Part shown: positions 1 through 64,000 of the stretch, in pieces
Position numbering within the stretch: the stretch's first letter is position 1
How the letters are laid out: each line of letters opens with the position of its first letter
DNA from: Bacilli bacterium
GTDB lineage: Bacteria > Bacillota_I > Bacilli_A > ML615J-28 > CAG-698
Assembly: GCA_050953045.1 (NCBI GenBank)
Contig: JBMNLY010000001.1
Span: forward strand, 74,947-138,946
Length of the DNA stretch: 64,000 bases
Reading direction: 5' to 3'
Position numbers and translations under genes: made by a program
The notes under the pieces: generated by a model
What the model saw: the letters and a program-made list of their open reading frames with translations, nothing else
Databases searched by the model: none
Told to the model about the DNA's origin: nothing

Positions 1-115
1 CGGTATTGTTAAGGTCAGTTATGAAAACGGAAAAGCTATTTATCTTAACTATCGTTCCACTGATTATAAATTTGGTGAAATCTATCTTCAAGCAAAGGAT
101 TATCTGGTCGTATGA
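1..115 (+). CDS. 3' end of an upstream gene (partial); stop TGA at 113-115 overlaps the next ATG
   Basis: Open frame 2 reads ...GIVKVSYENGKAIYLNYRSTDYKFGEIYLQAKDYLVV* and is translationally coupled to the permease gene via an ATGA overlap. Confidence 0.3.
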   Translation, partial: GIVKVSYENGKAIYLNYRSTDYKFGEIYLQAKDYLVV

Positions 116-1161
116 AAACAAAAATTAGAAAATTTTTTCAGACAATCGGTAATTTTCTTTATGATTTTAGAATAAAAAAACTCGGGCCGATTTTTCAGAA
201 ACTAGGTTATTTTCTGACCCATAATTTCGTCCTGAGAAAAGAGGAAAATCAATTAATTATCTTCCGTTTTCTTAAAATCAAGATTACCAATCGGCGCCGC
301 GAAGCCGTGGTTGGGTATTTCTTTATCTTGCTTTGGTTGGTCGGATTTCTGATTTTTACCGCTTATCCTTTGATTTATTCCTTATATTTGAGTTTTCAAA
401 AAGCTTTCTTTAATATTCAAACCGGAATTAGCGGAACTGGAGTCGGTTTTGCTAACTATAAAAATGTTTTAAGCGATGCGAATTTACTACCTTTGTTTGC
501 GAATTATTTGGGAACAATGGTGTTTGCGGTTCCGCTCATTATTGTTTTCGCAATCCTTATCGCTGTTCTCATCAATCAGCCGATTAAAGGTAAAGGCATC
601 TTTCGGACGATTTTCTTCCTGCCTGTGGTGATTTCGACAGGACCGGTTTTGGGCGAATTGATTCTTCAGGATGCAACGAGCCTGCCTTCGATTTCGGAAT
701 CTTCCGCAACCCTAACAATTATGAATAATTTGCCGGCTTTTGTTGCGGAGCCACTCTTAATCCTCTTTGATTCCCTCCTTTTGACTTTATGGTATGCCGG
801 AATTCCGATTTTGGTTTTTCTTGCCGGACTTCAGAAAATTAATAAAGAGATATATGAAGCGGCAGCAGTTGACGGCGCTTCACCCTGGGATACTTTCTGG
901 AAGATTACGCTACCTTCGATTAAACCCTTGATATCGGTTAATATCATCTATGTCGTGGTTTCGATGTCGCTTTATGTAGAATCGGGCGGGATTTTGGATC
1001 TTGCGAAATCGCATATGTTAAGCGGCACTCCTGATAACCTCTTTTGGAAAGGTTATGGTTATGCTGCCGCGATTGCTTGGATTTACTTCCTGATGATGGT
1101 TCTGGTGATGCTCTTATTCATCGGTCTGGTATCGATACGGAAACGGAGGCGCTCACGATGA
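112..1161 (+). CDS. Carbohydrate ABC transporter permease (CUT1 family, MalF/UgpA-like)
   Basis: 349 aa with multiple TM segments and an inner-membrane-component fold. Stop overlaps the next permease start (ATGA). Confidence 0.8.
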   Translation: MKTKIRKFFQTIGNFLYDFRIKKLGPIFQKLGYFLTHNFVLRKEENQLIIFRFLKIKITNRRREAVVGYFFILLWLVGFLIFTAYPLIYSLYLSFQKAFFNIQTGISGTGVGFANYKNVLSDANLLPLFANYLGTMVFAVPLIIVFAILIAVLINQPIKGKGIFRTIFFLPVVISTGPVLGELILQDATSLPSISESSATLTIMNNLPAFVAEPLLILFDSLLLTLWYAGIPILVFLAGLQKINKEIYEAAAVDGASPWDTFWKITLPSIKPLISVNIIYVVVSMSLYVESGGILDLAKSHMLSGTPDNLFWKGYGYAAAIAWIYFLMMVLVMLLFIGLVSIRKRRRSR

Positions 1162-2090
1162 AAAAAATAAAGAAAATCTTTAATAGGAATAAAATCAAGC
1201 ATGTGCTTCTCGGAATGCATTTTACCGACGGCCTTCTCTATAAATTTGTCATTTATCTACTCTTAATTTCTTTTAGTTTCATATATCTTTACCCGCTTTT
1301 CTTTATGGTCATCAATAGTTTAAAAAACATCGATGACTTGATTGATCCCGGGGTAAACTGGATTCCAACGACTTTGTATTTTGATAACTATAACCGCGCC
1401 TTTCAAGTTTTGGTGCTGCCAAAAGCTTTCTTTTCTTCAGTGTGGTATGTGCTAAAAGTTTCAGTACTTACTACCTTTACCTGCGCTGTTGTCGGATATG
1501 GCTTTGCAAGGTTTAGGTTTCCTTTAAAAAAATTATTTTTCATCCTGATGTTGGTGACTTTTATCCTTCCGCCTCAAGTCACGATGGTTTCAAACATTCT
1601 AATCTTTAGGAAACTTGGAATGATGTCTAATGAGTCTTCGATTTTGCTTCCGGCTTTTTTAGGCCAAGGCTTCAACGCCGCGATTTATATCCTAATCTTT
1701 CATCAGTTCTTCAGAACTGTTCCGAAAGTTTTGGACGAATCGGCTCAACTCGACGGCGCAAGTGCTTTTCGGGTTTTTAGAAGTATTTCGCTTCCGCTTG
1801 CGAAACCGGCGATTATCATTGTCTTTCTCTTTTCCTTTGTCTGGACTTGGAACGAAACATTTGTAACAGGGCTCTATGCGGGCGGAACGATTACGCTCCC
1901 GTTAAAATTGATGGCTTTTGCTGATTCCTATGCGACGATTTTTCCTCCCGGAACTCCCGGTGCGGAATTAAACGAAGCAATAAAACTAGCCGGAAATGTC
2001 TTAACCATCTTACCTTTGCTTGTATTATATTTTATTTTCCAGAAATGGTTTACGGAAAGCATCGATCGGACCGGTATTACCGGCGAGTGA
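1158..2090 (+). CDS. Carbohydrate ABC transporter permease (MalG/UgpE-like)
   Basis: Start ATG at 1158 is coupled to the upstream stop. TM-rich, with a permease EAA-type loop (ESAQLDGASAFRVFRSISLPLAKPAI). Confidence 0.8.
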   Translation: MKKIKKIFNRNKIKHVLLGMHFTDGLLYKFVIYLLLISFSFIYLYPLFFMVINSLKNIDDLIDPGVNWIPTTLYFDNYNRAFQVLVLPKAFFSSVWYVLKVSVLTTFTCAVVGYGFARFRFPLKKLFFILMLVTFILPPQVTMVSNILIFRKLGMMSNESSILLPAFLGQGFNAAIYILIFHQFFRTVPKVLDESAQLDGASAFRVFRSISLPLAKPAIIIVFLFSFVWTWNETFVTGLYAGGTITLPLKLMAFADSYATIFPPGTPGAELNEAIKLAGNVLTILPLLVLYFIFQKWFTESIDRTGITGE

Positions 2091-2108
2091 TCCGAAAGGA
2101 GGAACTAA

Positions 2109-3224
2109 TTGAAGAAATTAAATATAATTGTTTTAATGCTAATCGTTTTGGTATTTGCTTTTGGGTGTGAGAAAAATGGAATGGAAATTCCCGATGAGTG
2201 CGCGCATTTAAGGGTTGAAGACGGTTGGGTTCCGGTTTGGTGCGATGAATTTGACGGCGTCGAATTGAACGAGGAAAAATGGACCTCCTTAAACACTTCT
2301 TGGGGTGGCGGTAATAACGAAGCCCAATATTACCATCCTGATAATATTGAGGTTAAAGACGGTATGCTTGTGATTACCGCCAAAAAAGAAAACTATGGCG
2401 GTAAAAACTACACCTCCGGTCGGATTCATACCCAGTATAAAGGAGACTGGCTCTACGGTAAAATCGTAGTCCGAGCAAAACTTCCCGGCGGTCGTGGAAC
2501 CTGGCCGGCGATATGGATGCTGCCGACAATGAACAAATATGGAACTTGGCCGAAAAGCGGTGAAATTGATATTATCGAATATGTCGGCTATGATAAGGAC
2601 CGTTTGCATGGAACCATTCATACCGAAAAGTTTAACCATATGCTCGGAACTCAACTTGGAACTTCTCTGGAATATCCTGGAATCACGACAACTTTTATTG
2701 ACTATAGCGTCATCTGGTCTCCGGGTGAAATAACCTTATATGTTGATGATTTTGAACTAACGAAGTTTCGGTATACTCCCGAATTTAACCAGGATGTTAA
2801 ACCACATCAGGCTTGGCCCTTTGACCAAGAATTTCATTTGCTTATCAATCTTGCAATCGGGGGCAACTGGGGCGGAGTTCGGGGAATCGACCCGGATATT
2901 TTTCCCGTCAGCATGTATGTCGATTATGTCCGAGTTTACCAAAGGGATTATAGCTCGCTGGATAAAATGAAACCTGAGGCAATCAGTAAAATCAAAACTG
3001 GCAATCTGCTGAAAAATATGATATACTGGAAAAAACCCAATAATGACCTAGATATCGAGTATTATGAGATTTTTCTCAATGGCGAGTTTTACGACACCAC
3101 CCGGCTTAATGCTTATGTTTTTGAGCGTCTTAAAACCGGCACCGAATATCAGGTCGAAATTGTTGCGGTTGACTTCACAGGTAAAAAATCCGCAGCCACT
3201 GCTTATACATTGCATTATCAATAA
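2109..3224 (+). CDS. Glycoside hydrolase family 16 beta-glucanase (laminarinase-like) lipoprotein with a C-terminal FN3/Ig-like domain
   Basis: TTG start after AAGGAGG. Lipoprotein signal peptide ending in FAFGC. GH16 catalytic motif GEIDIIE (ExDxxE). Beta-jellyroll-like region followed by an extra roughly 90-aa C-terminal domain. Confidence 0.8.
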   Translation: MKKLNIIVLMLIVLVFAFGCEKNGMEIPDECAHLRVEDGWVPVWCDEFDGVELNEEKWTSLNTSWGGGNNEAQYYHPDNIEVKDGMLVITAKKENYGGKNYTSGRIHTQYKGDWLYGKIVVRAKLPGGRGTWPAIWMLPTMNKYGTWPKSGEIDIIEYVGYDKDRLHGTIHTEKFNHMLGTQLGTSLEYPGITTTFIDYSVIWSPGEITLYVDDFELTKFRYTPEFNQDVKPHQAWPFDQEFHLLINLAIGGNWGGVRGIDPDIFPVSMYVDYVRVYQRDYSSLDKMKPEAISKIKTGNLLKNMIYWKKPNNDLDIEYYEIFLNGEFYDTTRLNAYVFERLKTGTEYQVEIVAVDFTGKKSAATAYTLHYQ

Positions 3225-3230
3225 TGAGGG

Positions 3231-3968
3231 ATGAAGATGTTTAAAAAGATCCTCTATTTACTGATTGCATTCATTATCGGCGCTTTTGTTTATCTAAGAA
3301 GCATGAATTATGCTTATCTTGTGAAAGAAATCGAGCTGATGAAGGAAGCCTTTAATGAAAGCAACTACAGCGAATATCTTCGCTTTACCAATCCTTATTT
3401 TCGAAAAAAATATGAAATCATCAACTCCGATTATCAAATCCATGTTTTTGAAATCATAAGTGAAGAGAAAAAAACTGCAATTATCGGGAATGTGGTTTTT
3501 GTCAGTAATTTAAACAAAAATTTATTCCAGCTTTCCGAGGATCTTTATGATGAAAATGACCAAACTAATTTGACCGTGACAAGCGATGTTCTTGTTTACA
3601 GTCATCTTGATGAGCTGAAATTAAAAGATAAATTTATCTCACAATCTTACGGCTATCGTAAATATCAAGGTTATTACTATCTCTTTTTTCCGGAAAAAGA
3701 AGCCGAATACATTTTTACTCTTTATGATTACAAAGGCGAAATCTTTTCGGAATTCACCTTAAACTATAAAGAAGTATTTAAACAAGGACTGACGCTAGAA
3801 GAAGTAGCAACAAGTCTTAGTGAAGAGTGGGTAGCAGGTTTTTCCACAAAGGAAAAAGTCAAACTGCTTAACCCTGCTCTCCACCGGAATATGCTAATCT
3901 ATGGTATCTTTGTTATCCTATTTGGAATCTTTCTATTCCGGAAATCAATCTTCAAAGGAAAGAATTAG
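3231..3968 (+). CDS. Hypothetical membrane-anchored protein (N- and C-terminal TM helices)
   Basis: 245-aa ORF with hydrophobic termini; no recognisable motif. Confidence 0.45.
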   Translation: MKMFKKILYLLIAFIIGAFVYLRSMNYAYLVKEIELMKEAFNESNYSEYLRFTNPYFRKKYEIINSDYQIHVFEIISEEKKTAIIGNVVFVSNLNKNLFQLSEDLYDENDQTNLTVTSDVLVYSHLDELKLKDKFISQSYGYRKYQGYYYLFFPEKEAEYIFTLYDYKGEIFSEFTLNYKEVFKQGLTLEEVATSLSEEWVAGFSTKEKVKLLNPALHRNMLIYGIFVILFGIFLFRKSIFKGKN

Positions 3969-3995
3969 AGCACTCAGCGGAGTGCTTTTATTTTT
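3966..3995 (+). terminator. Rho-independent terminator
   Basis: AGCACTC-AGCG-GAGTGCT hairpin followed by a T-rich run. Confidence 0.5.
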
Positions 3996-4055
3996 TATTC
4001 ATTGTCCGATTTTTTCGGAATATAATTTAGTAAGTAGAGATAGAAAGGACCTGCC

Positions 4056-5030
4056 ATGAATATTTATGTAAAATCCTTTTTATATAGTTTTATAATTGCG
4101 ATATTTTTATTTATTTTTTTTATTCCTTTACTTAGAAGAATAAAATTCGGTCAAACAATCAGAAAGGAAGGGCCGAAGGATCATTACAGTAAAGCAGGAA
4201 CCCCGACAATGGGCGGAATTGTGATCATCCTAGCGACCGTAATCAGTTTTCTTTATTTAAGGTTAAAAGAAATTGAGATTGACAAACATTATATTTTGCT
4301 TTTGTTAATGCCTTTAATTCTTTACGGTATTCTAGGTTTTATTGATGATTATTTAATTGTTGTGAAAAAAAACAATCAAGGTCTTACTTCCCGAACCAAA
4401 CTCTTCTTTCAAATTATCTGGGCAGCGTTTTATTTTTATGTGTTTTTGGATAAAGGTTTAAGTTCGGTGGTAAATATTTTTGGGTGGAAAGTGGATTTAA
4501 AATGGGGCTACGGTATTTTGATTCTCTTGATGCTGATTTCCTCAAGCAATGCGGTTAATTTAAGCGACGGTTTGGATGGACTTGCAGGAGGTTTAATCAT
4601 TATTGCGCTCGGTGTGATTATTATTTTAAGCAGATATATTGAAAAAGAAGAAATTCTAATCTTTTCGCTTTGTTTACTGGGAGCGGTTCTTGCTTTCCTT
4701 TGTTATAATTTTAAACCAGCAAAAATTATTATGGGTGATACAGGATCGCTTGCCTTGGGAGCGAGTCTTGCTAATCTTTTTATTCTTTTAAAAATGGAAG
4801 TTTTGCTTTTGGTTGTCGGACTTGTTTTTATAATAGAAACTATCTCGGTAATAATTCAGGTATTCTATTTCAAAATTACAAAAGGAAAAAGAATTTTCCT
4901 GATGGCACCTTTGCATCATCATTACGAACTAAAAGGCTATAGCGAAACCGAAATTGATGCCGGCTTTTGGATTCTTGGAATTCTTTTTGGTCTTCTTGGC
5001 TTAATCCTCGGAATAACATTGTTAGGGTGA
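4056..5030 (+). CDS. mraY: Phospho-N-acetylmuramoyl-pentapeptide transferase
   Basis: 324 aa, polytopic membrane protein. Conserved MraY blocks (…GTPTMGG…, …DDxxD-like IDDYLIV…, HHHYELKG). Confidence 0.9.
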   Translation: MNIYVKSFLYSFIIAIFLFIFFIPLLRRIKFGQTIRKEGPKDHYSKAGTPTMGGIVIILATVISFLYLRLKEIEIDKHYILLLLMPLILYGILGFIDDYLIVVKKNNQGLTSRTKLFFQIIWAAFYFYVFLDKGLSSVVNIFGWKVDLKWGYGILILLMLISSSNAVNLSDGLDGLAGGLIIIALGVIIILSRYIEKEEILIFSLCLLGAVLAFLCYNFKPAKIIMGDTGSLALGASLANLFILLKMEVLLLVVGLVFIIETISVIIQVFYFKITKGKRIFLMAPLHHHYELKGYSETEIDAGFWILGILFGLLGLILGITLLG

Positions 5031-6292
5031 TAGCAATCAAATATTTATTATTAGGTTATGGAAAAAGTAATCGGTCGTTAGAAAAGTTTTTTGCTACAAA
5101 GGGGATATACTTTCAAATTTATGATGACTTTCTTTCGGAAAAAAGAATTGAGGTTGATTTTAATGGTTTCGATTGTGTTGTAAAAAGTGGGGGGATCAAA
5201 AACGACCACTGGATACTCGATATAGCCCGGAAACTTAATAAAGAAATCATTTCCGATTTGGAACTCTTTTACTTATATAATCAAGAAAAAACTTTTATTA
5301 CGGTTACCGGAACCAATGGTAAAACCACAACTGTAAATCTACTTAATTATTTACTTCCGGAATTTGATCTTGGCGGCAATGTCGGTCTACCACTATTTGA
5401 TTATTGTGATTCTAAAAAAAATATTATTATTGAAGCCTCAAGTTTTATGTTGGAATATACAAACTCCTATCGTTCAAAGATAAATGTTATTTTAAATATT
5501 GAACCCAATCATTTGGATTATCATTTACATTTTTCTGATTATCTAAATGCAAAACTGAAGTTAATAAAGAACGCTGTTTCAAATGATTATCTTGTTTATA
5601 ATGCTGATGATCCCGTATTAACAAAAGTTGTTCGTAGTTACAATCTTTATAAAATTCCTTTCTCGAAAGTAAAAAAGAATGGGATTTTTATTTCTGAAAA
5701 TAATGTTTATTATAAAGGAAAATTAGTGTTTAAACCGGTAAATTTAAAACTTCAAGGCGAGCATAATTTAGAAAATATCGCTGCCGCAATCGGTGCTGTT
5801 CTTTGTTATAATCCTCAATATCCTGATTTTTCAAGAATTAATGCCTTCAATCCTTTGGCGCATCGGCTTGAATATCTTGGTAAAATCGGAAAGATTGAAG
5901 TTTATAATGATTCAAAAGCAACGAACCTCACAGCTTTAAAAACCTCGCTTGCTACATTTAAAAACAAAAAAGTTATTTTGATTTGTGGTGGTAAAAGAAG
6001 AAGAGAAAACTATGGTACTTTAGATGATTATCTTTCTAGTTTGGATTTAGTGCTGGTAAACGGCGAAAACAAAGAGACTTTATTAGAGTATTTTCAAGGA
6101 AAAGGAATTAAATGTTATGTTTTTTTAAATCTTCAAAACCTTTTAACTGAACTAAAAACTTATCTTAAAAACCAAGACGTTTTGCTTTTTTCGCCGGGAG
6201 CAGTCAGTTATGATCAGTTTCAAAATTTTGAAGAAAGAGGGAATTATTTTAAGGATTTTATTAAAGAATTTTTAACAGAGAATAATAATTAA
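5027..6292 (+). CDS. murD: UDP-N-acetylmuramoylalanine--D-glutamate ligase
   Basis: GTG start overlaps the mraY stop. N-terminal Rossmann GYGKS and Mur-ligase P-loop VTGTNGKTTT. Confidence 0.85.
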   Translation: MIAIKYLLLGYGKSNRSLEKFFATKGIYFQIYDDFLSEKRIEVDFNGFDCVVKSGGIKNDHWILDIARKLNKEIISDLELFYLYNQEKTFITVTGTNGKTTTVNLLNYLLPEFDLGGNVGLPLFDYCDSKKNIIIEASSFMLEYTNSYRSKINVILNIEPNHLDYHLHFSDYLNAKLKLIKNAVSNDYLVYNADDPVLTKVVRSYNLYKIPFSKVKKNGIFISENNVYYKGKLVFKPVNLKLQGEHNLENIAAAIGAVLCYNPQYPDFSRINAFNPLAHRLEYLGKIGKIEVYNDSKATNLTALKTSLATFKNKKVILICGGKRRRENYGTLDDYLSSLDLVLVNGENKETLLEYFQGKGIKCYVFLNLQNLLTELKTYLKNQDVLLFSPGAVSYDQFQNFEERGNYFKDFIKEFLTENNN

Positions 6293-6297
6293 TTATT

Positions 6298-6332
6298 GAA
6301 CCGGAATTTGTATTAAAGTTTCCGGTTTTTTA
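6298..6332 (+). terminator. Rho-independent terminator
   Basis: AACCGGAA...TTCCGGTT hairpin followed by TTTTTT. Confidence 0.5.
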
Positions 6333-6422
6333 GTTTGGATAATAAGATACTATAAATTGAGAAAAATGTAAGGTTTTTCCTTTATTCCCTTAAAATTGTG
6401 GTATAATATTAATGGTGATAGA

Positions 6423-6986
6423 ATGACAATTCTTTATGGGGGTTCTTTTAATCCGCCGACGATAGCTCATTACAAAATTGCATCTTATTTACTGGACAAA
6501 TTTCCTGATGCTAAGTTAGAGTTTCTGCCCGCCAATAATTTTTATGAAAAAAATAATTTAAAAGATTATCATTATCGGTGGCAGATGCTTGAGCTACTCT
6601 GTGCCCGATTAGGGAAGAGAGCAAGCATCAATGATTTTGAAATTCGTTTAAACAAATACTATGGAACATGGTATACGATTAAACATTTTCCGGAGGCCTA
6701 TTTTGTTATCGGAGCTGACAATCTCCTCACGCTTCACACTTGGATTAATTATCCGGCTGTGGTTCGAAAGACTCGTTTTCTCGTCATTCCCCGTGATCAA
6801 ATTGATATCGAAGCCGTTTTTCAAGAAAACTCAATTTTAAGGGAAAACCGCAGTAATTTTACTATTCTTGCTGATTTTCCTAAAATTGATGCATCTTCGA
6901 GTAACTACCGAAGAACTAAGGATGAGAAGTATTTATTGCCTGAAGTAGCTGAATTTATTAGAAAAAATAAATTGTATAAGGAGTAA
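6423..6986 (+). CDS. nadD: Nicotinate-nucleotide adenylyltransferase
   Basis: GGSFNPPTIAH (H/TxGH nucleotidyltransferase motif). Start chosen at ATG 6423, downstream of an extended -10 (TGGTATAAT at 6399-6407); the ORF track starts earlier at 6396. Confidence 0.8.
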   Translation: MTILYGGSFNPPTIAHYKIASYLLDKFPDAKLEFLPANNFYEKNNLKDYHYRWQMLELLCARLGKRASINDFEIRLNKYYGTWYTIKHFPEAYFVIGADNLLTLHTWINYPAVVRKTRFLVIPRDQIDIEAVFQENSILRENRSNFTILADFPKIDASSSNYRRTKDEKYLLPEVAEFIRKNKLYKE

Positions 6987-6988
6987 TT

Positions 6989-8860
6989 ATGTATTCACAT
7001 GGATTTCTTAAAGTAGCCGCCGCTTCTCACAAAACCAAACTCGGCGATTCGATGTATAATGTAAAAGAGATGCTTGAGATTTTAAAAGAAGCTAAGAAGA
7101 AAGGCGCTGCTCTAATTTGTTTTCCGGAATTATGCATTACCGGCTATTCCGTCGGTGATATGTTGTTTCAAAGATACCTTTATCTGGATTCTTTAAACGC
7201 GATTAAATATCTTCTAGATAATAATCCATTTCCCGGAGTTGTTATTTTTGGCTCCTATGTGATTATTAACGATACGCTTTATAATTGCAGTTTTGTTATT
7301 CAAAATAAAAAAATTTTAGGAATAATTCCGAAAACTTTCCTGCCCCATACCAATGAGTTTTATGAAAGCCGCTGGTTTGCTTCCGGAAACAATTTAATCA
7401 AAGATTTAAAGAATATTAAATTTTTGGGTCAAAATGTCCCTTTTGGAAAACTGCTTTTTGAAAATGAAAATCGTGATGTCATCTTCGGTGCCGAAATCTG
7501 CGGCGATGTTTGGGCTCCAACTTCACCGAACGAAAAATTGTTTGCGAATGGGGCGTTGATTGTATTAAATTCCAGCGCTTCCCCTGCTCATATTGGTAAG
7601 AAAGAAAAAAGACATTTGTTGACCCAAAGCACAACGATGAAGTTCAACTCTGCTTATGTCTATGTTTCCAATAATGCGAGTGAATCTACAAGCGAAGTTG
7701 TTTTTAGTTCGCATTTGATTATTGCTGAAGACGGAAATATCATCAGCGAATACGATCGCATTACCTTTGAAAACAATATTATCTACGGCGATATCGATAT
7801 AAAAAAACTTCATTTCTTACGTCGTAATAATAGTTATTATAAACAAACCCAAGCCCTAGCTCGTGATGTTGATTTCCAATATGTAAAGTTTGAACTAGAA
7901 GAAAACGCGGAATATGCGTTTGAGGAACTGCCGGAAAGATTACCCTTTGTTCCGAAAAAACGAGCTGATTTGGAACGAATCACGATGATTCAAGGCGCAA
8001 GTATTCGAAAAAGACTTGATTATGTGGGAACAGAAAAGGTCGTCCTTGGTGTCAGTGGCGGTTTGGATTCCACGTTGGCTTTGCTTTCTTTAGTTCATGC
8101 TTATGATGAAGCCGAAATTGATCGAAAAAATATTATTGCTGTAACAATGCCTTCAGCAGAAACCAGCAAACGGACTTATGAGAATGCGAAAGCGTTAATC
8201 GAGAAGCTGAAATGCGCCTTTAAAGAAATCAGAATTGATTTAGAAGTACGAAGGCAGTTAGAATTAATCAATCATTCAACAGAAAAAGATACAACTTATG
8301 AAAATATTCAGGCAAGAATTCGGACTACTACGCTGATGAATCTTGCGAACCAAGAAAAAGCCGTGATGATTGGAACCACGGATATGAGCGAAATTGCTCT
8401 TGGCTGGTCGACATTCGGCGGTGATCAAACCGGAATGTACGGAATCAATGCCGGACTTCCGAAAACTGTCGTCCGTGAGGTTGTAAAATACTATCAAGAA
8501 ATCTTCCCGGATGTAAAAGATATAATTGACGATATTCTAAAGACGCCTATTTCTCCAGAACTTACCGGTAGTAACCAAAAAACAGAAGACCTAATCGGCA
8601 AATTTGAAATCAACGATTTTATTCTCTATCACTTCTTGGTCAACGGTGATGATTTTGAACGTGTCAGTTATTTACTAACTAAAGCATTCGGTTTAAACGG
8701 TAATGAAGCCCGTGAATATGTAAATAATTTTTCGAATCGTTTCTTTACCCAACAGTATAAACGTTTATCGATGCCGGAAGGAGTTAAGATAATGGCTGTT
8801 TCACTTTCTCCAAGAAGCGAATTAAAACTTAGTGGAGACCATTATCCACCTAAAATCTAA
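6989..8860 (+). CDS. nadE: Glutamine-dependent NAD+ synthetase (N-terminal nitrilase domain plus NAD synthetase domain)
   Basis: 623 aa. N-terminal CN-hydrolase region. PP-loop SGGLDS at the start of the synthetase domain. Confidence 0.9.
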   Translation: MYSHGFLKVAAASHKTKLGDSMYNVKEMLEILKEAKKKGAALICFPELCITGYSVGDMLFQRYLYLDSLNAIKYLLDNNPFPGVVIFGSYVIINDTLYNCSFVIQNKKILGIIPKTFLPHTNEFYESRWFASGNNLIKDLKNIKFLGQNVPFGKLLFENENRDVIFGAEICGDVWAPTSPNEKLFANGALIVLNSSASPAHIGKKEKRHLLTQSTTMKFNSAYVYVSNNASESTSEVVFSSHLIIAEDGNIISEYDRITFENNIIYGDIDIKKLHFLRRNNSYYKQTQALARDVDFQYVKFELEENAEYAFEELPERLPFVPKKRADLERITMIQGASIRKRLDYVGTEKVVLGVSGGLDSTLALLSLVHAYDEAEIDRKNIIAVTMPSAETSKRTYENAKALIEKLKCAFKEIRIDLEVRRQLELINHSTEKDTTYENIQARIRTTTLMNLANQEKAVMIGTTDMSEIALGWSTFGGDQTGMYGINAGLPKTVVREVVKYYQEIFPDVKDIIDDILKTPISPELTGSNQKTEDLIGKFEINDFILYHFLVNGDDFERVSYLLTKAFGLNGNEAREYVNNFSNRFFTQQYKRLSMPEGVKIMAVSLSPRSELKLSGDHYPPKI

Positions 8861-8874
8861 GCGACTGATATTTT

Positions 8875-8898
8875 GCCAAGCAATGCTTGGCTTTTTTT
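8875..8898 (+). terminator. Rho-independent terminator
   Basis: GCCAAGC-AAT-GCTTGGC followed by TTTTTTT. Confidence 0.6.
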
Positions 8899-9125
8899 AT
8901 TTAGATAGTATCATTATAAATTTTTGTTGTTACTATCGAAATTGTTCGAATAAACAGAAAGTTTGCGTTAAGTTTGTTTTCGACAAATTTTTCAAGAACT
9001 CGCTGACATTTTTCTTCAAAAAAAAAATATTCTCTCGTCACGCTTCTACAAATTCTTCAATTCTTTTTTCGTATAATGATTGCAGTTATATGTAGGTGAA
9101 GTACGTCTTTTGTATCATTTCAAAA

Positions 9126-9155
9126 AACAGCTTTTGGGGGAGAGCTGTTTTTTTA
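9126..9155 (+). terminator. Second rho-independent terminator upstream of the giant gene's promoter
   Basis: AACAGCTTT...AGAGCTGTT stem (one G-U pair) followed by TTTTTTT. Confidence 0.45.
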
Positions 9156-9222
9156 TTAAATCTCGTTACTTAGCATATTTTTATGATATAATATACACAC
9201 AACACATTCAAAGGAGACGGAG

Positions 9223-12200
9223 ATGGATTTCGATTTTGACTCAATAATACAGTACTTTAATATAGGAATCATTACGATTTTAGTTAGTGGAGCTCTCCTT
9301 GGCTTTCTGAGAGGCTTATTTAAATCCGGTTATAATTTATTGGTTTTTGTTGCTTTGTTATTAACTGGTTGGTTTTTAAGCCCAATTATCGTCAGGAATC
9401 TTATGGATTTTGATATATCGAAATATTATTCAATTAATTTCCGAGGAATCGATATTACAAGCATTAATGCAACAATTCCCGGGATTATTGATAATCTTGT
9501 TCCGCAATTTGCGGGTTTGGTAACGCCGGGCTCAAGCGCTTATTTGCTTGTTCAAGCGCTGATTTTTATGGTTTTAAGAATTGTGGTTATGATTCTTTGG
9601 CTGATTTTAATGGGAACGGTTTTTAAATTTATCTTTTGGATTATCTATTTAATCATTAAACCCAAAGCAAAGTCGAAAAACGGAAAGAAAGTTGGAAAAG
9701 GGCTTGTTTCCCGTTTTGGCGGCTTAGCGGTCGGGACTGTTCATGCTTTGCTGGTTGTCTTTCTCTTCAGCATTGCCCTTTCCGGTTTAACTTCAATTGG
9801 TAGTTCTCTGGTTGAGATGTTACCGGAAACAGAACCGGAAGTACAAGAAACCTATCTTTTGGTTTTAAACGAAGAGGCAGCGACCTTACAAGCACAAATA
9901 CCTGAATTAGAGGCTTACGAAGAAGTGTTTAGTTTTATGGCTTCCTATCGGGAGACATTTTCAGGTAAAATTTCTTCCTTCATTAAGATTGGTAAAGATC
10001 CGGCCGATGAATATTTATTTGATGAATTGTTTTCCTTAAAAGTTCGAAGTCATAAGGTAAAACTAAAATCAGAATTACAGACGGCCTTAAGAGCTTATGC
10101 GTTGATTGTAGACAATATTGAAGGGGAAATCACTATAGATAGTATCGCTTCCTTGGATAGAGAGATTCTTGAAGATATTTTTGAAGAAATCTCGAAGTTG
10201 AAACTAATTCAAATCGCCGTTCCGATTGGTGTGGAATATGCTTATCAAAGCGATTTGTTGAACTTTTTAACTGAAGAAGAATTTGCGGAAGCGTATGAAG
10301 ATTTGTTAGAAATTGATTTTAGTGAAGAAATTAAAAATTTAGGAAATGCCTTTATTACCGGGCTTGAACTCGGCCTCTTAAATGGTGAAAATAAGCTTGA
10401 TTTTTATTTAAAACTTGACGGCGAGAAAGTCGAAGATTTATTTACTGCTTTAGGCGAACTTAAGTCGGTTGATACGGTTGCGCCGATTGGCCTTGGTTTT
10501 TTATTGAAACAAATAAAAAGTAATTTAGAACCGCTCGGTATTGATTCCGCTACTTTAGATTTAAAAGATATCACCTGGAGTTCAGAACTGGCAAACCTCG
10601 GCAAAATTTTTAATGCTTTTGTTGCCTTAGGAATTTCTTATGAAAATGAAAAGTTGACTCTTAGTGATATTACCGACGATGGAATCAATGCCTTTAGTAT
10701 CGCTGTTTTTAATTCTAAATTCCTAACCAATAACAATAATGCCTTAGCAAAGGTTATTATTAACATCTTGCCGGACGATTATCGTTCTGTTCTTACAATT
10801 GAAAATTTTGAAAAAGAAGATCTTAGTTCCTTATTGTCCTTAGCAAAAATTATGGCTGATGCTGGGCTTTTAGAAGACGATCTAAATGTTCCTACTTTGC
10901 TTTCTGAGGGTAATATTGATAAAATTGCTGATGCCATCAGCAAATCCAAATTGCTCAGTGCCAATGTCAGCAATCTTTTAAAACTCCTTCTTGACCAGAT
11001 GGATTTAGGTTTTGAAATCTCGGAGTCCAGTTTGGAAATGAACTGGTACGGCGAGCCCGGCAAAACCGAAATCAAGGCTTTATTTACAGCTGCGCGTACG
11101 CTTTATGATTTAGGTCTTTCCGGAGATGATTTCTTAACCAATCTCAATCCGGAATCGATCGATGATCTGACAGAAAAGGTTACTGATTCCGATGTTCTGA
11201 TGAGCAATATCGGAAATATGATAGATTATTTGTTTGTAGAAGGAGACTTTTTAGGAGATCTCACAATCGATACCAGCTCTGTTGCTGATATAGATTGGAA
11301 GAGCGACGAAGGCCGTGCTGAATTTAGAAACATTATGCGTGCTGCCAGCACGATTGTAGAAGCTAATTTACACAACAATCCTGAATTTGAAACGCTCAGT
11401 GATGGCACGGAAGATGTTAACGAAGACGGCGTTGTTGATGAAAAAGATAATTTGATCGGAAGGCTTGCGGAAAGCTTATCTTCATCAATTCTGATTAAAA
11501 ACAATCTCAGTAATATCATCTCTCAAGCGGTTCCCGAGCAAACAGGCGATCTTAAGATCATATTTTTTGATGATCCTGATGATTGGACTGAACTTGAAAT
11601 TGAATCAATGCTGCTTTCCATGAAGATTATCACGAAGAAGGAAAAACTTCCCGACGATTTATTTAACCTAACTGATGCTGAACTAGATATAATTTTAAGT
11701 TCGCTTTTGGTCAGCAGATCAATTGTTCAGAATTTAGAAGAAATGACAGAACCCGAGGGTAAACTCTACGGTTTAATAATTATAGAAAATGTTAACGAAG
11801 AAGATTGGTATGACCGTTTTGATGGCGAAGATAGAATTTATGACGGCGAACTAAGACGGCTTTTCAATTCCGGAAAAATCTTGCTCGGAGAAAATCCTGA
11901 TTTTGATGATTCCAATAACCTCGTTTCTTTAAACCGCATTCTTGAAATAGAAGATGAGGAAATGGATAAACTTGTTCAAAGCACTGTTTTAAGAGATTCA
12001 ATTGCGAACAAATTAATTGAAAAGAGCGAAGAAGATGCCGACTTAGAAGTGAACCTGGCAATGGGGGATCCTTCTTGGACGAATGAAATCAAAAGATTAA
12101 TTAAAGCAACCAAGATTCTGCTCGGCGATGATGCCGATTTGGATAATATTAACCTAGATATTAATACTGTTAAGTCTCTAAATGATAGCGATATTGATGT

Positions 12201-14451
12201 GGTAATAGCTTCCATTATAATCAGTGATACGATTATCAAAAAGCTTGTTGATATTGGAGCAGATGCAGAAGGTAGTTTGGTTGTTCGTTATGAAAAGAAT
12301 GACCCTGCTTGGCATGGAAGTCAAGAAAACCCAGGAGAATTGAAAAGATTTCTGACTGCAGTCAATATCTTGCTTGATGAGGATGATGATCTGAACAATC
12401 CTGATGTAATCAGTATTGATCGGATTACAGAGTTGACAGAAGAAGAACTTGATACTTTAGGTAATTCTTATCTTATTGTTGATACGGCGGTAGAACATCT
12501 AGAAGAAATGACGGAACCCGAAGGCTCTCTTCATCAAACGCTATATTTACCGGAAATCACAAAAGATGAATATTATGGATCAACCGGTGAATTCAAAAAC
12601 TTCATGCTTGCCATCCAACACATTCTTAAAGAAAATACCGCTCCGGACGAGAAGTTAGAAGATTTAAAACACATTTCAATATCCTCATTAACCGGAGATA
12701 ACCAAAAAATAGTCTTGGCGTCTAGAGTTGTAAAAGAAACGATAATTCGTAACATTGAGATTGAAGCCGATAAACAAGCAGTTATTAAAATTGCTCCCGA
12801 ACTTAAACGAGACGGCCCGGATTATCAAGAAGGAATTTGGGACAATGAACTTCCCAATCTTCTGGATGCAATTAGCATCATCTTAGGTGAGGATGCTATT
12901 CTTGATGAAATTAATGTTTCCGCAAATGATTTTCTCGCTTTAAGCGATTCGGAAATTGAAATCATTTTAGATTCAAGGATTGTCAGTCATACTGCTGCTA
13001 AAACAATTGAAGAAAAAAGTAAAGATGACGCTTCCTTAATCAAATTACCTCAGGACCTTGATCCTAAGCAACCGGAATATGATGAATCTCTTTGGTATGG
13101 AGCTGAAGGCGAACTTGCGAAAGCGTTAAAAGCTTTGCGTGAATTAGAATTTTCAGATTTTAACAGCGACATTAAGATAACTGCTCTGTTTGAAGAAGCA
13201 AGAGGTACAACAGAAGAAGTCATTTTAGCATCTCGAGTTGTAGAAGCATCTGTTATCAACAAGATTGAAACCGAAGCAGCTCTTGGCGGTATGTTATACG
13301 GTACTTTAATAATTCCTGAAGGCGTCGTATGGAGTAAATCCGATAATGACAAAGGTGAACTTAGACGCTTCTTACTGGCGATAGAGCTTGTTCTTGGTGG
13401 CGAAGAGTTTGAAAATGCAACTTTCAAAGTCGAAAAATTCTTCGGAGAAGATCAAGAAACCTTACTAGATTCACAAATTGTAGAAGCATCTGTTATCAAC
13501 AAGATTGAAACCGAAGCAGCTCTCGGCGGTATGTTATACGGTACTTTAATTATTCCTGAAGGTGTTGTTTGGAGTAGAACAGAAAACGATGAAGGTGAAC
13601 TGAGACGCTTCTTACTAGCAATAGAGCTTGTTCTTGATGGTGGCGAGTTTGAGTATGCAACTTTTGAAGTTGATAAATTCCTCGGCGAAGACCAAGAAAC
13701 CTTACTTGCATCCCAAATCGTAGAAGCTTCCGCTATCTCCTACATCCGGAAATCCGATAAACTTATTAAACCTGATCCGGATGATGTGGCTACTTATTAT
13801 TATTTTGAAGATAATGTTTTGGTTTGGGATGGCGAAGACGGCGAACTCAGACGCTTCTTGAATGGGATTAAGACATTACTTGGAACTTCAACTTTTGCTG
13901 ATTTCGAGTTTAAGATGGATAATCTCTTAAATGTTGATTTTGTTAGTGCCTTAGAATCCCGCGTTTTAGAAGCCACTTTGACTGATATGGTAATGGGCTT
14001 GATTGACGGCGGCGTCTTGGCTGGTTTGATTAAAGAACCCGACAATGGTTATCAATGGTATCATCATGCGACAAGTACCGATCCTCTTGTTGGCGAAATC
14101 CGTAGTGGCGAGTTTAAACTCGACAATAATCCTGATTTCAGCCAGTACAGTGATCTTTCCGGATTCTTAAAAGCTATTCAAGCAATGAATGCGGCCGGAT
14201 TAAGCTACGATAATATTGATAAAGATACGATCGCGGAAGCGGATTCTGAGGAACTCGCAGATGCCTTCTGTGATTATTCGCGGGTAATCGGCGGTTCAAT
14301 CGCTAAGATGCTTAACTATGTGTTAAAAGATGTCGTGCATCCGTTAAAACCGGAATTTGATGACGAGGACATTAATTATCAAGAGAAAGGTAAAGTAATT
14401 TTAGCTCTTGAAACCTTTAAGTATTTTGTAAAGATTCAATTGGGAGAATAG
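9223..14451 (+). CDS. Giant (1742 aa) membrane protein: N-terminal CvpA-like 4-TM domain fused to a very acidic, degenerate-repeat region
   Basis: The first roughly 190 aa have 4 TM helices and the CvpA-type start (ILVSGALLGFLRGLFKSGYNLLVFVALLLTGWFLSP). The remaining roughly 1550 aa are D/E-rich with recurring modules (…GEL[KR]RFL.A…LL(G/D)(E/D)D.D.D…, …SR(V/I)V…I…IE…, LEEMTEPEG twice). Extended -10 (TGATATAAT) at 9184-9192 and RBS AGGAGA at 9211-9216. Confidence 0.7.
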   Translation: MDFDFDSIIQYFNIGIITILVSGALLGFLRGLFKSGYNLLVFVALLLTGWFLSPIIVRNLMDFDISKYYSINFRGIDITSINATIPGIIDNLVPQFAGLVTPGSSAYLLVQALIFMVLRIVVMILWLILMGTVFKFIFWIIYLIIKPKAKSKNGKKVGKGLVSRFGGLAVGTVHALLVVFLFSIALSGLTSIGSSLVEMLPETEPEVQETYLLVLNEEAATLQAQIPELEAYEEVFSFMASYRETFSGKISSFIKIGKDPADEYLFDELFSLKVRSHKVKLKSELQTALRAYALIVDNIEGEITIDSIASLDREILEDIFEEISKLKLIQIAVPIGVEYAYQSDLLNFLTEEEFAEAYEDLLEIDFSEEIKNLGNAFITGLELGLLNGENKLDFYLKLDGEKVEDLFTALGELKSVDTVAPIGLGFLLKQIKSNLEPLGIDSATLDLKDITWSSELANLGKIFNAFVALGISYENEKLTLSDITDDGINAFSIAVFNSKFLTNNNNALAKVIINILPDDYRSVLTIENFEKEDLSSLLSLAKIMADAGLLEDDLNVPTLLSEGNIDKIADAISKSKLLSANVSNLLKLLLDQMDLGFEISESSLEMNWYGEPGKTEIKALFTAARTLYDLGLSGDDFLTNLNPESIDDLTEKVTDSDVLMSNIGNMIDYLFVEGDFLGDLTIDTSSVADIDWKSDEGRAEFRNIMRAASTIVEANLHNNPEFETLSDGTEDVNEDGVVDEKDNLIGRLAESLSSSILIKNNLSNIISQAVPEQTGDLKIIFFDDPDDWTELEIESMLLSMKIITKKEKLPDDLFNLTDAELDIILSSLLVSRSIVQNLEEMTEPEGKLYGLIIIENVNEEDWYDRFDGEDRIYDGELRRLFNSGKILLGENPDFDDSNNLVSLNRILEIEDEEMDKLVQSTVLRDSIANKLIEKSEEDADLEVNLAMGDPSWTNEIKRLIKATKILLGDDADLDNINLDINTVKSLNDSDIDVVIASIIISDTIIKKLVDIGADAEGSLVVRYEKNDPAWHGSQENPGELKRFLTAVNILLDEDDDLNNPDVISIDRITELTEEELDTLGNSYLIVDTAVEHLEEMTEPEGSLHQTLYLPEITKDEYYGSTGEFKNFMLAIQHILKENTAPDEKLEDLKHISISSLTGDNQKIVLASRVVKETIIRNIEIEADKQAVIKIAPELKRDGPDYQEGIWDNELPNLLDAISIILGEDAILDEINVSANDFLALSDSEIEIILDSRIVSHTAAKTIEEKSKDDASLIKLPQDLDPKQPEYDESLWYGAEGELAKALKALRELEFSDFNSDIKITALFEEARGTTEEVILASRVVEASVINKIETEAALGGMLYGTLIIPEGVVWSKSDNDKGELRRFLLAIELVLGGEEFENATFKVEKFFGEDQETLLDSQIVEASVINKIETEAALGGMLYGTLIIPEGVVWSRTENDEGELRRFLLAIELVLDGGEFEYATFEVDKFLGEDQETLLASQIVEASAISYIRKSDKLIKPDPDDVATYYYFEDNVLVWDGEDGELRRFLNGIKTLLGTSTFADFEFKMDNLLNVDFVSALESRVLEATLTDMVMGLIDGGVLAGLIKEPDNGYQWYHHATSTDPLVGEIRSGEFKLDNNPDFSQYSDLSGFLKAIQAMNAAGLSYDNIDKDTIAEADSEELADAFCDYSRVIGGSIAKMLNYVLKDVVHPLKPEFDDEDINYQEKGKVILALETFKYFVKIQLGE
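13237..13760 (+). repeat. Near-identical 240-bp (80-aa) tandem repeats inside the giant gene (two full units plus a partial third)
   Basis: The unit starting ATTGTAGAAGCATCTGTTATCAACAAGATTGAAACCGAAGCAGCTCT recurs at 13237, 13477 and 13717 (period 240) with about 90% nucleotide identity. The protein repeat is IVEASVINKIETEAALGGMLYGTLIIPEGVVWS…GELRRFLLAIELVL…. Confidence 0.8.
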
Positions 14452-14463
14452 AGAGGTGAAGAG

Positions 14464-14787
14464 ATGAAACTGATTATTGCGATAGTTTCGAATGATGACA
14501 GTACATCATTGATGAAAGAGTTGGTAAAATGCAAATATTTTGTAACGAAGTTAGCTTCAAGCGGCGGTTTTCTTAAAAAAGGCAATACAACGCTGATGAT
14601 CGGAGCGAAAGCAGAAGATGTTGAGCCGATTATCAAAATCATTACTGATTTTTCGCGAACCAGAAACGAATTTGTTCCGAGTTCGATAATTAGCGAATAC
14701 GGAATAATTCAATCGACTCCGATTGAAGTTACAGTCGGCGGAGCCACGCTCTTCATTATTGATGTTGAAGACTTTAGAAAGATTTAA
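14464..14787 (+). CDS. darA: Cyclic-di-AMP receptor protein DarA/PstA (PII-like, DUF970/YaaQ family)
   Basis: 107 aa. MKLIIAIVSNDDSTSLMKELVKCKYFVTKLASSGGFLKKGNTTLMIGA…VGGATLFIIDVEDF aligns along its length with B. subtilis YaaQ/DarA as recalled (MKLIVAIVQDQDS…ATKLATTGGFLRAGNTTFLCG…VGGATVFVMPVD). Confidence 0.8.
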   Translation: MKLIIAIVSNDDSTSLMKELVKCKYFVTKLASSGGFLKKGNTTLMIGAKAEDVEPIIKIITDFSRTRNEFVPSSIISEYGIIQSTPIEVTVGGATLFIIDVEDFRKI

Positions 14788-14795
14788 AAGAAAAA

Positions 14796-14818
14796 GGGGT
14801 CGGTTTGCCGATCCCTTT
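14796..14818. terminator. Bidirectional hairpin terminator between convergent darA and the anti-sigma gene
   Basis: GGGGTCGG-TTTG-CCGATCCC (one G-U pair) with A-run upstream and T-run downstream. Confidence 0.5.
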
Positions 14819-14819
14819 A

Positions 14820-15746
14820 TCATTCTTGGATGTTAAAAATATAGATTTCATTATCAAGGTTCACTTCATATATTATGGAATCATTCTGTTTGGTTGCGGA
14901 AATGAACATCACTCGAATTGGATTTAGGTTGGTTCCTATGTTCTGACCCGAACTAAATAGTCCGTAGGTGATGCTGTAACCACCCTGATTATTTTCTTTA
15001 ATCAAGTAGGTTGTTTTTCTGATAATATCAGTTATTTCGATATCAGTAGCCGATGTTATGATCTTGGTATTGCCTGTTAAAACGCCGTCCTGATAAGTTT
15101 TGATTTCCATGTCAGTTTCTTTACGAATTTCAATATAGGAGTTTTCTCCTGTAGACATTTTCAGAGTCAACCGATTAGCTTCCAAATATCCAGTTATTGG
15201 GTAGGTAGCAATGCTATCGGTGATTTCAATTTCATACTCGATCCTCTCTTTATTTGTTGTTCTTAAAGAAATTGATAAGTCGTTTGTTTGGTATGTTTTT
15301 TGATATTCATTTTTTGGATTTGTTTCTTGAAACTCGGGCGAATTAAAATAATTTATCGCGACTGTTTTCAAATAAAGATCCAGATACTTAATTTCTTCTA
15401 AAAGAAATGAGTCGACACCTTCGCTTTCTGAAACAATCTCCCTATCTTCCAAGAACTGGTAGAGAGTTAAAGAGGGAAGCAGTAAAGAGGGCGCTCCTTG
15501 AAGAGAATTTGAGCTCTCCGGAGTATTGGTATTGTCATAGGAGGTAGGTAGTATTATTAAAGCAAAAAGCAGGATAAAAACGGAGGCTAATCTGAAAACA
15601 GGAATTAACCAAGGTTTTCTTTTTGGTTTGACTGGAATATCTTCTGAAATTTGTGCTTGCTTTAAAATAGCCTTTAAATCAAGGTCATGAATTTCTTTGT
15701 CTATCTCATCTTGGATTATTGAAAAGATCTTTTTCCGCATTCCCAT
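14820..15746 (-). CDS. Putative anti-sigma factor (single-pass membrane protein, extracytoplasmic C-terminal domain)
   Basis: Lies immediately 3' of the ECF sigma gene on the minus strand. Cytoplasmic N-terminus, TM segment (LIPVFRLASVFILLFALIILP), roughly 240-aa C-terminal domain. Confidence 0.5.
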   Translation of the reverse strand: MGMRKKIFSIIQDEIDKEIHDLDLKAILKQAQISEDIPVKPKRKPWLIPVFRLASVFILLFALIILPTSYDNTNTPESSNSLQGAPSLLLPSLTLYQFLEDREIVSESEGVDSFLLEEIKYLDLYLKTVAINYFNSPEFQETNPKNEYQKTYQTNDLSISLRTTNKERIEYEIEITDSIATYPITGYLEANRLTLKMSTGENSYIEIRKETDMEIKTYQDGVLTGNTKIITSATDIEITDIIRKTTYLIKENNQGGYSITYGLFSSGQNIGTNLNPIRVMFISATKQNDSIIYEVNLDNEIYIFNIQE

Positions 15747-16268
15747 TCACCTCTCTTTAAAATAGGATTTAACTTTCTTTAAGGCTTTTTGGTAAAGCCA
15801 GAGGACAGTTCCGAGCGGAAGGTCGAGGATTTGGGCAATCTCCCGATGTTTAAAACGTTGGATTGCATAAAGCATAAAGATGCTTCTTTCTTTAGCGTTT
15901 AAAAGTTCTAAGACTTCCGATAGAATGGCGCTCTTTATGCCTTCTGGAGCGACTGTTTCCACAATCTCTTCGGGAGCGATTATTTCTTCTCGTTTTCTTT
16001 TGCGGTAATAATCGATTGCTTTGTTTCTTGCAATCGTAAGCAACCAAGTTTTGAAATTACTTCCGGGCTTATATGTGCTGATTTTCTCGAGCATCGTAAG
16101 ATATGTTTCTTGCATAATATCATGAGCAAGACTGCGGTCTTTAATGATTGAAAGAATTAAGGCATAGACCGCATGCTTTGTATCATGATAGATTAAGGCA
16201 AAAGTTCCTTCGTCTTTGTTTTTTAAAGCCTCGATGTGGAAATCGTAGTTCATCATTAAAGCCTCCAA
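15747..16268 (-). CDS. ECF-type RNA polymerase sigma factor (sigma-70 regions 2 and 4)
   Basis: 173 aa. Region 2 (…IMQETYLTMLEKISTY…) and a region 4 HTH (…REIAQILDLPLGTVLWLYQKALKKV…). Confidence 0.8.
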   Translation of the reverse strand: MEALMMNYDFHIEALKNKDEGTFALIYHDTKHAVYALILSIIKDRSLAHDIMQETYLTMLEKISTYKPGSNFKTWLLTIARNKAIDYYRKRKREEIIAPEEIVETVAPEGIKSAILSEVLELLNAKERSIFMLYAIQRFKHREIAQILDLPLGTVLWLYQKALKKVKSYFKER

Positions 16269-16465
16269 ATCATTTCAATTATAACATTTGAACGGAGGCA
16301 AGGCAATCAGTCTGAGCGGTTTTCATTATGTAAACGAATAAAAGTTGTTTTTTATTGGTGAAAAAGCTAGAAGCAATCGGAAATATTCTCTTTATTTTAA
16401 AAACCGGAAAAATATTTTCTACTTTGCATATACTAGATATGGATCCAAAGGAAAATTATGATATT

Positions 16466-17653
16466 TTGTTATGTTACAATACATTTGAGACCAAACCTTG
16501 TATAAATAACAAAAGTGATTTATACTCTCTAATGAAAGAAGATTCACCACATGATTCTTCACGAGAGGAGTATAAATCACATGGCTATTATATCACATAA
16601 GTTTCATGATATCAAAACAAAATTTCATGCTGTCTCTACATATCGTACCGGTCGTTATTCTGTTTATCACATTTGCCTGAAATACCATATCTCTAAGGCC
16701 TCTTTAATGCGCTGGAATAAAGCATTTGATGGTACTATTGAATCTCTTAAAGAGAAAAGTCGTAGACCACACACACCTCATCCTAGTATCCATACGGAAA
16801 CAGAAATATCTAAGATCCTTAGTTTGATTAAACGTAATTCTAATATCGGTCTGACTGAACTCTATACTAAACTCAGACAGCAAATAGGCTATTCTAGGCA
16901 TTATTGCAGCTTATATCGTGTTTTGATTAGATTAGGTTATTACGTTAATAAGTCTAAGATAAGAAAGAAATACAAGCCCAAAAAATATCACACACCAGAG
17001 AAACTTGGTGAAAAGTTTCAAATTGATGTTAAGTACGTTCCGACAGAATGTAAAGCCGATCCCAGAGACGATAATCGTTATTATCAATATACTGCAATAG
17101 ATGAAGCTTCCAGACAACGCTTCATGTATATATACAAAGAGCGTTCTTCTTATAGCTCAGTTGATTTTCTACGTAAAGCAATTGCTTTCTTTGGTTATGT
17201 TCCAAGAATTATTCAAACTGATAATGGCTTGGAATTTAGGCATTTTGGTGAAACAAATAGAATTCATCCTTTTGATTTAGGGTGTCAAAAACTCGGAATT
17301 ATACATAAAACCATTAAACCAAGAACTCCCAGACATAACGGAAAGGTAGAAAGAAGTCATCGAACTGATAATGAACGTTTTTACTCAAATCTAAAATTCT
17401 ATAGTTATGAAGATCTTCAGAATCAAATGAAAAGATATGTTTATAGATCTAACCGGATAGGGATGACACCCTTAAAGTTTAAAACTCCGATAGAAAAACG
17501 TAATGAACTCATGGAATCGAATATGGTAAATTGTTTATGTTTCGTTTGATTTCAAAATTGCCCATTATGCTAAGGGGGACACATTCCCCCTTAAACCCCT
17601 TTGGTTTATCTTCTTTTATTCTTTTTTGGTCTCAAATCATTTACAATCATACA
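16466..17653 (+). mobile_element. IS element copy 1 (1188 bp, single-ORF DDE transposase; IS481/rve-like; family undetermined)
   Basis: Boundaries come from comparison with the identical copy at 44152..45339. Imperfect terminal inverted repeats TGTTATGTTACAATACATTTGAGACCAAA / TGTATGATTGTAAATGATTTGAGACCAAA. Flanked by a 24-25-bp direct repeat GATCCAAAGGAAAATTATGATATT(T) at 16442-16465 and 17654-17678. Confidence 0.8.
16551..17549 (+). CDS. DDE transposase (N-terminal HTH plus rve integrase core)
   Basis: 332 aa. rve-core signatures QTDNGLEF and HNGKVERSHRT. True start may be the downstream ATG (MAIISHKF…). Confidence 0.85.
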   Translation: MILHERSINHMAIISHKFHDIKTKFHAVSTYRTGRYSVYHICLKYHISKASLMRWNKAFDGTIESLKEKSRRPHTPHPSIHTETEISKILSLIKRNSNIGLTELYTKLRQQIGYSRHYCSLYRVLIRLGYYVNKSKIRKKYKPKKYHTPEKLGEKFQIDVKYVPTECKADPRDDNRYYQYTAIDEASRQRFMYIYKERSSYSSVDFLRKAIAFFGYVPRIIQTDNGLEFRHFGETNRIHPFDLGCQKLGIIHKTIKPRTPRHNGKVERSHRTDNERFYSNLKFYSYEDLQNQMKRYVYRSNRIGMTPLKFKTPIEKRNELMESNMVNCLCFV

Positions 17654-17728
17654 GATCCAAAGGAAAATTATGATATTTAATCTTGAATTACGGAGAAAAA
17701 TTTGTTATAATAACAGAGGCTGATATAC

Positions 17729-17802
17729 GGCTCCATAGCCAAGTGGTAAGGCAACGGTCTGCAACACCGTGAGCACCAGTTCAAATCTGGTTGGAGCCTC
17801 CA
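17729..17802 (+). tRNA. tRNA-Cys (anticodon GCA)
   Basis: Cloverleaf: acceptor GGCTCCA/TGGAGCC, 3-bp D stem, anticodon stem ACGGT/ACCGT with loop CTGCAAC, T arm ACCAG-TTCAAAT-CTGGT, encoded CCA. Extended -10 (TGTTATAAT) at 17703-17711 just upstream. Confidence 0.8.
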
Positions 17803-17820
17803 TTAAAATTGATAGCGATT

Positions 17821-17846
17821 ATGCTCATCTCATGAGCATATTTTTT
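17821..17846 (+). terminator. Rho-independent terminator after tRNA-Cys
   Basis: ATGCTCAT-CTC-ATGAGCAT followed by TTTTTT. Confidence 0.55.
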
Positions 17847-17862
17847 GTATACGGAGGAAACA

Positions 17863-19281
17863 ATGAAAAGAAAAACTAAGATTGTCTGCACAGTCGGACC
17901 GGCAATCGACAGCGAAGAAATGTTAGAGAAAGTAATTGAAGCCGGAATGAATGTGGCTCGTCTCAACTTTTCACATGCCGATCTCGAAGAGCAGGGCGAA
18001 AGGATTCAGAGAATTCGGAGAGTATCCGAAAAACTGAATCGCTATATCGGAATTATGGCCGATACGAAAGGACCGGAAATCAGAACCGGCATTTTTGAAG
18101 ACGGTAAAGTTTATTTTCAAAAAGGTGATATTGTTAGAATTTTAAAAGAAGAAGTGGTCGGGAATCGGGAAAGATTTTCAATCTCCAGCCCTGAAGTTTT
18201 CCAAGATCTTAAATCTGGGGACCATATTCTGATTGATGACGGCAAAATACGCCTTGATGTCTTAGAATGTAACGGTGACAGCTTTAAATGTTTGGTAAGA
18301 AATTCCGGCTATATTAAAAGCAAAAAAGGGGTCAATGTTCCTCATGTTCATCTTTCGATACCTTTTCTTTCGAAAAAGGATGATGACGATATTAGATTTG
18401 CTGCTTTAAACGGCGTTGATTTGATTGCTGCTTCTTTTGTCAGAACAGCTGCTGATGTCCGCTCAATAAAAGATTTATTGAAAGAAATCGGCAAAGAAGA
18501 AATAGAAGTAATCGCTAAGATCGAAAATCAAGAAGGTTATGATAATCTAAAAGAAATACTTATGGTTGCGGATGGAATCATGGTCGCAAGAGGAGATCTC
18601 GGAGTTGAAGTTGCGACGGAAATTGTTCCCATATACCAAAAGAAAATTATTCAAATGGCAAATGAATTCGGAAAGCCCGTTATAATTGCGACGCATATGC
18701 TCGAGACAATGATGAATTCACCGCGGCCGACTCGAGCTGAAGCCTCAGACGTTGCGAATGCGATTTTGGATGGTGCCGATGCTGTGATGCTTTCCGGTGA
18801 AACCGCAGCGGGCGAATATCCGGTCGAAGCCGTCCAAACGATGAATAGGATTGCAAAGGCAATTGAAGAAATCTTTCCTTATGAAGAAAAACTCTTACGT
18901 TCTTTAAGTTCTTCTGAGCGGACAATTAATGATGCGATCGGGATTTCGGTTGCGCAAACAGCATTGACATTGCCGAAAGTAAAAGCGGTGGTAGCTTTTA
19001 CGGAAACAGGTGGAACCGCGAAAAGAATGTGCAAATTCCGCCCCTGTGTTCCGATTATCGCAGTAACCGACAGCATCGAAACCTGCAGACGGCTTAGTTA
19101 TTATTTCGGAGTCAGCGCTACTTTTCGTGATGTAGTTACCGATATTAGTCTTTTTAATATTGTAGCTACTGAAGTTGCGAAGTCTTTTGGATATAAGAGT
19201 GGTGACACGATTATTATTACTTCCGGTTGGGGCCAAAAGCACGGTACGACTAATAATATGCGAATTATTGAAATTGAATAA
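17863..19281 (+). CDS. pyk: Pyruvate kinase
   Basis: ATG 9 nt after GGAGG. Signatures KIVCTVGPA, MVARGDLG and the pyruvate kinase barrel and C-terminal domain. About 472 aa. Confidence 0.9.
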   Translation: MKRKTKIVCTVGPAIDSEEMLEKVIEAGMNVARLNFSHADLEEQGERIQRIRRVSEKLNRYIGIMADTKGPEIRTGIFEDGKVYFQKGDIVRILKEEVVGNRERFSISSPEVFQDLKSGDHILIDDGKIRLDVLECNGDSFKCLVRNSGYIKSKKGVNVPHVHLSIPFLSKKDDDDIRFAALNGVDLIAASFVRTAADVRSIKDLLKEIGKEEIEVIAKIENQEGYDNLKEILMVADGIMVARGDLGVEVATEIVPIYQKKIIQMANEFGKPVIIATHMLETMMNSPRPTRAEASDVANAILDGADAVMLSGETAAGEYPVEAVQTMNRIAKAIEEIFPYEEKLLRSLSSSERTINDAIGISVAQTALTLPKVKAVVAFTETGGTAKRMCKFRPCVPIIAVTDSIETCRRLSYYFGVSATFRDVVTDISLFNIVATEVAKSFGYKSGDTIIITSGWGQKHGTTNNMRIIEIE

Positions 19282-19380
19282 ATAATTAAATGCCTGAGAT
19301 GCAAAATATCTTTCGAATCTTGCTTAAGAAGGCTAGTTTTGGTATAATTTAAAAAGTTATTACTTGAAAGGAAAAAAGGT

Positions 19381-20700
19381 ATGTACAAGTATTTTGAAGC
19401 ATTTATTTCAAAAATGCATTTGGCCTTAATTATTTTCGTAATTACTTATGTATTACTGCTTGTTTTTTCAAAATATCGCGCTTATATCGCTTTAGGATCC
19501 GCGGTCGTGTTTGTTGTTTTAGGCTTTCTGCCGTTATCAGAAATTCTAAAAACTCTTGACTGGAATGTTTTAATGATGATTGCGGGCACGATGGGTATTG
19601 TTGCGCTCTTTATCGAATCAAAAATGCCCTCACTGCTTGCGGATATGATTATTGAAAAAGTTCCGAATATGAAATGGGCGATCATTTCTTTGTCTATTTT
19701 TGCAGGTGTTATTTCAGCTTTTGTAGATAATGTCGCAACAGTCTTAATGGTTGCTCCTGTTGCTTTAAATATTTCGAAAAAATTAAAAATTTCGCCTGTA
19801 CCAGCATTAATTTGTATCGCAATTTCATCTAACTTACAAGGTGCTGCGACTTTGGTCGGAGATACGACTTCGATTATGCTCGCAGGAGAGCTTGATATGA
19901 ATTTTATTGACTTCATTTGGTATCGGGGACGTCCGGGAATTTTCTTTGGAGTGGAACTAGGAGCGGTTGCTTCTGTTTTAGTTTTATTGTTTATTTTTAG
20001 AAATGAGAGAAATCCGCTCATTCCCCATGAAAGAACTGAAGTCAAAGATAAGTTTCCAACAATTCTCTTAATCTCGATGGTTTGTTTACTAATTGCTGCA
20101 AGCTTTGTACCTAAAACAGGAATTAAATTTTTAGATGCTAATATTAACGGTCTCATTGTTATGTTCTTGCTCTTGATTGGTTTAATCAGGAAACTGTTTC
20201 AAACCAAGAGCATTCGTTCGCTCGGTGAAACCGTTAAAGAAATCGATTATTTTACAATCCTTCTCTTAGCCAGCTTGTTTATCATTATCGCCGGTATCAG
20301 CGAAGCTGGAGTAATTGCTGCGATTGCTGATTTAATCGATAGTATCGGTGGCGGAAATACTTTTGCTGTCTATACGATGATTGTTTCGCTTTCGGTTTTG
20401 GTTTCCGCTTTCATCGATAATATTCCTTATGTTGCGACAATGCTACCGGTTGTAGGTACGCTCGCCTTTAATCTTGGTTTACAGGAACCCGCAGTCCTTT
20501 ATTTCGGACTCTTAACGGGAGCCACTCTCGGCGGAAACTTAACTCCGATTGGAGCGAGCGCGAATATTGCCGCTATCGGTATTTTAAGAAAAGACGGCTA
20601 TGAGGTTAAACCCTTGCAGTTTATGAAATTCGGGGTCCCCTTTACCCTTGCTGCAGTCATTACCGGTTATCTCTTTATTTGGCTTGTTTGGGGAATGTAA
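19381..20700 (+). CDS. Anion permease of the ArsB/NhaD/CitMHS-like superfamily
   Basis: 439 aa, roughly 12 TM helices with internal-repeat architecture typical of SLC13/ArsB-NhaD permeases. Confidence 0.55.
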   Translation: MYKYFEAFISKMHLALIIFVITYVLLLVFSKYRAYIALGSAVVFVVLGFLPLSEILKTLDWNVLMMIAGTMGIVALFIESKMPSLLADMIIEKVPNMKWAIISLSIFAGVISAFVDNVATVLMVAPVALNISKKLKISPVPALICIAISSNLQGAATLVGDTTSIMLAGELDMNFIDFIWYRGRPGIFFGVELGAVASVLVLLFIFRNERNPLIPHERTEVKDKFPTILLISMVCLLIAASFVPKTGIKFLDANINGLIVMFLLLIGLIRKLFQTKSIRSLGETVKEIDYFTILLLASLFIIIAGISEAGVIAAIADLIDSIGGGNTFAVYTMIVSLSVLVSAFIDNIPYVATMLPVVGTLAFNLGLQEPAVLYFGLLTGATLGGNLTPIGASANIAAIGILRKDGYEVKPLQFMKFGVPFTLAAVITGYLFIWLVWGM

Positions 20701-20718
20701 TTATAATAAGTAAAAAAT

Positions 20719-20750
20719 AAGTCACCTATATTTACGGGTGACTTTTGTTA
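20719..20750 (+). terminator. Rho-independent terminator
   Basis: AAGTCACC…GGGTGACTT followed by a T-rich run. Confidence 0.55.
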
Positions 20751-20876
20751 TTATTAAAACATTTTGCTATGCATAAGATGTTAACATATCAAAACATTGC
20801 GAGATTGTCATTTAAATTTTCTTTAGAATTATTTATTTATAGTATAATTTAATAAAGACCAGAAAGGGGGTTAGAT

Positions 20877-21911
20877 ATGAAATATATTATTACCGGCGGT
20901 GCAGGCTATTTAGGATCGGTTTTAGCTCACGAACTAGAAAGAAGAGGTTATGGGCCGCTAAAAATTCTTGTTTTACCCGGTGAGAAAATTGCGCACTTAG
21001 CGGATTTAAATGCGGAAATTGTTCGAGGAGATATTTTAGATTTAAATTTTTTAGATGATTTTATTGAAAAAGACGACATCGTTTTTCATTTGGCGGGAAT
21101 CGTCAATATCACTGCATCAAAAAAAGATTTGTTATATCAGGTTAATGTAGAAGGATTTAAGAATATCGTTGATACCTCAATCAAGAAGAAAATAAAAAGA
21201 TTGATTTATACATCGTCCGTGCATGCTATTTTACCGAAGAAAGGTAATGAGATAATGCAAGAACCGGATAGTTTTTCAGTTGAAGAACTGGTCGGAGATT
21301 ATGCGAAAACAAAGGCACTGGCAACCAAATATTTATTTGAAAAGACAAAGGCCGGAGAAATTGATGCGGTTGCCTTATATCCATCCGGAATCATCGGGCC
21401 TTATGATTATAATGTCTCCCATTTCGGCCAAGTTATCCTTGATTATATCAATCGGAAACTGACGGCGATTGTAAAAGGGGGTTATGATTTTGTAGATGTG
21501 CGCGACGTTGCTTCCGCTCTTGTTTCCGCAATAGACGCTAGAAGTGGCGAAGGCTATATTGTAAGCGGACATTATGTCAGTGTGAGAGAACTTTTTAAAA
21601 TCTTAAATGAAAAATTAGACCGAAAGCGTCTTCCTGGAGAACTTGCCTTGTGGTTTTTAAAAATCGTGGCGCCGCTAGCTGAACTCCACTATAAAATCAG
21701 ACGCAAAAAGCCGCTCTTTAATGCTTATACGCTTTATACTTTAAATGTCAATTGTAATTTTGATAATTCAAAAGCAAGAGCAGAACTTGGGTTTAACCCG
21801 AGGAGCGTAAAGGAAAGTCTCTTTGATATGGTTGATTGGTTTTTAGAAAACAAGCAAGAGCTGATTAAACGTAAATATTTGCTTTCTTTAAAACCTAAAA
21901 CTTCACATTAG
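20877..21911 (+). CDS. NAD-dependent epimerase/dehydratase (extended SDR)
   Basis: N-terminal GGAGYLGS Rossmann motif. YxxxK catalytic dyad (YAKTK). Confidence 0.75.
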   Translation: MKYIITGGAGYLGSVLAHELERRGYGPLKILVLPGEKIAHLADLNAEIVRGDILDLNFLDDFIEKDDIVFHLAGIVNITASKKDLLYQVNVEGFKNIVDTSIKKKIKRLIYTSSVHAILPKKGNEIMQEPDSFSVEELVGDYAKTKALATKYLFEKTKAGEIDAVALYPSGIIGPYDYNVSHFGQVILDYINRKLTAIVKGGYDFVDVRDVASALVSAIDARSGEGYIVSGHYVSVRELFKILNEKLDRKRLPGELALWFLKIVAPLAELHYKIRRKKPLFNAYTLYTLNVNCNFDNSKARAELGFNPRSVKESLFDMVDWFLENKQELIKRKYLLSLKPKTSH

Positions 21912-21912
21912 G

Positions 21913-21937
21913 AAAGCCTTTGGGCTTTTTCTTTTTT
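21913..21937 (+). terminator. Rho-independent terminator
   Basis: AAAGCC-TTTG-GGCTTT followed by a T-run. Confidence 0.5.
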
Positions 21938-22119
21938 ATCTAGGAAGAATAGAATATTAATAAAAAATCTTGAATATTTATTAAATGTCTGATTATATAA
22001 AATATATATGAAATTATTATAAAATGTATATGAATTAAATTATAATTTATATTTTCTTCTTAAATTAGATATGGTATAATACAGTGTAAGCGTTTGCATA
22101 AAATATAAGGAAAAGGAGA

Positions 22120-23196
22120 TTGGATTTGAACAAATTTGATTACATGGAACGTCATGGTTTTGAACAAGTGATTTATTTCCATGACAAGACTACCGGACTT
22201 AAAGGAATTACTGTCATTCATGACACGACGCTCGGCCCCGCTTTGGGAGGAACTCGGCTTTGGAATTATGCATGCGAAGATGATGCTGTCTTGGATTGTT
22301 TGCGCTTAGCAAGAGGTATGACTTTCAAGAATGCCGCTGCAGGTTTAAATCTTGGTGGTGGAAAAACTGTTTTAATCGGAGATGCGAGTACTGTAAAAAG
22401 TGAGGCGTATTTTCGGGCTTTGGGCCGTTATGTTCAAAGTTTAAATGGACGTTATATTACCGCCGAGGATGTCAATACGACAACAAAAGATATGGATTAT
22501 ATCCTTATGGAAACTGATTATGTTGTCGGCTTGGAAGACAAATCCGGTAACCCTTCGCCGATTACGGCTTTAGGAGCTTTCCATGGAATTCGAGCTTCCC
22601 TGAAGCATCGTTTCAATGATGATGATATTTCTAAATATACTTTTGCTGTTCAGGGAGTCGGAGAAACTGGCAGTGCTTTAATCGGTTATCTGAAAGAAGC
22701 TAATGCGAAAAAAATTTATTTTTCGGAAATCAATCCTAAGAACATTAAAAAAATGCAAGAACTTCATCCGGATTGTGAAATGGTTACGCCTGATGCAATT
22801 TATTCCCTAGAGGTAGATGTCTTTGTTCCTTGTGCATTAGGAGCGGTTATGAATGAAAAAACAATTCCTGAGTTAAAATGTGCGATTGTAGCCGGGACAG
22901 CTAACAATGTTTTAGAAGATGAAGAGCGCGACGGCCTGTTACTTAAAGACCGCGGCATCCTTTATGCTCCTGACTTTGTCATTAATGCCGGCGGCGTCAT
23001 CAATGTCTATCATGAACTTCATGGTTATAATCGCGAAAGAGTTATTAAGGACGTTCGAAAAATTTATGATCGCTTGCTGGAAATCTTTAAGATTGCGGAA
23101 AAGGAAAATGTTCATAACCAAAAAGCAGCTCTTGTTTATGCAACTAATCGGATGAAAACCATCGCCGCAATTCGTTCTAATTATATTATCAGATAA
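22120..23196 (+). CDS. Leucine (branched-chain amino acid) dehydrogenase
   Basis: TTG start. Glu/Leu/Phe/Val dehydrogenase signature LGGGKTV. N-terminus aligns with B. subtilis Bcd (…KYMEKYDYEQ…). 358 aa. Confidence 0.8.
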   Translation: MDLNKFDYMERHGFEQVIYFHDKTTGLKGITVIHDTTLGPALGGTRLWNYACEDDAVLDCLRLARGMTFKNAAAGLNLGGGKTVLIGDASTVKSEAYFRALGRYVQSLNGRYITAEDVNTTTKDMDYILMETDYVVGLEDKSGNPSPITALGAFHGIRASLKHRFNDDDISKYTFAVQGVGETGSALIGYLKEANAKKIYFSEINPKNIKKMQELHPDCEMVTPDAIYSLEVDVFVPCALGAVMNEKTIPELKCAIVAGTANNVLEDEERDGLLLKDRGILYAPDFVINAGGVINVYHELHGYNRERVIKDVRKIYDRLLEIFKIAEKENVHNQKAALVYATNRMKTIAAIRSNYIIR

Positions 23197-23217
23197 AATA
23201 CTTTCCGAGGTCAAATT

Positions 23218-23862
23218 ATGAAAAGGATTACTTTTATCGTCGGTCACTACGGTAGCGGAAAATCAGAATTTGCGCTTAACTTAGCGGTTCAAAAACATGT
23301 CGATCTCCTGATTGACCTTGACATCGTCAATCCTTATTTCCGTTCCCGTGAGCTTGGGGTGGAGCTAGCAGAAAAAAATATCCGCTTCGTTTCCTCACCG
23401 ATTAAAGGACTCGGCAGTGATCTTCCTTACATTGCCAAGGAAGCCTTCCTTCCTTTCTATCGTAATTTGACCTCGATTTTTGATTTAGGCGGCGATGATG
23501 TCGGCACCAAAGTCGCAAGACAATTTTTTGAACTAATAAATTATGAAACTACTGATTTCTTATTCTGTGTTAATGTTTACCGGGAAGAGACAGATAATTC
23601 CGAAAAGATCATCAAAATGATGGAAAAAATTGAAAAAGCCGGTTCGATAAAATTAACCGGCTTAATCAATAATACTAATCTACTCCGCGAAACATCTTAT
23701 CAAGATTTGCTGATTGGTGAAAAAATCTTAGAAGAAGTTGAACAAAGAACTGGGTTAAAAATCGTCTATACCGGAGTTTATGAGAATGTTTTGCCGGAAT
23801 GCGGAAAACTTGCCGGCGAAATTATTCCTTTAAAATTATATTTAAGAAAAAAATGGCTATGA
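23218..23862 (+). CDS. P-loop NTPase of unknown function
   Basis: Walker A GHYGSGKS at residues 9-16. 214 aa. Embedded between the dehydrogenase and oxidoreductase genes. Confidence 0.5.
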   Translation: MKRITFIVGHYGSGKSEFALNLAVQKHVDLLIDLDIVNPYFRSRELGVELAEKNIRFVSSPIKGLGSDLPYIAKEAFLPFYRNLTSIFDLGGDDVGTKVARQFFELINYETTDFLFCVNVYREETDNSEKIIKMMEKIEKAGSIKLTGLINNTNLLRETSYQDLLIGEKILEEVEQRTGLKIVYTGVYENVLPECGKLAGEIIPLKLYLRKKWL

Positions 23863-23871
23863 GGAGGGCTA

Positions 23872-24093
23872 ATGGCGAGAGGAGTACTTGAATTTAAACA
23901 TGAGGATTGCAAGGGTTGTTCGCTTTGCGTCGAATTTTGTCCGACAAAAATCCTTGCCTTGGATAAAGAAAAAATTAATCAAAAAGGATATCATCAAATC
24001 AAAGTAATTGATCCGGAACGTTGCATTGCCTGCGGATTTTGTGCGCTAATGTGTCCGGATTCAGTCATTACTGTGATGAGGGTGGGAGCATGA
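23872..24093 (+). CDS. 2-oxoacid:ferredoxin oxidoreductase delta subunit (2x[4Fe-4S] ferredoxin)
   Basis: Two CxxCxxCxxxCP motifs (CKGCSLCVEFCP, CIACGFCALMCP). Confidence 0.8.
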   Translation: MARGVLEFKHEDCKGCSLCVEFCPTKILALDKEKINQKGYHQIKVIDPERCIACGFCALMCPDSVITVMRVGA

Positions 24094-25157
24094 AAAAAAT
24101 CTTAATGAAGGGTAATGAAGCAATTGCGAGAAGCGCAATTCTTGGCGGTTGCGAGGCATTTTTTGGTTATCCGATTACCCCGCAAAATGAAATTCCGGAA
24201 TATCTTTCCAAATATCTACCGGAGGCCGGAAAAGTATTTGTACAGGCGGAATCGGAAATAGCTTCGATAAATATGGTTTATGGAGCAGCTGCGGCTGGGG
24301 TGCGCGTAATGACATCTTCGTCTTCACCGGGAATCGCTTTGATGCAGGAAGGCATTTCTTATCTCTGCGGTGCGGAACTTCCTTGTGTGATTGTCAATGT
24401 CATGCGGGGCGGTCCGGGTCTTGGGGGAATTCAACCGTCGCAATCCGATTATTTTCAGATTACTCGCGGCGGCGGTAACGGCGATTACCGCGTTCTAGCG
24501 TACGCTCCGGAAAATCTTCAAGAAACCGTTGATCTTATGAAAGAAGCTTTTGAGATTGCTGATTATTACCGCAATCCGGTGATGATTGCTGTTGACGGCT
24601 TAATCGGTCAGATGATGGAAAGCGTCAGTTTAGACCGTGAAGTCAAAAAAAGAGTAATTCCGGAAAAGAACTGGGCAGCAAGCGGCGGGCATACGGGAAA
24701 AGAAAGAAGAATCGTTACTTCGCTTTTTCTTGATCCGGAAAAACTTGAAGAGCATAATTTGAGACTAGCGAAAAAATATAAAGTTATGATAGCAGATGAA
24801 CAAAAGTATGAATTATCGAATGCAGAAGAAGCAGAATTTATTATTGTTGCTTACGGAACGATGGCAAGAATTGTCCGTTCCGCAATCGAAATATTAAAAG
24901 ACCAAGGAATTAAGGTGGGTTTACTGAAGCCGCTTACGCTTTGGCCTTATCCAAAAAATGCATTTTCAAAACTTCCTAAATCATTAAAGGGAATTTTAGT
25001 TGCTGAGCTCAGTCTTGGCCAAATGCTTGATGATGTAAAAATATGCAACGAAGGAAGATTCCCGCTTTTTTTCTTCGGCAGAGTCGGAGGAGTACTTCCG
25101 GAACCCGAAGAAATTGCGGAAGCTTTGCTTAAGTTTAAAATGGAGGTTTCCCGATGA
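24090..25157 (+). CDS. 2-oxoacid:ferredoxin oxidoreductase alpha subunit
   Basis: ATGA overlap with the delta gene. N-terminal MKGNEAIARSAILGGCEAFFGYPITP is the POR/VOR alpha signature. Confidence 0.85.
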   Translation: MKKILMKGNEAIARSAILGGCEAFFGYPITPQNEIPEYLSKYLPEAGKVFVQAESEIASINMVYGAAAAGVRVMTSSSSPGIALMQEGISYLCGAELPCVIVNVMRGGPGLGGIQPSQSDYFQITRGGGNGDYRVLAYAPENLQETVDLMKEAFEIADYYRNPVMIAVDGLIGQMMESVSLDREVKKRVIPEKNWAASGGHTGKERRIVTSLFLDPEKLEEHNLRLAKKYKVMIADEQKYELSNAEEAEFIIVAYGTMARIVRSAIEILKDQGIKVGLLKPLTLWPYPKNAFSKLPKSLKGILVAELSLGQMLDDVKICNEGRFPLFFFGRVGGVLPEPEEIAEALLKFKMEVSR

Positions 25158-25903
25158 AACAAATTGTTTACCAAAAATCTAAGGGGTTAACCGACCACCA
25201 ACTTTCGTATTGTCCCGGATGCACCCATGGTATTGTTCATAAATTGGTAGCGGAAGCGCTCGAAGAACTTAATATAATTGAAAAAGCGATCGGTATCGCC
25301 AGTGTCGGCTGCTCAGTTTTGAGTTATAACTTCTTTGATTGCGATATGGTTCAGGCCGCTCATGGTAGGGCTTGTGCGGTTGCAACCGGAATTAAAAGGT
25401 CACGCCCAGAAGCGATTGTTTTCTCTTATCAGGGCGATGGCGATCTTGCTTCCATCGGTATCGGAGAAACCATTCACGCTGCCAATCGGGGCGAAAATCT
25501 AACTGTTATCTTTATTAATAATGCAATTTACGGTATGACGGGCGGACAGATGGCGCCGACAACTTTAATCGGTCAAAAAACAACGACATCGCCCTTTGGA
25601 AGAGATTTGCATCTGCACGGGATGCCGATTAAAGTTTCCGAAATCTTCAGTCAAATTCCGCGAGCGGTTTATGTAGAAAGAGTATCGGTTCATAATCCCC
25701 GCTTCTTAAAGAATGCGAAACGTGCGATCTTAAAGGCCTTTCAAAATCAAATTGAAAACAAAGGCTTTTCGCTTGTTGAAGTACTTTCAACCTGTCCCGT
25801 CAATTGGGGAATGACGCCGATTAAGGCTCTAAAATGGGTTGAAGAAGAAATGATACCCTATTATCCTGTAAAAGTTTTTAAAGATGGTGAAGAAAATGAA
25901 TAG
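25154..25903 (+). CDS. 2-oxoacid:ferredoxin oxidoreductase beta subunit (TPP-binding)
   Basis: TPP motif GDGD…NNAIYGMTGGQ. Cys ligands CPGC. Confidence 0.85.
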   Translation: MKQIVYQKSKGLTDHQLSYCPGCTHGIVHKLVAEALEELNIIEKAIGIASVGCSVLSYNFFDCDMVQAAHGRACAVATGIKRSRPEAIVFSYQGDGDLASIGIGETIHAANRGENLTVIFINNAIYGMTGGQMAPTTLIGQKTTTSPFGRDLHLHGMPIKVSEIFSQIPRAVYVERVSVHNPRFLKNAKRAILKAFQNQIENKGFSLVEVLSTCPVNWGMTPIKALKWVEEEMIPYYPVKVFKDGEENE

Positions 25904-26438
25904 AATCGAAAGAATTACCGTTGCCGGTTTTGGTGGTCAAGGTGTTATGATGCTCGGTCAAGTATTAGCCTATACAGCTAACGAAAAGGGTTATAACGCC
26001 CTTTGGCATCCCTCTTACGGACCCGAAACGCGCGGTGGAACCGCCAATTGCTCCGTAATTATTTCTGATCAATCAATTAACTCACCTATCTTTTCCAAAG
26101 CTGACACGCTTATTATTTTTAATCGTCCTTCTTTGGAAAAATTTAAAAACAAACTCCATCAAGACGGAATCCTAATCTACAATTCTTCATTAATCCAAGA
26201 AAATATAAATGAACAGGCTTACCCCGTTTCCGCAAACGACTTGGCGCTGGAACTAGGAAATTCTCGGGTTGCAAATATGATAATGCTCGGAGCTTACTTG
26301 GCTCTTAAACCTCACTTTTCAATTGAGGAAGTTTTTAAAGCGTTAAAAACTTATCTCGGCCCGGAAAAAGAAAACCTTTTTGAAATCAATTATCGGGCCT
26401 TAAATTTAGGTTTCAGTCTTTTTGAGGAGAAAAAATGA
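25896..26438 (+). CDS. 2-oxoacid:ferredoxin oxidoreductase gamma subunit
   Basis: ITVAGFGGQGVMMLGQVLA (gamma-subunit signature). Start ATG 25896 overlaps the beta stop. Confidence 0.8.
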   Translation: MNRIERITVAGFGGQGVMMLGQVLAYTANEKGYNALWHPSYGPETRGGTANCSVIISDQSINSPIFSKADTLIIFNRPSLEKFKNKLHQDGILIYNSSLIQENINEQAYPVSANDLALELGNSRVANMIMLGAYLALKPHFSIEEVFKALKTYLGPEKENLFEINYRALNLGFSLFEEKK

Positions 26439-27337
26439 GCTTGAGTACTTTTTTTGAAAAAGCTAAAACACTCCCCAAGCAAAGGCTCGTAGTGGTAGCA
26501 CCAGAAGATGAATTTGTTTTATCTGCTGTAAAGAAAGCAAAAGATGCTGAGTTAGTTACACCGATTCTAATCGGAAATAAGAATGCGATTATCGATAAAT
26601 TAACGTGTTTGGAAGAAAGAGCGGATCAATACCAAATTATTGATGCCAACCCTGAAGAAGTCGCGGAACTTGCGGTCAAAATGATTAAAGAAGGTAACGC
26701 AGACATTCTGATGAAGGGTTTAATCGACACCCGGACTTTACTCAAAGCAGTTGTGAATTCAGAAAAGGGCATCAAAGCTCAAAAACTGCTATCCCATATA
26801 GCCGTCTTTTCGTTTCCTTCAGAAAAGTATATCATTGCAAGTGATTGTGCTATGAACATCAATCCCGGAATCGAAGAGAAGAAGGGGATTATTGAAAACG
26901 CTGCTGAGTTTGCTCAAAGGATTGGAATTAAACATCCAAAAATCGCATTGATTTCAGCTACCGAAAAACCGAATCCAAAACTTGGATCATCAATGGATGC
27001 GGTTGAACTTACCCGCTTCTACAAAAGCGAAGAAAACTTTCTCCTTGAAGGGCCCTTTGCTTTAGATAATATCTTTTCCTCAGTTTCCCGAGAACATAAA
27101 AATATTGAGAGCAAAGTAGCTGAGTCTACAGATATTCTCATCTTTCCGAATCTTGATTCCGGAAATGTCTTTTATAAATCTGCAGTTTTCTTGGGACATG
27201 CGCAAGCAGCGGGGTTGATCGTTGGCGCCAAAGCTCCGATTGTTCTTACCAGTCGAGCTGATTCCGAAAAATCAAAACTAAATTCTATCGTCCTGGCAAT
27301 GGTTTATAATTATGGTTTACAGAATACTAGCTATTAA
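26435..27337 (+). CDS. ptb: Phosphate butyryl/acyl transferase
   Basis: 300 aa with the phosphate acetyl/butyryltransferase fold. Overlaps neighbouring genes in the same operon. Confidence 0.8.
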   Translation: MSLSTFFEKAKTLPKQRLVVVAPEDEFVLSAVKKAKDAELVTPILIGNKNAIIDKLTCLEERADQYQIIDANPEEVAELAVKMIKEGNADILMKGLIDTRTLLKAVVNSEKGIKAQKLLSHIAVFSFPSEKYIIASDCAMNINPGIEEKKGIIENAAEFAQRIGIKHPKIALISATEKPNPKLGSSMDAVELTRFYKSEENFLLEGPFALDNIFSSVSREHKNIESKVAESTDILIFPNLDSGNVFYKSAVFLGHAQAAGLIVGAKAPIVLTSRADSEKSKLNSIVLAMVYNYGLQNTSY

Positions 27338-28379
27338 TACCGGCTCGACCTCTACGAAAATTGCCGTTTATGATAATGACAAGCCCGTAGCGGTCAAGAG
27401 CTTAATACATGAAAATATCACTGTGCATCGTTACGAGAAGGTTTTTGCTCAAAAGGACTTTCGTAAAGAAGTCATCTTGAGGTTTCTTGAAGAATATCAG
27501 ATTCCTTTAGAATCAATCGATGTTTTTGTCGGTCGGGGTGGGCTTCTTCGCCCGATTAAAAGCGGAATCTATGCTGTGAATGAAAAAATGCTTGCTGATC
27601 TTGAAGCTGAAAAATATGGCGCTCATTCCTGTAATTTGGGTGCTCCTTTAGCTTATGAACTAGCAAGAATTCACAAGAAACCAGCTTATATTGTCGATCC
27701 AGTTGTTGTTGATGAACTATCCGACTATGCAAGAATCAGCGGTCATAAAGAAATTGAGAGAATTTCAATCTTTCATGCTTTGAACCAAAAGGCAACTGCT
27801 CACCGTTATGCAAGCGAACATAACAAAAAATATGAAGATTTAAACTTAATTGTCGTTCATCTCGGCGGTGGTATTTCTGTCGGTCTGCATCTAAAAGGAG
27901 AAGTGGTCGATGTTAACAACGCTCTTGGCGGCGAAGGTCCGTTTACTCCGGAAAGAGCGGGAACGCTTCCTGCTTTTCAATTGATTGATCTTTGTTATTC
28001 CGGAAAATACACAAAAGAGGAATTAAAAAAACAACTAGTTGGTAAAGGCGGCTTAATGTCCTATATCAATACGAGCGACGGAATCGAAGTAGAAAGAAGG
28101 ATTGCTTCCGGAGATGATGAGGCTCTTTTCTATCTAGAAGCGATGGGTTATCAGATCATTAAAGAAATTGGGGCCCATTATTTTACAGCAAAAGCTAAAA
28201 TCGATGCCGTTCTTCTCACGGGTGGACTTGCTTATAGCAAAAATTTAATTACTTATTTCCAAAAAAATCTTCCCGACTTTGTAAACTTAGAAATCTATCC
28301 AGGCGAAAACGAAATGGAATCGCTTGTCTTCGGTGTTCTCCGCATCTTACATGCCGAAGAGGAAGTAAAAGCTTACTAA
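27312..28379 (+). CDS. buk: Butyrate (branched-chain fatty acid) kinase
   Basis: N-terminal ILAINTGSTSTKIAVY is the acetate/butyrate kinase signature. 355 aa. Confidence 0.85.
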   Translation: MVYRILAINTGSTSTKIAVYDNDKPVAVKSLIHENITVHRYEKVFAQKDFRKEVILRFLEEYQIPLESIDVFVGRGGLLRPIKSGIYAVNEKMLADLEAEKYGAHSCNLGAPLAYELARIHKKPAYIVDPVVVDELSDYARISGHKEIERISIFHALNQKATAHRYASEHNKKYEDLNLIVVHLGGGISVGLHLKGEVVDVNNALGGEGPFTPERAGTLPAFQLIDLCYSGKYTKEELKKQLVGKGGLMSYINTSDGIEVERRIASGDDEALFYLEAMGYQIIKEIGAHYFTAKAKIDAVLLTGGLAYSKNLITYFQKNLPDFVNLEIYPGENEMESLVFGVLRILHAEEEVKAY

Positions 28380-28407
28380 GGTATTCTCATGCGAATACCT
28401 TTTTTTA
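28380..28407 (+). terminator. Rho-independent terminator ending the bcd-vor-ptb-buk operon
   Basis: GGTATTC-TCATGC-GAATACC followed by TTTTTTT. Confidence 0.6.
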
Positions 28408-28489
28408 ATTTTTAATTGTTAAAATTTTCAGATTCGTATAAGTTTTATTTACATGCAAAAAATATAACTGTAAATTTAGGAGGATGAAA

Positions 28490-28780
28490 ATGTTTAAAAA
28501 GAAAAGAAACAAAAACTCAATGCAGAATCTGGAAAGTGCGAAAGAATTTGGAAGAAACAAGGTGAACAAAGAAGACGATACAGTCTCTAATTCCGGTGGC
28601 GACGACTTAAACAAGCCGAGAAGACGTAGTTATGACGATTACGATTTTGAATTCGGAGATGATTATGTAGATAATTTTTTCACTTCCGATTATGAAAGGC
28701 AGAATTATCATCGGGAAATCGGAAAGGATGACATCACCAATCTAGAATTAGGCAAGGAAGACTGCTGCAAAGAGAAATAG
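28490..28780 (+). CDS. Small highly charged hypothetical protein
   Basis: 96 aa after AGGAGG. Basic N-terminus and acidic DDYDFEFGDDYVD core; no TM. Confidence 0.4.
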   Translation: MFKKKRNKNSMQNLESAKEFGRNKVNKEDDTVSNSGGDDLNKPRRRSYDDYDFEFGDDYVDNFFTSDYERQNYHREIGKDDITNLELGKEDCCKEK

Positions 28781-28801
28781 TATTCTTTCTAAATTTTCCG
28801 A

Positions 28802-28836
28802 AATCTAATAGCGTCAGCTATTAGATTTTTGTTTTA
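28802..28836 (+). terminator. Rho-independent terminator
   Basis: AATCTAATAGC-GTCA-GCTATTAGATT followed by a T-run. Confidence 0.5.
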
Positions 28837-28862
28837 TGAAAACATTTACATTTGAATTTTTT

Positions 28863-28891
28863 TGACTAAAAACATATTATATAGTATAATT
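28863..28891 (+). promoter_or_regulatory. Sigma-A-type promoter (TTGACT, 17 nt spacer, TATAAT) driving the riboswitch leader
   Basis: Canonical -35 TTGACT at 28863-28868 and -10 TATAAT at 28886-28891. Confidence 0.6.
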
Positions 28892-28899
28892 TAAAAAAC

Positions 28900-29098
28900 A
28901 AAAAATTGCATAACACAATTAGTTTAGAGGAAGCGGTGTAGATGAGTACAGCTTGGAGGAGACATCCAGTGAAGGGTTGGAAAGGCAACCACCGCCGAAC
29001 GGGTAACGTAGGTATACGTTAGTCGTGGGGATTTAGGGAATACCTAAGTCACTCCTACTTTATTACAAAGTAGAGGCGCTAACTTCAAAATTATTATA
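28900..29098 (+). promoter_or_regulatory. Lysine riboswitch-like (L-box) leader RNA
   Basis: Ordered matches to recalled L-box cores: AGAGGAAGCGG…GUAGAUGAGUA (P1/P2 loop-E), GGUUGGAAAGGCAACCACCGCCGAACGGGU (the CGCCGAAG junction), an AACGUAGGUAUACGUU hairpin, GGGGAUUUAGGGAAUACCUAAGUCAC (the GGGGAAUACC…CUGUCAC region), a CCUACUUU-AUUAC-AAAGUAGAGG hairpin, and a 3' P1 strand. An intrinsic terminator follows. Confidence 0.55.
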
Positions 29099-29109
29099 TA
29101 ATTTTTCTT

Positions 29110-29133
29110 GGCGTCTTGTGTGACGCTTTTTTT
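29110..29133 (+). terminator. Riboswitch expression-platform terminator
   Basis: GGCGTC-TTGTGT-GACGC followed by TTTTTTT, 30 nt upstream of the transporter RBS. Confidence 0.65.
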
Positions 29134-29163
29134 GTTTTTCTAAGACAAAAAGGAGAGAAAAAA

Positions 29164-29985
29164 ATGAAAAAGGTTTTAATTTTAACAGTTTTGTTATTAG
29201 TCTTTGTACTTGTGGGCTGTAACGACAAAGAAAGAAATTTCGATATTCCTCGTGAGGAACAATTTATTGTCGGCTTAGAAGCCAATTATCAACCCTTTAA
29301 TTGGACGGAAGATTTTTCAAGTCCCTTTAACCATCCGATCAATAATTTTTCTGGTAAATATGCTGACGGATACGATGTTCAAATCGCAAGAGCTGTTGCA
29401 GCTAGTCTAGGAAAAGTTTTGGTAATTGAAAAATTGGATTGGGATGCTTTAATTCCTTCCCTTGAAGCAAAGAAGATTGATGCAATTATTGCCGGTATGA
29501 GTCCGACTGAAGACCGGAAACAATCGGTTAACTTTACGGAAGAATACTACAAAAGCAAACATGTTGTCTTAGTCCTGGCTGACGGTGAATATACGAATGC
29601 GAAAAGCTTGAATGATTTTGCTGGAGCAACAATCGTCAGTCAACAAGGAACAATCTATGACGATTTGGTTCCGCAGCTTGTCGGTGCTACTCATGGAACA
29701 CCTTTAAAATCAGTTCCTGATATCTTAACCGGTATGCTCGGCGGAAGAATTGACGGAACCATCTTAGAGCTTCCTGTTGCTTTAGGTATCACTGCAAGCA
29801 ATCCGGAATTCAAGTATGTGGAATTGGATCCTGGTTTTGAAGTATCCGAAACCGATGTTGTTGTTTCGATTGCAGTTCGTTTGGAAGAAACCGAATTGGT
29901 TGAGGCCATCAATAAAATCTTGGAAGGAATCAGCGAGGACGTCCGTCTGAAACTAATGGAAGATGCAGTGGGTAGAGCTGAATGA
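29164..29985 (+). CDS. Amino-acid ABC transporter substrate-binding lipoprotein (family 3 SBP); putative lysine-binding from riboswitch context
   Basis: ATG after AAGGAGAG. Lipoprotein signal peptide ending in LVGC. Polar amino-acid SBP fold. Confidence 0.8.
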   Translation: MKKVLILTVLLLVFVLVGCNDKERNFDIPREEQFIVGLEANYQPFNWTEDFSSPFNHPINNFSGKYADGYDVQIARAVAASLGKVLVIEKLDWDALIPSLEAKKIDAIIAGMSPTEDRKQSVNFTEEYYKSKHVVLVLADGEYTNAKSLNDFAGATIVSQQGTIYDDLVPQLVGATHGTPLKSVPDILTGMLGGRIDGTILELPVALGITASNPEFKYVELDPGFEVSETDVVVSIAVRLEETELVEAINKILEGISEDVRLKLMEDAVGRAE

Positions 29986-31094
29986 GTAAAGAGGGCTTTC
30001 GCTTTCGGAACGTAACACTATTTCTGCTTGGAATTATTACATTATTTTTTGCGATAAAGGTTTTAAATCAGACTATTACTCCGGGTGAAATATCAATTAC
30101 ATACTATGCGAAGATAATCTTCGGGTATTTCGCCCTTCTCCTTTCCGGAGCCGGAATCTTTTTAGCTCTTTGGTTACTGATCGGTAAACCCAAACAAAAA
30201 ATATATTTTCAGATTCGGAAAATATTATTGATTGTAAGTATCACCTTTATCTGCTTTTATGTGATAGAATTTATTGCTTTTCCGGTAATAAACTCTTTAA
30301 CTAGAGTTTCAAAACTTTCGAAAATTCCTGCCAAAGAATTTTTCTTAGATTCGATGATGTTCATTGTTTTAGACTATGCGGGAGATTTTCTCAAGGGAGT
30401 ATTCATGACTTTAGAATTATCCCTGACAGGTACCGTAATCGGTTTGCTTTTTGGAATGGTTATGGTAGTTTTTCGGATTATGAAGGTTAATCCTCAGGAC
30501 AATGAAATCGTCGCCTTTTTTAAGAAACTTGGAATCGGCGCTTCAAAACTTTATATTAATGTTTTTCGCGGGACACCGATGATTGTGCAGGCAGTAATTT
30601 TATATTATCTGCTTCCGAGTGTGCTTTCTAGTTGGTTGGATATTCCAATCAGTGAAATCGATAAAATTTTAACGATTTCTGTCTCCGGAATCATTATTGT
30701 CTCTTTGAATACAACTGCCTATTTAGCGGAAGTTTTGCGGGGAGGTATTGAATCAGTCGATAAAGGTCAACTTGAGGCAGCCAGAAGTCTCGGTTTAAGT
30801 TATCCTCAAAGTATGCTTTCGGTTGTCTTTCCGCAGGCGATTAAAAACTCCCTTCCCGCCATCTGCAATGAATTTATCATCAATATCAAAGACACTTCGG
30901 TCCTAAATGTAATCGGGGTTGCGGAATTATTCTTTGTTGCGAATGCGGCTAAGCATAAATACTATCGCACTTATGAACCGTTCATTATTGTTGCTTTGAT
31001 TTACCTCTTCTTAACAATGACAACTTCAAAACTATTAGGAATCTTGGAAAGGAAACTGAACTTGCCGGCTAAAGGCCTGCCGAGTTCTAATTAA
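29982..31094 (+). CDS. Amino-acid ABC transporter permease (HisM/GlnP family) with an extra N-terminal TM extension
   Basis: EAA loop EAARSLGLSYPQSMLSVVFPQAIKNSLPAI. 370 aa. Confidence 0.8.
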   Translation: MSKEGFRFRNVTLFLLGIITLFFAIKVLNQTITPGEISITYYAKIIFGYFALLLSGAGIFLALWLLIGKPKQKIYFQIRKILLIVSITFICFYVIEFIAFPVINSLTRVSKLSKIPAKEFFLDSMMFIVLDYAGDFLKGVFMTLELSLTGTVIGLLFGMVMVVFRIMKVNPQDNEIVAFFKKLGIGASKLYINVFRGTPMIVQAVILYYLLPSVLSSWLDIPISEIDKILTISVSGIIIVSLNTTAYLAEVLRGGIESVDKGQLEAARSLGLSYPQSMLSVVFPQAIKNSLPAICNEFIINIKDTSVLNVIGVAELFFVANAAKHKYYRTYEPFIIVALIYLFLTMTTSKLLGILERKLNLPAKGLPSSN

Positions 31095-31102
31095 GGAGGT
31101 AA

Positions 31103-31840
31103 ATGATGCCGATAATTAAAATACGCAATCTAAAAAAAGCATTCGGAGATCAAGTAGTTTTAAAAGATATTAATTTGGATGTCTTAGAAGGCGAAGTTGT
31201 TTGTTTGATTGGTTCTTCCGGATCCGGAAAAAGTACGCTACTTCGTTGTTTAAATCTACTGGAAACACCGGACGGAGGCAGCATCTATTTTAACGGAGTT
31301 GATATATTAAACACCAAAATTAATTTAAATAAACTTCGCACCGAACTGGGCATGGTTTTCCAAAACTTTAATTTATTTAATAATAAAACTGTTTTAGGAA
31401 ACCTGATTTTAGCACCGATGAAGGTCTTAAAACTCAGCAAAGAAGAAGCGACTAATCGCGCACTTGAGAATTTACGAAAAGTCGGTATGGAAGAGTTTGC
31501 TGACAGAGCACCGGCGACACTTTCCGGTGGTCAAAAGCAAAGAGTCGCAATTGCTCGCGCTCTTTCTATGAATCCGAAGGTTTTACTTTTCGATGAACCA
31601 ACCTCCGCACTCGACCCGGAAATGGTCGGAGAAGTACTGCTCGTTATGAAAGACCTTGCAGCTTCAGGAATGACGATGATTGTCGTCACTCATGAAATGG
31701 CTTTTGCACGCGAAGTAGCTTCTCGGGTTATCTTTATGGATCAAGGAATCATCCTTGAAGCAGGAAAGCCAGAAGAAATTTTAGAAAATCCTCAAGAAGC
31801 CAGAACACAAGAATTTTTAAAAAGAATTTTAAATCAATAG
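31103..31840 (+). CDS. Amino-acid ABC transporter ATP-binding protein (GlnQ-like)
   Basis: Walker [10 protein letters not shown], signature [15 protein letters not shown], Walker [12 protein letters not shown]. Confidence 0.9.
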
Positions 31841-31903
31841 TAATTATACCCAGTAATAAATATCTATGAATTTTCCGATAATAAATACAAAGGAGGAAAA
31901 TTC

Positions 31904-32128
31904 ATGGACAGAAGTAAACGAAATGCGAAGTTTTATAATGAAGGAAAAATGTTAAATATCGATGAAAATCGTGATAATTCTGAAAGAAAATATTCAGTTC
32001 CCGAGTCAACAAAACTTTCTAATAACAATGATTATCCGAATGTCGAGTTTGCTAGAGATAATCCGACTTGCGAGGAAGAATTTGAAAGGGCGCGTCGGGA
32101 ACGTAATAAAACAAAAAATTTGAAATAA
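31904..32128 (+). CDS. Small highly charged hypothetical protein
   Basis: 74-aa ORF after GGAGGAAAA. K/R/E/D/N-rich with no hydrophobic segment. Confidence 0.35.
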   Translation: MDRSKRNAKFYNEGKMLNIDENRDNSERKYSVPESTKLSNNNDYPNVEFARDNPTCEEEFERARRERNKTKNLK

Positions 32129-32129
32129 A

Positions 32130-32161
32130 GCTGAATTTCCGAAAGGAACTTCGGCTTTTTT
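32130..32161 (+). terminator. Rho-independent terminator
   Basis: GCTGAATTTCC-GAAA-GGAACTTCGGC followed by TTTTTT. Confidence 0.5.
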
Positions 32162-32395
32162 ACATACTTGGGGGAAACAATATCTAATATTTAATTATAT
32201 TTATTTGCTATTGTTGCAGCGCTTCTGAAACCCTAAAGCATCCTCGCTAATCTATAAACAGTTAAACAATAAGCCAATTTTTAATTGGTTTTTTAAATTT
32301 TAACTATCTAGTGAAAATATTATTATCTAGATAAAGTGTTATTCCTTGCAAGAGCGTGTAATTTTTGGTAAAATATCCAAAAGAGGAGGGGGTAT

Positions 32396-33490
32396 ATGTT
32401 TGATATGAATCGGGCTATTTCTGTGATTATGCATGAAATTAAAAGCCCGCTTAATGCTATTATGGGGATAGTTGAAATGGCAAAAATTAGAGGAACGACT
32501 GAAAAAAAATATCTCGAATACCTTGAACAGATTAAAAGTATTTCTATGTATATGATTTCCTTAAGTAATAATATCTTGGAAAATTTTAAACAAAATTATA
32601 AAGCGCCAAAGCAAGTTAAAGAAAATTTCTTTTTAGGTGGGCTCACGGATGAAGTGACCAATATTTTCCGATGTCAGTTCCATAAGAAAAATATGGATTT
32701 TCATTACGAAATCGATGAAGGCGGAAATTGTGTTGTTTTAGGAGACAGTTTAAAACTAAAACAAATTCTAATCAACATTCTAGCGAATTCGGTAAAATTT
32801 ACGCCAAATGGCGGCAGAATCGAGTTTTTAGTTAAGACAACACAAAATGACGTTAAGCTTGAAGCAGAGTTTAGAATCCGTGATAACGGCCCCGGTATGA
32901 GTGCCGAATTTTTAGAGCGGATTTTTCTTCCTTTTGTTCAAGAAGATAACAATAAATGCGGGACCGGCTTAGGATTGATGATTGTCCATCAATATGTTCA
33001 ACAATTGGGAGGAACGATTGATGTGAAGAGCAAAAAAGGGGAAGGTACGGAGTTTGTTGTTAATCTCAGCCTCGAATACGGCGAAAAACAAAAGCAAAGT
33101 GAGAATAATTTTTCTTCAAAAAGAATTTTGCTGGTTGATGATTCGATGATAAATCTTGAAGTTGTAAGTTTTATTTTAAAGGAAAAGGGTGTGGAAATAG
33201 ATGTTGCGAGCAACGGAAAAATTGCTTTTGATAAATTTGTGGAGTCAGATGAAAATCACTATGATTTGATTTTAATGGATATGCGGATGCCAGTTTTAAG
33301 CGGCTGTGAAGCAACAAAGGCGATTCGCACCTTAACGCGGAAGGATGCGCAAGAGATAAAAATTATCGGTTTTTCTTCAAACTCCCTCAATGAAGACATT
33401 TGTGAGGCCTTAGCAAGCGGAATGAACGATTATGTTTGTAAGCCTATTGAAGCAGCCAAACTTTATAAAATACTGGACAAATACTTGTAA
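32396..33490 (+). CDS. Cytoplasmic hybrid histidine kinase (HisKA-HATPase_c-REC) with no sensor or TM domain
   Basis: H-box HEIKSPLNAI starts at residue 13. N, G1 and G2 boxes (DNGPGM, GTGLGL). C-terminal receiver domain (LLVDDS…DLILMDMRMP…). Confidence 0.8.
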   Translation: MFDMNRAISVIMHEIKSPLNAIMGIVEMAKIRGTTEKKYLEYLEQIKSISMYMISLSNNILENFKQNYKAPKQVKENFFLGGLTDEVTNIFRCQFHKKNMDFHYEIDEGGNCVVLGDSLKLKQILINILANSVKFTPNGGRIEFLVKTTQNDVKLEAEFRIRDNGPGMSAEFLERIFLPFVQEDNNKCGTGLGLMIVHQYVQQLGGTIDVKSKKGEGTEFVVNLSLEYGEKQKQSENNFSSKRILLVDDSMINLEVVSFILKEKGVEIDVASNGKIAFDKFVESDENHYDLILMDMRMPVLSGCEATKAIRTLTRKDAQEIKIIGFSSNSLNEDICEALASGMNDYVCKPIEAAKLYKILDKYL

Positions 33491-33633
33491 GCGACAATTT
33501 CCGCTAATTTTCTTTTCTTTTTAATTGTATTGATTTTTTTGCCATTTAATAGTATAATAATAATGTCTAGTAAAATATAATTCCAATTTTTCGATTTAAT
33601 AAAAATCGGAAAATAAAGATAGAAGGTGTTAAT

Positions 33634-34284
33634 GTGGGAATTAGAGAACAAGCAAAAAAAGTAAGGGAGTCTTTAAAAGACTATCCCCATGTTGAGGTAA
33701 TTGCCGCGACCAAATACATGAATATCGAACAGACCAAAGAGTTGGTTGAGGCGGGAATCTACAATTTGGGTGAAAACCGTACCGATATGTTTCTCGAAAA
33801 ATACGAAGCACTGAAAGATAATCCGAACGTTAAATGGCATTTTTTCGGGGTTGTACAAACCCGAAAAATCAGAGATATCGCGAATAAAATTGAATGTTTG
33901 CATTCTTTAGATAAACTCTCGCTCGCAATCGAACTTGATAAGAAATTAACCAAACCTTTGGATTGCTTTGTTCAGGTTAATATTTCCGAGGAACCGAACA
34001 AAAGCGGCGTCCCGGTAAATAAGGTCAAAACCTTTATTAAACAACTGGAAAAATATCCGAAAATTCGGGTTATCGGTTTAATGTGTATTGCGAAACTGAC
34101 ATTTGATGAAGATGTTTTAAGAAAATCCTTTACAAAAATGCAGAAACTAAAAGAAGAAATAGAAAGTATGAACCTTCCTTATGCCCCCTGCCATGAATTA
34201 TCTATGGGGATGAGCAATGATTATCGGATTGCCGTTCAATACGGTGCTACGAAAGTTAGGTTGGGCAGAGTCTTTTTAATATAA
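33634..34284 (+). CDS. yggS: YggS-family pyridoxal-phosphate homeostasis protein
   Basis: GTG start. 216 aa with alanine-racemase N-terminal-like fold and the conserved AATKY lysine. Sits in the conserved position upstream of sepF. Confidence 0.75.
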   Translation: MGIREQAKKVRESLKDYPHVEVIAATKYMNIEQTKELVEAGIYNLGENRTDMFLEKYEALKDNPNVKWHFFGVVQTRKIRDIANKIECLHSLDKLSLAIELDKKLTKPLDCFVQVNISEEPNKSGVPVNKVKTFIKQLEKYPKIRVIGLMCIAKLTFDEDVLRKSFTKMQKLKEEIESMNLPYAPCHELSMGMSNDYRIAVQYGATKVRLGRVFLI

Positions 34285-34306
34285 AGAGTAATTAAGGAGT
34301 AGACAG

Positions 34307-34678
34307 ATGGGAATTTTCAAAAAAAGGAAAAAAAGCAATAAAATTGAATTTTCGGAATATAATAATAAGGAAAAAAGTGGAAAAAATCGTTCCAGTCTTC
34401 TGACCTCTTTTGATCGTATGGAATACAGCATTGTTACCGAAAATTCAAAAGAAACATTATTGAAAATATGTGATACCATTCTGTCCGGAAAAGCCGTACT
34501 TGCAAATTTTGATAAGCTCGATCCCGAGGATGCAAACGAAATGTTGCCTTTCATCTCCGGCGTTGTTTATGCGACCAGAGGGGAAATCTACCGCCTTGAT
34601 GAAAGACTGTTTCTCTTTGGACGCAAAGAAGAATTTGAAGACGGCTCATTATATCAATATGTTGAGGATACAAAATGA
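34307..34678 (+). CDS. sepF: Cell division protein SepF
   Basis: C-terminal SepF core …AVLANFDKLDPEDANEMLPFISGVVYATRGEIYRLDERLFLF… matches the SepF consensus as recalled. Confidence 0.8.
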   Translation: MGIFKKRKKSNKIEFSEYNNKEKSGKNRSSLLTSFDRMEYSIVTENSKETLLKICDTILSGKAVLANFDKLDPEDANEMLPFISGVVYATRGEIYRLDERLFLFGRKEEFEDGSLYQYVEDTK

Positions 34679-34929
34679 CCTTAAGCTTTATAATTAATAT
34701 TATTTATTTCTTACTTTTGCTTTATGGCGGCATTATGTCCTTAAGCATAATTCTTTCCTGGATACCGGGAGCTTTTGAAATCAAATTTTTCCGTCAGCTT
34801 CGAAAAATCAGCGATTGGTATTTGGGACCATTTCGCGGTAAACTGATTGTTGGTGTAATTGATTTTACTCCGATGATTGGTTTAATGATATATAGTTTTA
34901 TTATGAACCTATTAAGCATATGGATTTAA
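34675..34929 (+). CDS. YggT-family small membrane protein
   Basis: 84 aa with two TM helices. Conserved position between sepF and ylmH. Confidence 0.7.
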   Translation: MTLSFIINIIYFLLLLYGGIMSLSIILSWIPGAFEIKFFRQLRKISDWYLGPFRGKLIVGVIDFTPMIGLMIYSFIMNLLSIWI

Positions 34930-35624
34930 AAGTTGAAAATTTATTAAAAAATGGGCATCAAGGCCCAATTTTAAGTAAGTTTCTGACACTTGATGAACAA
35001 AAGAATCTGACATCGAAATCACTTCAGATCTTTTTTTCAGAAACTTATCCCGAGGAAGAAAGAAGAAGAGCCTTCCTTTGTCCGCTCGGCCTTGATATCC
35101 AACCCGATTTTCAAATTGATATCATCGAAATCAAATCCCCAAAGCCCTTGCGTCATTCTGAAATATTGGGAGCGACACTTGCGACCGGGATTTCTAGGGA
35201 AGTAGTTGGCGATATCATTGTCGGTGAAGAAAAATCGTATCTGCTTGTTACCTCAGAGATCAGCAGATACCTTTTAGATAATCTGAACAGAGTCGGGAAA
35301 TATTACGTTGAAGTTAAAAAAGTTGATAAATTGGAAGCGGTAGTAAATCAAAATTATCATTCCGCTTCCATAATTGTACCCGGGCTTCGTCTCGATAGCA
35401 TCCTTGCAAAGAGTTTGCATCTTTCTCGAGCTAATGCTCAAGAACTAATCAGAACCGGAAGGGTTAAGGTTAACGGAAAGATTAATCTTAATCGTGATTA
35501 TCTCTGCAAACAAGACGATTTGCTTTCAATCACCCGTTTTGGAAGAGTGGTTATCGGCGAGATTACGGGAAAAACAAGAAAAGATAATCTAATCCTAAAT
35601 ATTGAAATAACTAGATCAAAGTAG
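34920..35624 (+). CDS. ylmH: YlmH-like S4-domain RNA-binding protein
   Basis: S4 motif RLDSILAKSLHLSRANAQELIRTGRVKVNGK. Synteny with sepF and yggT. Confidence 0.7.
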   Translation: MDLKVENLLKNGHQGPILSKFLTLDEQKNLTSKSLQIFFSETYPEEERRRAFLCPLGLDIQPDFQIDIIEIKSPKPLRHSEILGATLATGISREVVGDIIVGEEKSYLLVTSEISRYLLDNLNRVGKYYVEVKKVDKLEAVVNQNYHSASIIVPGLRLDSILAKSLHLSRANAQELIRTGRVKVNGKINLNRDYLCKQDDLLSITRFGRVVIGEITGKTRKDNLILNIEITRSK

Positions 35625-35638
35625 ATAAGGAGAAAATC

Positions 35639-38383
35639 ATGAGCAAAGATTATAAAGATACGCTATTAATGATGAAGACAGCTTTCTCGATGCGCGCTAA
35701 TTTAACCGAGAAGGAACCGCAAATTCAAAAGCACTGGGAAGAAAAAGATGTTTACCGGAAAGTTTTAGAAAAAAACCAAGGACATCCGGTTTATAATCTT
35801 CACGACGGTCCTCCCTATGCGAACGGCGACATCCATGTCGGTCATGCTCTGAACAAAATTTTAAAAGACTTTGTCATCAGATACCGGAGCATGAACGGGT
35901 TTTATGCTCCTTATATACCCGGTTGGGATACCCATGGTCTTCCGATCGAAACTGCGCTTACTAAGAATAAAAAAGTTAACCGTAAAGCAATGTCGATCCC
36001 CGAATTTCGGAAGCTTTGCGAAGAATATGCTTTAAAACAAGTTGAAAAGCAGAAACTGGACTTTAAGAGGCTTGGAATTTTGGGTGATTGGGATAATCCT
36101 TATCTCACCTTAAACAAAGAATATGAAGCCGAACAAATCCGGATCTTCGGAAAGATGGTAGCTCAAGGCCTTGTTTTCAAAGGTTTAAAACCTGTTTATT
36201 GGTCCCCTTCCAGCGAATCAGCGCTTGCGGAAGCGGAAATCGAATATCACGATAAAGTTTCCCCTTCCATCTATCTTGCTTTTAAAGTTTTGGATGGCAA
36301 GAACCTGCTTTCGAGTGACTGCGAACTCGTCATTTGGACAACCACCCCCTGGACCATCCCTGCTAACCTCGCCGTGAGCGTCCATCCAGAATTTGAATAT
36401 GTGGTCTTGTTTGCGGGTGAAAGATATCTCGTTGTCGCAAAAGAACTGGTCGAAGCTTTTGTGGAAGCAGTTGGCTATAAAGACCATAAAATCATTAAAA
36501 CCATTACCGGTATTGAGCTTGAAGGAATCACTTATTCTCATCCTTTAAACGGCAAAGTCTGTCCCGTTGTTTTAGCGGATTACGTGACGCTTGAAAGTGG
36601 AACCGGACTTGTTCATACCGCTCCCGGACACGGTGAAGACGACTTTATGACCGGGAAAAAATATGATCTCGAGACTCTTTGCGTCGTTGACGAAAAAGGT
36701 TATATGACTGAAGAAGCCGGAGAGTTTGCTGGGATCTTCTATGAAAAAGCCAATGATGTGATTATTGAACGCTTATATGAAGTCGGAAGTCTACTCCAGC
36801 ATAGCAAAGTAACTCATAGTTATCCCCATGACTGGCGGACACATAAACCGATTATTTTTAGAGCTACTTCCCAATGGTTTGCTTCGATTGATGCATTAAA
36901 GGAAGATATGCTCGAAGCGATTAAAACGGTTACCTGGATTCCGGCTTGGGGCGAAGCCCGTATGGAAAACATGGTTAAAGATCGGAAAGAATGGTGTATT
37001 TCCCGACAAAGAGTCTGGGGCGTTCCGATTCCGGTGTTTTATGCGGAAGACGGAAGCGCAATCCTTGATGAAGATGTAATCAATCATGTTGCTGATTTGT
37101 TTGCAGAACACGGATCCTCAGTTTGGTGGGAAAAAGAAGCAAAAGATTTGCTTCCGGAAGGATACTCTAACTCGCACAGTCCGAATAATATCTTTACCAA
37201 AGAAACAGATATTATGGATGTTTGGTTTGACTCGGGTTCATCGCATCATGCGAGCATGGTCTTATCTGGTCAAACATATCCTGCGGATCTTTATCTTGAA
37301 GGCTCGGACCAATATCGAGGTTGGTTTAATTCCAGTCTATCGACGGGAATCGCGATTACGAAAAAAGCGCCTTACCGTGCCGTTTTAACCCATGGATTTG
37401 TTCTTGACGGCGAAGGTCGGAAAATGAGTAAGTCGCTTGGAAATAGTGTCGACCCCCAAGATATGATTCGAATGTTCGGTGCCGATATTCTCCGCTTATG
37501 GGTTGCCGGTTCTGAATATACAGCCGATATCCGTATCTCCAATGAAATCATGAAACAGGCTGCAGAAAATTATCGGAAGATTCGAAATACTTTCCGGTTC
37601 TTGCTTGGAAATCTTTCCGATTTCAATCCGGAAAATGATCGGATTCCTTATGAGCAAATGCCTGAAATTGATCAAGTTATGATGAATCTATTAAATAATT
37701 TGATCGACAAGGTTGTAAAAGCCTATGAGAATTATCAATTTGATGAAGTTTACCGTTCGATTTTGACCTATATGACAAACGAACTTTCCGCATTTTACCT
37801 TGACTTTACAAAAGACGTTCTTTATATCGAAACGGTTGATAATCCGGAAAGAAGAAGCATTCAAACAGTGTTCTATGAAAATCTTTCGGCACTTGTAAGG
37901 TTACTCACTCCGATTATCCCGCATACAACCGAAGAAGTATATTCGCATATACCTTATGAAAAAGAAGAGAGCGTATATTTTACGAATATGCCGAAATCAC
38001 TCCGTTATGCAAACGGAACGGTCTTGCTGAATAAATACGAACTATTCAAAGATTTACGGAGTGATGTCTTAAAAGCTTTAGAAGAAGCCCGTAACAATAA
38101 GATTATTGGTAAATCACTCGCCAGCAAGGTCGTGTTGAAACCTTCGGAAGCGACACTAAAACTCTTAAATAGTTTTAAGGTTGATCTTGCGAAAGTATTT
38201 ATCGTATCTGAATTCGTTGTTACAAACGAAGATCTTGAAGGCGATGAATATAAATCGGGTATTATTCAAATCAGCGCCCGCGAAGGACATGTTTGTGGTC
38301 GCTGTTGGAAGGTAGTCGATGAAGTAAACGAAGAAGAACTTTGCAATCGTTGTAATAAAATTATTAAAATAATGAGGTCATAG
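35639..38383 (+). CDS. ileS: Isoleucyl-tRNA synthetase
   Basis: HIGH motif PYANGDIHVGHA, KMSKS, and C-terminal zinc-finger cysteines (CGRCWK…CNRC). 914 aa. Confidence 0.95.
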   Translation: MSKDYKDTLLMMKTAFSMRANLTEKEPQIQKHWEEKDVYRKVLEKNQGHPVYNLHDGPPYANGDIHVGHALNKILKDFVIRYRSMNGFYAPYIPGWDTHGLPIETALTKNKKVNRKAMSIPEFRKLCEEYALKQVEKQKLDFKRLGILGDWDNPYLTLNKEYEAEQIRIFGKMVAQGLVFKGLKPVYWSPSSESALAEAEIEYHDKVSPSIYLAFKVLDGKNLLSSDCELVIWTTTPWTIPANLAVSVHPEFEYVVLFAGERYLVVAKELVEAFVEAVGYKDHKIIKTITGIELEGITYSHPLNGKVCPVVLADYVTLESGTGLVHTAPGHGEDDFMTGKKYDLETLCVVDEKGYMTEEAGEFAGIFYEKANDVIIERLYEVGSLLQHSKVTHSYPHDWRTHKPIIFRATSQWFASIDALKEDMLEAIKTVTWIPAWGEARMENMVKDRKEWCISRQRVWGVPIPVFYAEDGSAILDEDVINHVADLFAEHGSSVWWEKEAKDLLPEGYSNSHSPNNIFTKETDIMDVWFDSGSSHHASMVLSGQTYPADLYLEGSDQYRGWFNSSLSTGIAITKKAPYRAVLTHGFVLDGEGRKMSKSLGNSVDPQDMIRMFGADILRLWVAGSEYTADIRISNEIMKQAAENYRKIRNTFRFLLGNLSDFNPENDRIPYEQMPEIDQVMMNLLNNLIDKVVKAYENYQFDEVYRSILTYMTNELSAFYLDFTKDVLYIETVDNPERRSIQTVFYENLSALVRLLTPIIPHTTEEVYSHIPYEKEESVYFTNMPKSLRYANGTVLLNKYELFKDLRSDVLKALEEARNNKIIGKSLASKVVLKPSEATLKLLNSFKVDLAKVFIVSEFVVTNEDLEGDEYKSGIIQISAREGHVCGRCWKVVDEVNEEELCNRCNKIIKIMRS

Positions 38384-38384
38384 G

Positions 38385-39242
38385 ATGGCAATTTATATTC
38401 ATTTCTTTAGGGATAGCGGTTTAGAAAAATTAGATTTTCTAAAAGTCTTTGAATTTTTCGAATCCTATCCAAACTTTAAAATCTTTTACACCGACGAGGA
38501 AGTGCAAATTGATTATCGCGATGATGATTTTAAATTTGCCTATCGTTATCTGATTACCAAAAAGTCACGGGTCAGCCAGATTTATAAATTGAATCCTCAA
38601 TATCTGAATGTAAATTTCTTACTCGAACTTCCGGTATTGGTCCCATCCTTTTTAGTAAAGGAAATTTTAGCCTTAACGCAGAAACTATGTAAACTCTTCG
38701 ATTTGGAGATTTACAATGATGCATTCCAAGATGTTCAACCCTTTAACCTTGCGGATGTTGTAGTTTTGTTTGAAAAAATGCGGAGCGAGGCGATTGCTCA
38801 ATACGGAATGCAGGATAAACTTTCGTTTGAAAAGGACAAGCTCGACGAAGTTTGTCGTTACCAAAGGTCAGTTGCAAGTTTACGCGAATACTACCATAAT
38901 GAAGTCGAAGTCAATCTCGTGGAACCGATTATTGATAAAATAACAAATGAATACGGTATTTCGGTTGTTTGGAACGCCGGTGTTCCAACGGTTTTTCCGC
39001 CACATTTAAGTTATATTTATGTTAAGGAAGAACAAAACATTCCTTTCCTTGTCAGAAGGAAAGACTTTATGAGCATTATGGGTAAATACTTAATCGAAAT
39101 CGTAAATTTTCTGCCTGATATGTATATCTTAAAACCCAAACAAGCGAAAGCCTCTCGTAAAGTGCTCAATAAACTGCGCAAAGTCGCGATTATTGACCAA
39201 AATTTTAAATCGGTTCGGCTTGCGAATTTGATCGACATTTAG
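38385..39242 (+). CDS. Hypothetical cytoplasmic protein (285 aa), no recognisable domain
   Basis: ORF tightly packed between ileS and deoC (start 2 nt after the ileS stop). Confidence 0.5.
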   Translation: MAIYIHFFRDSGLEKLDFLKVFEFFESYPNFKIFYTDEEVQIDYRDDDFKFAYRYLITKKSRVSQIYKLNPQYLNVNFLLELPVLVPSFLVKEILALTQKLCKLFDLEIYNDAFQDVQPFNLADVVVLFEKMRSEAIAQYGMQDKLSFEKDKLDEVCRYQRSVASLREYYHNEVEVNLVEPIIDKITNEYGISVVWNAGVPTVFPPHLSYIYVKEEQNIPFLVRRKDFMSIMGKYLIEIVNFLPDMYILKPKQAKASRKVLNKLRKVAIIDQNFKSVRLANLIDI

Positions 39243-39251
39243 GAGGAAGAA

Positions 39252-39914
39252 ATGAATAATAAATTGATTGATCATACATTGTTGAAAGCAAATGCCACGC
39301 TTACTGATATTAAAAAACTTTGTGAAGAAGCAAGAGAACATCACTTTAAAAGCGTCTGCGTTAATCCGGGGTTTGTAAAAAGAGCGAAAGAATTTTTGGC
39401 CGGAAGTGATGTTTTAGTTTGCACCGTTATCGGTTTTCCTCTCGGCGCTAATACCATTGAAACCAAAGTTTTTGAAACCGAACAAGCCGTTAATGAAGGT
39501 GCCGATGAAATTGATATGGTAATTAATATCAGCAAAGCGAAGGAACATGATTTTTCCTATCTGGAAAAAGAAATTAGAGCCGTTGTCGAGGCAGCAAACA
39601 AAAGAACCGTCAAAGTGATTATTGAAACTTGTTATCTCACTGACGAGGAAAAGGTTGCAGCCTGTAAAGCGGCAGCAGAGGCCGGAGCAGATTTTGTGAA
39701 AACTTCGACCGGTTTTGGGACCGGCGGCGCAACGGTAGAAGATGTTGCTTTAATGCGAAAGTCTGTTCCCGTAAAGATGGGTGTTAAAGCCAGCGGTGGC
39801 ATCCGGACTAAAGAAGCTCTTGAAGCAATGGTAGCTGCCGGCGCAAACAGAATCGGAGCCTCGGCTGGAATAAAATTGATTGAAGGAGGAAGTCATGGCG
39901 ACGCCGCATATTGA
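39252..39914 (+). CDS. deoC: Deoxyribose-phosphate aldolase
   Basis: N-terminal [11 protein letters not shown]. Catalytic-lysine regions (…FVKTSTGF…, …VKASGGIR…). Confidence 0.85.
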
Positions 39915-40605
39915 GGTAAATGATAAAAATTTGTTTGGTAAAACCGTACTTATGCCAGGGGACCCCTTAAGAGCCAAATTTGTTGCGGAAACATATTTAA
40001 CAGATATTAAATTAATCAATCAAGTCCGCAATATGTTTGCTTATACAGGTAATTATCAATTCAAGAAAATTACCGTTATGGGATCGGGTATGGGCATGCC
40101 CAGTATTGGAATTTACTCTTACGAATTGTATAAATTTTATGATGTTGAAAATATTATCAGAATCGGCTCTTGTGGAGCGTATGATCCAAACCTGAAACTC
40201 TATGATGTAATCATTGCTCGTGATGCTTATAGCGAATCTAGTTTCGCTAAAGTGGCTTATAATTATCCTGAAAATATCCTTCCTGCATCAGAGCATCTGG
40301 TTCAGGCCTTAAATGCCTCCGCCAAAAAACTAGCAATCCCTGTAACTAATGCTACGATTCATTCTTCCGATGTATTTTATCGCCATCAGGGAGATGTATT
40401 CCGCGATGTTCGCGATAAACACGGATGTGTAGCTGTTGAGATGGAAAGTTTCGCTTTGTTTGCAAATGCGCGTTTCCTCGGGAAGCACGCAGCCTGCATT
40501 CTGACTGTTTCTGATTCACTCGTTACAAAGGAAGAAACAACTGCAGAAGAGCGTCAAACTTCCTTCCATAAAATGATGGAGATTGCACTTGATTCCGCAA
40601 AATAG
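39895..40605 (+). CDS. deoD: Purine nucleoside phosphorylase, DeoD type
   Basis: ATG after GGAGGA. N-terminal MATPHIE… and PNP/UDP family 1 core (…GSCGA…, …VEMESFALF…). Confidence 0.85.
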
Positions 40606-40628
40606 TGGGGAGACCCCACTATTTTTTT
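40604..40628 (+). terminator. Rho-independent terminator
   Basis: AGTGGGG-AGA-CCCCACT followed by TTTTTTT. Confidence 0.65.
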
Positions 40629-40674
40629 GGAATAATTTTCTAAAAAGGAACACAGAATAAACCTGGAGGCAGAT

Positions 40675-41946
40675 ATGGAAATAAAGGAAAGAAGTTTCAA
40701 TAACTTAAATGCAACTCTGATTAAAACGAATAAATTTAAAACTTTAAGTTTTCAGGTCGTCTTTTTAGGCGAATTTTCCAAAGAAACCGCAACAAAACGC
40801 AGTCTCTTAACAAAACTATTGTCGACTTCAACCAAAACTTATAACACCAAAAAAGCTCTGGCTAATAAATTGATGGATATGTATGATGCTTCCTTTTCAA
40901 TCTCGACTTATCCTTCCGGAGAAACCGCAGTTACAGCCTTTAGTCTAACAATTGTAAATGAAAAAAATTTAGGCGTTCTTGGACTTACTAAAGAAGCTCT
41001 CGAATTTTTGCAGGAAGCTATCTTTAATCCAAATTTCGAAAATGGATTATTTCAAGAAAAGTATTTCCATGAACAGAAAAGGATTTTAAGAGAACGCATC
41101 AATAATATCTATAATAATAAAAACCGATATGCCTTAAGACAGATGTTGAAGAATATGGCACCGAATGAAATCATCAGTGTTAGTTCAATGGGCGCTTTGG
41201 AAGATTTAGAGCAGATTACCAATCAAGATCTTGTTAATTTATATCAACGGATGTTAAGCGAAGAAAATGTTAGTCTTTATGTTGTTGGGGATTTTGAAGA
41301 GGAAAACTTACTTCAGGATTTATCTTTACTCGGAAACTTTAATAGTGTTTCCAATCAATATCAAACAGTTTTAACACAAGAAGTTAAAGTAGAGAAGGTT
41401 CGTGAGTTTGTTGAAAAGCAAAACATCCAACAAACCAAGCTAATGATGGGTTTTCGAAGCACCATCAATACCAAAAGCAAGCTATATCCGGCCGCCTTAG
41501 TTTTTAATGCCATGTATGGCGGCATCTTTGCCTCAGATTTAATCCGGGTCGTCAGAGAAGAAAATTCGCTTGCCTATACGATTGTTTCCCAATTTATGAA
41601 TGATGTGATGGTATTAATCGTCTCAGCAGGAATTGATCGCGATAAGTACCAACTCACTACTGATTTGGTTATTAAAGAACTTGAATTTTATAAACAAGGA
41701 AAAATAGATTCGGTCTTAATGGCAATCGCTAAGGAAAGCATTATCAATGAACTGATCCAAATTGAAGATAATCCTTATTTGCTTTCCGGTTTTGCCTTAA
41801 GGAATTATTTGCATGGTCTTAAATATTCTGTTAACGATTTAATTGAAATTGTAAAAGCGGTATCAGAAACTGAAATCCAGGAAGTTGCACAAGGAATAAA
41901 TTTAGATACAATCTTCTTATTGACCGGTGAGGATCATGATGGTTAG
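40675..41946 (+). CDS. M16-family peptidase-like protein, probably the non-catalytic subunit
   Basis: 423 aa, insulinase-like fold, lacks the HxxEH motif. Confidence 0.65.
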   Translation: MEIKERSFNNLNATLIKTNKFKTLSFQVVFLGEFSKETATKRSLLTKLLSTSTKTYNTKKALANKLMDMYDASFSISTYPSGETAVTAFSLTIVNEKNLGVLGLTKEALEFLQEAIFNPNFENGLFQEKYFHEQKRILRERINNIYNNKNRYALRQMLKNMAPNEIISVSSMGALEDLEQITNQDLVNLYQRMLSEENVSLYVVGDFEEENLLQDLSLLGNFNSVSNQYQTVLTQEVKVEKVREFVEKQNIQQTKLMMGFRSTINTKSKLYPAALVFNAMYGGIFASDLIRVVREENSLAYTIVSQFMNDVMVLIVSAGIDRDKYQLTTDLVIKELEFYKQGKIDSVLMAIAKESIINELIQIEDNPYLLSGFALRNYLHGLKYSVNDLIEIVKAVSETEIQEVAQGINLDTIFLLTGEDHDG

Positions 41947-43267
41947 AAATTATGAAATATTGAATGAAAAAGTATATAGTGAGAAACTAGAAAATGGTCT
42001 CCGTGTAATCATTGTTCCAAAACCTGGGTTCAAAAAGACTTTCGCTTGTTTCGCAACCAAATACGGAGCGCTCATCAACCGCTTCGTTCCTTACGGGGAA
42101 ACAGATTATCTCGATGTTCCGCTCGGTATCGCCCATTTTTTAGAACATAAAATGTTTGAAATGCCGGACGGAAGCGATGCTACTGATTTGTTTGCGAAAA
42201 TGGGATTAGATGCGAATGCCTTAACCAACTATTTAATGACCGGTTATCTTTTTAGCGGTACCGCTAATATTAAAGAAGGCATTGAACTCTTGCTTGACTT
42301 TGTACAAACACCACATTTAACCGAAGAAAATGTTTTAAAAGAACAAGGAATCATTGCTCAGGAACTGAAGATGTATATGGATGACCCGAATGATGCCTTG
42401 CATTTAGGTCTAATGAAGAATTTATTCCGTGCTTATCCGCTCCGTTATGATGTTGGAGGTACACTTGATTCTATCATTAAAATTACGCCAGAATATCTTT
42501 ATAAATGTTACGAAACATTCTATCATCCTTCGAATATGATTTTAATCATTGTCGGCGATATTGATGCAATTATGTCTAACTCAACTAATTCTCATGAGAT
42601 GTTGCTTGATTTAATCAGAGCAAACCAAGCAAAGAAAGTGTTTAAAAAACCTCTCGATATTCGGAAAAATATCTTAGTTGAAGACGAAACCGCCAATAAG
42701 TCTTCTGGATATGCTAAAATGGATATTTCGATTCCGAAGGTAGCGGTCGGTTTAAAACTGCCCTTTGAAAAATACGAAAAAAACGATGCGATGATGATGG
42801 AATTAAAGATGAAAGTCCTTTTGGAAGCAACAATCGGCCCCACAACCGATGCTTTCCAGGAAATGCTTGATCTTGAGTTGATTACCGGAAATATTTATTA
42901 TGATGTTTATACGGACGGAATTTGTGGATTTATAAAGATCCAAGCAAATACCAATAAACCAAAACAATTCATTGCTTATATTCGTGAAAAACTGCTTTCC
43001 TTAAGCAACATAAAACTGGAAGAAGAAGTCTTTAACCGCTTTAAAAAATCACTGCTTGGCAATTTCTTAAGAGCATTAAATAATCTTGATTATATCGGTT
43101 ATAATTATCTTGAATATTCGTTTAAAGAGTCAGATGTATTTGAAGCTATCGGTCTCTTTTCAAAGCTAAATATCGAAGATTTAAAAGCTTTAGAAAAGTA
43201 TTTCAAAGTAGAAGCAATTTCTGATTATACGATTATTCCGAAGAATATGCTTTTTTCGAAAATCTGA
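41936..43267 (+). CDS. M16-family zinc peptidase, catalytic subunit
   Basis: Inverted zinc motif HFLEHKMFE (HxxEH). Start overlaps the upstream stop. Confidence 0.75.
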   Translation: MMVRNYEILNEKVYSEKLENGLRVIIVPKPGFKKTFACFATKYGALINRFVPYGETDYLDVPLGIAHFLEHKMFEMPDGSDATDLFAKMGLDANALTNYLMTGYLFSGTANIKEGIELLLDFVQTPHLTEENVLKEQGIIAQELKMYMDDPNDALHLGLMKNLFRAYPLRYDVGGTLDSIIKITPEYLYKCYETFYHPSNMILIIVGDIDAIMSNSTNSHEMLLDLIRANQAKKVFKKPLDIRKNILVEDETANKSSGYAKMDISIPKVAVGLKLPFEKYEKNDAMMMELKMKVLLEATIGPTTDAFQEMLDLELITGNIYYDVYTDGICGFIKIQANTNKPKQFIAYIREKLLSLSNIKLEEEVFNRFKKSLLGNFLRALNNLDYIGYNYLEYSFKESDVFEAIGLFSKLNIEDLKALEKYFKVEAISDYTIIPKNMLFSKI

Positions 43268-43395
43268 ACTAAAAAAACTTTCAAATTTTTTGCTTTATGC
43301 AAAATCAAACAAATCACATCAAATAAAACTATTAACAAAAAATTAAGATATTTCTCAATAAATTTTTACAAAAGCAAAGAAATATCGATTGATAA

Positions 43396-43426
43396 ACTCC
43401 CGAAAATACAAAATCGGGAGTTTTTA
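43396..43426 (+). terminator. Rho-independent terminator
   Basis: ACTCCCGA…CGGGAGT followed by a T-run. Confidence 0.5.
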
Positions 43427-43500
43427 TCTTTTTCGGAATTATTATATAATGGACTTGCCGGTAATATAATGAAAGGAGATGTTGACGAACATGGAGAGAA

Positions 43501-43842
43501 ATGTTAAATAATGTAATTCTAATTGGGAGAACGGTAGAGGATTTAAAACTTGTAACTACGGAAAGCGGACTTAAGACCTGTCGAATGGTGCTAGCATGCC
43601 AGCGACCTTTCCGGAATCAAGAAACACAAGAATACGATACCGATTTTATTCCCATTACTTTATGGCAAGTGGTTGCGGAAATGACCAGCCAACATGTTAA
43701 ACGTGGTTCAACCGTAGCGGTGAAAGCGCGCCTTGCAACTAGGACTTTGGAAATAGATAATGTCAAAGTCAGAACGGTTGAAGTAATTGGTGAGCGCGTT
43801 ATTTTTATTAATTTAAAAAATGAAGATAAAGGGGAAGATTAA
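43501..43842 (+). CDS. Single-stranded DNA-binding protein paralog (OB fold) lacking the acidic C-terminal tail
   Basis: MLNNVILIGRTVEDLKL…DFIPITLWQVVAE… aligns with the SSB OB fold. Ends …NEDKGED with no DDDIPF-type tail. Confidence 0.65.
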   Translation: MLNNVILIGRTVEDLKLVTTESGLKTCRMVLACQRPFRNQETQEYDTDFIPITLWQVVAEMTSQHVKRGSTVAVKARLATRTLEIDNVKVRTVEVIGERVIFINLKNEDKGED

Positions 43843-43877
43843 TATCCGATGCACAACAATTCAAGTTAAACAAAAAA

Positions 43878-43898
43878 AGAGCAGTTTGCTGCTCTTTT
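43878..43898 (+). terminator. Rho-independent terminator
   Basis: AGAGCAG-TTTG-CTGCTCT followed by TTTT. Confidence 0.55.
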
Positions 43899-44151
43899 AT
43901 GTTTATATTAAACATCAAATGAATTTTAATAAGAACAATTTACATCAATCAATCCTCCAAAATACGAACAATTTTTGAAACTCGTATAAAATCATAAAAG
44001 CAAGTTTATAAATCCTATCTCAGTTACTTATTTAATCATCATTTTCCTCTTCATGTAAAGTAGGTTAAGGATGCTATAATTGCCGCGACATCTTTTGATT
44101 TTAATAAAACTATTAATTTTTAATAATTTGTGATAAAAATACTGAAAACAT

Positions 44152-45339
44152 TGTATGATTGTAAATGATTTGAGACCAAAAAAGAATAAAAGAAGATAAA
44201 CCAAAGGGGTTTAAGGGGGAATGTGTCCCCCTTAGCATAATGGGCAATTTTGAAATCAAACGAAACATAAACAATTTACCATATTCGATTCCATGAGTTC
44301 ATTACGTTTTTCTATCGGAGTTTTAAACTTTAAGGGTGTCATCCCTATCCGGTTAGATCTATAAACATATCTTTTCATTTGATTCTGAAGATCTTCATAA
44401 CTATAGAATTTTAGATTTGAGTAAAAACGTTCATTATCAGTTCGATGACTTCTTTCTACCTTTCCGTTATGTCTGGGAGTTCTTGGTTTAATGGTTTTAT
44501 GTATAATTCCGAGTTTTTGACACCCTAAATCAAAAGGATGAATTCTATTTGTTTCACCAAAATGCCTAAATTCCAAGCCATTATCAGTTTGAATAATTCT
44601 TGGAACATAACCAAAGAAAGCAATTGCTTTACGTAGAAAATCAACTGAGCTATAAGAAGAACGCTCTTTGTATATATACATGAAGCGTTGTCTGGAAGCT
44701 TCATCTATTGCAGTATATTGATAATAACGATTATCGTCTCTGGGATCGGCTTTACATTCTGTCGGAACGTACTTAACATCAATTTGAAACTTTTCACCAA
44801 GTTTCTCTGGTGTGTGATATTTTTTGGGCTTGTATTTCTTTCTTATCTTAGACTTATTAACGTAATAACCTAATCTAATCAAAACACGATATAAGCTGCA
44901 ATAATGCCTAGAATAGCCTATTTGCTGTCTGAGTTTAGTATAGAGTTCAGTCAGACCGATATTAGAATTACGTTTAATCAAACTAAGGATCTTAGATATT
45001 TCTGTTTCCGTATGGATACTAGGATGAGGTGTGTGTGGTCTACGACTTTTCTCTTTAAGAGATTCAATAGTACCATCAAATGCTTTATTCCAGCGCATTA
45101 AAGAGGCCTTAGAGATATGGTATTTCAGGCAAATGTGATAAACAGAATAACGACCGGTACGATATGTAGAGACAGCATGAAATTTTGTTTTGATATCATG
45201 AAACTTATGTGATATAATAGCCATGTGATTTATACTCCTCTCGTGAAGAATCATGTGGTGAATCTTCTTTCATTAGAGAGTATAAATCACTTTTGTTATT
45301 TATACAAGGTTTGGTCTCAAATGTATTGTAACATAACAA
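44152..45339 (-). mobile_element. IS element copy 2 (identical 1188-bp copy, inverted relative to copy 1)
   Basis: Transposase translation identical to copy 1. Flanked by its own 25-bp direct repeat TTTGTGATAAAAATACTGAAAACAT at 44127-44151 and 45340-45364. Confidence 0.8.
44256..45254 (-). CDS. DDE transposase (identical to 16551..17549)
   Basis: 332-aa translation identical to the copy-1 transposase. Confidence 0.85.
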   Translation of the reverse strand: MILHERSINHMAIISHKFHDIKTKFHAVSTYRTGRYSVYHICLKYHISKASLMRWNKAFDGTIESLKEKSRRPHTPHPSIHTETEISKILSLIKRNSNIGLTELYTKLRQQIGYSRHYCSLYRVLIRLGYYVNKSKIRKKYKPKKYHTPEKLGEKFQIDVKYVPTECKADPRDDNRYYQYTAIDEASRQRFMYIYKERSSYSSVDFLRKAIAFFGYVPRIIQTDNGLEFRHFGETNRIHPFDLGCQKLGIIHKTIKPRTPRHNGKVERSHRTDNERFYSNLKFYSYEDLQNQMKRYVYRSNRIGMTPLKFKTPIEKRNELMESNMVNCLCFV

Positions 45340-45478
45340 TTTGTGATAAAAATACTGAAAACATTTTCTTGTTTTTCTACAAAAAATTTAGTATAATCAA
45401 TAATGGTGTTTATTAATTTTGTAATTGGCCATCTAATTTTATGAAATCTTAGTTCTAAAGAAAAAGGAGATGATATTT

Positions 45479-47557
45479 ATGAATTTAGATGATAGGACAT
45501 TAATTATTATTCTTGCATTGATTATCGGTACAACATTGATTTCATTAATCTATGCATTTTTTTTAAAAGGCCAATTAACAAAACTTAAAGTTGGAAATAG
45601 TAAAATTGAAGAAATTTCTTCCTATATAAGGGAAGGTACACTTGCTTTTATTAAAAAAGAATACAAGATTATTGCAATCTTCATAACAGGTATTTCTATA
45701 GTATTAGCCTTATTAGGTTTTATACCAGCACTTAAAAATGCTGAAGGAGTAGGGTGGAAAAGCGCACTTTGTTTCATACTTGGTGCATCTTTTTCTGGGT
45801 TAGCCGGTTATACAGGTATGTTAGCCGGAATTAAAGCAAATTCTTTAACAGCTTCTGCAGCAAATACAAGCGGAATGGGCAAAGCATTAAAGATGGCTTT
45901 TAGCGGTGGCTCTGTTGTTGGGCTAAGCGTTGTTGGATTTGGACTATTGGGTCTTACAGGATCAGTTCTCGTCCTTTATTTAACCCTAGGTGATCTTGCT
46001 GTAGTAGGTCAAGTTGTTATCGGTTACGGTTTAGGAGCGTCTTTAGTGGCGTTATTCGCTCGTGTTGGCGGTGGAATTTATACAAAAGCAGCTGATGTCG
46101 GAGCTGATTTAGTTGGTAAAATTGAAGCAGGCATTCCTGAAGATGATCCGAGAAATCCTGCTGTTATCGCCGATAATGTTGGTGATAATGTTGGCGACAT
46201 TGCTGGAATGGGTTCAGATTTATTAGAATCGTATGCAGGAGCCATTATCTCTGCTTTAACGCTCGGTATTGCATCAACTGTATATATGGGAAGCAACGCT
46301 GCATTATTTCCTCTTTTAATCGCTGCTTCAGGAATTATTGCTGCAATTGTTAGTATTTTTATCATCCGGTTGCGCGAATGGAAAGATCCTCAAAAAACAT
46401 TAAATATAGCTACTTATATTGCTAATTTTATTGTTTTAGTATTAGCCTTTGTATTTAGTCAATTAATCTTAAAATCATATAAACCATTCTTTACCATCCT
46501 CGTTGGTCTAGTAATAGGTATTTTTATCGGGTTTATTGCTGAGTATTACACTTCTGAAAAATTTAAACCTGTAAAAGAAGTTGCATCAGAATCTAATACA
46601 GGTCATGCAACAAATGTTATTGCTGGTTATGCAGTCGGTATGAAATCAACTGCAACCACAATCATTGTTTTAGTTTCAGGAGTAATAATTTCCTATTTGT
46701 TGGAAGGAATGTACGGAATCGGTTTGGCTGCAGTCGGAATGTTATCTACGGTAGGAATAACCGTTTCTGTCGATGCCTATGGACCAATATCAGACAATGC
46801 CGGTGGCATAGCTGAAATGTCTAAGTTGGATGAAGGTGTCAGAGAAATTACTGATAAACTGGATTCTGTTGGTAACACTACAGCCGCTATCGGTAAAGGT
46901 TTTTGCATCGGTGCAGCAACACTTACTTCACTTGCACTATTTATATCATATGCCCTTTCGACAGGTCTTTCAGCAATCAACATTCTCGAACCTTTAGTAA
47001 TTGTTGGCTTACTTATTGGAGCAATGCTACCTTTCTTATTTACTTCCCTGGTTATAAATTCAGTAGGTAAGGCTGCTAATAAAATGATTGATGAGGTACG
47101 TAGACAATTTAAAGAAGATCCTGGTATTATGGAAGGCACATCCAAGCCAGATTATGCAAAATGTGTTGAGATTTCTACAAGCGCCGCATTAAAAGAAATG
47201 ATTGTTCCGGCATTAATTTCAGTATTAACTCCTATTATTATTGGTTTTGTCTTCGGAACAAAAGCTTTAGGCGGATTATTAGTTGGCGCACTTGCCAGTG
47301 CTTCCATGTTAGCTATATTTATGGCCAATTCTGGTGGAGCATGGGATAATGCGAAAAAACTAATTGAATCCGGTAAATTTGGCGGAAAAGGAAGCGAGGC
47401 ACATAAAGCTGCAGTTACCGGCGATACCGTAGGTGATCCATTTAAAGATACTGCTGGGCCTTCTATGGATATTTTAATTAAACTTATGTCAATGGTTGCC
47501 TTAATTATCGGTCCTGCAATTATGCATATCGGATCTTTATTAGAAAAGTTTTTCTAA
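45479..47557 (+). CDS. hppA: Membrane-bound ion-translocating (H+/Na+) pyrophosphatase
   Basis: GDNVGDNVGDIAGMGSDL signature and about 16 TM helices. ATG 9 nt after GGAG. Confidence 0.9.
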   Translation: MNLDDRTLIIILALIIGTTLISLIYAFFLKGQLTKLKVGNSKIEEISSYIREGTLAFIKKEYKIIAIFITGISIVLALLGFIPALKNAEGVGWKSALCFILGASFSGLAGYTGMLAGIKANSLTASAANTSGMGKALKMAFSGGSVVGLSVVGFGLLGLTGSVLVLYLTLGDLAVVGQVVIGYGLGASLVALFARVGGGIYTKAADVGADLVGKIEAGIPEDDPRNPAVIADNVGDNVGDIAGMGSDLLESYAGAIISALTLGIASTVYMGSNAALFPLLIAASGIIAAIVSIFIIRLREWKDPQKTLNIATYIANFIVLVLAFVFSQLILKSYKPFFTILVGLVIGIFIGFIAEYYTSEKFKPVKEVASESNTGHATNVIAGYAVGMKSTATTIIVLVSGVIISYLLEGMYGIGLAAVGMLSTVGITVSVDAYGPISDNAGGIAEMSKLDEGVREITDKLDSVGNTTAAIGKGFCIGAATLTSLALFISYALSTGLSAINILEPLVIVGLLIGAMLPFLFTSLVINSVGKAANKMIDEVRRQFKEDPGIMEGTSKPDYAKCVEISTSAALKEMIVPALISVLTPIIIGFVFGTKALGGLLVGALASASMLAIFMANSGGAWDNAKKLIESGKFGGKGSEAHKAAVTGDTVGDPFKDTAGPSMDILIKLMSMVALIIGPAIMHIGSLLEKFF

Positions 47558-47659
47558 TAGTAAATTTAAGGTTTGTTTACATATAAAATGAATCTAAACA
47601 AAAAAGTCGCCTTTTTGAACTGATACATGTCAAGTAGACAGTAATAAAAATAAAAATAT

Positions 47660-48478
47660 TTAAGCTATTAATGCTTGTTTTCGATATTCTATCGGAGGCA
47701 AGCATTTTAATTTACCTTGTAATCGCTTATGATTATAAAAGTTTATATAATTAATAATCGCTTGTTTTAAGTCTTCTAAACTGTAAAACTTATTTAAATA
47801 ATACATTTCTGATTTGATTATTCCCCAGAATGCTTCCATTGGGCCATTATCAATACACTTACCAACCCTGCTCATGCTTTGAATAATTCCTTGTTTTTTA
47901 ATCTTTGTTTTGAAACCGATTGATGTATATTGATAACCTCTATCACTATGAAATATTGGTTTTGCATTAGGATGCTTCTTAATTGCAAGATCAAATGTAT
48001 CAAAGACAAGCTTGTTATCGTTTCTTGTGCTCATCTTGTACGCAATGATACTATTGTCATATAAATCAAATATTGCACACAAAAATAGTTTTTGTTTTTG
48101 ACCAATGATCTTGAATTCAGTCACATCTGATAACCATTTTTCATTAGGCTTAGCAGCACTGAAATCCCTAGCTAATATATTTTCAGCTGTATATTCAGGT
48201 TTAGATTTTCTGTATCCTGGTCTACATCTGCGAATCTTTGCTTTTACTCCTAAGATCTTCATGAGCCTATGAATATAGCCAACGCTATAGTCTGTTCGGT
48301 TAAAGTGATTAATGAACATCGTCATTCTACGGTAGCCTAGAATATGCTGGAAGGTCTTATCATATTCTAAAATTAGATTACAGATTTCTTCATCTTGAGT
48401 CTCTTTTTTCGGCTTAGATCTATTTTTCCACTTGTAGTAAGAACTACGTGGAATCTCTAGAATATCGCATAAAACCAT
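47660..48478 (-). CDS. IS3-family transposase OrfB (rve integrase core); expressed as an OrfAB fusion
   Basis: DDE core with HSDRGYQYTS and the LEDLKQAINYINFYNHKRLQ C-terminus typical of IS3 OrfB. Confidence 0.8.
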   Translation of the reverse strand: MVLCDILEIPRSSYYKWKNRSKPKKETQDEEICNLILEYDKTFQHILGYRRMTMFINHFNRTDYSVGYIHRLMKILGVKAKIRRCRPGYRKSKPEYTAENILARDFSAAKPNEKWLSDVTEFKIIGQKQKLFLCAIFDLYDNSIIAYKMSTRNDNKLVFDTFDLAIKKHPNAKPIFHSDRGYQYTSIGFKTKIKKQGIIQSMSRVGKCIDNGPMEAFWGIIKSEMYYLNKFYSLEDLKQAIINYINFYNHKRLQGKLKCLPPIEYRKQALIA

Positions 48479-48513
48479 AATCGGATGGCCTAAATCTTTG
48501 AAATAATCAATTG

Positions 48514-49239
48514 TTAGGTACGCCTCTTCCTGCCTAACCTTTGTAATTCTGCTTGTCTTTCTAATTGTTCTTTTTTTTTAAGAACTTGATTCTCAAGCTG
48601 TGCATAATCCAGTTGACGTCTTAAGAGTTCGTTCTCTCTAAGCAATCTATCTTTTTCTGAGAGGTCATCTGGAATAAAGTCTTTTGGCCTCGGTCCTTTC
48701 TTTTGGTGCTTTAGACTATCTTCACCATACTTTAAGTATTTGTTTGTCCAGTTGTAGATTAAGCTATATGGCAATAAATATTTCTCTGCAGCTAGCTTAT
48801 AGTTTCTATTGTTATCTAATACGAATTTAACTATTTCTAATCTTTCTTCAAATGTGGTACGGCGTGCTTTCATAGTGTATACCTCTCCCTTAGGATTATA
48901 ATCCTTAATTTCCTTACCACTATTATACAATTTTATCCATTGAGTTACTATACCATCACATGAAATATTATATTTTAAAGCAAGTGATTCATGAGAGCCT
49001 TCACCACTTAAATACTCTTTTACTACTTGAAGTTTTAATTCTTTTGAATACGATTTGTTTCTTGGTTTATTATCGAATATACTTTGACCATGTACTCTAT
49101 ATGAATTAACCCACCTATATACAGTTTTTTTATACACTTGTAAATCATCACTTATTTGTGATACGCTCCTAACACCCGATATATAATCCAAGCAAGCCTT
49201 AATTTTAATTTCTTTACTAAATTTGCTTTTTCGTCCCAT
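48514..49239 (-). CDS. IS3-family transposase OrfA (HTH and leucine-zipper region)
   Basis: 241 aa with an N-terminal HTH and a C-terminal coiled-coil (LRRQLDYAQLENQVLKKKEQLERQAELQRLG). Confidence 0.75.
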   Translation of the reverse strand: MGRKSKFSKEIKIKACLDYISGVRSVSQISDDLQVYKKTVYRWVNSYRVHGQSIFDNKPRNKSYSKELKLQVVKEYLSGEGSHESLALKYNISCDGIVTQWIKLYNSGKEIKDYNPKGEVYTMKARRTTFEERLEIVKFVLDNNRNYKLAAEKYLLPYSLIYNWTNKYLKYGEDSLKHQKKGPRPKDFIPDDLSEKDRLLRENELLRRQLDYAQLENQVLKKKEQLERQAELQRLGRKRRT

Positions 49240-49389
49240 ATTAAAAATACTCCTAAAATAGATAATGAATTACTTTATTTTAATTCACTGTCTACTTTAA
49301 GAGTATCATAACATTCAGGTGACTTTTTTTGAGTTGTTATACAAAATAAAAAAGGTTTAATTATACGTATCAAACCTGTTATTTTCTAA

Positions 49390-49464
49390 TGGAGCAGGTA
49401 ACGGGAATCGAACCCGCATCTTAGCCATGGCAAGGCCACATAATAGCCGTTATACTATACCTGC
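49390..49464 (-). tRNA. tRNA-Gly (anticodon GCC)
   Basis: Reverse complement folds as GCAGGTA…TACCTGC-T-CCA with anticodon loop TTGCCAT and T loop TTCGATT. Confidence 0.7.
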
Positions 49465-49625
49465 ATACATTAAATATTATATCAAATTCAAATTTAAAAT
49501 ACAAGTCTTTTTTTAATTTTTTTTGTTTAAATATTATTATTTTATAAGAGAATTTTAAACTTTTGTTTACTATTATCATATGATATGGTAGAATTTAATT
49601 GAAAAAATCTTTTGAGGTAAAAAGT

Positions 49626-50675
49626 ATGAAAAAATTATTACCGATTATTATCGTGTTGCTGTTTTTTCAAACTATTGTGATTGTTAATGCCACTCCGCCT
49701 TTAAAAAGTGTTAACCATCTATATAATTTCGACTTAATGCCGGTTGATGACAGCGAGATTGAGATTAAAAAAGCAATGTTAACCTTTGATTTAAGAAAGA
49801 TGAGCGACTCTTTCTCTCCTGAAGCTGAATTAAAAGCACAGTATACGATAATAAATAAAGGCGAAACGAGGAGCGTAAAACTTGCTTTGCCATTTTTGGC
49901 TGACTACGATGAAGCGTCAGACTTTTTTCTCCAAAATCTCAATATAAACAATAATTACCTTGAGCCTATGCTTTATGTGGGAGATTGGTGTGAAGATTAT
50001 ATTAGTCATGGTGAGAATGAAGTAGAAATAGATTTTAAAAATGAATTTTCTGAAGCAACAAATAGGAATTATTCTGTGCCTGAACTTTCCGGTTGGCTTT
50101 ATAAATTTAAGATTCCACCCGGAAATAGTGAAGTGTATCTGAAAGCAGAATTTGAACCAGGAATGAAATTTGTACTGGAAAATAATCAATTTTCGCCGTT
50201 TTCAAATTATCTTCATACTACTTTTTATCCACCCTTTGATAAAGAAGATTCTTATATTTATGTTTTGGGAGATCCAAATAATCTCCATTTTACAACCGAA
50301 GATGATATTACTATCATTAAAGAAGAGATGAATTTTATTGATTTTTTTGAAGAATATTTAGAAGAACCTGATCATTACTTAAAAGACTTAATCATCAAAC
50401 ATAATATAAAGAAATTCTTGGCATCTGATGAATCAGCAATCAACCAATGGGATATAAAATATTATGGTTATAAGCGCCTTTGGTTTCAGGTTTTAGAACC
50501 CGAACTACTTGGAGATAATATAGAAAATATTTTGAAGTTTTCCTACAAAGTTACCGGTTTTATAAATGAGAGGTATTCACCTTCGATTTATGAGTTTAGA
50601 TATTATCTTTCCTCAACTCGTTATTGGAATGATTACTCAAATTTAACAGTTAGGGTTTATCCCATGACAAGATAA
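49626..50675 (+). CDS. Hypothetical secreted protein (signal peptide); the C-terminal membrane anchor appears to be in another frame
   Basis: MKKLLPIIIVLLFFQTIVIVNA signal peptide and a roughly 330-aa acidic body. The ORF track starts earlier at 49599. Confidence 0.5.
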   Translation: MKKLLPIIIVLLFFQTIVIVNATPPLKSVNHLYNFDLMPVDDSEIEIKKAMLTFDLRKMSDSFSPEAELKAQYTIINKGETRSVKLALPFLADYDEASDFFLQNLNINNNYLEPMLYVGDWCEDYISHGENEVEIDFKNEFSEATNRNYSVPELSGWLYKFKIPPGNSEVYLKAEFEPGMKFVLENNQFSPFSNYLHTTFYPPFDKEDSYIYVLGDPNNLHFTTEDDITIIKEEMNFIDFFEEYLEEPDHYLKDLIIKHNIKKFLASDESAINQWDIKYYGYKRLWFQVLEPELLGDNIENILKFSYKVTGFINERYSPSIYEFRYYLSSTRYWNDYSNLTVRVYPMTR

Positions 50676-50758
50676 AATACAATATTAATGACTTCTATGA
50701 TTTTACCTGGAAAGATGAAGGTCATTATGAAACTCATGTTACATCCTATCCAGAAGAG

Positions 50759-50941
50759 ATGTTACTGCTTCGCTTTTCTGAGAAGGCCAAACCGAGAGAA
50801 AGTTTAAATCCCTTTTATGTTTTATTTATAATTCTCATTATTGTTCTTTTAATTCCATTTGTAATTGTCATAGTTGTCGGAGTTGGTCTTTTTATACATG
50901 AAAGAAAAAAAGAAAAAAGATATAAAAGCAATTTGCAATAA
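50759..50941 (+). CDS. Small TM segment plus basic tail, probably the detached C-terminal anchor of the upstream gene
   Basis: FYVLFIILIIVLLIPFVIVIVVGVGLFI followed by HERKKEKRYK. The frame is open from 50654 and overlaps the upstream stop at 50673-50675. Confidence 0.3.
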   Translation: MLLLRFSEKAKPRESLNPFYVLFIILIIVLLIPFVIVIVVGVGLFIHERKKEKRYKSNLQ

Positions 50942-50967
50942 AAAAAGGAGTTACCTCCTTTTTTTAC
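50941..50967. terminator. Bidirectional terminator between convergent genes
   Basis: AAAAAAGGAG-TTAC-CTCCTTTTTTT. Confidence 0.55.
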
Positions 50968-52328
50968 GTAATTTTATTATAAATTAGTATCGTCGTCAAT
51001 GCAAAATAGATCAAGACAGCAAAGATATCAAGCACGGTTGTGAGAAAAGGACCGGAAATTGCTGCTGGGTCTAAATTAATTTTATAAAGAAGGACCGGCG
51101 TTAAGGATCCAAAAAGATTGGAAACACCGAGACCAATAACGACAGACAGGCCCACGACTAATCCGATATCTAGATATAATTCTTTTTCGCCGGTAAAGTA
51201 TAGGTAACCGGATGTAAAAAGGAAGACCAGAAAGCCGACAAGGAGACTGCTTAAGATGCCAATAGTAAACTCTCTAAATACATGTTTTATAATCATAGAT
51301 CTTTTTTCAAGCTGTCCGTTAGCGATTTTTTGTATCGTAACTCCTAAGGACTGGGTTCCGGTATTTCCTGCTAGCGCTAATATTATCGGTTGAAAGATTG
51401 TTATCACTGCTAAAGCAGGGATTGTAAAAAGGTAATCGTAAGCAGATATGACAATCGCAACAAAAATATCAAGTACAAGCAACAAAGCAAGAATCGGAAA
51501 TCTTTTGCGGATTGATTTATGGATTGATTCATCGATTTTTTCTGTATCGGTAAGTCCTGCCAGTTTCGCATAATCCTCTTCAGATTCTTCCGAAATTGTT
51601 GCGAGAGCATCATCCATTGTAATGATGCCTTTTAAGATGCCATTTTCTAAAACTGGCATATCATATATATCGTAGTCGCTGATTTTCTTAATTACCGCTT
51701 CAATCTCATCATTGACATCAGCGGCAGTGAAATTCTTATTCATGATCTCATCGACTAAAACGGGACTTCTTGCAATAATGACCTTTTTTAAATCCAAGGT
51801 TCCAAGGAGTCTACCTTCTTTATCGACAACAAAAGAAGTATTGATTGTTTCAACTTCCGGCGCCTCTTTTACAAGCACTCGCATCAAATCCTTTACATCT
51901 TTTCCGGTTTCGATGCTGATATAATTTGTATTCATGATTGAACCTGCGGTGCCTTCCTCATATTGATATAAAGTAGCCAAATCTTGTTTGACTTCTTCAT
52001 CAAGTAAGCTAACAATGTTTGTTACTTGTTCGCTATCCAGATTCGCAAGTAAATCTACCGCATCATCCGGTTCCATTTCATTGATAATCGCAGCGATTTT
52101 TGAGGAATCACCGGCAGTTAAAATTGTCTCGGCATCATCTTCGTCGAGATAAGAAAATATCTCGGCGAGTTCTTCATCATTTAATATGCTTAAGATATGT
52201 TCTCTTTGTTCGTTTTTAAGCTTTGGAAATACTGAAGCAAGATCATAAGGATGAAATTGCGCAAGCACTGAACGAAGTTCATTAGGTTCTGTTGAAGCAA
52301 TAATCGTGATGATTTCTTTTTCGGTCAT
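50964..52328 (-). CDS. mgtE: Magnesium transporter MgtE (copy 1)
   Basis: MgtE N-domain, tandem CBS domains and a 5-TM C-terminal channel domain. Confidence 0.85.
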   Translation of the reverse strand: MTEKEIITIIASTEPNELRSVLAQFHPYDLASVFPKLKNEQREHILSILNDEELAEIFSYLDEDDAETILTAGDSSKIAAIINEMEPDDAVDLLANLDSEQVTNIVSLLDEEVKQDLATLYQYEEGTAGSIMNTNYISIETGKDVKDLMRVLVKEAPEVETINTSFVVDKEGRLLGTLDLKKVIIARSPVLVDEIMNKNFTAADVNDEIEAVIKKISDYDIYDMPVLENGILKGIITMDDALATISEESEEDYAKLAGLTDTEKIDESIHKSIRKRFPILALLLVLDIFVAIVISAYDYLFTIPALAVITIFQPIILALAGNTGTQSLGVTIQKIANGQLEKRSMIIKHVFREFTIGILSSLLVGFLVFLFTSGYLYFTGEKELYLDIGLVVGLSVVIGLGVSNLFGSLTPVLLYKINLDPAAISGPFLTTVLDIFAVLIYFALTTILIYNKIT

Positions 52329-52340
52329 TTGCGCACCTCC

Positions 52341-53702
52341 TTAGAATATATTGATCAATAATGAAGCCAGTCCATAGTAAATGAGGACGGCGAGTATATC
52401 ATTGATGGTTGTAATTAAAGGTCCGGATGCGACTGCAGGATCAAGTCCGATTTTTTCAAAGAAAATCGGAATGATTACACCGATAATAGCCGAAGCATTG
52501 ATTGTGAAAAACATTGCAATCGCTAAAAATAAGCCAATTTCCCAAACATTACCATTGTAAGATCTGATTAAAAGGAAGATACTTACAACGAGAAAGGTTA
52601 ATATTGCAATCAGAAAACTATTTATTAATGCGATTCTGATTTCCCGGAAGATATTGGCTCTTAATTCCCGTTTGTCGTCAAGTTCACCATGTGTTAAACC
52701 CATAAGCGTAACAGCAAGTGATTGGGTACCGACATTACCGACCATATCAAGGATTAACGATTGAAAGAAAATCAATATCGTAACTTCTTTGATGATACCT
52801 TCAAAACCACCGATGATGCTTGCGGTAATAAAACTTAATACAAGCAATCCGAGCAGCCACGGCAGTCTTTTTCTTAAAGAGGAGAAGATGCTTCTTTCTT
52901 TTTCAGTATCGTTTCCGACACCGGCTAAGCTGCCGTAATTATAGCTTGCTTCCTCATTGATAACGTCCATTGCATCGTCGATGGTAATGATGCCGACGAG
53001 ATTTCCGTAATCAAGAACGGGTAACGAGGATAAACCATAGTCCCTAATTTTTCCTGCTGCATCCTCTATATCTTCATCCTTTTCCGCAAACACATAATTA
53101 GTCTTCATTATTTCCTTGACCTGAAGCGGGCTTCTTGCAATGATTAGGGTTTTTAAGTCAAGAATTCCGACTAATCTTCCTGCATCGGTAATATAAATTG
53201 GGTCAATTACCTCTGCATCGCTTGCTTCACGGACGAGAATTTTCATCGCTTCTTTTACATCGCAATCTTGATTGACTTCGATATAATTTGTGGTCATAAT
53301 CGAACCGACCGAAGATTCTTGCTGGCGAGCAAGGTAACTGATATCGGCGCGAATTTCGCTGTCAATCAGGTTTAAATAATCAGCCGCTTTCTCTGCTTCC
53401 ATTTCCTGAAGCAAGTCAACGGCATCATCAACATCCATTTCTTCAAGAATCGCAGCACCTTTGCTTTCTTCTAGCTCATGAAAAAGTTCCGCTGAATCTT
53501 CGCCTTCAAGATAGGAAAAGATATCCGCAAGCTCTTTATTGGTTAAGCTTGCATAAATTTTAAAGCGCGAGTCCGGTTCAAGTTTCTTGATAATGCTGGC
53601 AAGATCATAAGGATGGAATTCCAGCAATTTATTTCTAATTTTCTTTAGATCGCTTTCATTCTTAATCAAAGCAATCAAACCGGGTATAAGCTTCTTTTTC
53701 AT
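52341..53702 (-). CDS. mgtE: Magnesium transporter MgtE (copy 2)
   Basis: Same architecture as the adjacent copy, roughly 35-40% identical by eye. Confidence 0.85.
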   Translation of the reverse strand: MKKKLIPGLIALIKNESDLKKIRNKLLEFHPYDLASIIKKLEPDSRFKIYASLTNKELADIFSYLEGEDSAELFHELEESKGAAILEEMDVDDAVDLLQEMEAEKAADYLNLIDSEIRADISYLARQQESSVGSIMTTNYIEVNQDCDVKEAMKILVREASDAEVIDPIYITDAGRLVGILDLKTLIIARSPLQVKEIMKTNYVFAEKDEDIEDAAGKIRDYGLSSLPVLDYGNLVGIITIDDAMDVINEEASYNYGSLAGVGNDTEKERSIFSSLRKRLPWLLGLLVLSFITASIIGGFEGIIKEVTILIFFQSLILDMVGNVGTQSLAVTLMGLTHGELDDKRELRANIFREIRIALINSFLIAILTFLVVSIFLLIRSYNGNVWEIGLFLAIAMFFTINASAIIGVIIPIFFEKIGLDPAVASGPLITTINDILAVLIYYGLASLLINIF

Positions 53703-53834
53703 GATTTCACCACCTTATCTATACTGGATGCTAAAAACTTATGTATATTATTATACTATATTTCCATTTCCTTGTAAATGAATAAAAGTTTTACTTAAAA
53801 GGCAAATTTATGATAAAATTAAGCAGGACGTGAT

Positions 53835-55055
53835 ATGATGAAATTACCAAAAACAGTAAAACTAGCCCTGCAACTTTTAGAGGAAGCGGGTTATGAGGCC
53901 GTCGTCGTCGGCGGTGCGGTCCGGGATCATCTCCTGGGATTAACTCCTCATGATTATGATATCTCCACCAATGCCCGTCCAGAAGAAATTAAAGCAGTGT
54001 TTAATAAATTTCATACACTTGATATCGGCATTAAACACGGTACGGTTACTGTCTTTATCAACCGCAAGCAAATCGAAATTACCACTTATCGGAGCGAGAG
54101 CGATTATCGAGATTATCGTCATCCGGAAAAAGTCGTGTTTGAACCCAATTTGGAAGCGGATTTACAAAGACGTGATTTTACCGTGAATGCGATTTGTTAT
54201 AACCGTAAGTTTATCGATCTTGTCGGTGGAACTGAAGATTTGGAAAAGAAATTGATTCGCGCCATCGGCTCTCCGCAAGAAAGATTTAGTGAGGATCCGC
54301 TAAGAATCCTCCGGGCCCTACGTTTTGCTGCGACTTTGGATTTTCAAATCGAACCTCAGACCAAAAAGGCTTTATTTACGGAAAAGGAACTATTAAAGAA
54401 AGTCTCTTTTGAAAGAATTAATTTAGAATTATCCAAACTCTTAGAAGGGAAAGCTGCAGTAGCTATTCTTAGGGATTATCTATCGATTTTCCGAACTTTT
54501 CTTCCTGAACTTCCGGAAAAAGTTGACTTTAATCTCAGTGTGTTTGAAGGTGTTTCTACTTTAACGGAACGTCTCGCTGCTCTCTTGTTAGGACTTGACT
54601 TAAAGGGAAGCGAAGCAGTATTACGAAGACTAAAGTATTCTAAAAATCAAATTAACCAAATTCTCTTTTTACTCAAAAATATAGATATTAAAATAGTACC
54701 AGATGAAATAGAAATCGGAAAACAAATTAAAGATAATGAGTTAAAAGATTTAATACGTCTTGTAAATTTTCAAATAGCCATTAGAAAAGCAGAAAAGAAA
54801 GAGCTCAATGCTTTAGAACAAGCTTTAATGATCATGGAAAAAATGGATCCGAATAAATGTTATCGTTTGAAGGATTTAGCTGTTTCCGGACGCGATTTGT
54901 TAGCAATGGGTTATGAAGAAGGAATCGGAATTCGGCTTTTGCTTGAGCGGTTGCTAGATTTGGTAATTGAAGGTGTATTAAAAAATGAAAAAGAGGAATT
55001 ATTGGAGTATTTGCGGAAAAATCATCCGCAACAGAGAAAACCGCTTGCGAAGTAA
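53835..55055 (+). CDS. cca: CCA-adding tRNA nucleotidyltransferase
   Basis: Pol-beta head domain GGAVRDHLLGLTPHDYDIST and RxxRF-type ERF motif. Confidence 0.85.
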   Translation: MMKLPKTVKLALQLLEEAGYEAVVVGGAVRDHLLGLTPHDYDISTNARPEEIKAVFNKFHTLDIGIKHGTVTVFINRKQIEITTYRSESDYRDYRHPEKVVFEPNLEADLQRRDFTVNAICYNRKFIDLVGGTEDLEKKLIRAIGSPQERFSEDPLRILRALRFAATLDFQIEPQTKKALFTEKELLKKVSFERINLELSKLLEGKAAVAILRDYLSIFRTFLPELPEKVDFNLSVFEGVSTLTERLAALLLGLDLKGSEAVLRRLKYSKNQINQILFLLKNIDIKIVPDEIEIGKQIKDNELKDLIRLVNFQIAIRKAEKKELNALEQALMIMEKMDPNKCYRLKDLAVSGRDLLAMGYEEGIGIRLLLERLLDLVIEGVLKNEKEELLEYLRKNHPQQRKPLAK

Positions 55056-55091
55056 ACCGTTTTATTATAAAATCTAATAAGGTGATAAATT

Positions 55092-55739
55092 GTGAATAGG
55101 TTAAAGAAGCATAAAATTAAAAAAACAATCTACGGACTAATCGGTTTGGTAATTATACCGATTTATAGTTATATTTTCTCGCTGAACGGTCCGAACGGTG
55201 ATTTAATCCTTGTAACCTTTTCTCAAATCGGAGCCCGTTACGGAGCAATTGAGAATCTGATCATTTGGGGAATTCTTTCTTCGTTTTATTATTTTTCCTT
55301 GATCGAATATCTCATGTATTTAAGCGACACAGAGATTCCCGTTTTAAGAGTGACGCTTGCGTTTTCCTGTTTATCTTTACTTATCACCGTCTTTTTACCC
55401 TTTGCTCCGGCGATGTTTCCCTTTGCTTCCGAAACGCATAATATATTAGCCTATATCACCGGTGTTTCGATTGTATTGACTTTACTGCTTTATAATTTTT
55501 CTTTTTGGAACCGTGATCGCAATCTATTTTATAAATCGTTTTTCCTGCTGATTGCTGTCCTCTTAGTATTAATTATTGTATTAATTGCTGCAGGAGTCAG
55601 TTCATTATTTCAAATTGTTTTATCAAGCGCACTGTGTTTGTATATGTTTTTAGAACTTGTGCTTTTGGAGAAAAGTGATAAAATAGACATTTTCAGCAAA
55701 CTCCGAGAAGAGAAAGAAGAAGTAGACGATTGGTTTTAG
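55092..55739 (+). CDS. Hypothetical polytopic membrane protein
   Basis: GTG start. 215 aa with roughly 6 TM segments. Confidence 0.45.
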   Translation: MNRLKKHKIKKTIYGLIGLVIIPIYSYIFSLNGPNGDLILVTFSQIGARYGAIENLIIWGILSSFYYFSLIEYLMYLSDTEIPVLRVTLAFSCLSLLITVFLPFAPAMFPFASETHNILAYITGVSIVLTLLLYNFSFWNRDRNLFYKSFFLLIAVLLVLIIVLIAAGVSSLFQIVLSSALCLYMFLELVLLEKSDKIDIFSKLREEKEEVDDWF

Positions 55740-55745
55740 TAAGAG

Positions 55746-56333
55746 GTGGAAATGTTGAAATATTTAAAAATTAATTATCAAACCATAATTTTAATACTTG
55801 CCTTAATTGTGCTCGGAATTTTTTGTATTATGCTTAAGGGCGAAAATTTCATTGAAATCTTTTCCTATCTAGCTGCGGGAATCTTAATGCTCGTAGGTAT
55901 TTCAATGATTGTCTTTTCTATCCGTTATCATGATTATTTGCAGGGCGGTAGATTCTTGGATAGGTCCGTCGGTTATTTTACTTACGGAACCGTCTTACTT
56001 GCTTTTGCTCTGTTAATTATTATCTACCCTGAATATTTAGTGCGGATCATTATCGGAATTTCTTTAATAATTTTTCCGACTATCCGCTTAATTCAAGCCG
56101 AAGACAAAAAAAGATTTTTACGTTATAATTTTTGGAAATTCTTAATCGGAATTATTTTTATTATTGCCGTGGATGTTATTCTAGAAATTTTATTTGATTT
56201 TCTTGGAATTGCTTTTATTGCTGGCGCCATCTTTTTAATCGTTATGCTTGTTAGAAACTATAATAATAAAGAAGAACCGAATTTATTTTCAAAATACATT
56301 GTTTATATTATTAAACAACAAAATAAGGAGTAA
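55746..56333 (+). CDS. HdeD/DUF308-like membrane protein
   Basis: 195 aa with repeated short TM hairpins (GILMLVGISMIVFSI…, GIAFIAGAIFLIVMLV). Confidence 0.45.
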   Translation: MEMLKYLKINYQTIILILALIVLGIFCIMLKGENFIEIFSYLAAGILMLVGISMIVFSIRYHDYLQGGRFLDRSVGYFTYGTVLLAFALLIIIYPEYLVRIIIGISLIIFPTIRLIQAEDKKRFLRYNFWKFLIGIIFIIAVDVILEILFDFLGIAFIAGAIFLIVMLVRNYNNKEEPNLFSKYIVYIIKQQNKE

Positions 56334-56335
56334 GT

Positions 56336-57076
56336 ATGGGAAAAATAGACTTGGCGATTATTATCATAATGCTGCTTTTTGTGCTTTTTGGCTTTATAAA
56401 GGGTTTTATGAAACAAATACTTTCCGTAGCCAATTGGCTTTTAAGTTTAATTGGTTCTTTTCTGTTCGTTAAACCTTTTTCAGCATTACTATCAAAAACA
56501 GCAATCGCAACTTCAATTAATGGAAAAGTTGCAAATTGGATTGCAACAAAAGGTGCGACTTTCAATGAGATGATTGAACCCGGACGCATCAAAGAACAAA
56601 TTGCTCAGGGGATATCTGAACTAGGGCTTCCAAAGTTTATTGCGGAGGCGATCGCAAGTGGGATTAATATTGGCGGTGCCGAAGGCGATATGACGCTTGC
56701 GGAAGTATTAGCGCCCTCAATCGGAAGCATTATTTTGACCGTTGTTAGCTTTATTATGCTGTTTATTCTCTTGATGATTATCTTAAAAATCATCTTTAAT
56801 CTCTTGAACAATGTCTTTGATGAAGGTATTTTAGGTGCAGTCAATAGACTCTTGGGTGGCGTCTTGGGTTTAATCAAAGGCGGCGTTTTGGTTTCGCTTG
56901 TAATGTTGTTACTTTCAACAATAAGCGGAATCATCCCTGCCCTAAACAATTTTTTGGTTGCCGATCTGGATTCAGGAATAGGCATCGGAAAATTCTTTTA
57001 CGAAAACAATCCATTACTGGTTTTAGTTAAAGGCTCATTTAATTTTAAAGACATATTTGCAAAGATATTTAATTAG
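56336..57076 (+). CDS. cvpA: CvpA-family membrane protein (stand-alone)
   Basis: N-terminus …IIIIMLLFVLFGFIKGFMKQILSVANWLLSLIGSFLF… is the CvpA signature, parallel to the N-terminus of the 9223 gene. Confidence 0.75.
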   Translation: MGKIDLAIIIIMLLFVLFGFIKGFMKQILSVANWLLSLIGSFLFVKPFSALLSKTAIATSINGKVANWIATKGATFNEMIEPGRIKEQIAQGISELGLPKFIAEAIASGINIGGAEGDMTLAEVLAPSIGSIILTVVSFIMLFILLMIILKIIFNLLNNVFDEGILGAVNRLLGGVLGLIKGGVLVSLVMLLLSTISGIIPALNNFLVADLDSGIGIGKFFYENNPLLVLVKGSFNFKDIFAKIFN

Positions 57077-57123
57077 ATATTTTTTAAAATTTTGATATAA
57101 TAATTCTCAAGAATGGAGGATTT

Positions 57124-57927
57124 ATGGATTCTTTACTAGAAAATACTTGGTTAATTATTATTATCGGGATTAGTTTTGTTTTTGTGATGACTTCTTTAGG
57201 TGCGGCTTTGGTTTTCTTTTTCCGTAAAAACATCTCAAAAAACCTAAACAGAATCTTTTTAGGATTTGCTGCGGGGGTAATGATCGCTGCTTCAGTCTGG
57301 TCACTTTTAATACCCGCTATCGAAAGTGCGGAAGAACAAAATATTCCCGGTTATATTCCCGCCGTTATCGGCTTTATAGCAGGTGGATTTTTCCTCTTGC
57401 TGATTGATAAATTATTGCCTCATATACATCCGCGTGCGGGTGTTCAGGAAGGTGTAAAAAGCTCTTTCCAGAGAACGACGATGCTGGTCTTTGCAGTTAC
57501 GCTTCATAATATTCCAGAAGGTTTGGCGGTCGGTCTATCCTTTGGTCTGGCTTTAAAAACTGGCGATGCTACTTTGCTCGCTTCCGCATTAGCTCTTTCA
57601 ATCGGTATCGGTTTACAAAACTTTCCGGAAGGAGCGGCGATTTCTCTTCCCTTAAAAAATGAAAACATCTCTAATCGCAAAGCTTTCATCCTCGGAAGTT
57701 TAAGCGGAATTGTAGAACCGATTGCTGCTGTGCTAGGTATCTTGCTTGCTTCCTGGCTACCAGCCGTGATGCCTTGGTTTTTGGCTTTTGCTGCAGGAGC
57801 GATGATTTATGTGGTTGCGGAAGAGTTAATACCCGAAGCGCAACTTGATTCACATTCAAACATCGGAACCATTGCGGTGATGGTCGGGTTTGCAGTGATG
57901 ATGCTACTTGATGTCGCTTTAGGATAA
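57124..57927 (+). CDS. zupT: ZIP-family zinc transporter
   Basis: HNIPEGLAVG signature and 8 TM helices. Confidence 0.8.
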   Translation: MDSLLENTWLIIIIGISFVFVMTSLGAALVFFFRKNISKNLNRIFLGFAAGVMIAASVWSLLIPAIESAEEQNIPGYIPAVIGFIAGGFFLLLIDKLLPHIHPRAGVQEGVKSSFQRTTMLVFAVTLHNIPEGLAVGLSFGLALKTGDATLLASALALSIGIGLQNFPEGAAISLPLKNENISNRKAFILGSLSGIVEPIAAVLGILLASWLPAVMPWFLAFAAGAMIYVVAEELIPEAQLDSHSNIGTIAVMVGFAVMMLLDVALG

Positions 57928-57930
57928 AAA

Positions 57931-57966
57931 AAGCTAAGAAATAATTTTTTTTCTTAGCTTTTTTGA
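57931..57966. terminator. Bidirectional terminator
   Basis: AAGCTAAGAA…TTCTTAGCTT followed by TTTT. Confidence 0.55.
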
Positions 57967-58006
57967 TTCAATTGATTATATTACAACTATCAGAAATTCA
58001 AGGCAA

Positions 58007-58840
58007 TTAGAAGAATAACCCATCATTTAGTTCTTGACCGCAATAGTAGCAATATGTTTTTTCCCCAGGAGCTGCATATCCAATACAGGGTTTTATACTA
58101 CTCACTCCACAAAAACAAATTTCATAATGTCTTTTCATTCCATATAACGGAGCGGCTGGAAAATATTCAAATAAGTGTTCTTCACTAAATATTATATAAT
58201 AAACTTCGCTAGTATAAACACGATCTGTAGCTTCAAAAATGAAATCAGCCTCTGGATTGTCATAGTCTGAAGGATAAGCATACTCATTGATCCAATACAT
58301 ATCCTCAGGGTGATGCAAATATCTCAGAACAGCATAGCGACCAGGCTTATGATACCAGTATCCATCTTCAGGATTATATCTCATAAAGTGATAATCATTA
58401 TGATACCACTGGTCACCATACGACCTTCTAATGGCGATTAGAGTTTGATTATCCTGAAGAACTGCTGGTTGATTAGGTGTAACAATTACATGTTTATATC
58501 CTAGCTTGATTAAATCTTCTTTAACGGCATTTGCTAAAAATTCAATATTGCTGTGTACATTAAAATTAACAGGTTCTGAAAAATCTCCTATTTCATATTG
58601 AACATAATTTTCCGAGTAATCTTCTGGCAAATCTGTTTCTCCTATAGCATATGCATAACAGTTAAAATGTAGAAAAGTATTATCCCATTCTACAACCTCA
58701 TTATACTGTAGTGCTTCGAGTTCATAAACTACTGGATCTTCTACCTTAATGTCATTATCAATAAATAGCGAGTGAAAAGTTTCTGCAGATGACGGCTTAG
58801 TGTTTGCATTAATTGGATGTGTAGATAAAACAGAGAACAA
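58007..58840 (-). CDS. Hypothetical secreted protein with a Cys-rich C-terminus; the N-terminal signal peptide is out of frame
   Basis: ORF ends …CFCGVSSIKPCIGYAAPGEKTYCYYCGQELNDGLFF. The upstream in-frame extension (IFFLCLSFVAVLF…) looks like a signal peptide but has no in-frame start. Confidence 0.5.
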   Translation of the reverse strand: MFSVLSTHPINANTKPSSAETFHSLFIDNDIKVEDPVVYELEALQYNEVVEWDNTFLHFNCYAYAIGETDLPEDYSENYVQYEIGDFSEPVNFNVHSNIEFLANAVKEDLIKLGYKHVIVTPNQPAVLQDNQTLIAIRRSYGDQWYHNDYHFMRYNPEDGYWYHKPGRYAVLRYLHHPEDMYWINEYAYPSDYDNPEADFIFEATDRVYTSEVYYIIFSEEHLFEYFPAAPLYGMKRHYEICFCGVSSIKPCIGYAAPGEKTYCYYCGQELNDGLFF

Positions 58841-59415
58841 AACAGCAACAAAGCTTAAGCATAGGAAAAAAATCTGTGAAAATATATTTTTGTAAAAACA
58901 TTTTTCTTAGATTTCATATTAAAAAATTCTCCTTTTTTATATTCTTAATGTAAACTTCGTGCTTGGTGTTAATAAGTGATTCCGAAATTTGACCATTTTA
59001 AATATTAAAAATATATTTCTTACTCATATTGGACCACAAAATCATTAGTTTTTAAAATTGAACATTTTCCGGTCACTTTTATATGATATAGTTTAAAATG
59101 TCACTTAATAATTTGCAAAAATAAAGTTTTACTATTTTCAACTCGCTAGCTCATATTTAATAAGATTCCCCCTTCCATAATTATTACAATATTGCTTTAA
59201 TTCTTAAGTAAGTATTTCAGATAATCAAAACCCATTTAAAGTCAGAAACTCATAGTAACAAAAACAATACTAATCCATTAGAAAATGCATGTTGTTAAAC
59301 TATTTAGTATAAGGTATCCTTGTCCTAACCTCAAATTTGTTCAAATAACTCCATTAAACCTTACCGAGCACGCAAAACGCCATATAAATTCTTTATATAA
59401 ATTGAAAATATAATA

Positions 59416-59442
59416 ACAGAAAAATCCCGGATGATCGGGATT
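59416..59442 (-). terminator. Rho-independent terminator (minus strand)
   Basis: Minus strand reads AATCCCG-ATCATC-CGGGATT followed by TTTTC. Confidence 0.5.
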
Positions 59443-59602
59443 AATTTCAAAAGTTTCACCTCAACATCCTTCCTCAATAATATTATACCAAATATTTTCC
59501 TAGTTTGAAGTCTTTTTATATAAAGAAATAGAAACTCCTAAATAAAAATTAGCACTAATATAGAACAGATTCTCTAAGATAATAGCTCAAGAAAAACTAA
59601 AA

Positions 59603-59641
59603 GGCATAACATCCTATATATTTCAGGTGTTATGCCTTATT
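59603..59641 (-). terminator. Rho-independent terminator for the GNAT gene
   Basis: 11-bp stem AAGGCATAACA / TGTTATGCCTT. On the minus strand it is followed by TTTTAGTTTTT. Confidence 0.5.
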
Positions 59642-59699
59642 TCGTATAATATACAAATAAAATTTTAGGTTATCATACAAATACTTTATATTACCATGA

Positions 59700-60176
59700 T
59701 CATACTTCTTTGTTTGCAAACTCCCATTCAAATATACAAACTTCCCTTTCACCCTCTAGATACATATCATTATAAGGTGGTAATTTCGCTATTTCGATAA
59801 GTTTTAGTCCCAATTTCTCACAGGTTCTGCGTGATGGAATATTATTTGGATTACAGGTAATATAGAGTTTTTTCATCTCATGTGCACTTGCAACTTGTTT
59901 AATTAAACGGCAGGCTTTTAAGGCATAATTATTTCCTCGAAATTGTTCAAATACAGTATAGCCGATGTGACCCCCATAATACAAACTTTCTGTATAACCA
60001 ATACGAATGTCTATAAAGCCAACATTCGTATTTGTATTGTGAAGAAAAATATTATACTTATATGCTGGAACATAACCTTTTTCAGTATTTGCTGGGATTT
60101 TTGCTTTTATCCGTAAATCTATCTCATAATCAGATAATAAATCTATGTTTTTAAATTCAAACATCATACTCAACAT
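59700..60176 (-). CDS. GNAT-family N-acetyltransferase
   Basis: 158 aa with acetyl-CoA-binding motif A (RGNNYALKACRLIKQVA). Confidence 0.65.
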   Translation of the reverse strand: MLSMMFEFKNIDLLSDYEIDLRIKAKIPANTEKGYVPAYKYNIFLHNTNTNVGFIDIRIGYTESLYYGGHIGYTVFEQFRGNNYALKACRLIKQVASAHEMKKLYITCNPNNIPSRRTCEKLGLKLIEIAKLPPYNDMYLEGEREVCIFEWEFANKEV

Positions 60177-60295
60177 TTAATTCCTTGTTTTCTTATTTAT
60201 ATATTGTTGCTTTACGTTAATCTCTTAACACTCTCTTTAATTAGGTATCATAACATATGACATCTTAGCTTTATACTTTTTGAATTAAATACAAA

Positions 60296-61279
60296 TTAGC
60301 CTTCCGGTGGAATATTATCGACAACTCGGATAGTTACAACTTCACTTTCAATACCGTTTACTATGGCAATCACTTGTATTTCTGAACCGGCAATCGCGTC
60401 GTTTGAAGCAAATAACAAATTTCCTGATAGATGCACTCCCGTTGGTGCAGTGATTATTTTAAATTGAGTATAGATAACATCGGCATTTTCGGGGTAAATA
60501 TAAGCATTTAAATTCAAAATCGAATTTTTAACTAGGTAGTTTTTCTCAGGAATAAGTTGTACCGTTTCAACGGGAATTTGAGTGATGGTAATTTTATAAG
60601 CACCGCTGCTTTTCGGATTTGCCGTGGCGGAAAGGTACAATTCCGCTCCAAATGGCGCTTTATCATTAATTGTTAATTTTCCGTCCGCATCAATTTTTGC
60701 AAACCTTCCAAAGTTTTGTTCACTTGATGCAAGGTTAAGTCTTGCTTCCTTAACAGTTGCGTTTTCCGGCATTATCACTGCTTTTAGGTATAAAACAGTG
60801 TTTCTTGTAACTGTTATTTCTTTTTCAAGTGGCATATTTGTTTCCGCATTATAAATCTCGATGCTCTCTATGTGAATAAAGTCATCCTGATAATAATCTG
60901 GATAATTATTATCACCTTCTATGTTCTCCCTACCGTAATTTCCACTCTCACTTAATTTTTCGTTGGAAATAGTCTCAATCAATGGGGGAGTCTCGTCTTC
61001 ATAATCCTGTGTTTGCTCTAATTTATCAAATTCAGAGACATCATCGGAATTTATTTCTTCTGTAATATTTATATCATCATTTCTGTCGTTAACGTATGTG
61101 GCTTCATTATTGAGATTATTTTCACCAAGAGCATCTTGGACCGAATATTCAGTTTTGTGTGTTGCCGACTTGACCGGGAATGAGGAGTCATTTTTCGTAT
61201 CTACGCAAGCTGCAGCTAAGCCTAGCAAAGCAATAGCTAAAAACAAAATAATGAATTTTTTCATATTATTACCTCTCAT
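60296..61279 (-). CDS. Lipoprotein with two Ig-like (Big_2-type) domains
   Basis: Signal peptide with lipobox LGLAAAC. Acidic low-complexity linker, then two roughly 80-aa repeats (…LYLKAVIMPENATVKEARL… / …LNLNAYIYPENADVIYTQFKI…). Confidence 0.6.
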   Translation of the reverse strand: MRGNNMKKFIILFLAIALLGLAAACVDTKNDSSFPVKSATHKTEYSVQDALGENNLNNEATYVNDRNDDINITEEINSDDVSEFDKLEQTQDYEDETPPLIETISNEKLSESGNYGRENIEGDNNYPDYYQDDFIHIESIEIYNAETNMPLEKEITVTRNTVLYLKAVIMPENATVKEARLNLASSEQNFGRFAKIDADGKLTINDKAPFGAELYLSATANPKSSGAYKITITQIPVETVQLIPEKNYLVKNSILNLNAYIYPENADVIYTQFKIITAPTGVHLSGNLLFASNDAIAGSEIQVIAIVNGIESEVVTIRVVDNIPPEG

Positions 61280-61322
61280 TAATATTTATGCAATAACTTT
61301 TATAAAAGTTCTGGGACATTCT

Positions 61323-61344
61323 TAATAAACTGAAAAATCCCGGA
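61323..61344 (-). terminator. Rho-independent terminator (minus strand), paralogous to 59416-59442
   Basis: Minus strand reads TCCCGG-GTAT-CCGGGA followed by TTTTTC. Confidence 0.5.
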
Positions 61345-61539
61345 TACCCGGGACAAATAGCACATATATTTCCCCGAAAATAATAGCATCCTTCCCAATA
61401 ACATTATACAAATTATTTCCAAAAAATTCAAGGGCTATCAAGGAAATGTTATAGATTTAAAACGGAAAAAATAAAGGTAAATAATAAAAAAAGCATTCAG
61501 AATTTATTGAATGCTTTTATTGATTAAGATTATCTTTTT

Positions 61540-62937
61540 TTAGTAATTGATATAGTAACCGATAATTAAGAATCCGACCGTAAGCAAGAGTACAATGATT
61601 TGCATAAGCCAGGTCTTTTTAATCCATTTGCTGTAGCTAAATGAAGCCATGCCAAGCGCAATTAAGAGAACAGGATTTGTGGGATAAATCAAATCCGTAT
61701 ACCCATCCGCAAACACAAAACTGAGTAAGGCGAGATTTTGGGTAATTCCGACTTCTTTCGCCAGGATGGAGATAATCGGAATAATTAAGACGACCTTGGC
61801 ACTTGCGGAACCGATGAAGAACTGGATAACTAAGACCAAAAGATAGATAAAGAGTACTCCCAGGATCGGGCTTTGGCCTTTAAAGGCATTTGAAATCTTT
61901 TCAATTATCGTTGCCATGATTTTCGCATCGTCTAAGATGAATTTGATTGAGCCGGCAAGCATCAACATAATGATGGCCGGACTCATGCTGACAATTCCGG
62001 AACCAAACATCTTTAATGATTTATTAAACGGGATTCTTAAACAGGCGGTTGATATAAAGATTCCGACTAAGAAAGTTACAGCGATAATCGGAATTGAATA
62101 ACCACTAAAGACGGGTATTGTTGAAGAGATGACGATGGATAGCAAAACAGCTATAAAGAAGCATGTATAAACTTTTAAGATGCTTTGATCATATTCACCA
62201 AGAGTAACAGAATTTAAATTATCTCTTTTTACTTGATCGCTTTCGTATGTTGGTGATGAGGTTGGATCTTTTTCGATTTTCTTTACATGAAGCCGCATAA
62301 AGACACAAAGGAAAAGATACATAATGATAAAGAGAATAATTCGATACCAGATATTTTCCGTACTGCTAATTCCCATTTTTTCGCTTCCAAGGCCGATTGA
62401 AAAGGGATTGGTGATTGCGGTTGAAAAACCAAATCCTGCAGCTAAAAGACACATTCCGAGTCCGGTAAAAGTATCCCAACCGAGCGAAAGCGCAAGGAGA
62501 ATAATAATCGGAAGTAATGTTACCGACTCTTCAAAGATTCCGAACAAAGCTCCGAAGAGCATGAAACAAAGAATAACGACATACATGAGACGGTATTTAT
62601 GATTACGAAATCTTTTAATTAATTATCCGATAATGGAACTGATGCCTCCGGTTTCATTCATAATATTAAAGGAACCGGCAAGAATCAAAATAAAAATAGC
62701 AATGGCGATGACATCGATTCCGTCCGATGATGCAAGGAGTCGAAACGGTGCGGTGAGAAATGAGAAAAAGGAATAACCGCGTCCCGGTAAGGCTTTATAG
62801 ATTAAATCATCACCGATATGTTCGCCTTTGTTGATAAAAAATGTTAAGACATAAGCAAGCACCATGAAACTTATCAAGATGGCACAGACGGTAATAAAAG
62901 AACGTTTATTGATGCGTAGAATTTTTTCTTTTTCCAT
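61540..62937 (-). pseudogene. YfcC-family transporter gene interrupted by a single in-frame TAA
   Basis: ORFs 62937..62623 and 62586..61540 are in the same frame, separated by one ochre codon (plus-strand TTA at 62623-62625). The joined product is about 465 aa and resembles the YfcC family. Confidence 0.55.
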
Positions 62938-62943
62938 AATTGT

Positions 62944-64000
62944 TTATTCCTCTACAACTCTTACTTTTTCTAGATATTTATTGTACATAGCTTCGCCGAC
63001 AACCGACCATTTTACACATTCACGGATATTTTCCGGAATAAAGTAGTAAAGCGTATTGTCATGATAGATTTCAAAGTCTTCATTGATTCCGAAAAGTATG
63101 GCCGGTATGTTTTCGATTTTAAAATAAACGGTTTTAAGTTCGCCGTTGATTGTTCCGGTATAAGTTACACCTTTTTCGGTCATTACCGTCACGCCTTCAC
63201 CGACTTTTGTAAAACCTTTGCCGGCAGGATCCGGGAATTTTAAGGTGACTCTGCTTTCCAAGAGATAATTAACCCTTTCTACATTTTTCTTTTCCACCGC
63301 TTTTTGATACAAATACCAATCGCGGATGTTTTTCGGTATTAAGGGGTTGTCTGCTTCAAATTCATAATAATTATTCAAATGCACATGTACACCACAAGAA
63401 CTGCAAGTTAAATCATTGCCTTTGGCGCTAAAGGTAAATTCCTCTTTACAGACGGGGCAGATATAAAGGAGATGCTCAAGCCCTTCCGCTAAGTTCTTAC
63501 CTTTATAATAGATTTTCTTTTCTTCCTGCCACTTGAAATCATCATAGTAAAGTTTTTCATTTAAAACTTGTTTGATTTCTTCGGCACTCATTTGCTTGAT
63601 TTCTTCAGCTGTTAGAATTTGTTCGTATTCAATTTCAACACGTCCCCGACGGACTTTCTTAGACCATTTCGGGAAGGTCAAATAAGCACCATTAATTTTT
63701 GCCATCACGACCGGCACTCCCAAATGCTTTACAAGTTTCTCGGTTGCGGGTGCTAAGCTTTCCATACAACCATAAGCACTGAGTCTGCCTTCCGGAGCAA
63801 TTCCGAGAATGCCTTTGTCCCGAATAACACGTTTAATATTTTTTATTGAAGACACATCGGGATGATAGAGGAATTTCGGAAAGCCGCCCATATGATGGAG
63901 TAATCTTCCAAGGCGGTAATTGCAGAAGTAGTAGTAAGCAATGATGGAATTGATTTTTTTTGGGAATAACGGTAATAAAGCGTAAGCGAAATCAAATTTT
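62944..64000 (-). CDS. 1-acyl-sn-glycerol-3-phosphate acyltransferase (PlsC family) with a C-terminal extension; the N-terminus lies beyond the window
   Basis: GIAPEGRLS (acyltransferase motif III-like, FPEGTR). The open frame continues past 63891 to the window edge. The C-terminal half has CxxC…CxxC pairs. Confidence 0.55.
   Translation of the reverse strand, partial: KFDFAYALLPLFPKKINSIIAYYYFCNYRLGRLLHHMGGFPKFLYHPDVSSIKNIKRVIRDKGILGIAPEGRLSAYGCMESLAPATEKLVKHLGVPVVMAKINGAYLTFPKWSKKVRRGRVEIEYEQILTAEEIKQMSAEEIKQVLNEKLYYDDFKWQEEKKIYYKGKNLAEGLEHLLYICPVCKEEFTFSAKGNDLTCSSCGVHVHLNNYYEFEADNPLIPKNIRDWYLYQKAVEKKNVERVNYLLESRVTLKFPDPAGKGFTKVGEGVTVMTEKGVTYTGTINGELKTVYFKIENIPAILFGINEDFEIYHDNTLYYFIPENIRECVKWSVVGEAMYNKYLEKVRVVEE

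Follow-up and report, generated by a model that had tools for sequence, protein, structure and literature searches.

A divergent CvpA-like membrane domain carries a giant acidic array of helical modules in an unnamed bacterial protein family

In a 64,000-nucleotide stretch of a Bacilli bacterium contig (JBMNLY010000001.1, hereafter the window), the gene at 9223..14451 on the forward strand was found to encode a protein of 1,742 aa in which a divergent CvpA-family membrane domain is joined to a long array of helical modules. An earlier sequence-only reading had not recognised this architecture from any described family and missed that the fusion is the rule in an unnamed family of at least 451 clusters. 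Our preferred interpretation, held at a probability of roughly 0.55, is an envelope-spanning acidic helical rod on a CvpA-type membrane module, with a likely structural role.

A single long reading frame with an acidic, cysteine-poor C-terminal domain

The reading frame is uninterrupted from its ATG start, with no internal stop codons across 5.2 kb, and predicts a protein of 194 kDa; a ribosome binding site, AAAGGAG (9210..9216, +), lies 6 nt before the ATG. These features bear out the earlier call of a real gene. Searches of the complete protein against Pfam and NCBIfam returned nothing besides a weak Colicin_V match, and neither a catalytic nor a recognisable binding domain was found by Pfam.

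The approximately 1,540 residues that follow the transmembrane (TM) helices contain 20.6% D+E, compared with 11.8% in the 52 other ORFs of the window, and have a net charge of -187 and a pI of 4.17. The domain had been described as hyper-acidic and polyanionic. Its acidity and length were as described, but a polyanion or low-complexity sequence was rejected, since the domain is made of folded modules, D/E runs reach no more than 5 residues, and 40-aa windows have a mean entropy of 3.6 bits, which is normal complexity. Only one Cys was observed in the 1,542 residues of the C-terminal domain (0.87% in the other window ORFs; P = 2e-5), and Cys content across the repeat-protein family is 0.19%.

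Divergent CvpA homology of the N-terminal domain

Hydropathy placed hydrophobic helices at about aa 13-28, 38-57, 106-145 and 165-191 of the membrane domain (aa 1-200; 9223..9822, +), with a GFLRGLFKS motif after TM1, a basic loop, KPKAKSKNGKKVGKGLVSR, at aa 146-164, and SRFGG before TM4. This domain had been called canonical CvpA-like, with a Colicin_V search on residues 1-200 proposed as the check. The search did return a match to Colicin_V (PF02674), at 18.8-19.0 bits (E about 0.002) for aa 1-200/205, under the 29.3-bit gathering threshold, and the whole protein scored 11.9 bits against the same threshold. Colicin_V was likewise the best but sub-threshold Pfam match in 11 of 14 family N-termini, with a best E-value among the 14 of 6.1e-5. 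With the Pfam score below the cut-off, CvpA homology was visible by profile-profile comparison only. A profile of 101 family N-termini, aligned by hhalign to approximately 30 PF02674-positive homologs of the window CvpA (at least 200 aa), matched with 98.5% probability (E 3.3e-15), pairing residues 12-201 with 4-208 and covering all four helices; alignment to the single window CvpA gave 82% probability (E 1e-5). By this comparison, residues 1-200 are homologous to CvpA, as a divergent rather than a canonical member.

Seven anchor residues are near-invariant across the family (G27, G31, F33, K34, W50, R164, G167); of the positions set beside the conserved CvpA glycines, G27 never varies, and G31 and G167 hardly do. 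The residue before R164 is Ser in this protein and Asn in the window CvpA, and equating it with the reported CvpA Asp is an alignment-based guess. The conventional stand-alone cvpA that had been noted at 56336 was recovered at 56336-57076 with a Colicin_V score of 75.7 bits.

Predicted topology

Loop charges were averaged over 104 family N-termini. Loop 1 (2.6 K+R, 0 D+E) and loop 3 (7.9 K+R, 1.0 D+E) are basic, while the N-tail (0.1 K+R, 1.4 D+E), loop 2 (1.5 K+R, 5.8 D+E) and the segment following TM4 are acidic, and by the positive-inside rule both termini are thus predicted to lie outside. Published predictions also put the variable C-terminal tail of CvpA outside the membrane, and MarP has four N-terminal TM helices with a protease domain predicted to be periplasmic, there citing earlier work (PMC4992679). 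The array carries signatures of the exported-protein type, namely Cys depletion, low pI and a dockerin-like Ca2+ loop. From the loop charges, the Cys depletion, the Ca2+ loop and the CvpA and MarP predictions, we predict that the array of approximately 1,540 aa is outside the cytoplasmic membrane; the topology itself is built on charge bias and on predictions made for other CvpA proteins. The question of which side the acidic domain occupies, raised in the sequence-only reading, is answered here by a prediction that favours the outside, and the cell-envelope placement suggested there agrees with this predicted topology. AlphaFold2 drew residues 5-62 as one continuous helix, which is implausible as a TM1-TM2 hairpin and a flaw of the model in its membrane part. 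A further sign of the exported type comes from another subfamily (loci L012 and L013), where a gene for a lipoprotein-type trypsin-like protease adjoins the giant gene.

Genes for MraY (298 bits) and MurD (320 bits), both over their cut-offs, are encoded in the window, and the organism therefore makes peptidoglycan. A wall-less host was rejected on the presence of these two genes, despite relatives labelled Acholeplasmatales or Tenericutes.

An array of helical modules

An acidic linker of low confidence (aa 201-228; 9823..9906, +; pLDDT <50 at residues 202-228) separates TM4 from a mostly helical membrane-proximal region of approximately 340 aa (aa 229-569; 9907..10929, +; pLDDT 75-94). Self-comparison of this region by hhalign at an 85-aa offset gave 97.5% probability (E 8.5e-12), and its similarity to the main module was weak (E 0.03). 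On the strength of this self-comparison, the region is a set of divergent modules with a periodicity of approximately 85 aa.

Thirteen canonical modules follow (aa 570-1666; 10930..14220, +), each consisting of a helix with the pattern D.ILASR(I/V)VE.S(I/V)I..IE, an L.IP....W loop, a helix with GEL(R/K)RFL.AI..LLG, and an acidic linker. A module HMM, built without any window sequence, matched all 13 with E-values of 1e-10 to 1e-27, and 0 of 200 composition-matched shuffles fell below 1e-3. The internal repeats reported earlier were thereby confirmed, with GEL[KR]RFL observed four times and LEEMTEPEG twice, and the module size was revised from 90-100 aa to a measured period of about 75-90 aa. 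A 240-nt (80-aa) module has undergone a recent tandem duplication (13214..13693, +; Tandem Repeats Finder score 749; direct-repeat family D1), the copies being 84-86% identical. The C-terminal cap (aa 1667-1742; 14221..14448, +) includes a partial HMM match at 1686-1721 and is helical in the second AlphaFold2 model.

Between modules 2 and 3 lies a dockerin/EF-hand-like Ca2+-loop motif, DVNEDGVVDEKD (aa 731-742; 11413..11448, +). The regular expression D.[ND].[DN]G.[IVLM][DN]..[DE] matched 11 of 147 long family proteins and none of the shuffled controls. The loop is single in this protein and limited to a subclade of the family; neither a second Ca2+ loop nor a Pfam Dockerin match was found in the 1,742 aa, which leaves the protein outside dockerin membership. 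For the cation-binding scaffold proposed earlier, this one loop is the sole direct hint.

Structure prediction of the modules, also proposed earlier, gave confident helical folds. The two AlphaFold2 models had pLDDT of 80.6 and 85.1 (the latter for the canonical modules) and pTM of 0.62 and 0.55, from shallow alignments of 11-15 sequences. High pLDDT together with low pTM suggests that the modules are well defined and their long-range arrangement uncertain, and from this low pTM, together with the matches to modules, we infer an elongated rod shape. The best match of the repeat profile among PDB sequences had an E-value of only 0.23, fold comparison of the models with solved structures gave no match, and no significant fold similarity to HEAT/ARM-type alpha-solenoids was observed.

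An unnamed family with an obligate anchor

An exhaustive profile search found the module in at least 451 protein clusters at 50% identity; word-indexed protein searches returned just 15 and then 5 matches, and the family size stated here refers to the exhaustive search. The CvpA-like anchor was present in 129 of the 129 N-terminally complete repeat-bearing members examined, and the earlier suggestion to look for homologs with the same fusion was thus borne out. N-terminally complete members range from 1,035 to 3,623 aa, with module counts among homologs from 0-2 up to 32. Given an obligate fusion and a variable number of modules, the anchor and the array, as read from these sequences, would be one working unit, and the array grows and shrinks through tandem module duplication.

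Carriers are Acholeplasma- and Erysipelotrichia-related bacteria, and collinear homologs were observed in at least 10 metagenome-assembled genomes by protein searches and by a related-loci search built on the 9 closest sequences. Some genomes contain tandem paralogs of the giant gene. An apparent split gene in L006, L008 and L011 was rejected as such, the second ORF being a short-form paralog with a complete CvpA-like N-terminus. No family member had a Pfam match or a name, and a cluster look-up of 10 distant members gave no names. The view that the architecture lies outside described families held, with no Pfam or NCBIfam match aside from the weak Colicin_V score and no PDB sequence or fold match. 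Literature searches on CvpA with Acholeplasma, Mollicutes or Erysipelotrichia found nothing relevant.

Flanking signals and a conserved darA-like neighbour

An intrinsic terminator follows nadE upstream of the giant gene (8875..8898, +), with a GCCAAGC/GCTTGGC stem and a T-run (terminator scan; fold -11 kcal/mol, z -2.8). A second hairpin, AAAAAACAGCTTTTGGGGGAGAGCTGTTTTTTT (9122..9154, +), is flanked by A6 and T7 runs and has a fold energy of -15.2 kcal/mol (z -4.45) that was reached by 0 of 200 shuffles. TATAAT at 9072-9077 precedes this hairpin. The hairpin could terminate transcription in both directions, or else be where a short RNA of approximately 75 nt, a leader or an sRNA, has its 3' end; its 33 nt are identical in a related locus (L001), upstream of a 54%-identical homolog. 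An Rfam search of the intergenic region upstream of the giant gene gave no credible family match. An extended -10 promoter-like motif, TGATATAAT (9184..9192, +), was read by eye, with TGTTATAAT occupying the equivalent position in L001. A two-hexamer consensus promoter scan did not list the motif, and it is at best a tentative promoter candidate. Of the strong promoter and two upstream terminators claimed earlier, the terminators were recovered as hairpins with T-runs, and the promoter was reduced to this by-eye extended -10 motif.

Twelve nucleotides past the stop codon begins a darA/pstA-like gene (14464..14787, +) with its own RBS, GAGGTGA, encoding a putative PII-type c-di-AMP receptor of 107 aa. 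The product matched PF06153 over the full 107 aa at 118 bits (cut-off 27) and the NCBIfam DarA model NF058593 at 118.4 bits, under the 140-bit equivalog cut-off. Their arrangement suggests that the two genes are probably co-transcribed, and a hairpin at 14793..14818 (+; terminator scan; fold -19 kcal/mol, z -4.15), common to the convergent gene at 14820-15746 (-), would end the two-gene unit. The same pairing was observed in 10 other loci with differing flanks, darA lying 12-90 nt downstream. Paired loci include 28-35%-identical homologs with unrelated flanks, as well as short forms without the canonical module. The pairing is confined to one clade and is absent in L002, L010, L012-L015 and L019.

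This conserved pair was a point missed in the sequence-only reading. DarA is cytoplasmic, which makes it no obvious fit for an extracellular structural role of its partner. No literature joining DarA or PstA with CvpA was found.

Discussion

In the model that we favour, residues 1-200 would form a four-helix divergent CvpA module in the membrane with both ends facing outward. TM4, which follows a loop with eight Lys/Arg, would act as a signal-anchor that exports the remaining approximately 1,540 residues. The exported part would start with a short flexible acidic linker and continue as approximately 17 alpha-helical modules of 75-90 residues, roughly four divergent and 13 canonical, plus the cap, strongly acidic and nearly Cys-free. 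Because the organism makes peptidoglycan, this array would be expected to extend through the zone of the wall as a long rod anchored by the CvpA module. Its most likely role would be structural, serving the envelope as a spacer, a scaffold or a surface fibre. Binding of divalent cations is possible, as is a coupling of the envelope to the membrane activity of the CvpA module.

We find it barely credible that misassembly or pseudogene decay accounts for the long ORF, despite a near-identical public contig (L016) that aligns to the window with four C in place of the C3 run at 9381..9383 (+; S53-P54 codons), where the extra C splits the gene into calls of 63 aa and 1,682 aa. It is the window frame that yields S53-P54, which is invariant, along with the TM1-TM2 region common to all homologs. 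Full-length collinear homologs come from many independent assemblies, the 5.2 kb remain free of stop codons, and repeat collapse is unlikely because the gene has only one DNA-level repeat, with copies 84-86% identical. A surface adhesin or fibre that projects past the wall and attaches to polymers, particles or other cells deserves more weight, though we consider it unlikely. The CvpA-like domain would then be merely an anchor, standing in for a signal peptide and a sortase or lipid anchor. The wide range of module numbers and the recent duplication are typical of surface proteins; the tandem paralogs in some genomes and the dockerin-like loop also point this way, and the topology evidence is identical to that for the envelope rod. 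However, the anchor is never swapped in 129 of 129 members, whereas adhesin repeat families usually show several anchor types, and its near-invariant residues argue for a role beyond anchoring. Pfam recognises no binding domain, and an adhesin would leave the darA pairing without an explanation.

The darA pairing, at 12-90 nt here and in 10 other loci with divergent homologs included, would be accommodated if the acidic array were cytoplasmic, forming a membrane-tethered scaffold that acts with the c-di-AMP receptor. Cytoplasmic proteins of low-GC Bacillota are commonly acidic, which is compatible with such a scaffold. We nevertheless regard it as quite improbable, as it would turn the loop with approximately eight K+R outward and the acidic loops inward, against the positive-inside rule in 104 sequences, and conflicts with the predicted CvpA topology. 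Cys depletion and the dockerin-like loop indicate the outside, and the pairing occurs in one clade only. A bolder proposal, which we rate as a long shot, joins the CvpA-like module and a wall-spanning tether into an envelope sensor whose output is coupled to c-di-AMP through DarA. When turgor or wall damage displaced wall and membrane relative to each other or put tension between them, the helical bundles would transmit this to the four-helix module, and co-transcribed DarA would dock on its basic loop in the cytoplasm. A likeness of CvpA to mechanosensitive channels has been pointed out in the literature. If true, the proposal would provide a membrane target for DarA and a mechanism for CvpA.

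Under the envelope-rod model, the family amounts to an experiment of nature: a CvpA tail has grown to an array of 1,000-3,400 residues and never parted from its membrane module, which suggests that the CvpA module has a working partner somewhere in the envelope. CvpA is conserved across phyla of bacteria and is required by enteric pathogens to resist bile and colonise the gut; the family may offer a handle on its role. The unnamed clusters also mark a clear gap in the annotation of gut and digester bacteria of the Acholeplasmatales and Erysipelotrichales type, and solved structures include no relative of the module, for which neither Pfam nor NCBIfam has a model. The DarA/PstA pairing is a testable lead on the poorly defined targets of this c-di-AMP receptor. 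Genetics may be possible in at least one carrier, whose complete genome measures 2.0 Mb (GCA_942493185.1) and includes two tandem paralogs.

Comparison with known systems

The downstream gene resembles DarA/PstA in its full-length PF06153 match and differs in falling under the NCBIfam equivalog cut-off. In Bacillus subtilis, darA lies near tmk and holB and is not known to follow a cvpA-like gene.

The rods of talin, vinculin and alpha-catenin are an analogy of form only, with scores far under homology thresholds and one bundle covered, and these are eukaryotic cytoskeletal proteins, unlike the giant protein. Ebh of Staphylococcus aureus and similar giants are long membrane-tethered chains of helical bundles in or through the Gram-positive wall, a likeness that our protein would share in outline. 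Neither sequence nor Pfam relates our protein to Ebh, however, and the anchor is of another kind and at the opposite end. The module described here has two long helices and long structured loops with a conserved Trp, unlike the Ebh bundles.

For MarP (Rv3671c of Mycobacterium tuberculosis), the membrane part likewise falls in the Colicin_V/CvpA-like class; a search for literature linking Rv3671c with colicin V found nothing relevant. In MarP, as predicted in PMC4992679, and in our model of the giant protein, four N-terminal membrane helices bear a domain outside the membrane. The C-terminus of MarP is a 200-aa chymotrypsin-fold protease, whereas the giant protein has a repeat array with no detectable catalytic domain, and the trypsin-like lipoprotein is a separate neighbouring gene in L012 and L013.

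CvpA itself, known from E. coli and present in the window as the stand-alone copy, shares the four-helix membrane domain over its whole length by profile-profile comparison. The G-x-x-x-G-F-x-(R/K)-G motif after TM1 and R-x-x-G-G before TM4 align, and both proteins have a variable C-terminal tail predicted to face outward, which in CvpA has been proposed as the functional end. The tail comprises approximately 1,540 residues in the giant protein and tens in CvpA, and the proteins differ overall in size (1,742 aa compared with about 160-250 aa), in the strongly basic loop before TM4 of the giant protein and in the sub-threshold Pfam score of its domain. Because the genome keeps an ordinary CvpA too, the giant protein is a paralogous, specialised branch of the CvpA family.

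The open reading frame and its upstream region

The giant open reading frame runs without interruption from 9223 to 14451 on the forward strand of the window (GC ~36%), begins with an ATG preceded at 6 nt by the ribosome-binding site AAAGGAG, and encodes a protein of 1,742 aa (194 kDa). Beyond residue 200, where the net charge is -187 and the pI 4.17, D+E account for 20.6% and K+R for 8.5% of residues, compared with 11.8% and 11.3% across the window's remaining 52 ORFs, which bears out the D/E-rich tail described in the sequence-only reading. The same reading had called this tail polyanionic, which we ruled out: the longest D/E run is 5 residues and complexity is normal in 40-residue windows, so the acidity is dispersed as in an acidic folded domain. 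Repeat collapse during assembly, also raised as a worry, is of no concern because the sole DNA-level repeat in the gene consists of two 240-nt copies (13214-13693) that are 84-86% identical.

A near-identical public contig (JGI 3300053716 Ga0534105_01395) reads CCCC where the window has CCC at 9381-9383. The extra C shifts the frame after TM2; gene calls on that contig accordingly divide the gene into products of 63 and 1,682 aa, and the matching database protein (P0001) begins at Met61. The additional base may reflect either an error in sequencing or a true variant; the window frame restores residues invariant across all close homologs, and the intact gene is thus the normal form.

Upstream of the gene lie nadD-like and nadE genes. 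Next come a terminator (8875-8898) and then another hairpin of high stability (A6-stem-loop-T7, 9122-9154). This second hairpin is identical at 33 of 33 nt in the related locus L001, whose protein is only 54% identical. With a -10-like hexamer (TATAAT) ~45 nt before it, the element spans 9072-9154 (7850-7930 in L001), and the hairpin may close a short leader transcript or an sRNA of ~75 nt or may be a bidirectional terminator; an Rfam search of this region returned no family match. The gene had been credited with a strong promoter behind two terminators, of which the two hairpins stand, while the promoter amounts to an extended -10 motif at 9184-9192, read by eye there and in L001 and unlisted by a consensus promoter scan.

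A divergent CvpA-like N-terminus

Pfam Colicin_V (PF02674) matched the N-terminus (aa 1-200) at 18.8 bits (E ~0.002), below its 29.3-bit cut-off, and an NCBIfam search of the giant protein gave no match. Colicin_V was nevertheless the top Pfam family in 11 of 14 family N-termini, and a profile of 14 N-termini matched the window's own CvpA with 82% probability (E 1e-5). Using larger profiles, built from 101 family N-termini and from ~30 PF02674-positive homologs of the window CvpA, the probability rose to 98.5% (E 3.3e-15), with residues 12-201 aligned to 4-208, an alignment that takes in each of the four helices as well as the long loop 2. Because the match covers the whole domain, we infer a true but divergent CvpA domain: the homology proposed earlier holds, but the description "canonical" does not, and profile comparison places the giant protein in the CvpA superfamily by homology rather than by Pfam threshold or size.

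The stand-alone cvpA at 56336-57076 was confirmed (246 aa, Colicin_V 75.7 bits). Its product has a ~70-aa loop between TM2 and TM3, as in the giant protein, and a DUF308 membrane protein gene directly precedes it (55746-57076 for the pair).

Repeat modules and structure models

A module HMM, seeded with the duplicated 80-aa unit and iterated over homologs, defined a canonical module of ~75-90 aa present in 13 copies between residues 570 and 1666, with a partial copy near the C-terminus. When made without window sequences, the HMM still detected 13 of 13 modules (E 1e-10 to 1e-27), and 200 shuffles of the acidic domain gave nothing below E 1e-3. The consensus comprises a helix (D.ILASR(I/V)VE.S(I/V)I..IE), a structured loop (G.L..L.IP....W), a second helix (GEL(R/K)RFL.AI..LLG) and an acidic linker. 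The repeats noted earlier are therefore real, with a period shorter than the 90-100 aa first given, and the motifs GEL(K/R)RFL (4 copies) and LEEMTEPEG (2 copies) are both fragments of the module. Residues 229-569, which follow the membrane domain and precede the canonical modules, have their own ~85-aa periodicity (hhalign self-match, 97.5% probability, E 8.5e-12) and weak similarity to the main module (E 0.03), so the entire tail is modular, with roughly 17 units.

Structure models were obtained for residues 1-820 (15 sequences in the alignment, mean pLDDT 80.6, pTM 0.62) and 740-1742 (11 sequences, mean pLDDT 85.1, pTM 0.55). Such high local confidence alongside a modest pTM suggests that the modules are individually well defined, with an uncertain arrangement over long range. 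The segment directly after TM4, residues 202-228, had low confidence and are probably a flexible linker; the first model also drew residues 5-62 as a single helix, which cannot be right for the TM1-TM2 hairpin. Foldseek of the models against the PDB found no similar solved structure (best E 0.16, generic solenoids), and the module profile matched no PDB sequence.

Topology

Mean charges over 104 aligned family N-termini (K+R and D+E, respectively) were 0.1 and 1.4 in the N-terminal tail, 2.6 and 0.0 in loop 1, 1.5 and 5.8 in loop 2 (~50 aa), 7.9 and 1.0 in loop 3, and 0.4 and 2.4 after TM4. By the positive-inside rule, both ends of the membrane domain would lie outside, in agreement with published topology predictions for CvpA and with the layout of MarP, whose four N-terminal helices bear a protease domain predicted to be periplasmic (PMC4992679). 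Cysteine is depleted in the tail, with a single residue in 1,542 where the background is 0.87% (P = 2e-5; 0.19% family-wide), and a dockerin/EF-hand-like loop, DVNEDGVVDEKD (aa 731-742), is conserved among close homologs but does not occur in shuffled sequences. These features and the low pI are consistent with a Gram-positive exported domain, and the acidic array is likely outside the membrane.

Genes for MraY (298 bits) and MurD (320 bits), both above equivalog cut-offs, are also present in the window at 4056-6292, indicating that the organism makes a peptidoglycan wall, even though its nearest relatives with a name carry the label Acholeplasmatales or Tenericutes.

Family and distribution

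Word-indexed searches recovered 15 relatives with no Pfam domain and no informative names (two were named, both "hypothetical protein"), while an exhaustive module-profile search recovered 451 cluster representatives at E <=1e-3 and 309 at E <=1e-10, with proteins of up to 3,623 aa and up to 32 matched stretches. The module has no described relative, and the architecture, as first suspected, is genuinely undescribed; it is also widespread. Carriers include Acholeplasmatales bacterium DTU067 (with synteny to the window on either flank), Tenericutes bacterium ADurb.BinA124, Acholeplasmataceae, several "Bacilli bacterium" metagenome-assembled genomes and a Coprobacillus metagenome-assembled genome. 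The same fusion recurred, with a CvpA-like N-terminus in 129 of 159 sequences examined; the other 30 begin within array sequence and are thus truncated, and since no alternative N-terminus was found among the 159, the fusion is obligate.

Short forms (650-1,050 aa) consist of the anchor, the membrane-proximal region and 0-2 canonical modules, and some genomes carry tandem long and short paralogs adjoining a lipoprotein-type trypsin-like protease gene. At L006 and L008 we rejected the reading of one gene interrupted by the insertion of four others in favor of two paralogs, one of 1,136 aa and a short form of 722-725 aa; the L008 short form has a complete N-terminus by HMM and precedes darA, as does a similar short form at L006. 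At L011 the second ORF runs past the contig end, and the paralog reading applies only in part. Two loci of a more distant subfamily, L012 (GCA_942493185.1, OW818673.1; 4986-18321) and L013 (5043-20931), carry tandem paralogs (2,878 and 1,156 aa in one genome, 3,623 and 1,308 aa in the other), and every paralog has a CvpA-like anchor of its own. Upstream, in divergent orientation, is a gene for a trypsin-like protease, and the translated L012 copy has a lipoprotein-type signal peptide (LTGC).

The downstream darA-like gene

A gene for a putative DarA/PstA-type PII-like c-di-AMP receptor (14464-14787, 107 aa) begins 12 nt past the giant-gene stop codon with its own ribosome-binding site, and is followed by a terminator (14793-14818). 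Its product scored 118 bits with PF06153 and fell below the equivalog cut-off of NCBIfam. A darA-like gene directly follows the homolog at 10 further loci (L001, L003-L008, L017, L018 and, as a remnant, L009), including short forms and homologs of just 28-35% identity whose flanks are unrelated; at L009 the last 29 darA codons remain (2610-2696), as an in-frame extension of a short-form ORF. The pairing was absent in the more distant subfamilies examined, and is conserved inside one clade. A literature search found no paper linking DarA or PstA to CvpA.

In the syntenic L001 and L017, pyruvate kinase directly follows darA, so the window block at 14820-17549 looks like an insertion. It holds a 308-aa gene with no family match (14820-15746, reverse strand), possibly encoding an anti-sigma factor, an adjoining ECF sigma factor gene (15747-16268, reverse) and an rve-type transposase gene (16551-17549, forward), and lies between darA and the tRNA and pyruvate kinase genes. 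tRNA genes were located at 17729-17799 (forward) and 49393-49464 (reverse), and a lysine riboswitch (28917-29089, 87 bits) upstream of ORF 29116-29985.

Discussion

We favor, with a probability of roughly 0.55, a membrane protein whose CvpA-type module would hold a long acidic modular helical rod and display it into or through the wall, serving the envelope as a structural component or scaffold. The rod may bind cations, and may be coupled functionally to the CvpA module. A surface adhesin with an incidental anchor would equally place the array outside, but is unlikely given that the fusion is obligate and motif-conserving. A cytoplasmic scaffold acting with DarA would suit the adjacent gene but runs against the charge pattern, which makes it quite improbable. 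A sensor tethered in the envelope and coupled to c-di-AMP signalling also draws on the darA pairing, and we regard it as a long shot. The frameshifted copy in the near-identical contig might suggest an artefact or pseudogene, which is very hard to credit for a frame that restores invariant residues.

The architecture bears on two questions, the role of CvpA and the targets of DarA. In design the giant protein resembles MarP, in which a CvpA-like four-helix base, presumably classed as Colicin_V, bears an outward-facing domain. MarP joins the CvpA-like part and the protease in one fusion, and the L012/L013 subfamily is reminiscent of this, with the protease as a separate neighboring gene. Ebh, a giant helical-bundle envelope protein, is alike in form to the giant protein but has no sequence relationship to it.

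Follow-up and report, generated by a model that had tools for sequence, protein, structure and literature searches.

A darA-family gene behind a giant CvpA-like membrane-protein gene: a predicted two-gene cassette conserved in Acholeplasmataceae-like Bacilli

On which protein does a DarA-type c-di-AMP receptor act if its gene directly follows that of a giant membrane protein, and does this neighborhood reflect a functional link? [quoted passage not shown] The first-pass annotation of the locus described the target as still unknown, which agrees with the reviews that list it so (PMC10636490), but has partly been overtaken by a preprint of July 2026 that reports GlnR as PstA target in S. aureus (PMC13484208). 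[quoted passage not shown] Here we analyze a darA gene with a different neighbor, located in a 64-kb stretch of DNA, which as a whole is referred to as the window.

Anatomy of the locus in the window

The product of the darA gene (Table 1) starts with MKLIIAIV and has the sequence MKLIIAIVSNDD...DVEDFRKI. It matches the Pfam profile PF06153 (CdAMP_rec) with 118 bits at a cutoff of 27 (E = 3e-34), residues 1-107 corresponding to positions 1-109 of the 109 profile positions, so that the homology to DarA that had been proposed for the whole open reading frame extends from end to end. With the NCBIfam equivalog model NF058593, "cyclic di-AMP receptor DarA", it reaches 118.4 bits and stays below the strict cutoff of 140. 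By profile score the protein is thus a clear PF06153 member, yet outside the curated DarA equivalog set. Its nearest relatives of solved structure are PstA from Listeria (4RWW), DarA/YaaQ from B. subtilis (4RLE), PEPE_1480 from Pediococcus (3M05) and PstA from S. aureus (4D3G and 4WK1), with E-values from 6e-20 to 4e-18.

To evaluate the ligand site we used the list of c-di-AMP contacts from Choi et al. 2015 (PMC4475381). T28, the T-loop motif G34-G-F-L37, N41, the G92-G-A94 kink, T95 and F97 (the Thr/Phe of β4) are all present, and all of them are universal in an alignment of 83 homologues. Two positions of the list are exchanged, Arg26 being replaced by Phe and His108 by Arg; Arg26 is dispensable, being a Gly in Listeria (PMC4475381). 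As judged by residue conservation, the c-di-AMP site is intact and binding of the ligand is predicted.

Table 1. Features of the darA locus, in coordinates of the window
Feature	Position	Strand	Remarks
nadE terminator-like hairpin	8875-8891		terminator scan; upstream of the promoter candidate
Second hairpin with T-run	9123-9155		between the nadE hairpin and TGaTATAAT
Candidate extended -10 promoter element TGaTATAAT	9184-9192	+	read from sequence; for the two-gene unit
Giant gene	9223-14451	+	1742 aa, pI 4.2, net charge about -180, one Cys
Divergent CvpA-like membrane module (aa 1-200)	9223-9822	+	four long helices: TM1 and TM2 (modelled as one stretch, H5-62), H105-145, H161-197
Acidic helical repeats (aa 666-1572)	11218-13938	+	about 11 in tandem, degenerate, ~80 aa; jackhmmer self-search; predicted extracytoplasmic
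Intergenic spacer, 12 nt	14452-14463	+	carries the darA Shine-Dalgarno sequence (AGAGGTGA)
darA/pstA-family gene	14464-14787	+	107 aa, PII-like c-di-AMP receptor (Pfam PF06153)
GC-rich hairpin, bidirectional terminator candidate	14793-14818	both	terminator scan and folding

The gene upstream encodes a giant protein with 15 close homologues. Its first 200 residues match Colicin_V (PF02674) with E = 0.0017 and 18.8 bits, which is below the gathering score of 29.3, i.e. by Pfam's own threshold the N-terminus is not a family member. Among 48 relatives of the giant family that were scanned, 22 match Colicin_V at E≤0.01 (best E 4.9e-9). Thus, the label "CvpA fusion" that the gene had been given is weak for the window protein alone, but finds support at the level of the family. 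The window also encodes an ordinary CvpA of 246 aa (56336-57076; 75.7 bits), and hhalign aligns the family profile with this protein with a probability of 79% and E = 1.6e-5, covering TM1-TM2 only. We conclude that the giant protein has a divergent CvpA-like module at its N-terminus. In the AF2 model of the module (pLDDT 78.7) four long helices are predicted, TM3 forming a single helix of ~40 residues. A profile of the first ~300 residues retrieves 1138 cluster representatives from a library of 1.84 billion proteins. The best 150 of these 1138 representatives have a median length of ~1280 aa, and the members sampled among these 150 are acidic beyond residue 300 (D+E 15-24%) and mostly poor in Cys.

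The orientation of the protein in the membrane can be predicted from the charge of its segments. In 133 family members the mean net charge is -1.0 for the N-terminal tail, +1.35 for loop 1, -3.9 for loop 2, +6.9 for loop 3, which contains on average 8.4 Lys and Arg in 20 residues, and -9.3 for the segment that follows TM4. According to the positive-inside rule these values place loops 1 and 3 in the cytoplasm and everything past TM4 outside the cell. In the window protein the predicted cytoplasmic loops are GFLRGLFKS (loop 1, ~7 residues) and the Lys/Arg-rich KPKAKSKNGKKVGKGLVSRFGG (loop 3, ~20 residues). The predicted four-pass topology with extracytoplasmic termini agrees with that published for CvpA, for which N- and C-terminus are likewise predicted to be extracytoplasmic (bioRxiv 10.1101/2020.09.25.314492), and with a family member of 547 aa (P0192) that carries a Peptidase_M23 domain after the module, in accordance with an outside C-terminus. 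The Lys/Arg-rich loop 3 was also considered as a feature special to members linked to darA, but it is found in unlinked members, too.

The part predicted to be external has a pI of 4.2 and a net charge of about -187. Two of its repeats, aa 1334-1413 and aa 1415-1493, are near-identical. An AF2 model of aa 1160-1580 is helical (pLDDT 82.7, pTM 0.80); a Foldseek search with this model against the PDB gave no fold match at E<1, and searches of Pfam and NCBIfam gave no domain for the 1500 aa of acidic sequence. With its acidic bulk predicted to be extracytoplasmic, the giant protein could be contacted by a cytoplasmic DarA only at loop 1 and loop 3. The first-pass annotation had suggested a connection between c-di-AMP signalling and the CvpA-anchored acidic protein; this suggestion needs correction, as just the two short loops would be within reach of DarA.

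The two genes have the features of a common transcription unit. A Shine-Dalgarno sequence lies between the promoter candidate and the ATG of the giant gene at 9223. The spacer between the genes reads agaggtgaagag, so that the ATG of darA begins at the 13th base past the stop of the giant gene. Consensus scans detected neither a terminator-like site between the giant gene and darA nor a promoter-like site on the + strand from 13439 to 14464, i.e. in the gap and the ~1 kb of the giant gene that precedes it. The hairpin downstream of darA folds on both strands, with -19.8 kcal/mol (z -3.6) on the + strand and -15.7 kcal/mol (z -3.2) on the - strand, which is in line with the bidirectional terminator assumed at this position; it separates darA from a convergent gene (14820-15746) and abuts the stop codon of the latter. 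The locus thus has the anatomy of a bicistronic unit bracketed by terminators, whose two genes are most likely co-transcribed.

A search for known RNAs in the 330-nt leader (8850-9260) and in the whole window revealed nothing related to c-di-AMP, the matches being a lysine riboswitch and two tRNAs elsewhere, and genes for diadenylate cyclase or c-di-AMP synthesis were absent from the scanned open reading frames of the 64-kb window. In view of these two negative results, production of c-di-AMP by the organism is an assumption.

Conservation of the gene pair and its junction

The usual contexts of darA were determined from 80 darA loci, with one genome per species. The gene directly upstream is ribF (FAD synthetase) in 16 Acholeplasmataceae, including Haploplasma modicum, ychF in 15 Erysipelotrichaceae, tmk in Clostridium and a signal peptidase gene in Fusibacter; at the remaining loci a gene for an Orn/Lys/Arg decarboxylase or other genes are found at this position. 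The scanned open reading frames of the window contain neither a thymidylate kinase (Thymidylate_kin) nor a holB-type gene, and darA is located outside the yaaQ-yaaR-holB context here, as had been noticed before.

A homologue of the giant gene directly followed by darA occurs in 13 distinct lineages, with giant proteins of 722-2855 aa and same-strand gaps of 11-86 nt. Across these lineages the identity to the window proteins is 61-91% for DarA and ~25-58% for the giant protein. The pair was surveyed in three ways, i.e. from the contigs of giant homologues, from darA loci and by a metagenome scan with an alignment of the N-terminal module. Starting from the giant homologues, darA is the next gene in L001 (giant protein of 1837 aa), L002 (1511 aa), L003 (1672 aa) and L005 (1038 aa), and in L004 it lies next to a giant gene that is split into three open reading frames, all of which match the family profile. 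Starting from darA, the most similar DarA proteins from genomes (L010, L012 and L013) have a member of the giant family upstream, and on the contigs of P0031, P0014, P0067 and P0084 giant proteins of 2029, 1672, 2379 and 2296 aa, respectively, are encoded upstream of darA. In the metagenome scan each complete gene of the close family is followed by darA (L090-L096 and L103-L105, including the versions of 2855 aa and 722 aa), one tandem paralogue being the exception.

The surroundings of the pair vary on both sides. Upstream, nadD-nadE, an ABC sugar transporter with HAD and NYN genes, FTHFS/GH10/APH, an amino-acid ABC transporter, MFS/HAD or an LPG synthase gene can be found, and downstream pyk, FecCD-Fur, Fic/lactamase-B, a convergent gene of unknown function or Wzz-CpsD-CpsB. 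The junction of the pair, however, is unbroken in every recovered locus of the close family, while both flanks have turned over. An adjacent pair of genes for an ECF sigma factor and a membrane protein was considered as a recurrent third component and discarded, as the L003/L111 lineage is the only one with a homologue of this sigma factor (54% identical) close to the pair.

Distant members of the giant family are not followed by darA: next to the one in L006/L007 (2452 aa) is the gene of an unrelated small membrane protein, and next to the one in L008/L009 (1660 aa) a gene whose product has an N-terminus that we read as Tex-like. In genomes with two paralogues (L012, L104 and L105) darA is located behind the copy of 722 aa and not behind that of 1136 aa; L099 and L102 carry both paralogues on contigs that end before the expected position of darA. 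In the 722-aa copy hardly anything is left apart from the CvpA-like module and the adjoining region.

In a neighbor-joining tree the DarA proteins linked to a giant gene form one clade, which is sister to the ribF-linked DarA proteins of Acholeplasmataceae. The N-terminal modules give a tree that broadly agrees with that of DarA and has the unlinked 1136-aa paralogue nested inside it. Hence the 13 lineages do not count as 13 independent associations, as the trees point to a single origin, and we read the pairing as an ancestral cassette that arose once and has survived many rearrangements around it. The residues particular to the linked DarA clade (M17, K24, S32, S33, M45, A48, I56, S74 and I98) are few and conservative. 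A DarA sequence identical to that of the window has been annotated by NCBI in a MAG of an "Acholeplasmataceae bacterium", and no assembly accession is shared by the pair-linked and the ribF-linked darA clades among the 80 loci, the MAGs being fragmentary. Taken together, comparison of these genomes shows a cassette of two genes that is conserved within a clade of uncultured Acholeplasmataceae-like Bacilli. This clade is abundant in samples from anaerobic digesters and biogas plants, and its complete or near-complete genomes include the 1.56-Mb contig Ga0534105_00025 and the contigs of 1.6-1.8 Mb with P0014 and P0031. Conservation in relatives had been named as a check on the proposed linkage, and it is given in 13 lineages with differing flanks; from this conservation a functional link between DarA and the giant protein can reasonably be inferred.

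The junctions themselves are of two kinds. In most lineages a gap of 11-43 nt contains a Shine-Dalgarno sequence only. The gap is 73-86 nt in the subclade of L002, L003 and L095, where it contains the promoter-like sequence TTTACA-17-TATAAT with 11 of 12 consensus matches, and in L002 additionally a 14-bp hairpin followed by a T-run (-14.5 kcal/mol, z -2.8). As suggested by this sequence, darA may have its own promoter in the L002/L003/L095 subclade, the adjacency being kept there, too. Co-transcription, as proposed originally, is thus plausible in the window with its gap of 12 nt and the absence of terminator- and promoter-like sites in the scans, but strict co-transcription is not universal.

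Possible meanings of the pairing

As darA is locked to one membrane-protein gene, the cytoplasmic loops of the CvpA-type module are a concrete candidate for a partner. Based on gene context, we tentatively propose a cassette similar to amtB-glnK in which DarA would regulate the CvpA-like membrane module, a reading that we regard as quite possible, if short of probable. In this scheme the first gene would provide a CvpA-type module with four transmembrane helices and a huge C-terminal polyanionic domain of helical repeats displayed outside the cell. Both genes would be transcribed as one unit from a promoter near 9184-9192 to the hairpin at 14793-14818, and translation of darA, which begins 12 nt past the stop of the giant gene, would use a separate Shine-Dalgarno sequence. 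The DarA trimer may then dock on the cytoplasmic face of the module, which is formed by loop 1, a short one, and by loop 3 with its many Lys and Arg, in a c-di-AMP-dependent manner. The binding form would probably be ligand-free DarA, by analogy with DarB and with the genetics of c-di-AMP-free strains, which indicate that apo DarA is the active form (PMC10636490). Finally, docking would couple the osmotic or K+ status to the activity of the module, which may be channel-like or envelope-related.

Several observations are consistent with this proposal. In the genomes with two paralogues darA keeps to the copy that is cut to roughly its first 720 residues. On the basis of HHpred and Phyre2, CvpA has been compared to channels of the MscS/MscL type (bioRxiv 10.1101/2020.09.25.314492), which fits the osmotic and K+-related role of c-di-AMP, a nucleotide that governs the homeostasis of K+ and osmolytes (PMC10636490). 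Moreover, PII proteins commonly bind membrane transporters encoded nearby, and a transporter has been discussed as a possible target of PstA (Choi et al., PMC4475381). Other observations count against it, i.e. the single origin of the pair, the distant members that are unlinked, a loop 3 that is not darA-specific, the small number of clade-specific residues in DarA, the promoter-like site between the genes in one subclade with the additional hairpin in L002, and the report of GlnR, a soluble protein, as PstA target in S. aureus. The scheme may be extended further, DarA being a dedicated c-di-AMP-controlled regulator of the CvpA-type module and the external domain a surface layer that binds cations or is related to turgor, the K+ or osmotic status setting its activity or assembly; in this complete form we consider it speculative and rather unlikely.

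Alternatively, the two genes might share a unit for the sake of common expression, e.g. under envelope or osmotic stress, and DarA might act on soluble targets elsewhere, such as a regulator of the GlnR type, and never contact the giant protein. We regard this explanation as doubtful. In its favor, GlnR has been reported as PstA target in S. aureus (PMC13484208), most of the giant protein would by prediction be extracellular, and in other taxa darA follows unrelated genes (ribF, ychF, tmk, signal peptidase, Orn/Lys/Arg decarboxylase), i.e. it tolerates many operon partners. It accounts poorly, however, for a pair that persists where a promoter-like site, and in L002 also a hairpin, would uncouple transcription, for a paralogue that has been reduced to about its first 720 residues and still has darA at its side, and for a retention through the turnover of the flanks in 13 lineages that exceeds what would be expected for mere convenience of expression.

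The genes may also have been neighbors since the ancestor of the clade and simply not yet have been separated, with no functional link between them. Such a neutral, inherited adjacency would agree with the single origin, as the linked DarA proteins are monophyletic and the gene trees broadly congruent, and with the distant family members that have no darA. It is nevertheless unlikely, since both flanks have been replaced repeatedly and the junction of 11-86 nt is intact in all recovered loci, down to an identity of the giant proteins of ~25-30%. Similarly improbable is an only apparent operon in which darA of the window is transcribed independently, its promoter being located within the 3' end of the upstream giant gene: the 11/12 match to the consensus just upstream of darA in L002, L003 and L095 and the higher copy number that a PII-like trimer may need compared to a 1742-aa protein would fit, but the + strand from 13439 to 14464 is free of promoter-like sites, the gap in the window is just 12 nt long and hairpin-free, and gaps of 11-18 nt in L001, L005, L013, L093 and L113 favor read-through together with translational proximity.

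If DarA indeed regulates the CvpA-like module, the DarA/PstA family would gain its first membrane target, and a regulatory input would for the first time be known for a CvpA protein. CvpA is widespread and linked to envelope stress, and a connection to DarA would inform both fields; should the interaction extend to ordinary CvpA, it could help to explain the function of DarA in model Firmicutes. The pair is a good and well-supported lead from comparative genomics of uncultured organisms, which goes back to one ancestral event, and the function proposed from it is a prediction. In the literature we found no paper that links CvpA and c-di-AMP functionally, one Tn-seq review mentioning both separately, and no paper on c-di-AMP signalling in Acholeplasma.

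Relation to known systems

DarA from B. subtilis and PstA from S. aureus and Listeria monocytogenes (PDB 4RLE, 4D3G/4D3H, 4WK1 and 4RWW) have the same size as the window protein (~107-109 aa) and align with it over the full length. They have in common the short T-loop with GGFL, the long B-loop with the GGA kink, and T28, N41, T95 and F97. The window protein differs in having SS in place of TT before GGFL and in the replacements of Arg26 by Phe and of His108 by Arg, and its gene lies behind that of a giant membrane protein and not in the tmk operon of the six Firmicutes.

The module shares with E. coli CvpA, the colicin V production protein (PF02674), the four transmembrane helices, a motif of the G-x-x-R-G type after TM1 and a variable C-terminal extension that is predicted to be outside. 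In contrast to CvpA, it has an unusually long TM3 of ~40 residues, a Lys/Arg-rich loop 3, an acidic-repeat extension of 1500 aa and a score below the gathering threshold. MarP from M. tuberculosis is a further CvpA-type anchor with four transmembrane helices, which carries a periplasmic protease domain.

The arrangement of the genes resembles that of amtB-glnK and sbtA-sbtB, where a small gene of the PII superfamily is likewise located directly downstream, on the same strand, of the gene of a polytopic membrane protein, and where this order is conserved in relatives. SbtB also binds c-di-AMP (PMC8654305). In the window, however, the partner is a CvpA-type module with four transmembrane helices and a giant external domain instead of a characterized transporter, the complex is only proposed, and the mode of docking would differ as DarA has a short T-loop and a long B-loop. 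Thus, judged against these systems, the receptor is of a known kind, and what is new is the conserved cassette that it forms with a giant membrane protein of the CvpA type, a variation on the principle by which a PII gene lies beside the gene of its membrane target.

Upstream region and length of the giant gene

In the non-coding leader of the giant gene, 330 nt long and without an Rfam match, another hairpin (9123-9155), with a T-run, lies 3' of the nadE terminator and is followed by TGaTATAAT at 9184-9192. An 87-aa ORF overlapping the leader (8832-9095) had no family match and is probably spurious.

The gene itself ranges from 722 to 2855 aa over the whole clade. Five loci (L004, L096, L108, L109, L110) belong to one species and share an identical DarA (P0031); in this species the giant gene is unbroken, with 2029 aa, in some assemblies and broken up or shorter in others, e.g. 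pieces of 1349, 210 and 146 aa in L004 and of 740 and 791 aa in L109. These size differences suggest either that repeats drive variation in length, as is typical of surface proteins, or that the repeats were misassembled. Five further loci (L012, L099, L102, L104, L105) carry two paralogues of the family, 1136 aa and 722-725 aa in length and separated by about 4.4 kb, and in those that reach far enough (L012, L104, L105) darA lies 3' of the shorter, downstream paralogue only.

Genes between darA and pyk

In the window darA is separated from pyk by an ECF sigma gene, the gene of a 308-aa membrane protein and an IS481 copy; in L001, which is syntenic, pyk directly follows darA. The membrane protein, for which no family match was found, is probably an anti-sigma factor, with about 45 N-terminal aa in the cytoplasm ahead of its TM helix. 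A homologue of the sigma factor, 54% identical, is located 4.4 kb from darA in L003/L111, and none was found in the other loci with the giant gene-darA pair. Two of the three transposase elements adjoin tRNA genes (17729-17799 and 49393-49464).

Features of the window
Feature	Position	Strand	Remarks
MraY-type glycosyltransferase, Mur ligase, SepF, YlmH genes	4056-6292 and 34307-35624	+	
Giant-gene leader	8892-9222	+	non-coding
Single-pass membrane protein, 308 aa	14820-15746	-	abuts downstream end of ECF sigma gene
ECF sigma factor gene	15747-16268	-	
IS481-family transposase gene, copy 1	16551-17549	+	
Lysine riboswitch	28917-29089	+	87 bits
Amino-acid ABC transporter operon	29116-31840		SBP_bac_3, permease, ATPase genes; downstream of riboswitch
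IS481-family transposase gene, copy 2	44256-45254	-	
IS3-type element	47660-49239	-	two ORFs
MgtE magnesium transporter, paralogue 1	50964-52328	-	CBS domains
MgtE magnesium transporter, paralogue 2	52341-53702	-	CBS domains; tandem to paralogue 1
DUF308 protein	55746-56333		5' neighbour of CvpA
Bona fide CvpA, 246 aa	56336-57076	+	Pfam Colicin_V, 75.7 bits, above gathering score
ZIP metal transporter	57124-57927		3' neighbour of CvpA

Magnesium transport, cell wall and CvpA-like modules

MgtE of B. subtilis is among the listed c-di-AMP-binding proteins (PMC10636490).

In this genome, labelled Acholeplasmataceae, cell-wall and division genes are present, which suggests that the lineage may produce peptidoglycan or else has kept some of the clustered genes for division and the cell wall.

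As the 246-aa CvpA is encoded in the same window as the giant gene, the genome holds both an ordinary CvpA and a giant CvpA-like protein. In P0192, a family member of 547 aa from the representative search, the CvpA-like N-terminal module is joined to a C-terminal Peptidase_M23 domain, an architecture akin to that of MarP from M. tuberculosis, in which a CvpA-type anchor is combined with a periplasmic protease.

Follow-up and report, generated by a model that had tools for sequence, protein, structure and literature searches.

Classical IS481 elements target the sequence NCTAGN. Members of the IS481 family of insertion sequences (IS) generate target-site duplications (TSDs) of 2–15 bp, mostly 6 bp (ISfinder, 2022), with duplications of 24–29 bp reported for the IS1202 subgroup only (PMC10045372). 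The IS1202 family, which one published tree places within IS481 (PMC10045372), consists of IS of 1320–1990 bp with transposases of 400–500 amino acids (published ranges). Oriented insertion 15–17 bp upstream of the −35 box of σA promoters is known for the TnGBS ICEs and for ISLre2/ISKra4-type IS, which have prokaryotic Mutator-like transposases (PMC3942029). Promoter-upstream targeting has been described before only for these elements, which are unrelated to the IS studied here.

We analyzed a stretch of 64,000 nucleotides from a Bacilli bacterium (64 kb; "the window"), which contains two copies of an IS flanked by long direct repeats. We conclude, with a probability of roughly 0.85, that this is an active IS belonging to a large clade akin to, but distinct from, IS481. 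Its members are 1.1–1.3 kb in length, have TGT...ACA ends, encode one transposase of 320 amino acids (two HTH domains and an RNase H-fold DDE core), and insert with a 25-bp stagger, very often in register with promoters.

Two identical IS copies with long target-site duplications

The window copies and their ends are as follows.

16467..17653, + strand: IS copy 1, 1187 bp, ends TGT...ACA; reverse complement of 44152–45338
44152..45338, − strand: IS copy 2, 1187 bp
16467..16495, + strand: left inverted repeat (IRL) of copy 1, TGTTATGTTACAATACATTTGAGACCAAA, with TACAAT 8 nt from the tip
17625..17653, − strand: right inverted repeat (IRR) of copy 1, reading inward TGTATGATTGTAAATGATTTGAGACCAAA; TTTACA points outward from within it, 8 nt from its tip (TTTACA at 17640 in the promoter scan)
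16442..16466: left TSD of copy 1, 25 bp, GATCCAAAGGAAAATTATGATATTT; identical to 17654–17678
17654..17678: right TSD of copy 1, 25 bp, promoter-proximal
44126..44151: IRR-side TSD of copy 2, 26 bp, ATTTGTGATAAAAATACTGAAAACAT; identical to 45339–45364
45339..45364: IRL-side TSD of copy 2, 26 bp, promoter-proximal

The two copies are mutually inverted and 100% identical, as determined by a repeat search of the 64-kb window and by direct string comparison. The initial annotation had recognized two identical elements; the identity stands, while the length is 1187 bp instead of the 1188 bp given there. The inverted repeats are imperfect, matching at 20 of 29 positions in the IRL/IRR alignment, and the end motif TGTnnnGTTACAATnnATnTGAnAC is kept among relatives. 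Ends were delimited by scanning for this motif instead of by generic local alignment of inverted repeats, which was unusable because chance inverted repeats prevailed in the AT-rich DNA.

Each copy is bracketed by a perfect direct repeat, and the repeats differ between copies, as had been noted initially. The length of 26 bp for copy 2 assumes TGT/ACA ends and is 26–28 bp when judged by sequence alone. Direct repeats of 25 and 26 bp are excluded as chance occurrences, since the longest chance repeats between flanks of comparable size are only 8–12 nt.

Public assemblies of the same organism provided both filled and empty alleles of the two sites. The copy 1 site is empty in L092, L093, and L094, in which the 25-mer occurs once and the flanks are otherwise identical, and is filled in L091 and L095. 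The copy 2 site is empty in L085 and L087, with the 26-mer again occurring once, and is filled in L083, L088, and L090. Because the empty sites carry the repeat once, the direct repeats are true TSDs, and the empty sites confirm the length of the duplications. The two insertions are recent, since both are still polymorphic in nature and the IS copies are identical. The IS has been recently active.

Long duplications are a property of the clade

At least 21 further relatives with TSDs of 24–26 bp, 52–75% identical, occur in other Bacillota, in Mollicutes-like genomes, and in metagenomes. Among 66 complete relatives with flanks, the TSD is 24 bp in one, 25 bp in 15, and 26 bp in seven, these 23 TSD-bearing elements including both window copies; two later additions (26 bp in L223 and 25 bp in L235) bring the number to 25 elements in all. 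The sequence of the TSD is different at every insertion. Integration proceeds through two strand transfers staggered by 25 bp (24–26 bp), yielding a TSD of that length. The long TSD is a property of the whole clade and not just of the two window copies, which justifies the distinct subgroup suggested at the outset and now supported by 25 elements. The classical range of 4–15 bp quoted for IS481 in the initial annotation is 2–15 bp in the literature (PMC10045372), still below 24–26 bp.

No exact TSD was found in 43 of the 66 complete copies, three of which have decayed TSDs. TSD-less copies make up 22 of 26 in short-read metagenome contigs and 21 of 40 in a species-representative genome collection, the latter including four isolate drafts (L026, L039, L066, and L072). 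The missing TSDs are probably due to chimeric assembly or to recombination among copies. Distant relatives (47–53% identity; Christensenellaceae and others, e.g., L056–L082) have no recognizable ends or TSDs. A plasmid collection contained no close relative, the best match being 31% identical.

The transposase and its family

The sole gene within the element encodes a DDE transposase.

16581..17549, + strand: transposase gene of copy 1, 322 amino acids; the ORF also opens at 16551 (332 amino acids)
44256..45224, − strand: transposase gene of copy 2 in the 322-amino acid reading; identical to the copy 1 gene

The protein had initially been described as a single 332-amino acid HTH plus rve protein. 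Its domains agree with that description (Pfam rve, rve_3, and HTH_32), while its length is probably different. The second ATG, at 16581, is most likely the start codon, giving 322 and not 332 amino acids, because an AGGAG lies 10 nt upstream of this ATG and most homologs are 317–327 amino acids in length. A near-identical database protein (P0001) also has 322 amino acids. An exact-protein look-up with the longest-ORF starts of the transposase (332 amino acids) and of a pyruvate kinase (478 amino acids) returned no match, and the second-ATG versions of both did match.

The DDE residues are D149, D214, and E257 (322-amino acid numbering from 16581) and are invariant in alignment A1. The window transposase has an N at E+7, within GKVERSHRTDNERF. 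A structure model has an HTH-HTH-RNase H fold, closest to IstA, PFV integrase (retroviral integrases), and TnsB; the fold search returned generic integrase-superfamily neighbors only, with no hint on target recognition.

The best transposase family model is that of IS481 (NCBIfam NF033577), with 193 bits over model positions 3–282 of 284, and the next-best family is IS21 with 70 bits. The score agrees with the resemblance to IS481 seen initially, although it lies below the curated equivalog cut-off of 224 bits. IS481 is likewise the best model for all 21 clade members tested, and the protein is colinear with PGAP-annotated IS481 transposases at 27–31% identity. IS30-family models are absent from its NCBIfam matches at E ≤0.01. 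The one NCBI-derived name for a relative, "transposase family protein," is generic.

Insertion in register with promoters

Three further features lie beyond the promoter-proximal TSDs.

17683..17711, + strand: predicted promoter targeted by copy 1 (IRR side), TTGAAT-17-TATAAT with extended −10 TG; 10/12 in the promoter scan
17729–17802: tRNA-Cys
45369..45397, + strand: predicted promoter, likely targeted by copy 2 (IRL side), TTGTTT-17-TATAAT; 9/12 by our own scoring

The copy 1 promoter begins 4 nt past the TSD and is directed away from the IS into tRNA-Cys; it also adjoins the single 25-mer in the empty sites. Likewise, the candidate promoter of copy 2 begins 4 nt past the TSD, is directed away from the IS toward hppA (ORF from 45470), and is present in the empty sites. 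It was not listed by the scan tool because its weak first hexamer (TTGTTT) matches the consensus at only 3/6 positions. This same IS has four distinct junctions (window copies 1 and 2, L001, and L002), each of them in register.

This arrangement recurs in the clade. We searched for σ70-type promoters (TTGACA-N16–18-TATAAT) reading outward from the IS, scored throughout by matches to consensus. In species-representative genomes, promoters of at least 10/12 whose −35 hexamer starts 30–32 nt from the IS tip gave 21 hits in 53 IRL flanks, with every other start position having at most one hit. The result was replicated twice, with 44 of 109 flanks in register in metagenome contigs found by IRL pattern and 9 of 9 IRL flanks in register in contigs found by exact protein look-up. 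Pooled, 91 of 162 distinct IRL flanks have a promoter of at least 9/12 starting 29–32 nt from the IS tip, as compared with 3.2% of control windows (P = 3e-91); the remaining 44% have no such promoter in register. IRR flanks are in register in 15 of 86 cases (P = 1e-9), corresponding to an odds ratio of ~6 for IRL versus IRR (P = 2e-9).

The position of the promoter follows the length of the TSD. The −35 hexamer lies 4 nt past the TSD in 13 of the 14 elements for which both could be measured, such that elements with a 25-bp TSD have the −35 start at position 30 (9/9) and those with a 26-bp TSD have it at position 31 (4/4); in the single element with a 24-bp TSD, the hexamer is at position 31, which amounts to a 6-nt gap. 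A −10 box of at least 5/6 accompanies 44 of 55 in-register −35 boxes (controls, 7%), these sites are enriched for a TG preceding the −10 box, and 84% of in-register promoters have an outward ORF of at least 80 amino acids following within 250 nt. Judged by these sequence features, the in-register sites are real promoters. The IS thus very often adjoins a predicted σ70/σA-type promoter in a fixed register, with the promoter-proximal joint located 4 bp upstream of the −35 hexamer and the promoter directed away from the IS, usually on the IRL side. The targets had initially been characterized as AT-rich intergenic DNA, which is correct as far as it goes (~76% A+T in the 25 nt adjoining the IS, and intergenic in the window) but understates the fixed position upstream of a −35 box. 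Promoter-directed insertion, as these flanks indicate it, is new here, and literature phrase searches on 25-/26-bp duplications and on targeting of promoters by either IS481 or IS1202 yielded no relevant hits. A model for recognition of the promoter is proposed below.

Promoter-like sequences also occur inside the IS.

16587..16615, − strand: predicted promoter-like site, TTGATA-17-TATAAT with TG; 11/12 in the promoter scan

This site overlaps the start of the transposase gene on the opposite strand and would read outward through IRL; a similar site occurs 110–125 nt from the IRL tip in ~11 of 62 relatives. The −35-like hexamer of IRR and the TACAAT of IRL, each 8 nt from its tip, suggest that the IS may form a copy-out-paste-in circle carrying a promoter at its junction, in the manner of IS3-type elements. 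We also considered whether the target TTGACA might mimic the IS end, IRR having TTGACA or TTTACA, but a simple pseudo-end model is at odds with its orientation with respect to the joint.

Alternative explanations

The association with promoters could conceivably arise if this were an IS481-family element of the usual kind, with a preference for AT-rich intergenic DNA, and purifying selection kept only those insertions that leave genes and promoters intact. The A+T content of the targets, the intergenic location of the IS in the window, and the 44% of flanks scoring below 9/12 are all consistent with such an account, which we nonetheless consider improbable. Selection cannot fix the −35 box at 30 or 31 nt in step with TSDs of 25 or 26 bp, with other positions each accounting for less than 1% of hits, and the orientation bias toward IRL is hard to obtain from selection alone. 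The window insertions, moreover, are recent and polymorphic, and both are in register. Survivorship, through the purging of within-gene insertions, could inflate the promoter association but not the one-base register. Another account takes the repeats themselves to be ends of the element, a possibility raised in the initial annotation, or attachment sites of a site-specific recombinase. It would explain the unusual length of the repeats and nothing else. The repeats differ at every insertion, each empty site has just a single copy with its flanks unaltered, and the only gene of the element encodes a DDE transposase; the account is refuted by the empty sites, and we give it next to no credence.

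The IS could instead be a small member of the IS1202 family, specifically of the IS1202 subgroup with its known duplications of 24–29 bp, in which case it would hold nothing new. The TSDs fall in the same length class, both have TGT ends, the hosts overlap (Firmicutes and Tenericutes), and IS1202 lies inside IS481 in the tree cited above. A promoter-adjacent habit is also shared: upon re-analysis of published flanks of the IS1202 subgroup, we found that a −35 hexamer abuts the direct repeat (DR) on the IRL side in 28 of 37 (P = 1e-39). However, the window transposase reaches just 38 bits with the model of the IS1202 family (NF033594; cut-off 250), as compared with 465 bits for an ISKpn21-type transposase used as a positive control (plasmid record OX030709, poorly annotated), to which it is 24% identical over 228 amino acids. 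At 322 amino acids and 1187 bp, the protein and the IS are much smaller than those of the IS1202 family. The residue at E+7 is N and not the Q of the ISKpn21-type control (GRVERANQTLQ), and the gap between TSD and −35 hexamer is 4 nt and not 0. There is little chance, in our judgment, that the IS belongs to this family.

Proposed mechanism

We favor a clade of its own in which insertion is directed by promoters. Given that the joint precedes the −35 hexamer by 4 bp, the duplication spans approximately −40 to −64, the zone of UP elements. Owing to the duplication of these 25 bp, the upstream sequence native to the promoter is still in place once the IS has inserted. The transpososome may read the −35 region, whether by direct contact or by way of bound RNA polymerase/σA. 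This contact would set the promoter-proximal joint, and the second active site would attack ~2.4 helical turns farther upstream. An IS placed there would occupy a near-neutral "safe haven."

A more general and rather speculative rule, which we hold to be possible but doubtful, is that docking at a protein-bound landmark, which the DR abuts on the IRL side, is a feature common to the IS481/IS1202 lineage and so far unrecognized. In this clade and in the IS1202 and ISTde1 subgroups, the −35 box with σA/RNA polymerase would serve as the landmark; in the ISAba32 subgroup, this role would fall to the XerC arm of xrs sites. TSD classes of 5–6, 15–17, and 24–29 bp would then place the second strand transfer zero, one, or two helical turns from the anchor, with the long duplication preserving the UP-element DNA of the promoter. 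Should recognition go through RNA polymerase or σ and not through DNA sequence, these would be protein-guided transposases from a single gene.

TSD length serves as a family-level character and reflects the geometry with which the transpososome sits on its target. With its uniform stagger of 25 bp, this compact IS481-like element, which encodes a single protein, adds a third lineage, after IS1202 and IS481EU, to the puzzling 5/15/25-bp series, and this geometry is testable because the promoter register gives the series a physical anchor. In practical terms, the junctions of these IS are markers of real promoters in uncultured Bacillota, and a single-gene transposase with predictable, non-destructive insertion upstream of promoters could be of use in engineering.

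Comparison with known systems

The IS shares with the IS481 family a single ORF, a length of 1.1–1.3 kb (criterion, ~0.95–1.3 kb), TGT...ACA ends, and the HTH and rve domains. It differs in its TSDs of 24–26 bp as opposed to 2–15 bp, in having N at E+7 where K/R is usual in IS481 (K in one annotated IS481 transposase), and in its promoter-directed insertion. IS1630 of Mycoplasma fermentans, an IS30-family element, also has long TSDs of variable length (19–26 bp), but it duplicates terminator-like inverted repeats, unlike the promoter-upstream DNA duplicated here.

IS481EU/Banshee elements of parabasalids resemble this IS in having an IS481-like transposase, TGT..ACA ends, and a TSD class of ~25 bp (PMC10045372). 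These elements are eukaryotic, however, and their TSDs are mostly 4 or 15 bp and rarely 24–25 bp, even within one family (PMC10045372), whereas those of the present clade are uniformly 24–26 bp. Promoter targeting is not described for IS481EU/Banshee.

The TSDs of 24–26 bp fall within the 24–29-bp DRs of the IS1202 subgroup, and the ISTde1 subgroup, with DRs of 15–17 bp, likewise has long TSDs and TGT ends. A −35 hexamer abuts the DR on the IRL side in 7 of 12 published ISTde1-subgroup flanks (a partial sample), again without the 4-nt gap seen here. We found no mention of the promoter adjacency of IS1202 and ISTde1 insertions in the accessible literature. The ISAba32 subgroup, which targets xrs sites, has a matching [anchor][DR][IRL] geometry.

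Like TnGBS and ISLre2/ISKra4-type IS, the present IS shows oriented insertion, with a constant spacing to a −35 box that lies downstream of the insertion point. The distance from IS tip to hexamer is 29–30 nt here as opposed to 15–17 bp, and those transposases are Mutator/IS256-like whereas the present one is integrase-like (Pfam rve). The likeness is convergence, not membership. Its presence here and in published IS1202 and ISTde1 flanks suggests that insertion just upstream of promoters is a common "safe-haven" strategy.

Identical copies and true target-site duplications

Two copies of the insertion sequence (IS) are present in the window:

16467–17653, + strand: IS copy 1, 1187 bp, equal to the reverse complement of copy 2
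44152–45338, − strand: IS copy 2, 1187 bp, inverted relative to copy 1

Comparison within the window found the copies to be 100% identical and oppositely oriented. The identity noted in the initial annotation thus stands, while its length of 1188 bp is corrected to 1187 bp; one flank T had been counted within the element, which also explains the ambiguous "(T)" of that annotation. The IS has TGT...ACA tips, with imperfect inverted repeats over the outermost 29 bp (20/29 matching; IRL, left, and IRR, right). As first described, perfect direct repeats of differing sequence flank the copies: 25 bp for copy 1 (GATCCAAAGGAAAATTATGATATTT) and 26 bp for copy 2 (ATTTGTGATAAAAATACTGAAAACAT). Judged by sequence only, the latter could span 26–28 bp, because the adjoining bases happen to equal the IS tips.

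Same-organism contigs from other samples were fetched by exact-protein matching of neighbouring genes. At the copy 1 locus, between sigma-factor and pyruvate kinase genes, three contigs (L092, L093, and L094) lack the IS and have the 25-mer once, with flanks identical to the window; the site is occupied in L091 and L095. At the copy 2 locus, between SSB and H+-pyrophosphatase genes, L085 and L087 are empty with the 26-mer once, and L083, L088, and L090 are occupied. MAG contig DUTX01000159.1 has neither insertion. Alignment of empty sites, the check proposed initially, therefore identifies the repeats as true target-site duplications (TSDs), and the single repeat copy rules out element parts or att sites. 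The IS is recently active.

Upstream of the IS lies a tandem direct repeat of 240 nt (13214–13693; two copies, 84% identity), probably inside a very large ORF seen in L091 and L092. Just downstream of hppA is a second, unrelated transposase gene (window ~47660 onward, − strand; 8160–8342 in L083) with HTH_21, rve, rve_3, and rve_2 domains, which looks IS3-like.

Transposase and family placement

The single gene of the IS opens at 16551 (332 aa) or 16581 (322 aa). The second start appears likelier, because AGGAG lies 10 nt upstream and most homologues are 317–327 aa; a near-identical database protein has 322 aa. The initial description as a single HTH plus rve transposase is retained, with 322 rather than 332 aa as the likelier length. 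Pfam matches are rve, rve_3, and, weakly, HTH_32. A structure model from 21 homologues (pLDDT 83.7) has two N-terminal helix-turn-helix domains and an RNase H-fold core, and is devoid of a C-terminal barrel; the nearest solved structures are IS21 IstA, foamy-virus integrase, and TnsB.

The top NCBIfam model is IS481 (whole model aligned, 193 bits), which bears out the proposed IS481 resemblance, though below the curated cut-off of 224 bits. The 'ISNCY_2' model gives just 38 bits; it represents the IS1202 family, since the ISKpn21-type transposase of plasmid OX030709, our positive control, reaches 465 bits with it. The window's transposase is 31% identical to a PGAP-annotated IS481 transposase (27–31% to others) and 24% to the ISKpn21-type protein. 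The catalytic E+7 residue is N here, K in the IS481 comparator, and Q in the IS1202-family control. By the scores, identities, and E+7 residue, the element is IS481-related, not IS1202-family, and outside the curated IS481 equivalog. The sole name from any NCBI source for a relative is 'transposase family protein'.

Long duplications are a property of the clade

A scan of species-representative genomes with end-motif analysis yielded 18 further elements with perfect or near-perfect 24–26-bp TSDs, in different MAGs and isolates (among them Peptoniphilus, Kallipyga, Ihubacter, Bacilli, Acholeplasmataceae-like, and Lachnospiraceae hosts; transposase identity 52–75%). Among 66 complete elements with usable flanks, pooled from genomes and metagenome contigs, TSDs were 24 bp in one, 25 bp in 15, and 26 bp in seven; two later ones are 26 bp (L223) and 25 bp (L235). 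The long duplication is thus a clade property, and its recurrence supports the distinct subgroup suggested initially.

An exact TSD is absent from 43 of the 66 copies, three of which carry decayed TSDs and 40 none. These comprise 22/26 copies on short-read metagenome contigs and 21/40 in species-representative genomes, including four isolate drafts (L026, L039, L066, and L072); an in-register promoter (see below) usually remains on their IRL flank. The better assemblies checked (a complete Ihubacter chromosome, copy L077 of a MAG labelled long-read, a 1.68-Mb contig, and the window) do show TSDs. We therefore suspect that the missing TSDs reflect chimeric assembly at this multi-copy repeat, or recombination among copies.

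In one contig (L167:6306–6375), exactly 25 bp separate the IRR tip of one copy from the IRL tip of the next, and the upstream of the two has no recognisable IRL; the structure could reflect successive insertions into a single target, or an intermediate resembling a junction. Distant homologues from Christensenellaceae and others (L078–L082, L058, L071, L073, and L076; 47–53% identity) have neither inverted repeats nor TSDs that can be recognised, and a small ORF lies upstream in L081 and L082. These homologues may represent another type of element, or copies that were domesticated.

Insertion in fixed register to predicted promoters

The initial interpretation holds and the finding is real; what had been missed is that the insertion target is a predicted promoter. 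Reading away from the IS, flanks recurrently contain a TTGACA-like hexamer, ~17 nt, and a TATAAT-like hexamer in fixed register. Matches to the two hexamers were counted together, out of 12. At ≥10 of 12, the 53 IRL flanks of the genome set give 21 hits with the −35 box starting 30–32 nt from the tip, every other position having ≤1 hit. The register recurred in an independent set of metagenome contigs retrieved by IRL pattern (44/109 IRL flanks) and in a third set from exact-protein matching (9/9). After pooling and de-duplication, 91/162 IRL flanks have ≥9 of 12 in register versus 3.2% of control windows (P 3e-91). On the IRR side the count is 15/86 flanks (P 1e-9), an IRL bias with odds ratio 6. 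A good −10 box accompanies 80% of in-register −35 boxes versus 7% of controls, TG is enriched ahead of it, and an outward gene lies downstream of 84% of these promoters. These features are evidence that the sites are real promoters, as predicted from sequence. Their predicted status and the many assembled copies without TSDs are the main caveats.

TSD length covaries with register: the −35 box starts at position 30 with 25-bp TSDs (9/9) and at 31 with 26-bp TSDs (4/4). In these 13 elements the promoter-proximal joint keeps a constant distance of 4 nt upstream of the hexamer, and the 1-nt variation falls at the distal joint; only the lone 24-bp TSD departs from this, its gap being 6 nt. The duplicated segment therefore spans about −40 to −64.

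The targets in the window are:

17683–17711, IRR side of copy 1: TTGAAT-17-TATAAT with TG, tRNA-Cys promoter; called by the promoter scan
45369–45397, IRL side of copy 2: TTGTTT-17-TATAAT, upstream of hppA, a likely target; weaker, absent from the promoter scan list

The empty sites already contain both, which means that the promoters predate the insertions. The other two known junctions of this IS (contigs L001 and L002) are also in register. In L234 and L239, a relative whose transposase is 60% identical lies immediately upstream of a perfect TTGACA-17-TATAAT promoter into rpoB, one of the nine in-register cases of the third set; essential-gene promoters thus also serve as targets.

Model of insertion

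The two strand transfers occur 25 bp apart, in fixed register to the −35 box and with orientation biased to IRL, and the duplication keeps the promoter's upstream DNA. The −35 region may be recognised directly or via sigmaA/RNA polymerase, with a second active site attacking ~2.4 helical turns upstream; such an insertion place would be almost neutral for the host.

The ends and an internal site carry promoter-like elements:

17625–17653, IRR: outward −35-like hexamer 8 nt from the tip (TTTACA here, TTGACA in many relatives)
16467–16495, IRL: TACAAT 8 nt from the tip
16587–16615 (−), and 45190–45218 (+) in copy 2: strong promoter-like TTGATA-17-TATAAT with TG, 11 of 12

Abutted, IRR and IRL would form a putative TTGACA-N16(+x)-TACAAT consensus promoter, a hallmark of circle junctions, as in copy-out-paste-in IS. 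The internal site lies antisense to the transposase gene start and faces outward, across IRL, toward where the target promoter usually lies; ~11/62 relatives have a similar site 110–125 nt from the IRL tip. It could drive an antisense regulator RNA or read-out transcription.

Comparison with known elements

To our knowledge, the Mutator-like TnGBS, ISLre2, and ISKra4 are the only elements previously described as targeting DNA upstream of promoters. These unrelated elements insert 15–17 bp from the −35 box (PMC3942029).

We scored the published flanks of curated elements (Supplementary Table 1 of bioRxiv 10.1101/2022.12.17.520857) in the same way. In the IS1202 subgroup, 28/37 insertions, including IS1202 itself in S. 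pneumoniae, have a promoter (≥9 of 12) on the IRL side whose −35 box starts at the first base past the duplication (DR), versus 0–2/37 in control windows (P 1e-39). The same no-gap arrangement occurs in 7/12 insertions of a partial ISTde1-subgroup sample. Two copies of ISLaac1 differ: the DR is 28 bp in one, adjoining the weak hexamer TAGAAA (10 of 12 together with TATAAT), and 17 bp in the other, directly adjoining TGTCAA (TTGACA). The two lengths are about one helical turn apart, as would be expected if the proximal joint is fixed and the distal joint can slip by one turn. The source describes the IS1202 and ISTde1 subgroups as not targeting xrs sites and mentions promoters in other contexts only (bioRxiv 10.1101/2022.12.17.520857); PMC10132070 does not mention promoters, and, among the later papers citing IS1202 in the literature library searched, no title or abstract suggests promoter targeting.

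An arrangement of landmark, DR, and IRL seems common to xrs targeting (ISAba32), no-gap promoter targeting (ISTde1 and IS1202 subgroups), and the window's clade. The landmark is xrs for ISAba32 but a promoter for this clade, which has a 4-nt gap between DR and −35 box, unlike the ISTde1 and IS1202 subgroups. The literature gives duplications of 2–15 bp for the IS481 family of ISfinder and of 24–29 bp in the IS1202 subgroup only (PMC10045372; bioRxiv 10.1101/2022.12.17.520857); the 24–26 bp seen here thus differ from the former and resemble the latter. The element is best assigned to a distinct clade that is related to IS481, resembles IS1202 in TSD length, and directs its insertion to promoters.
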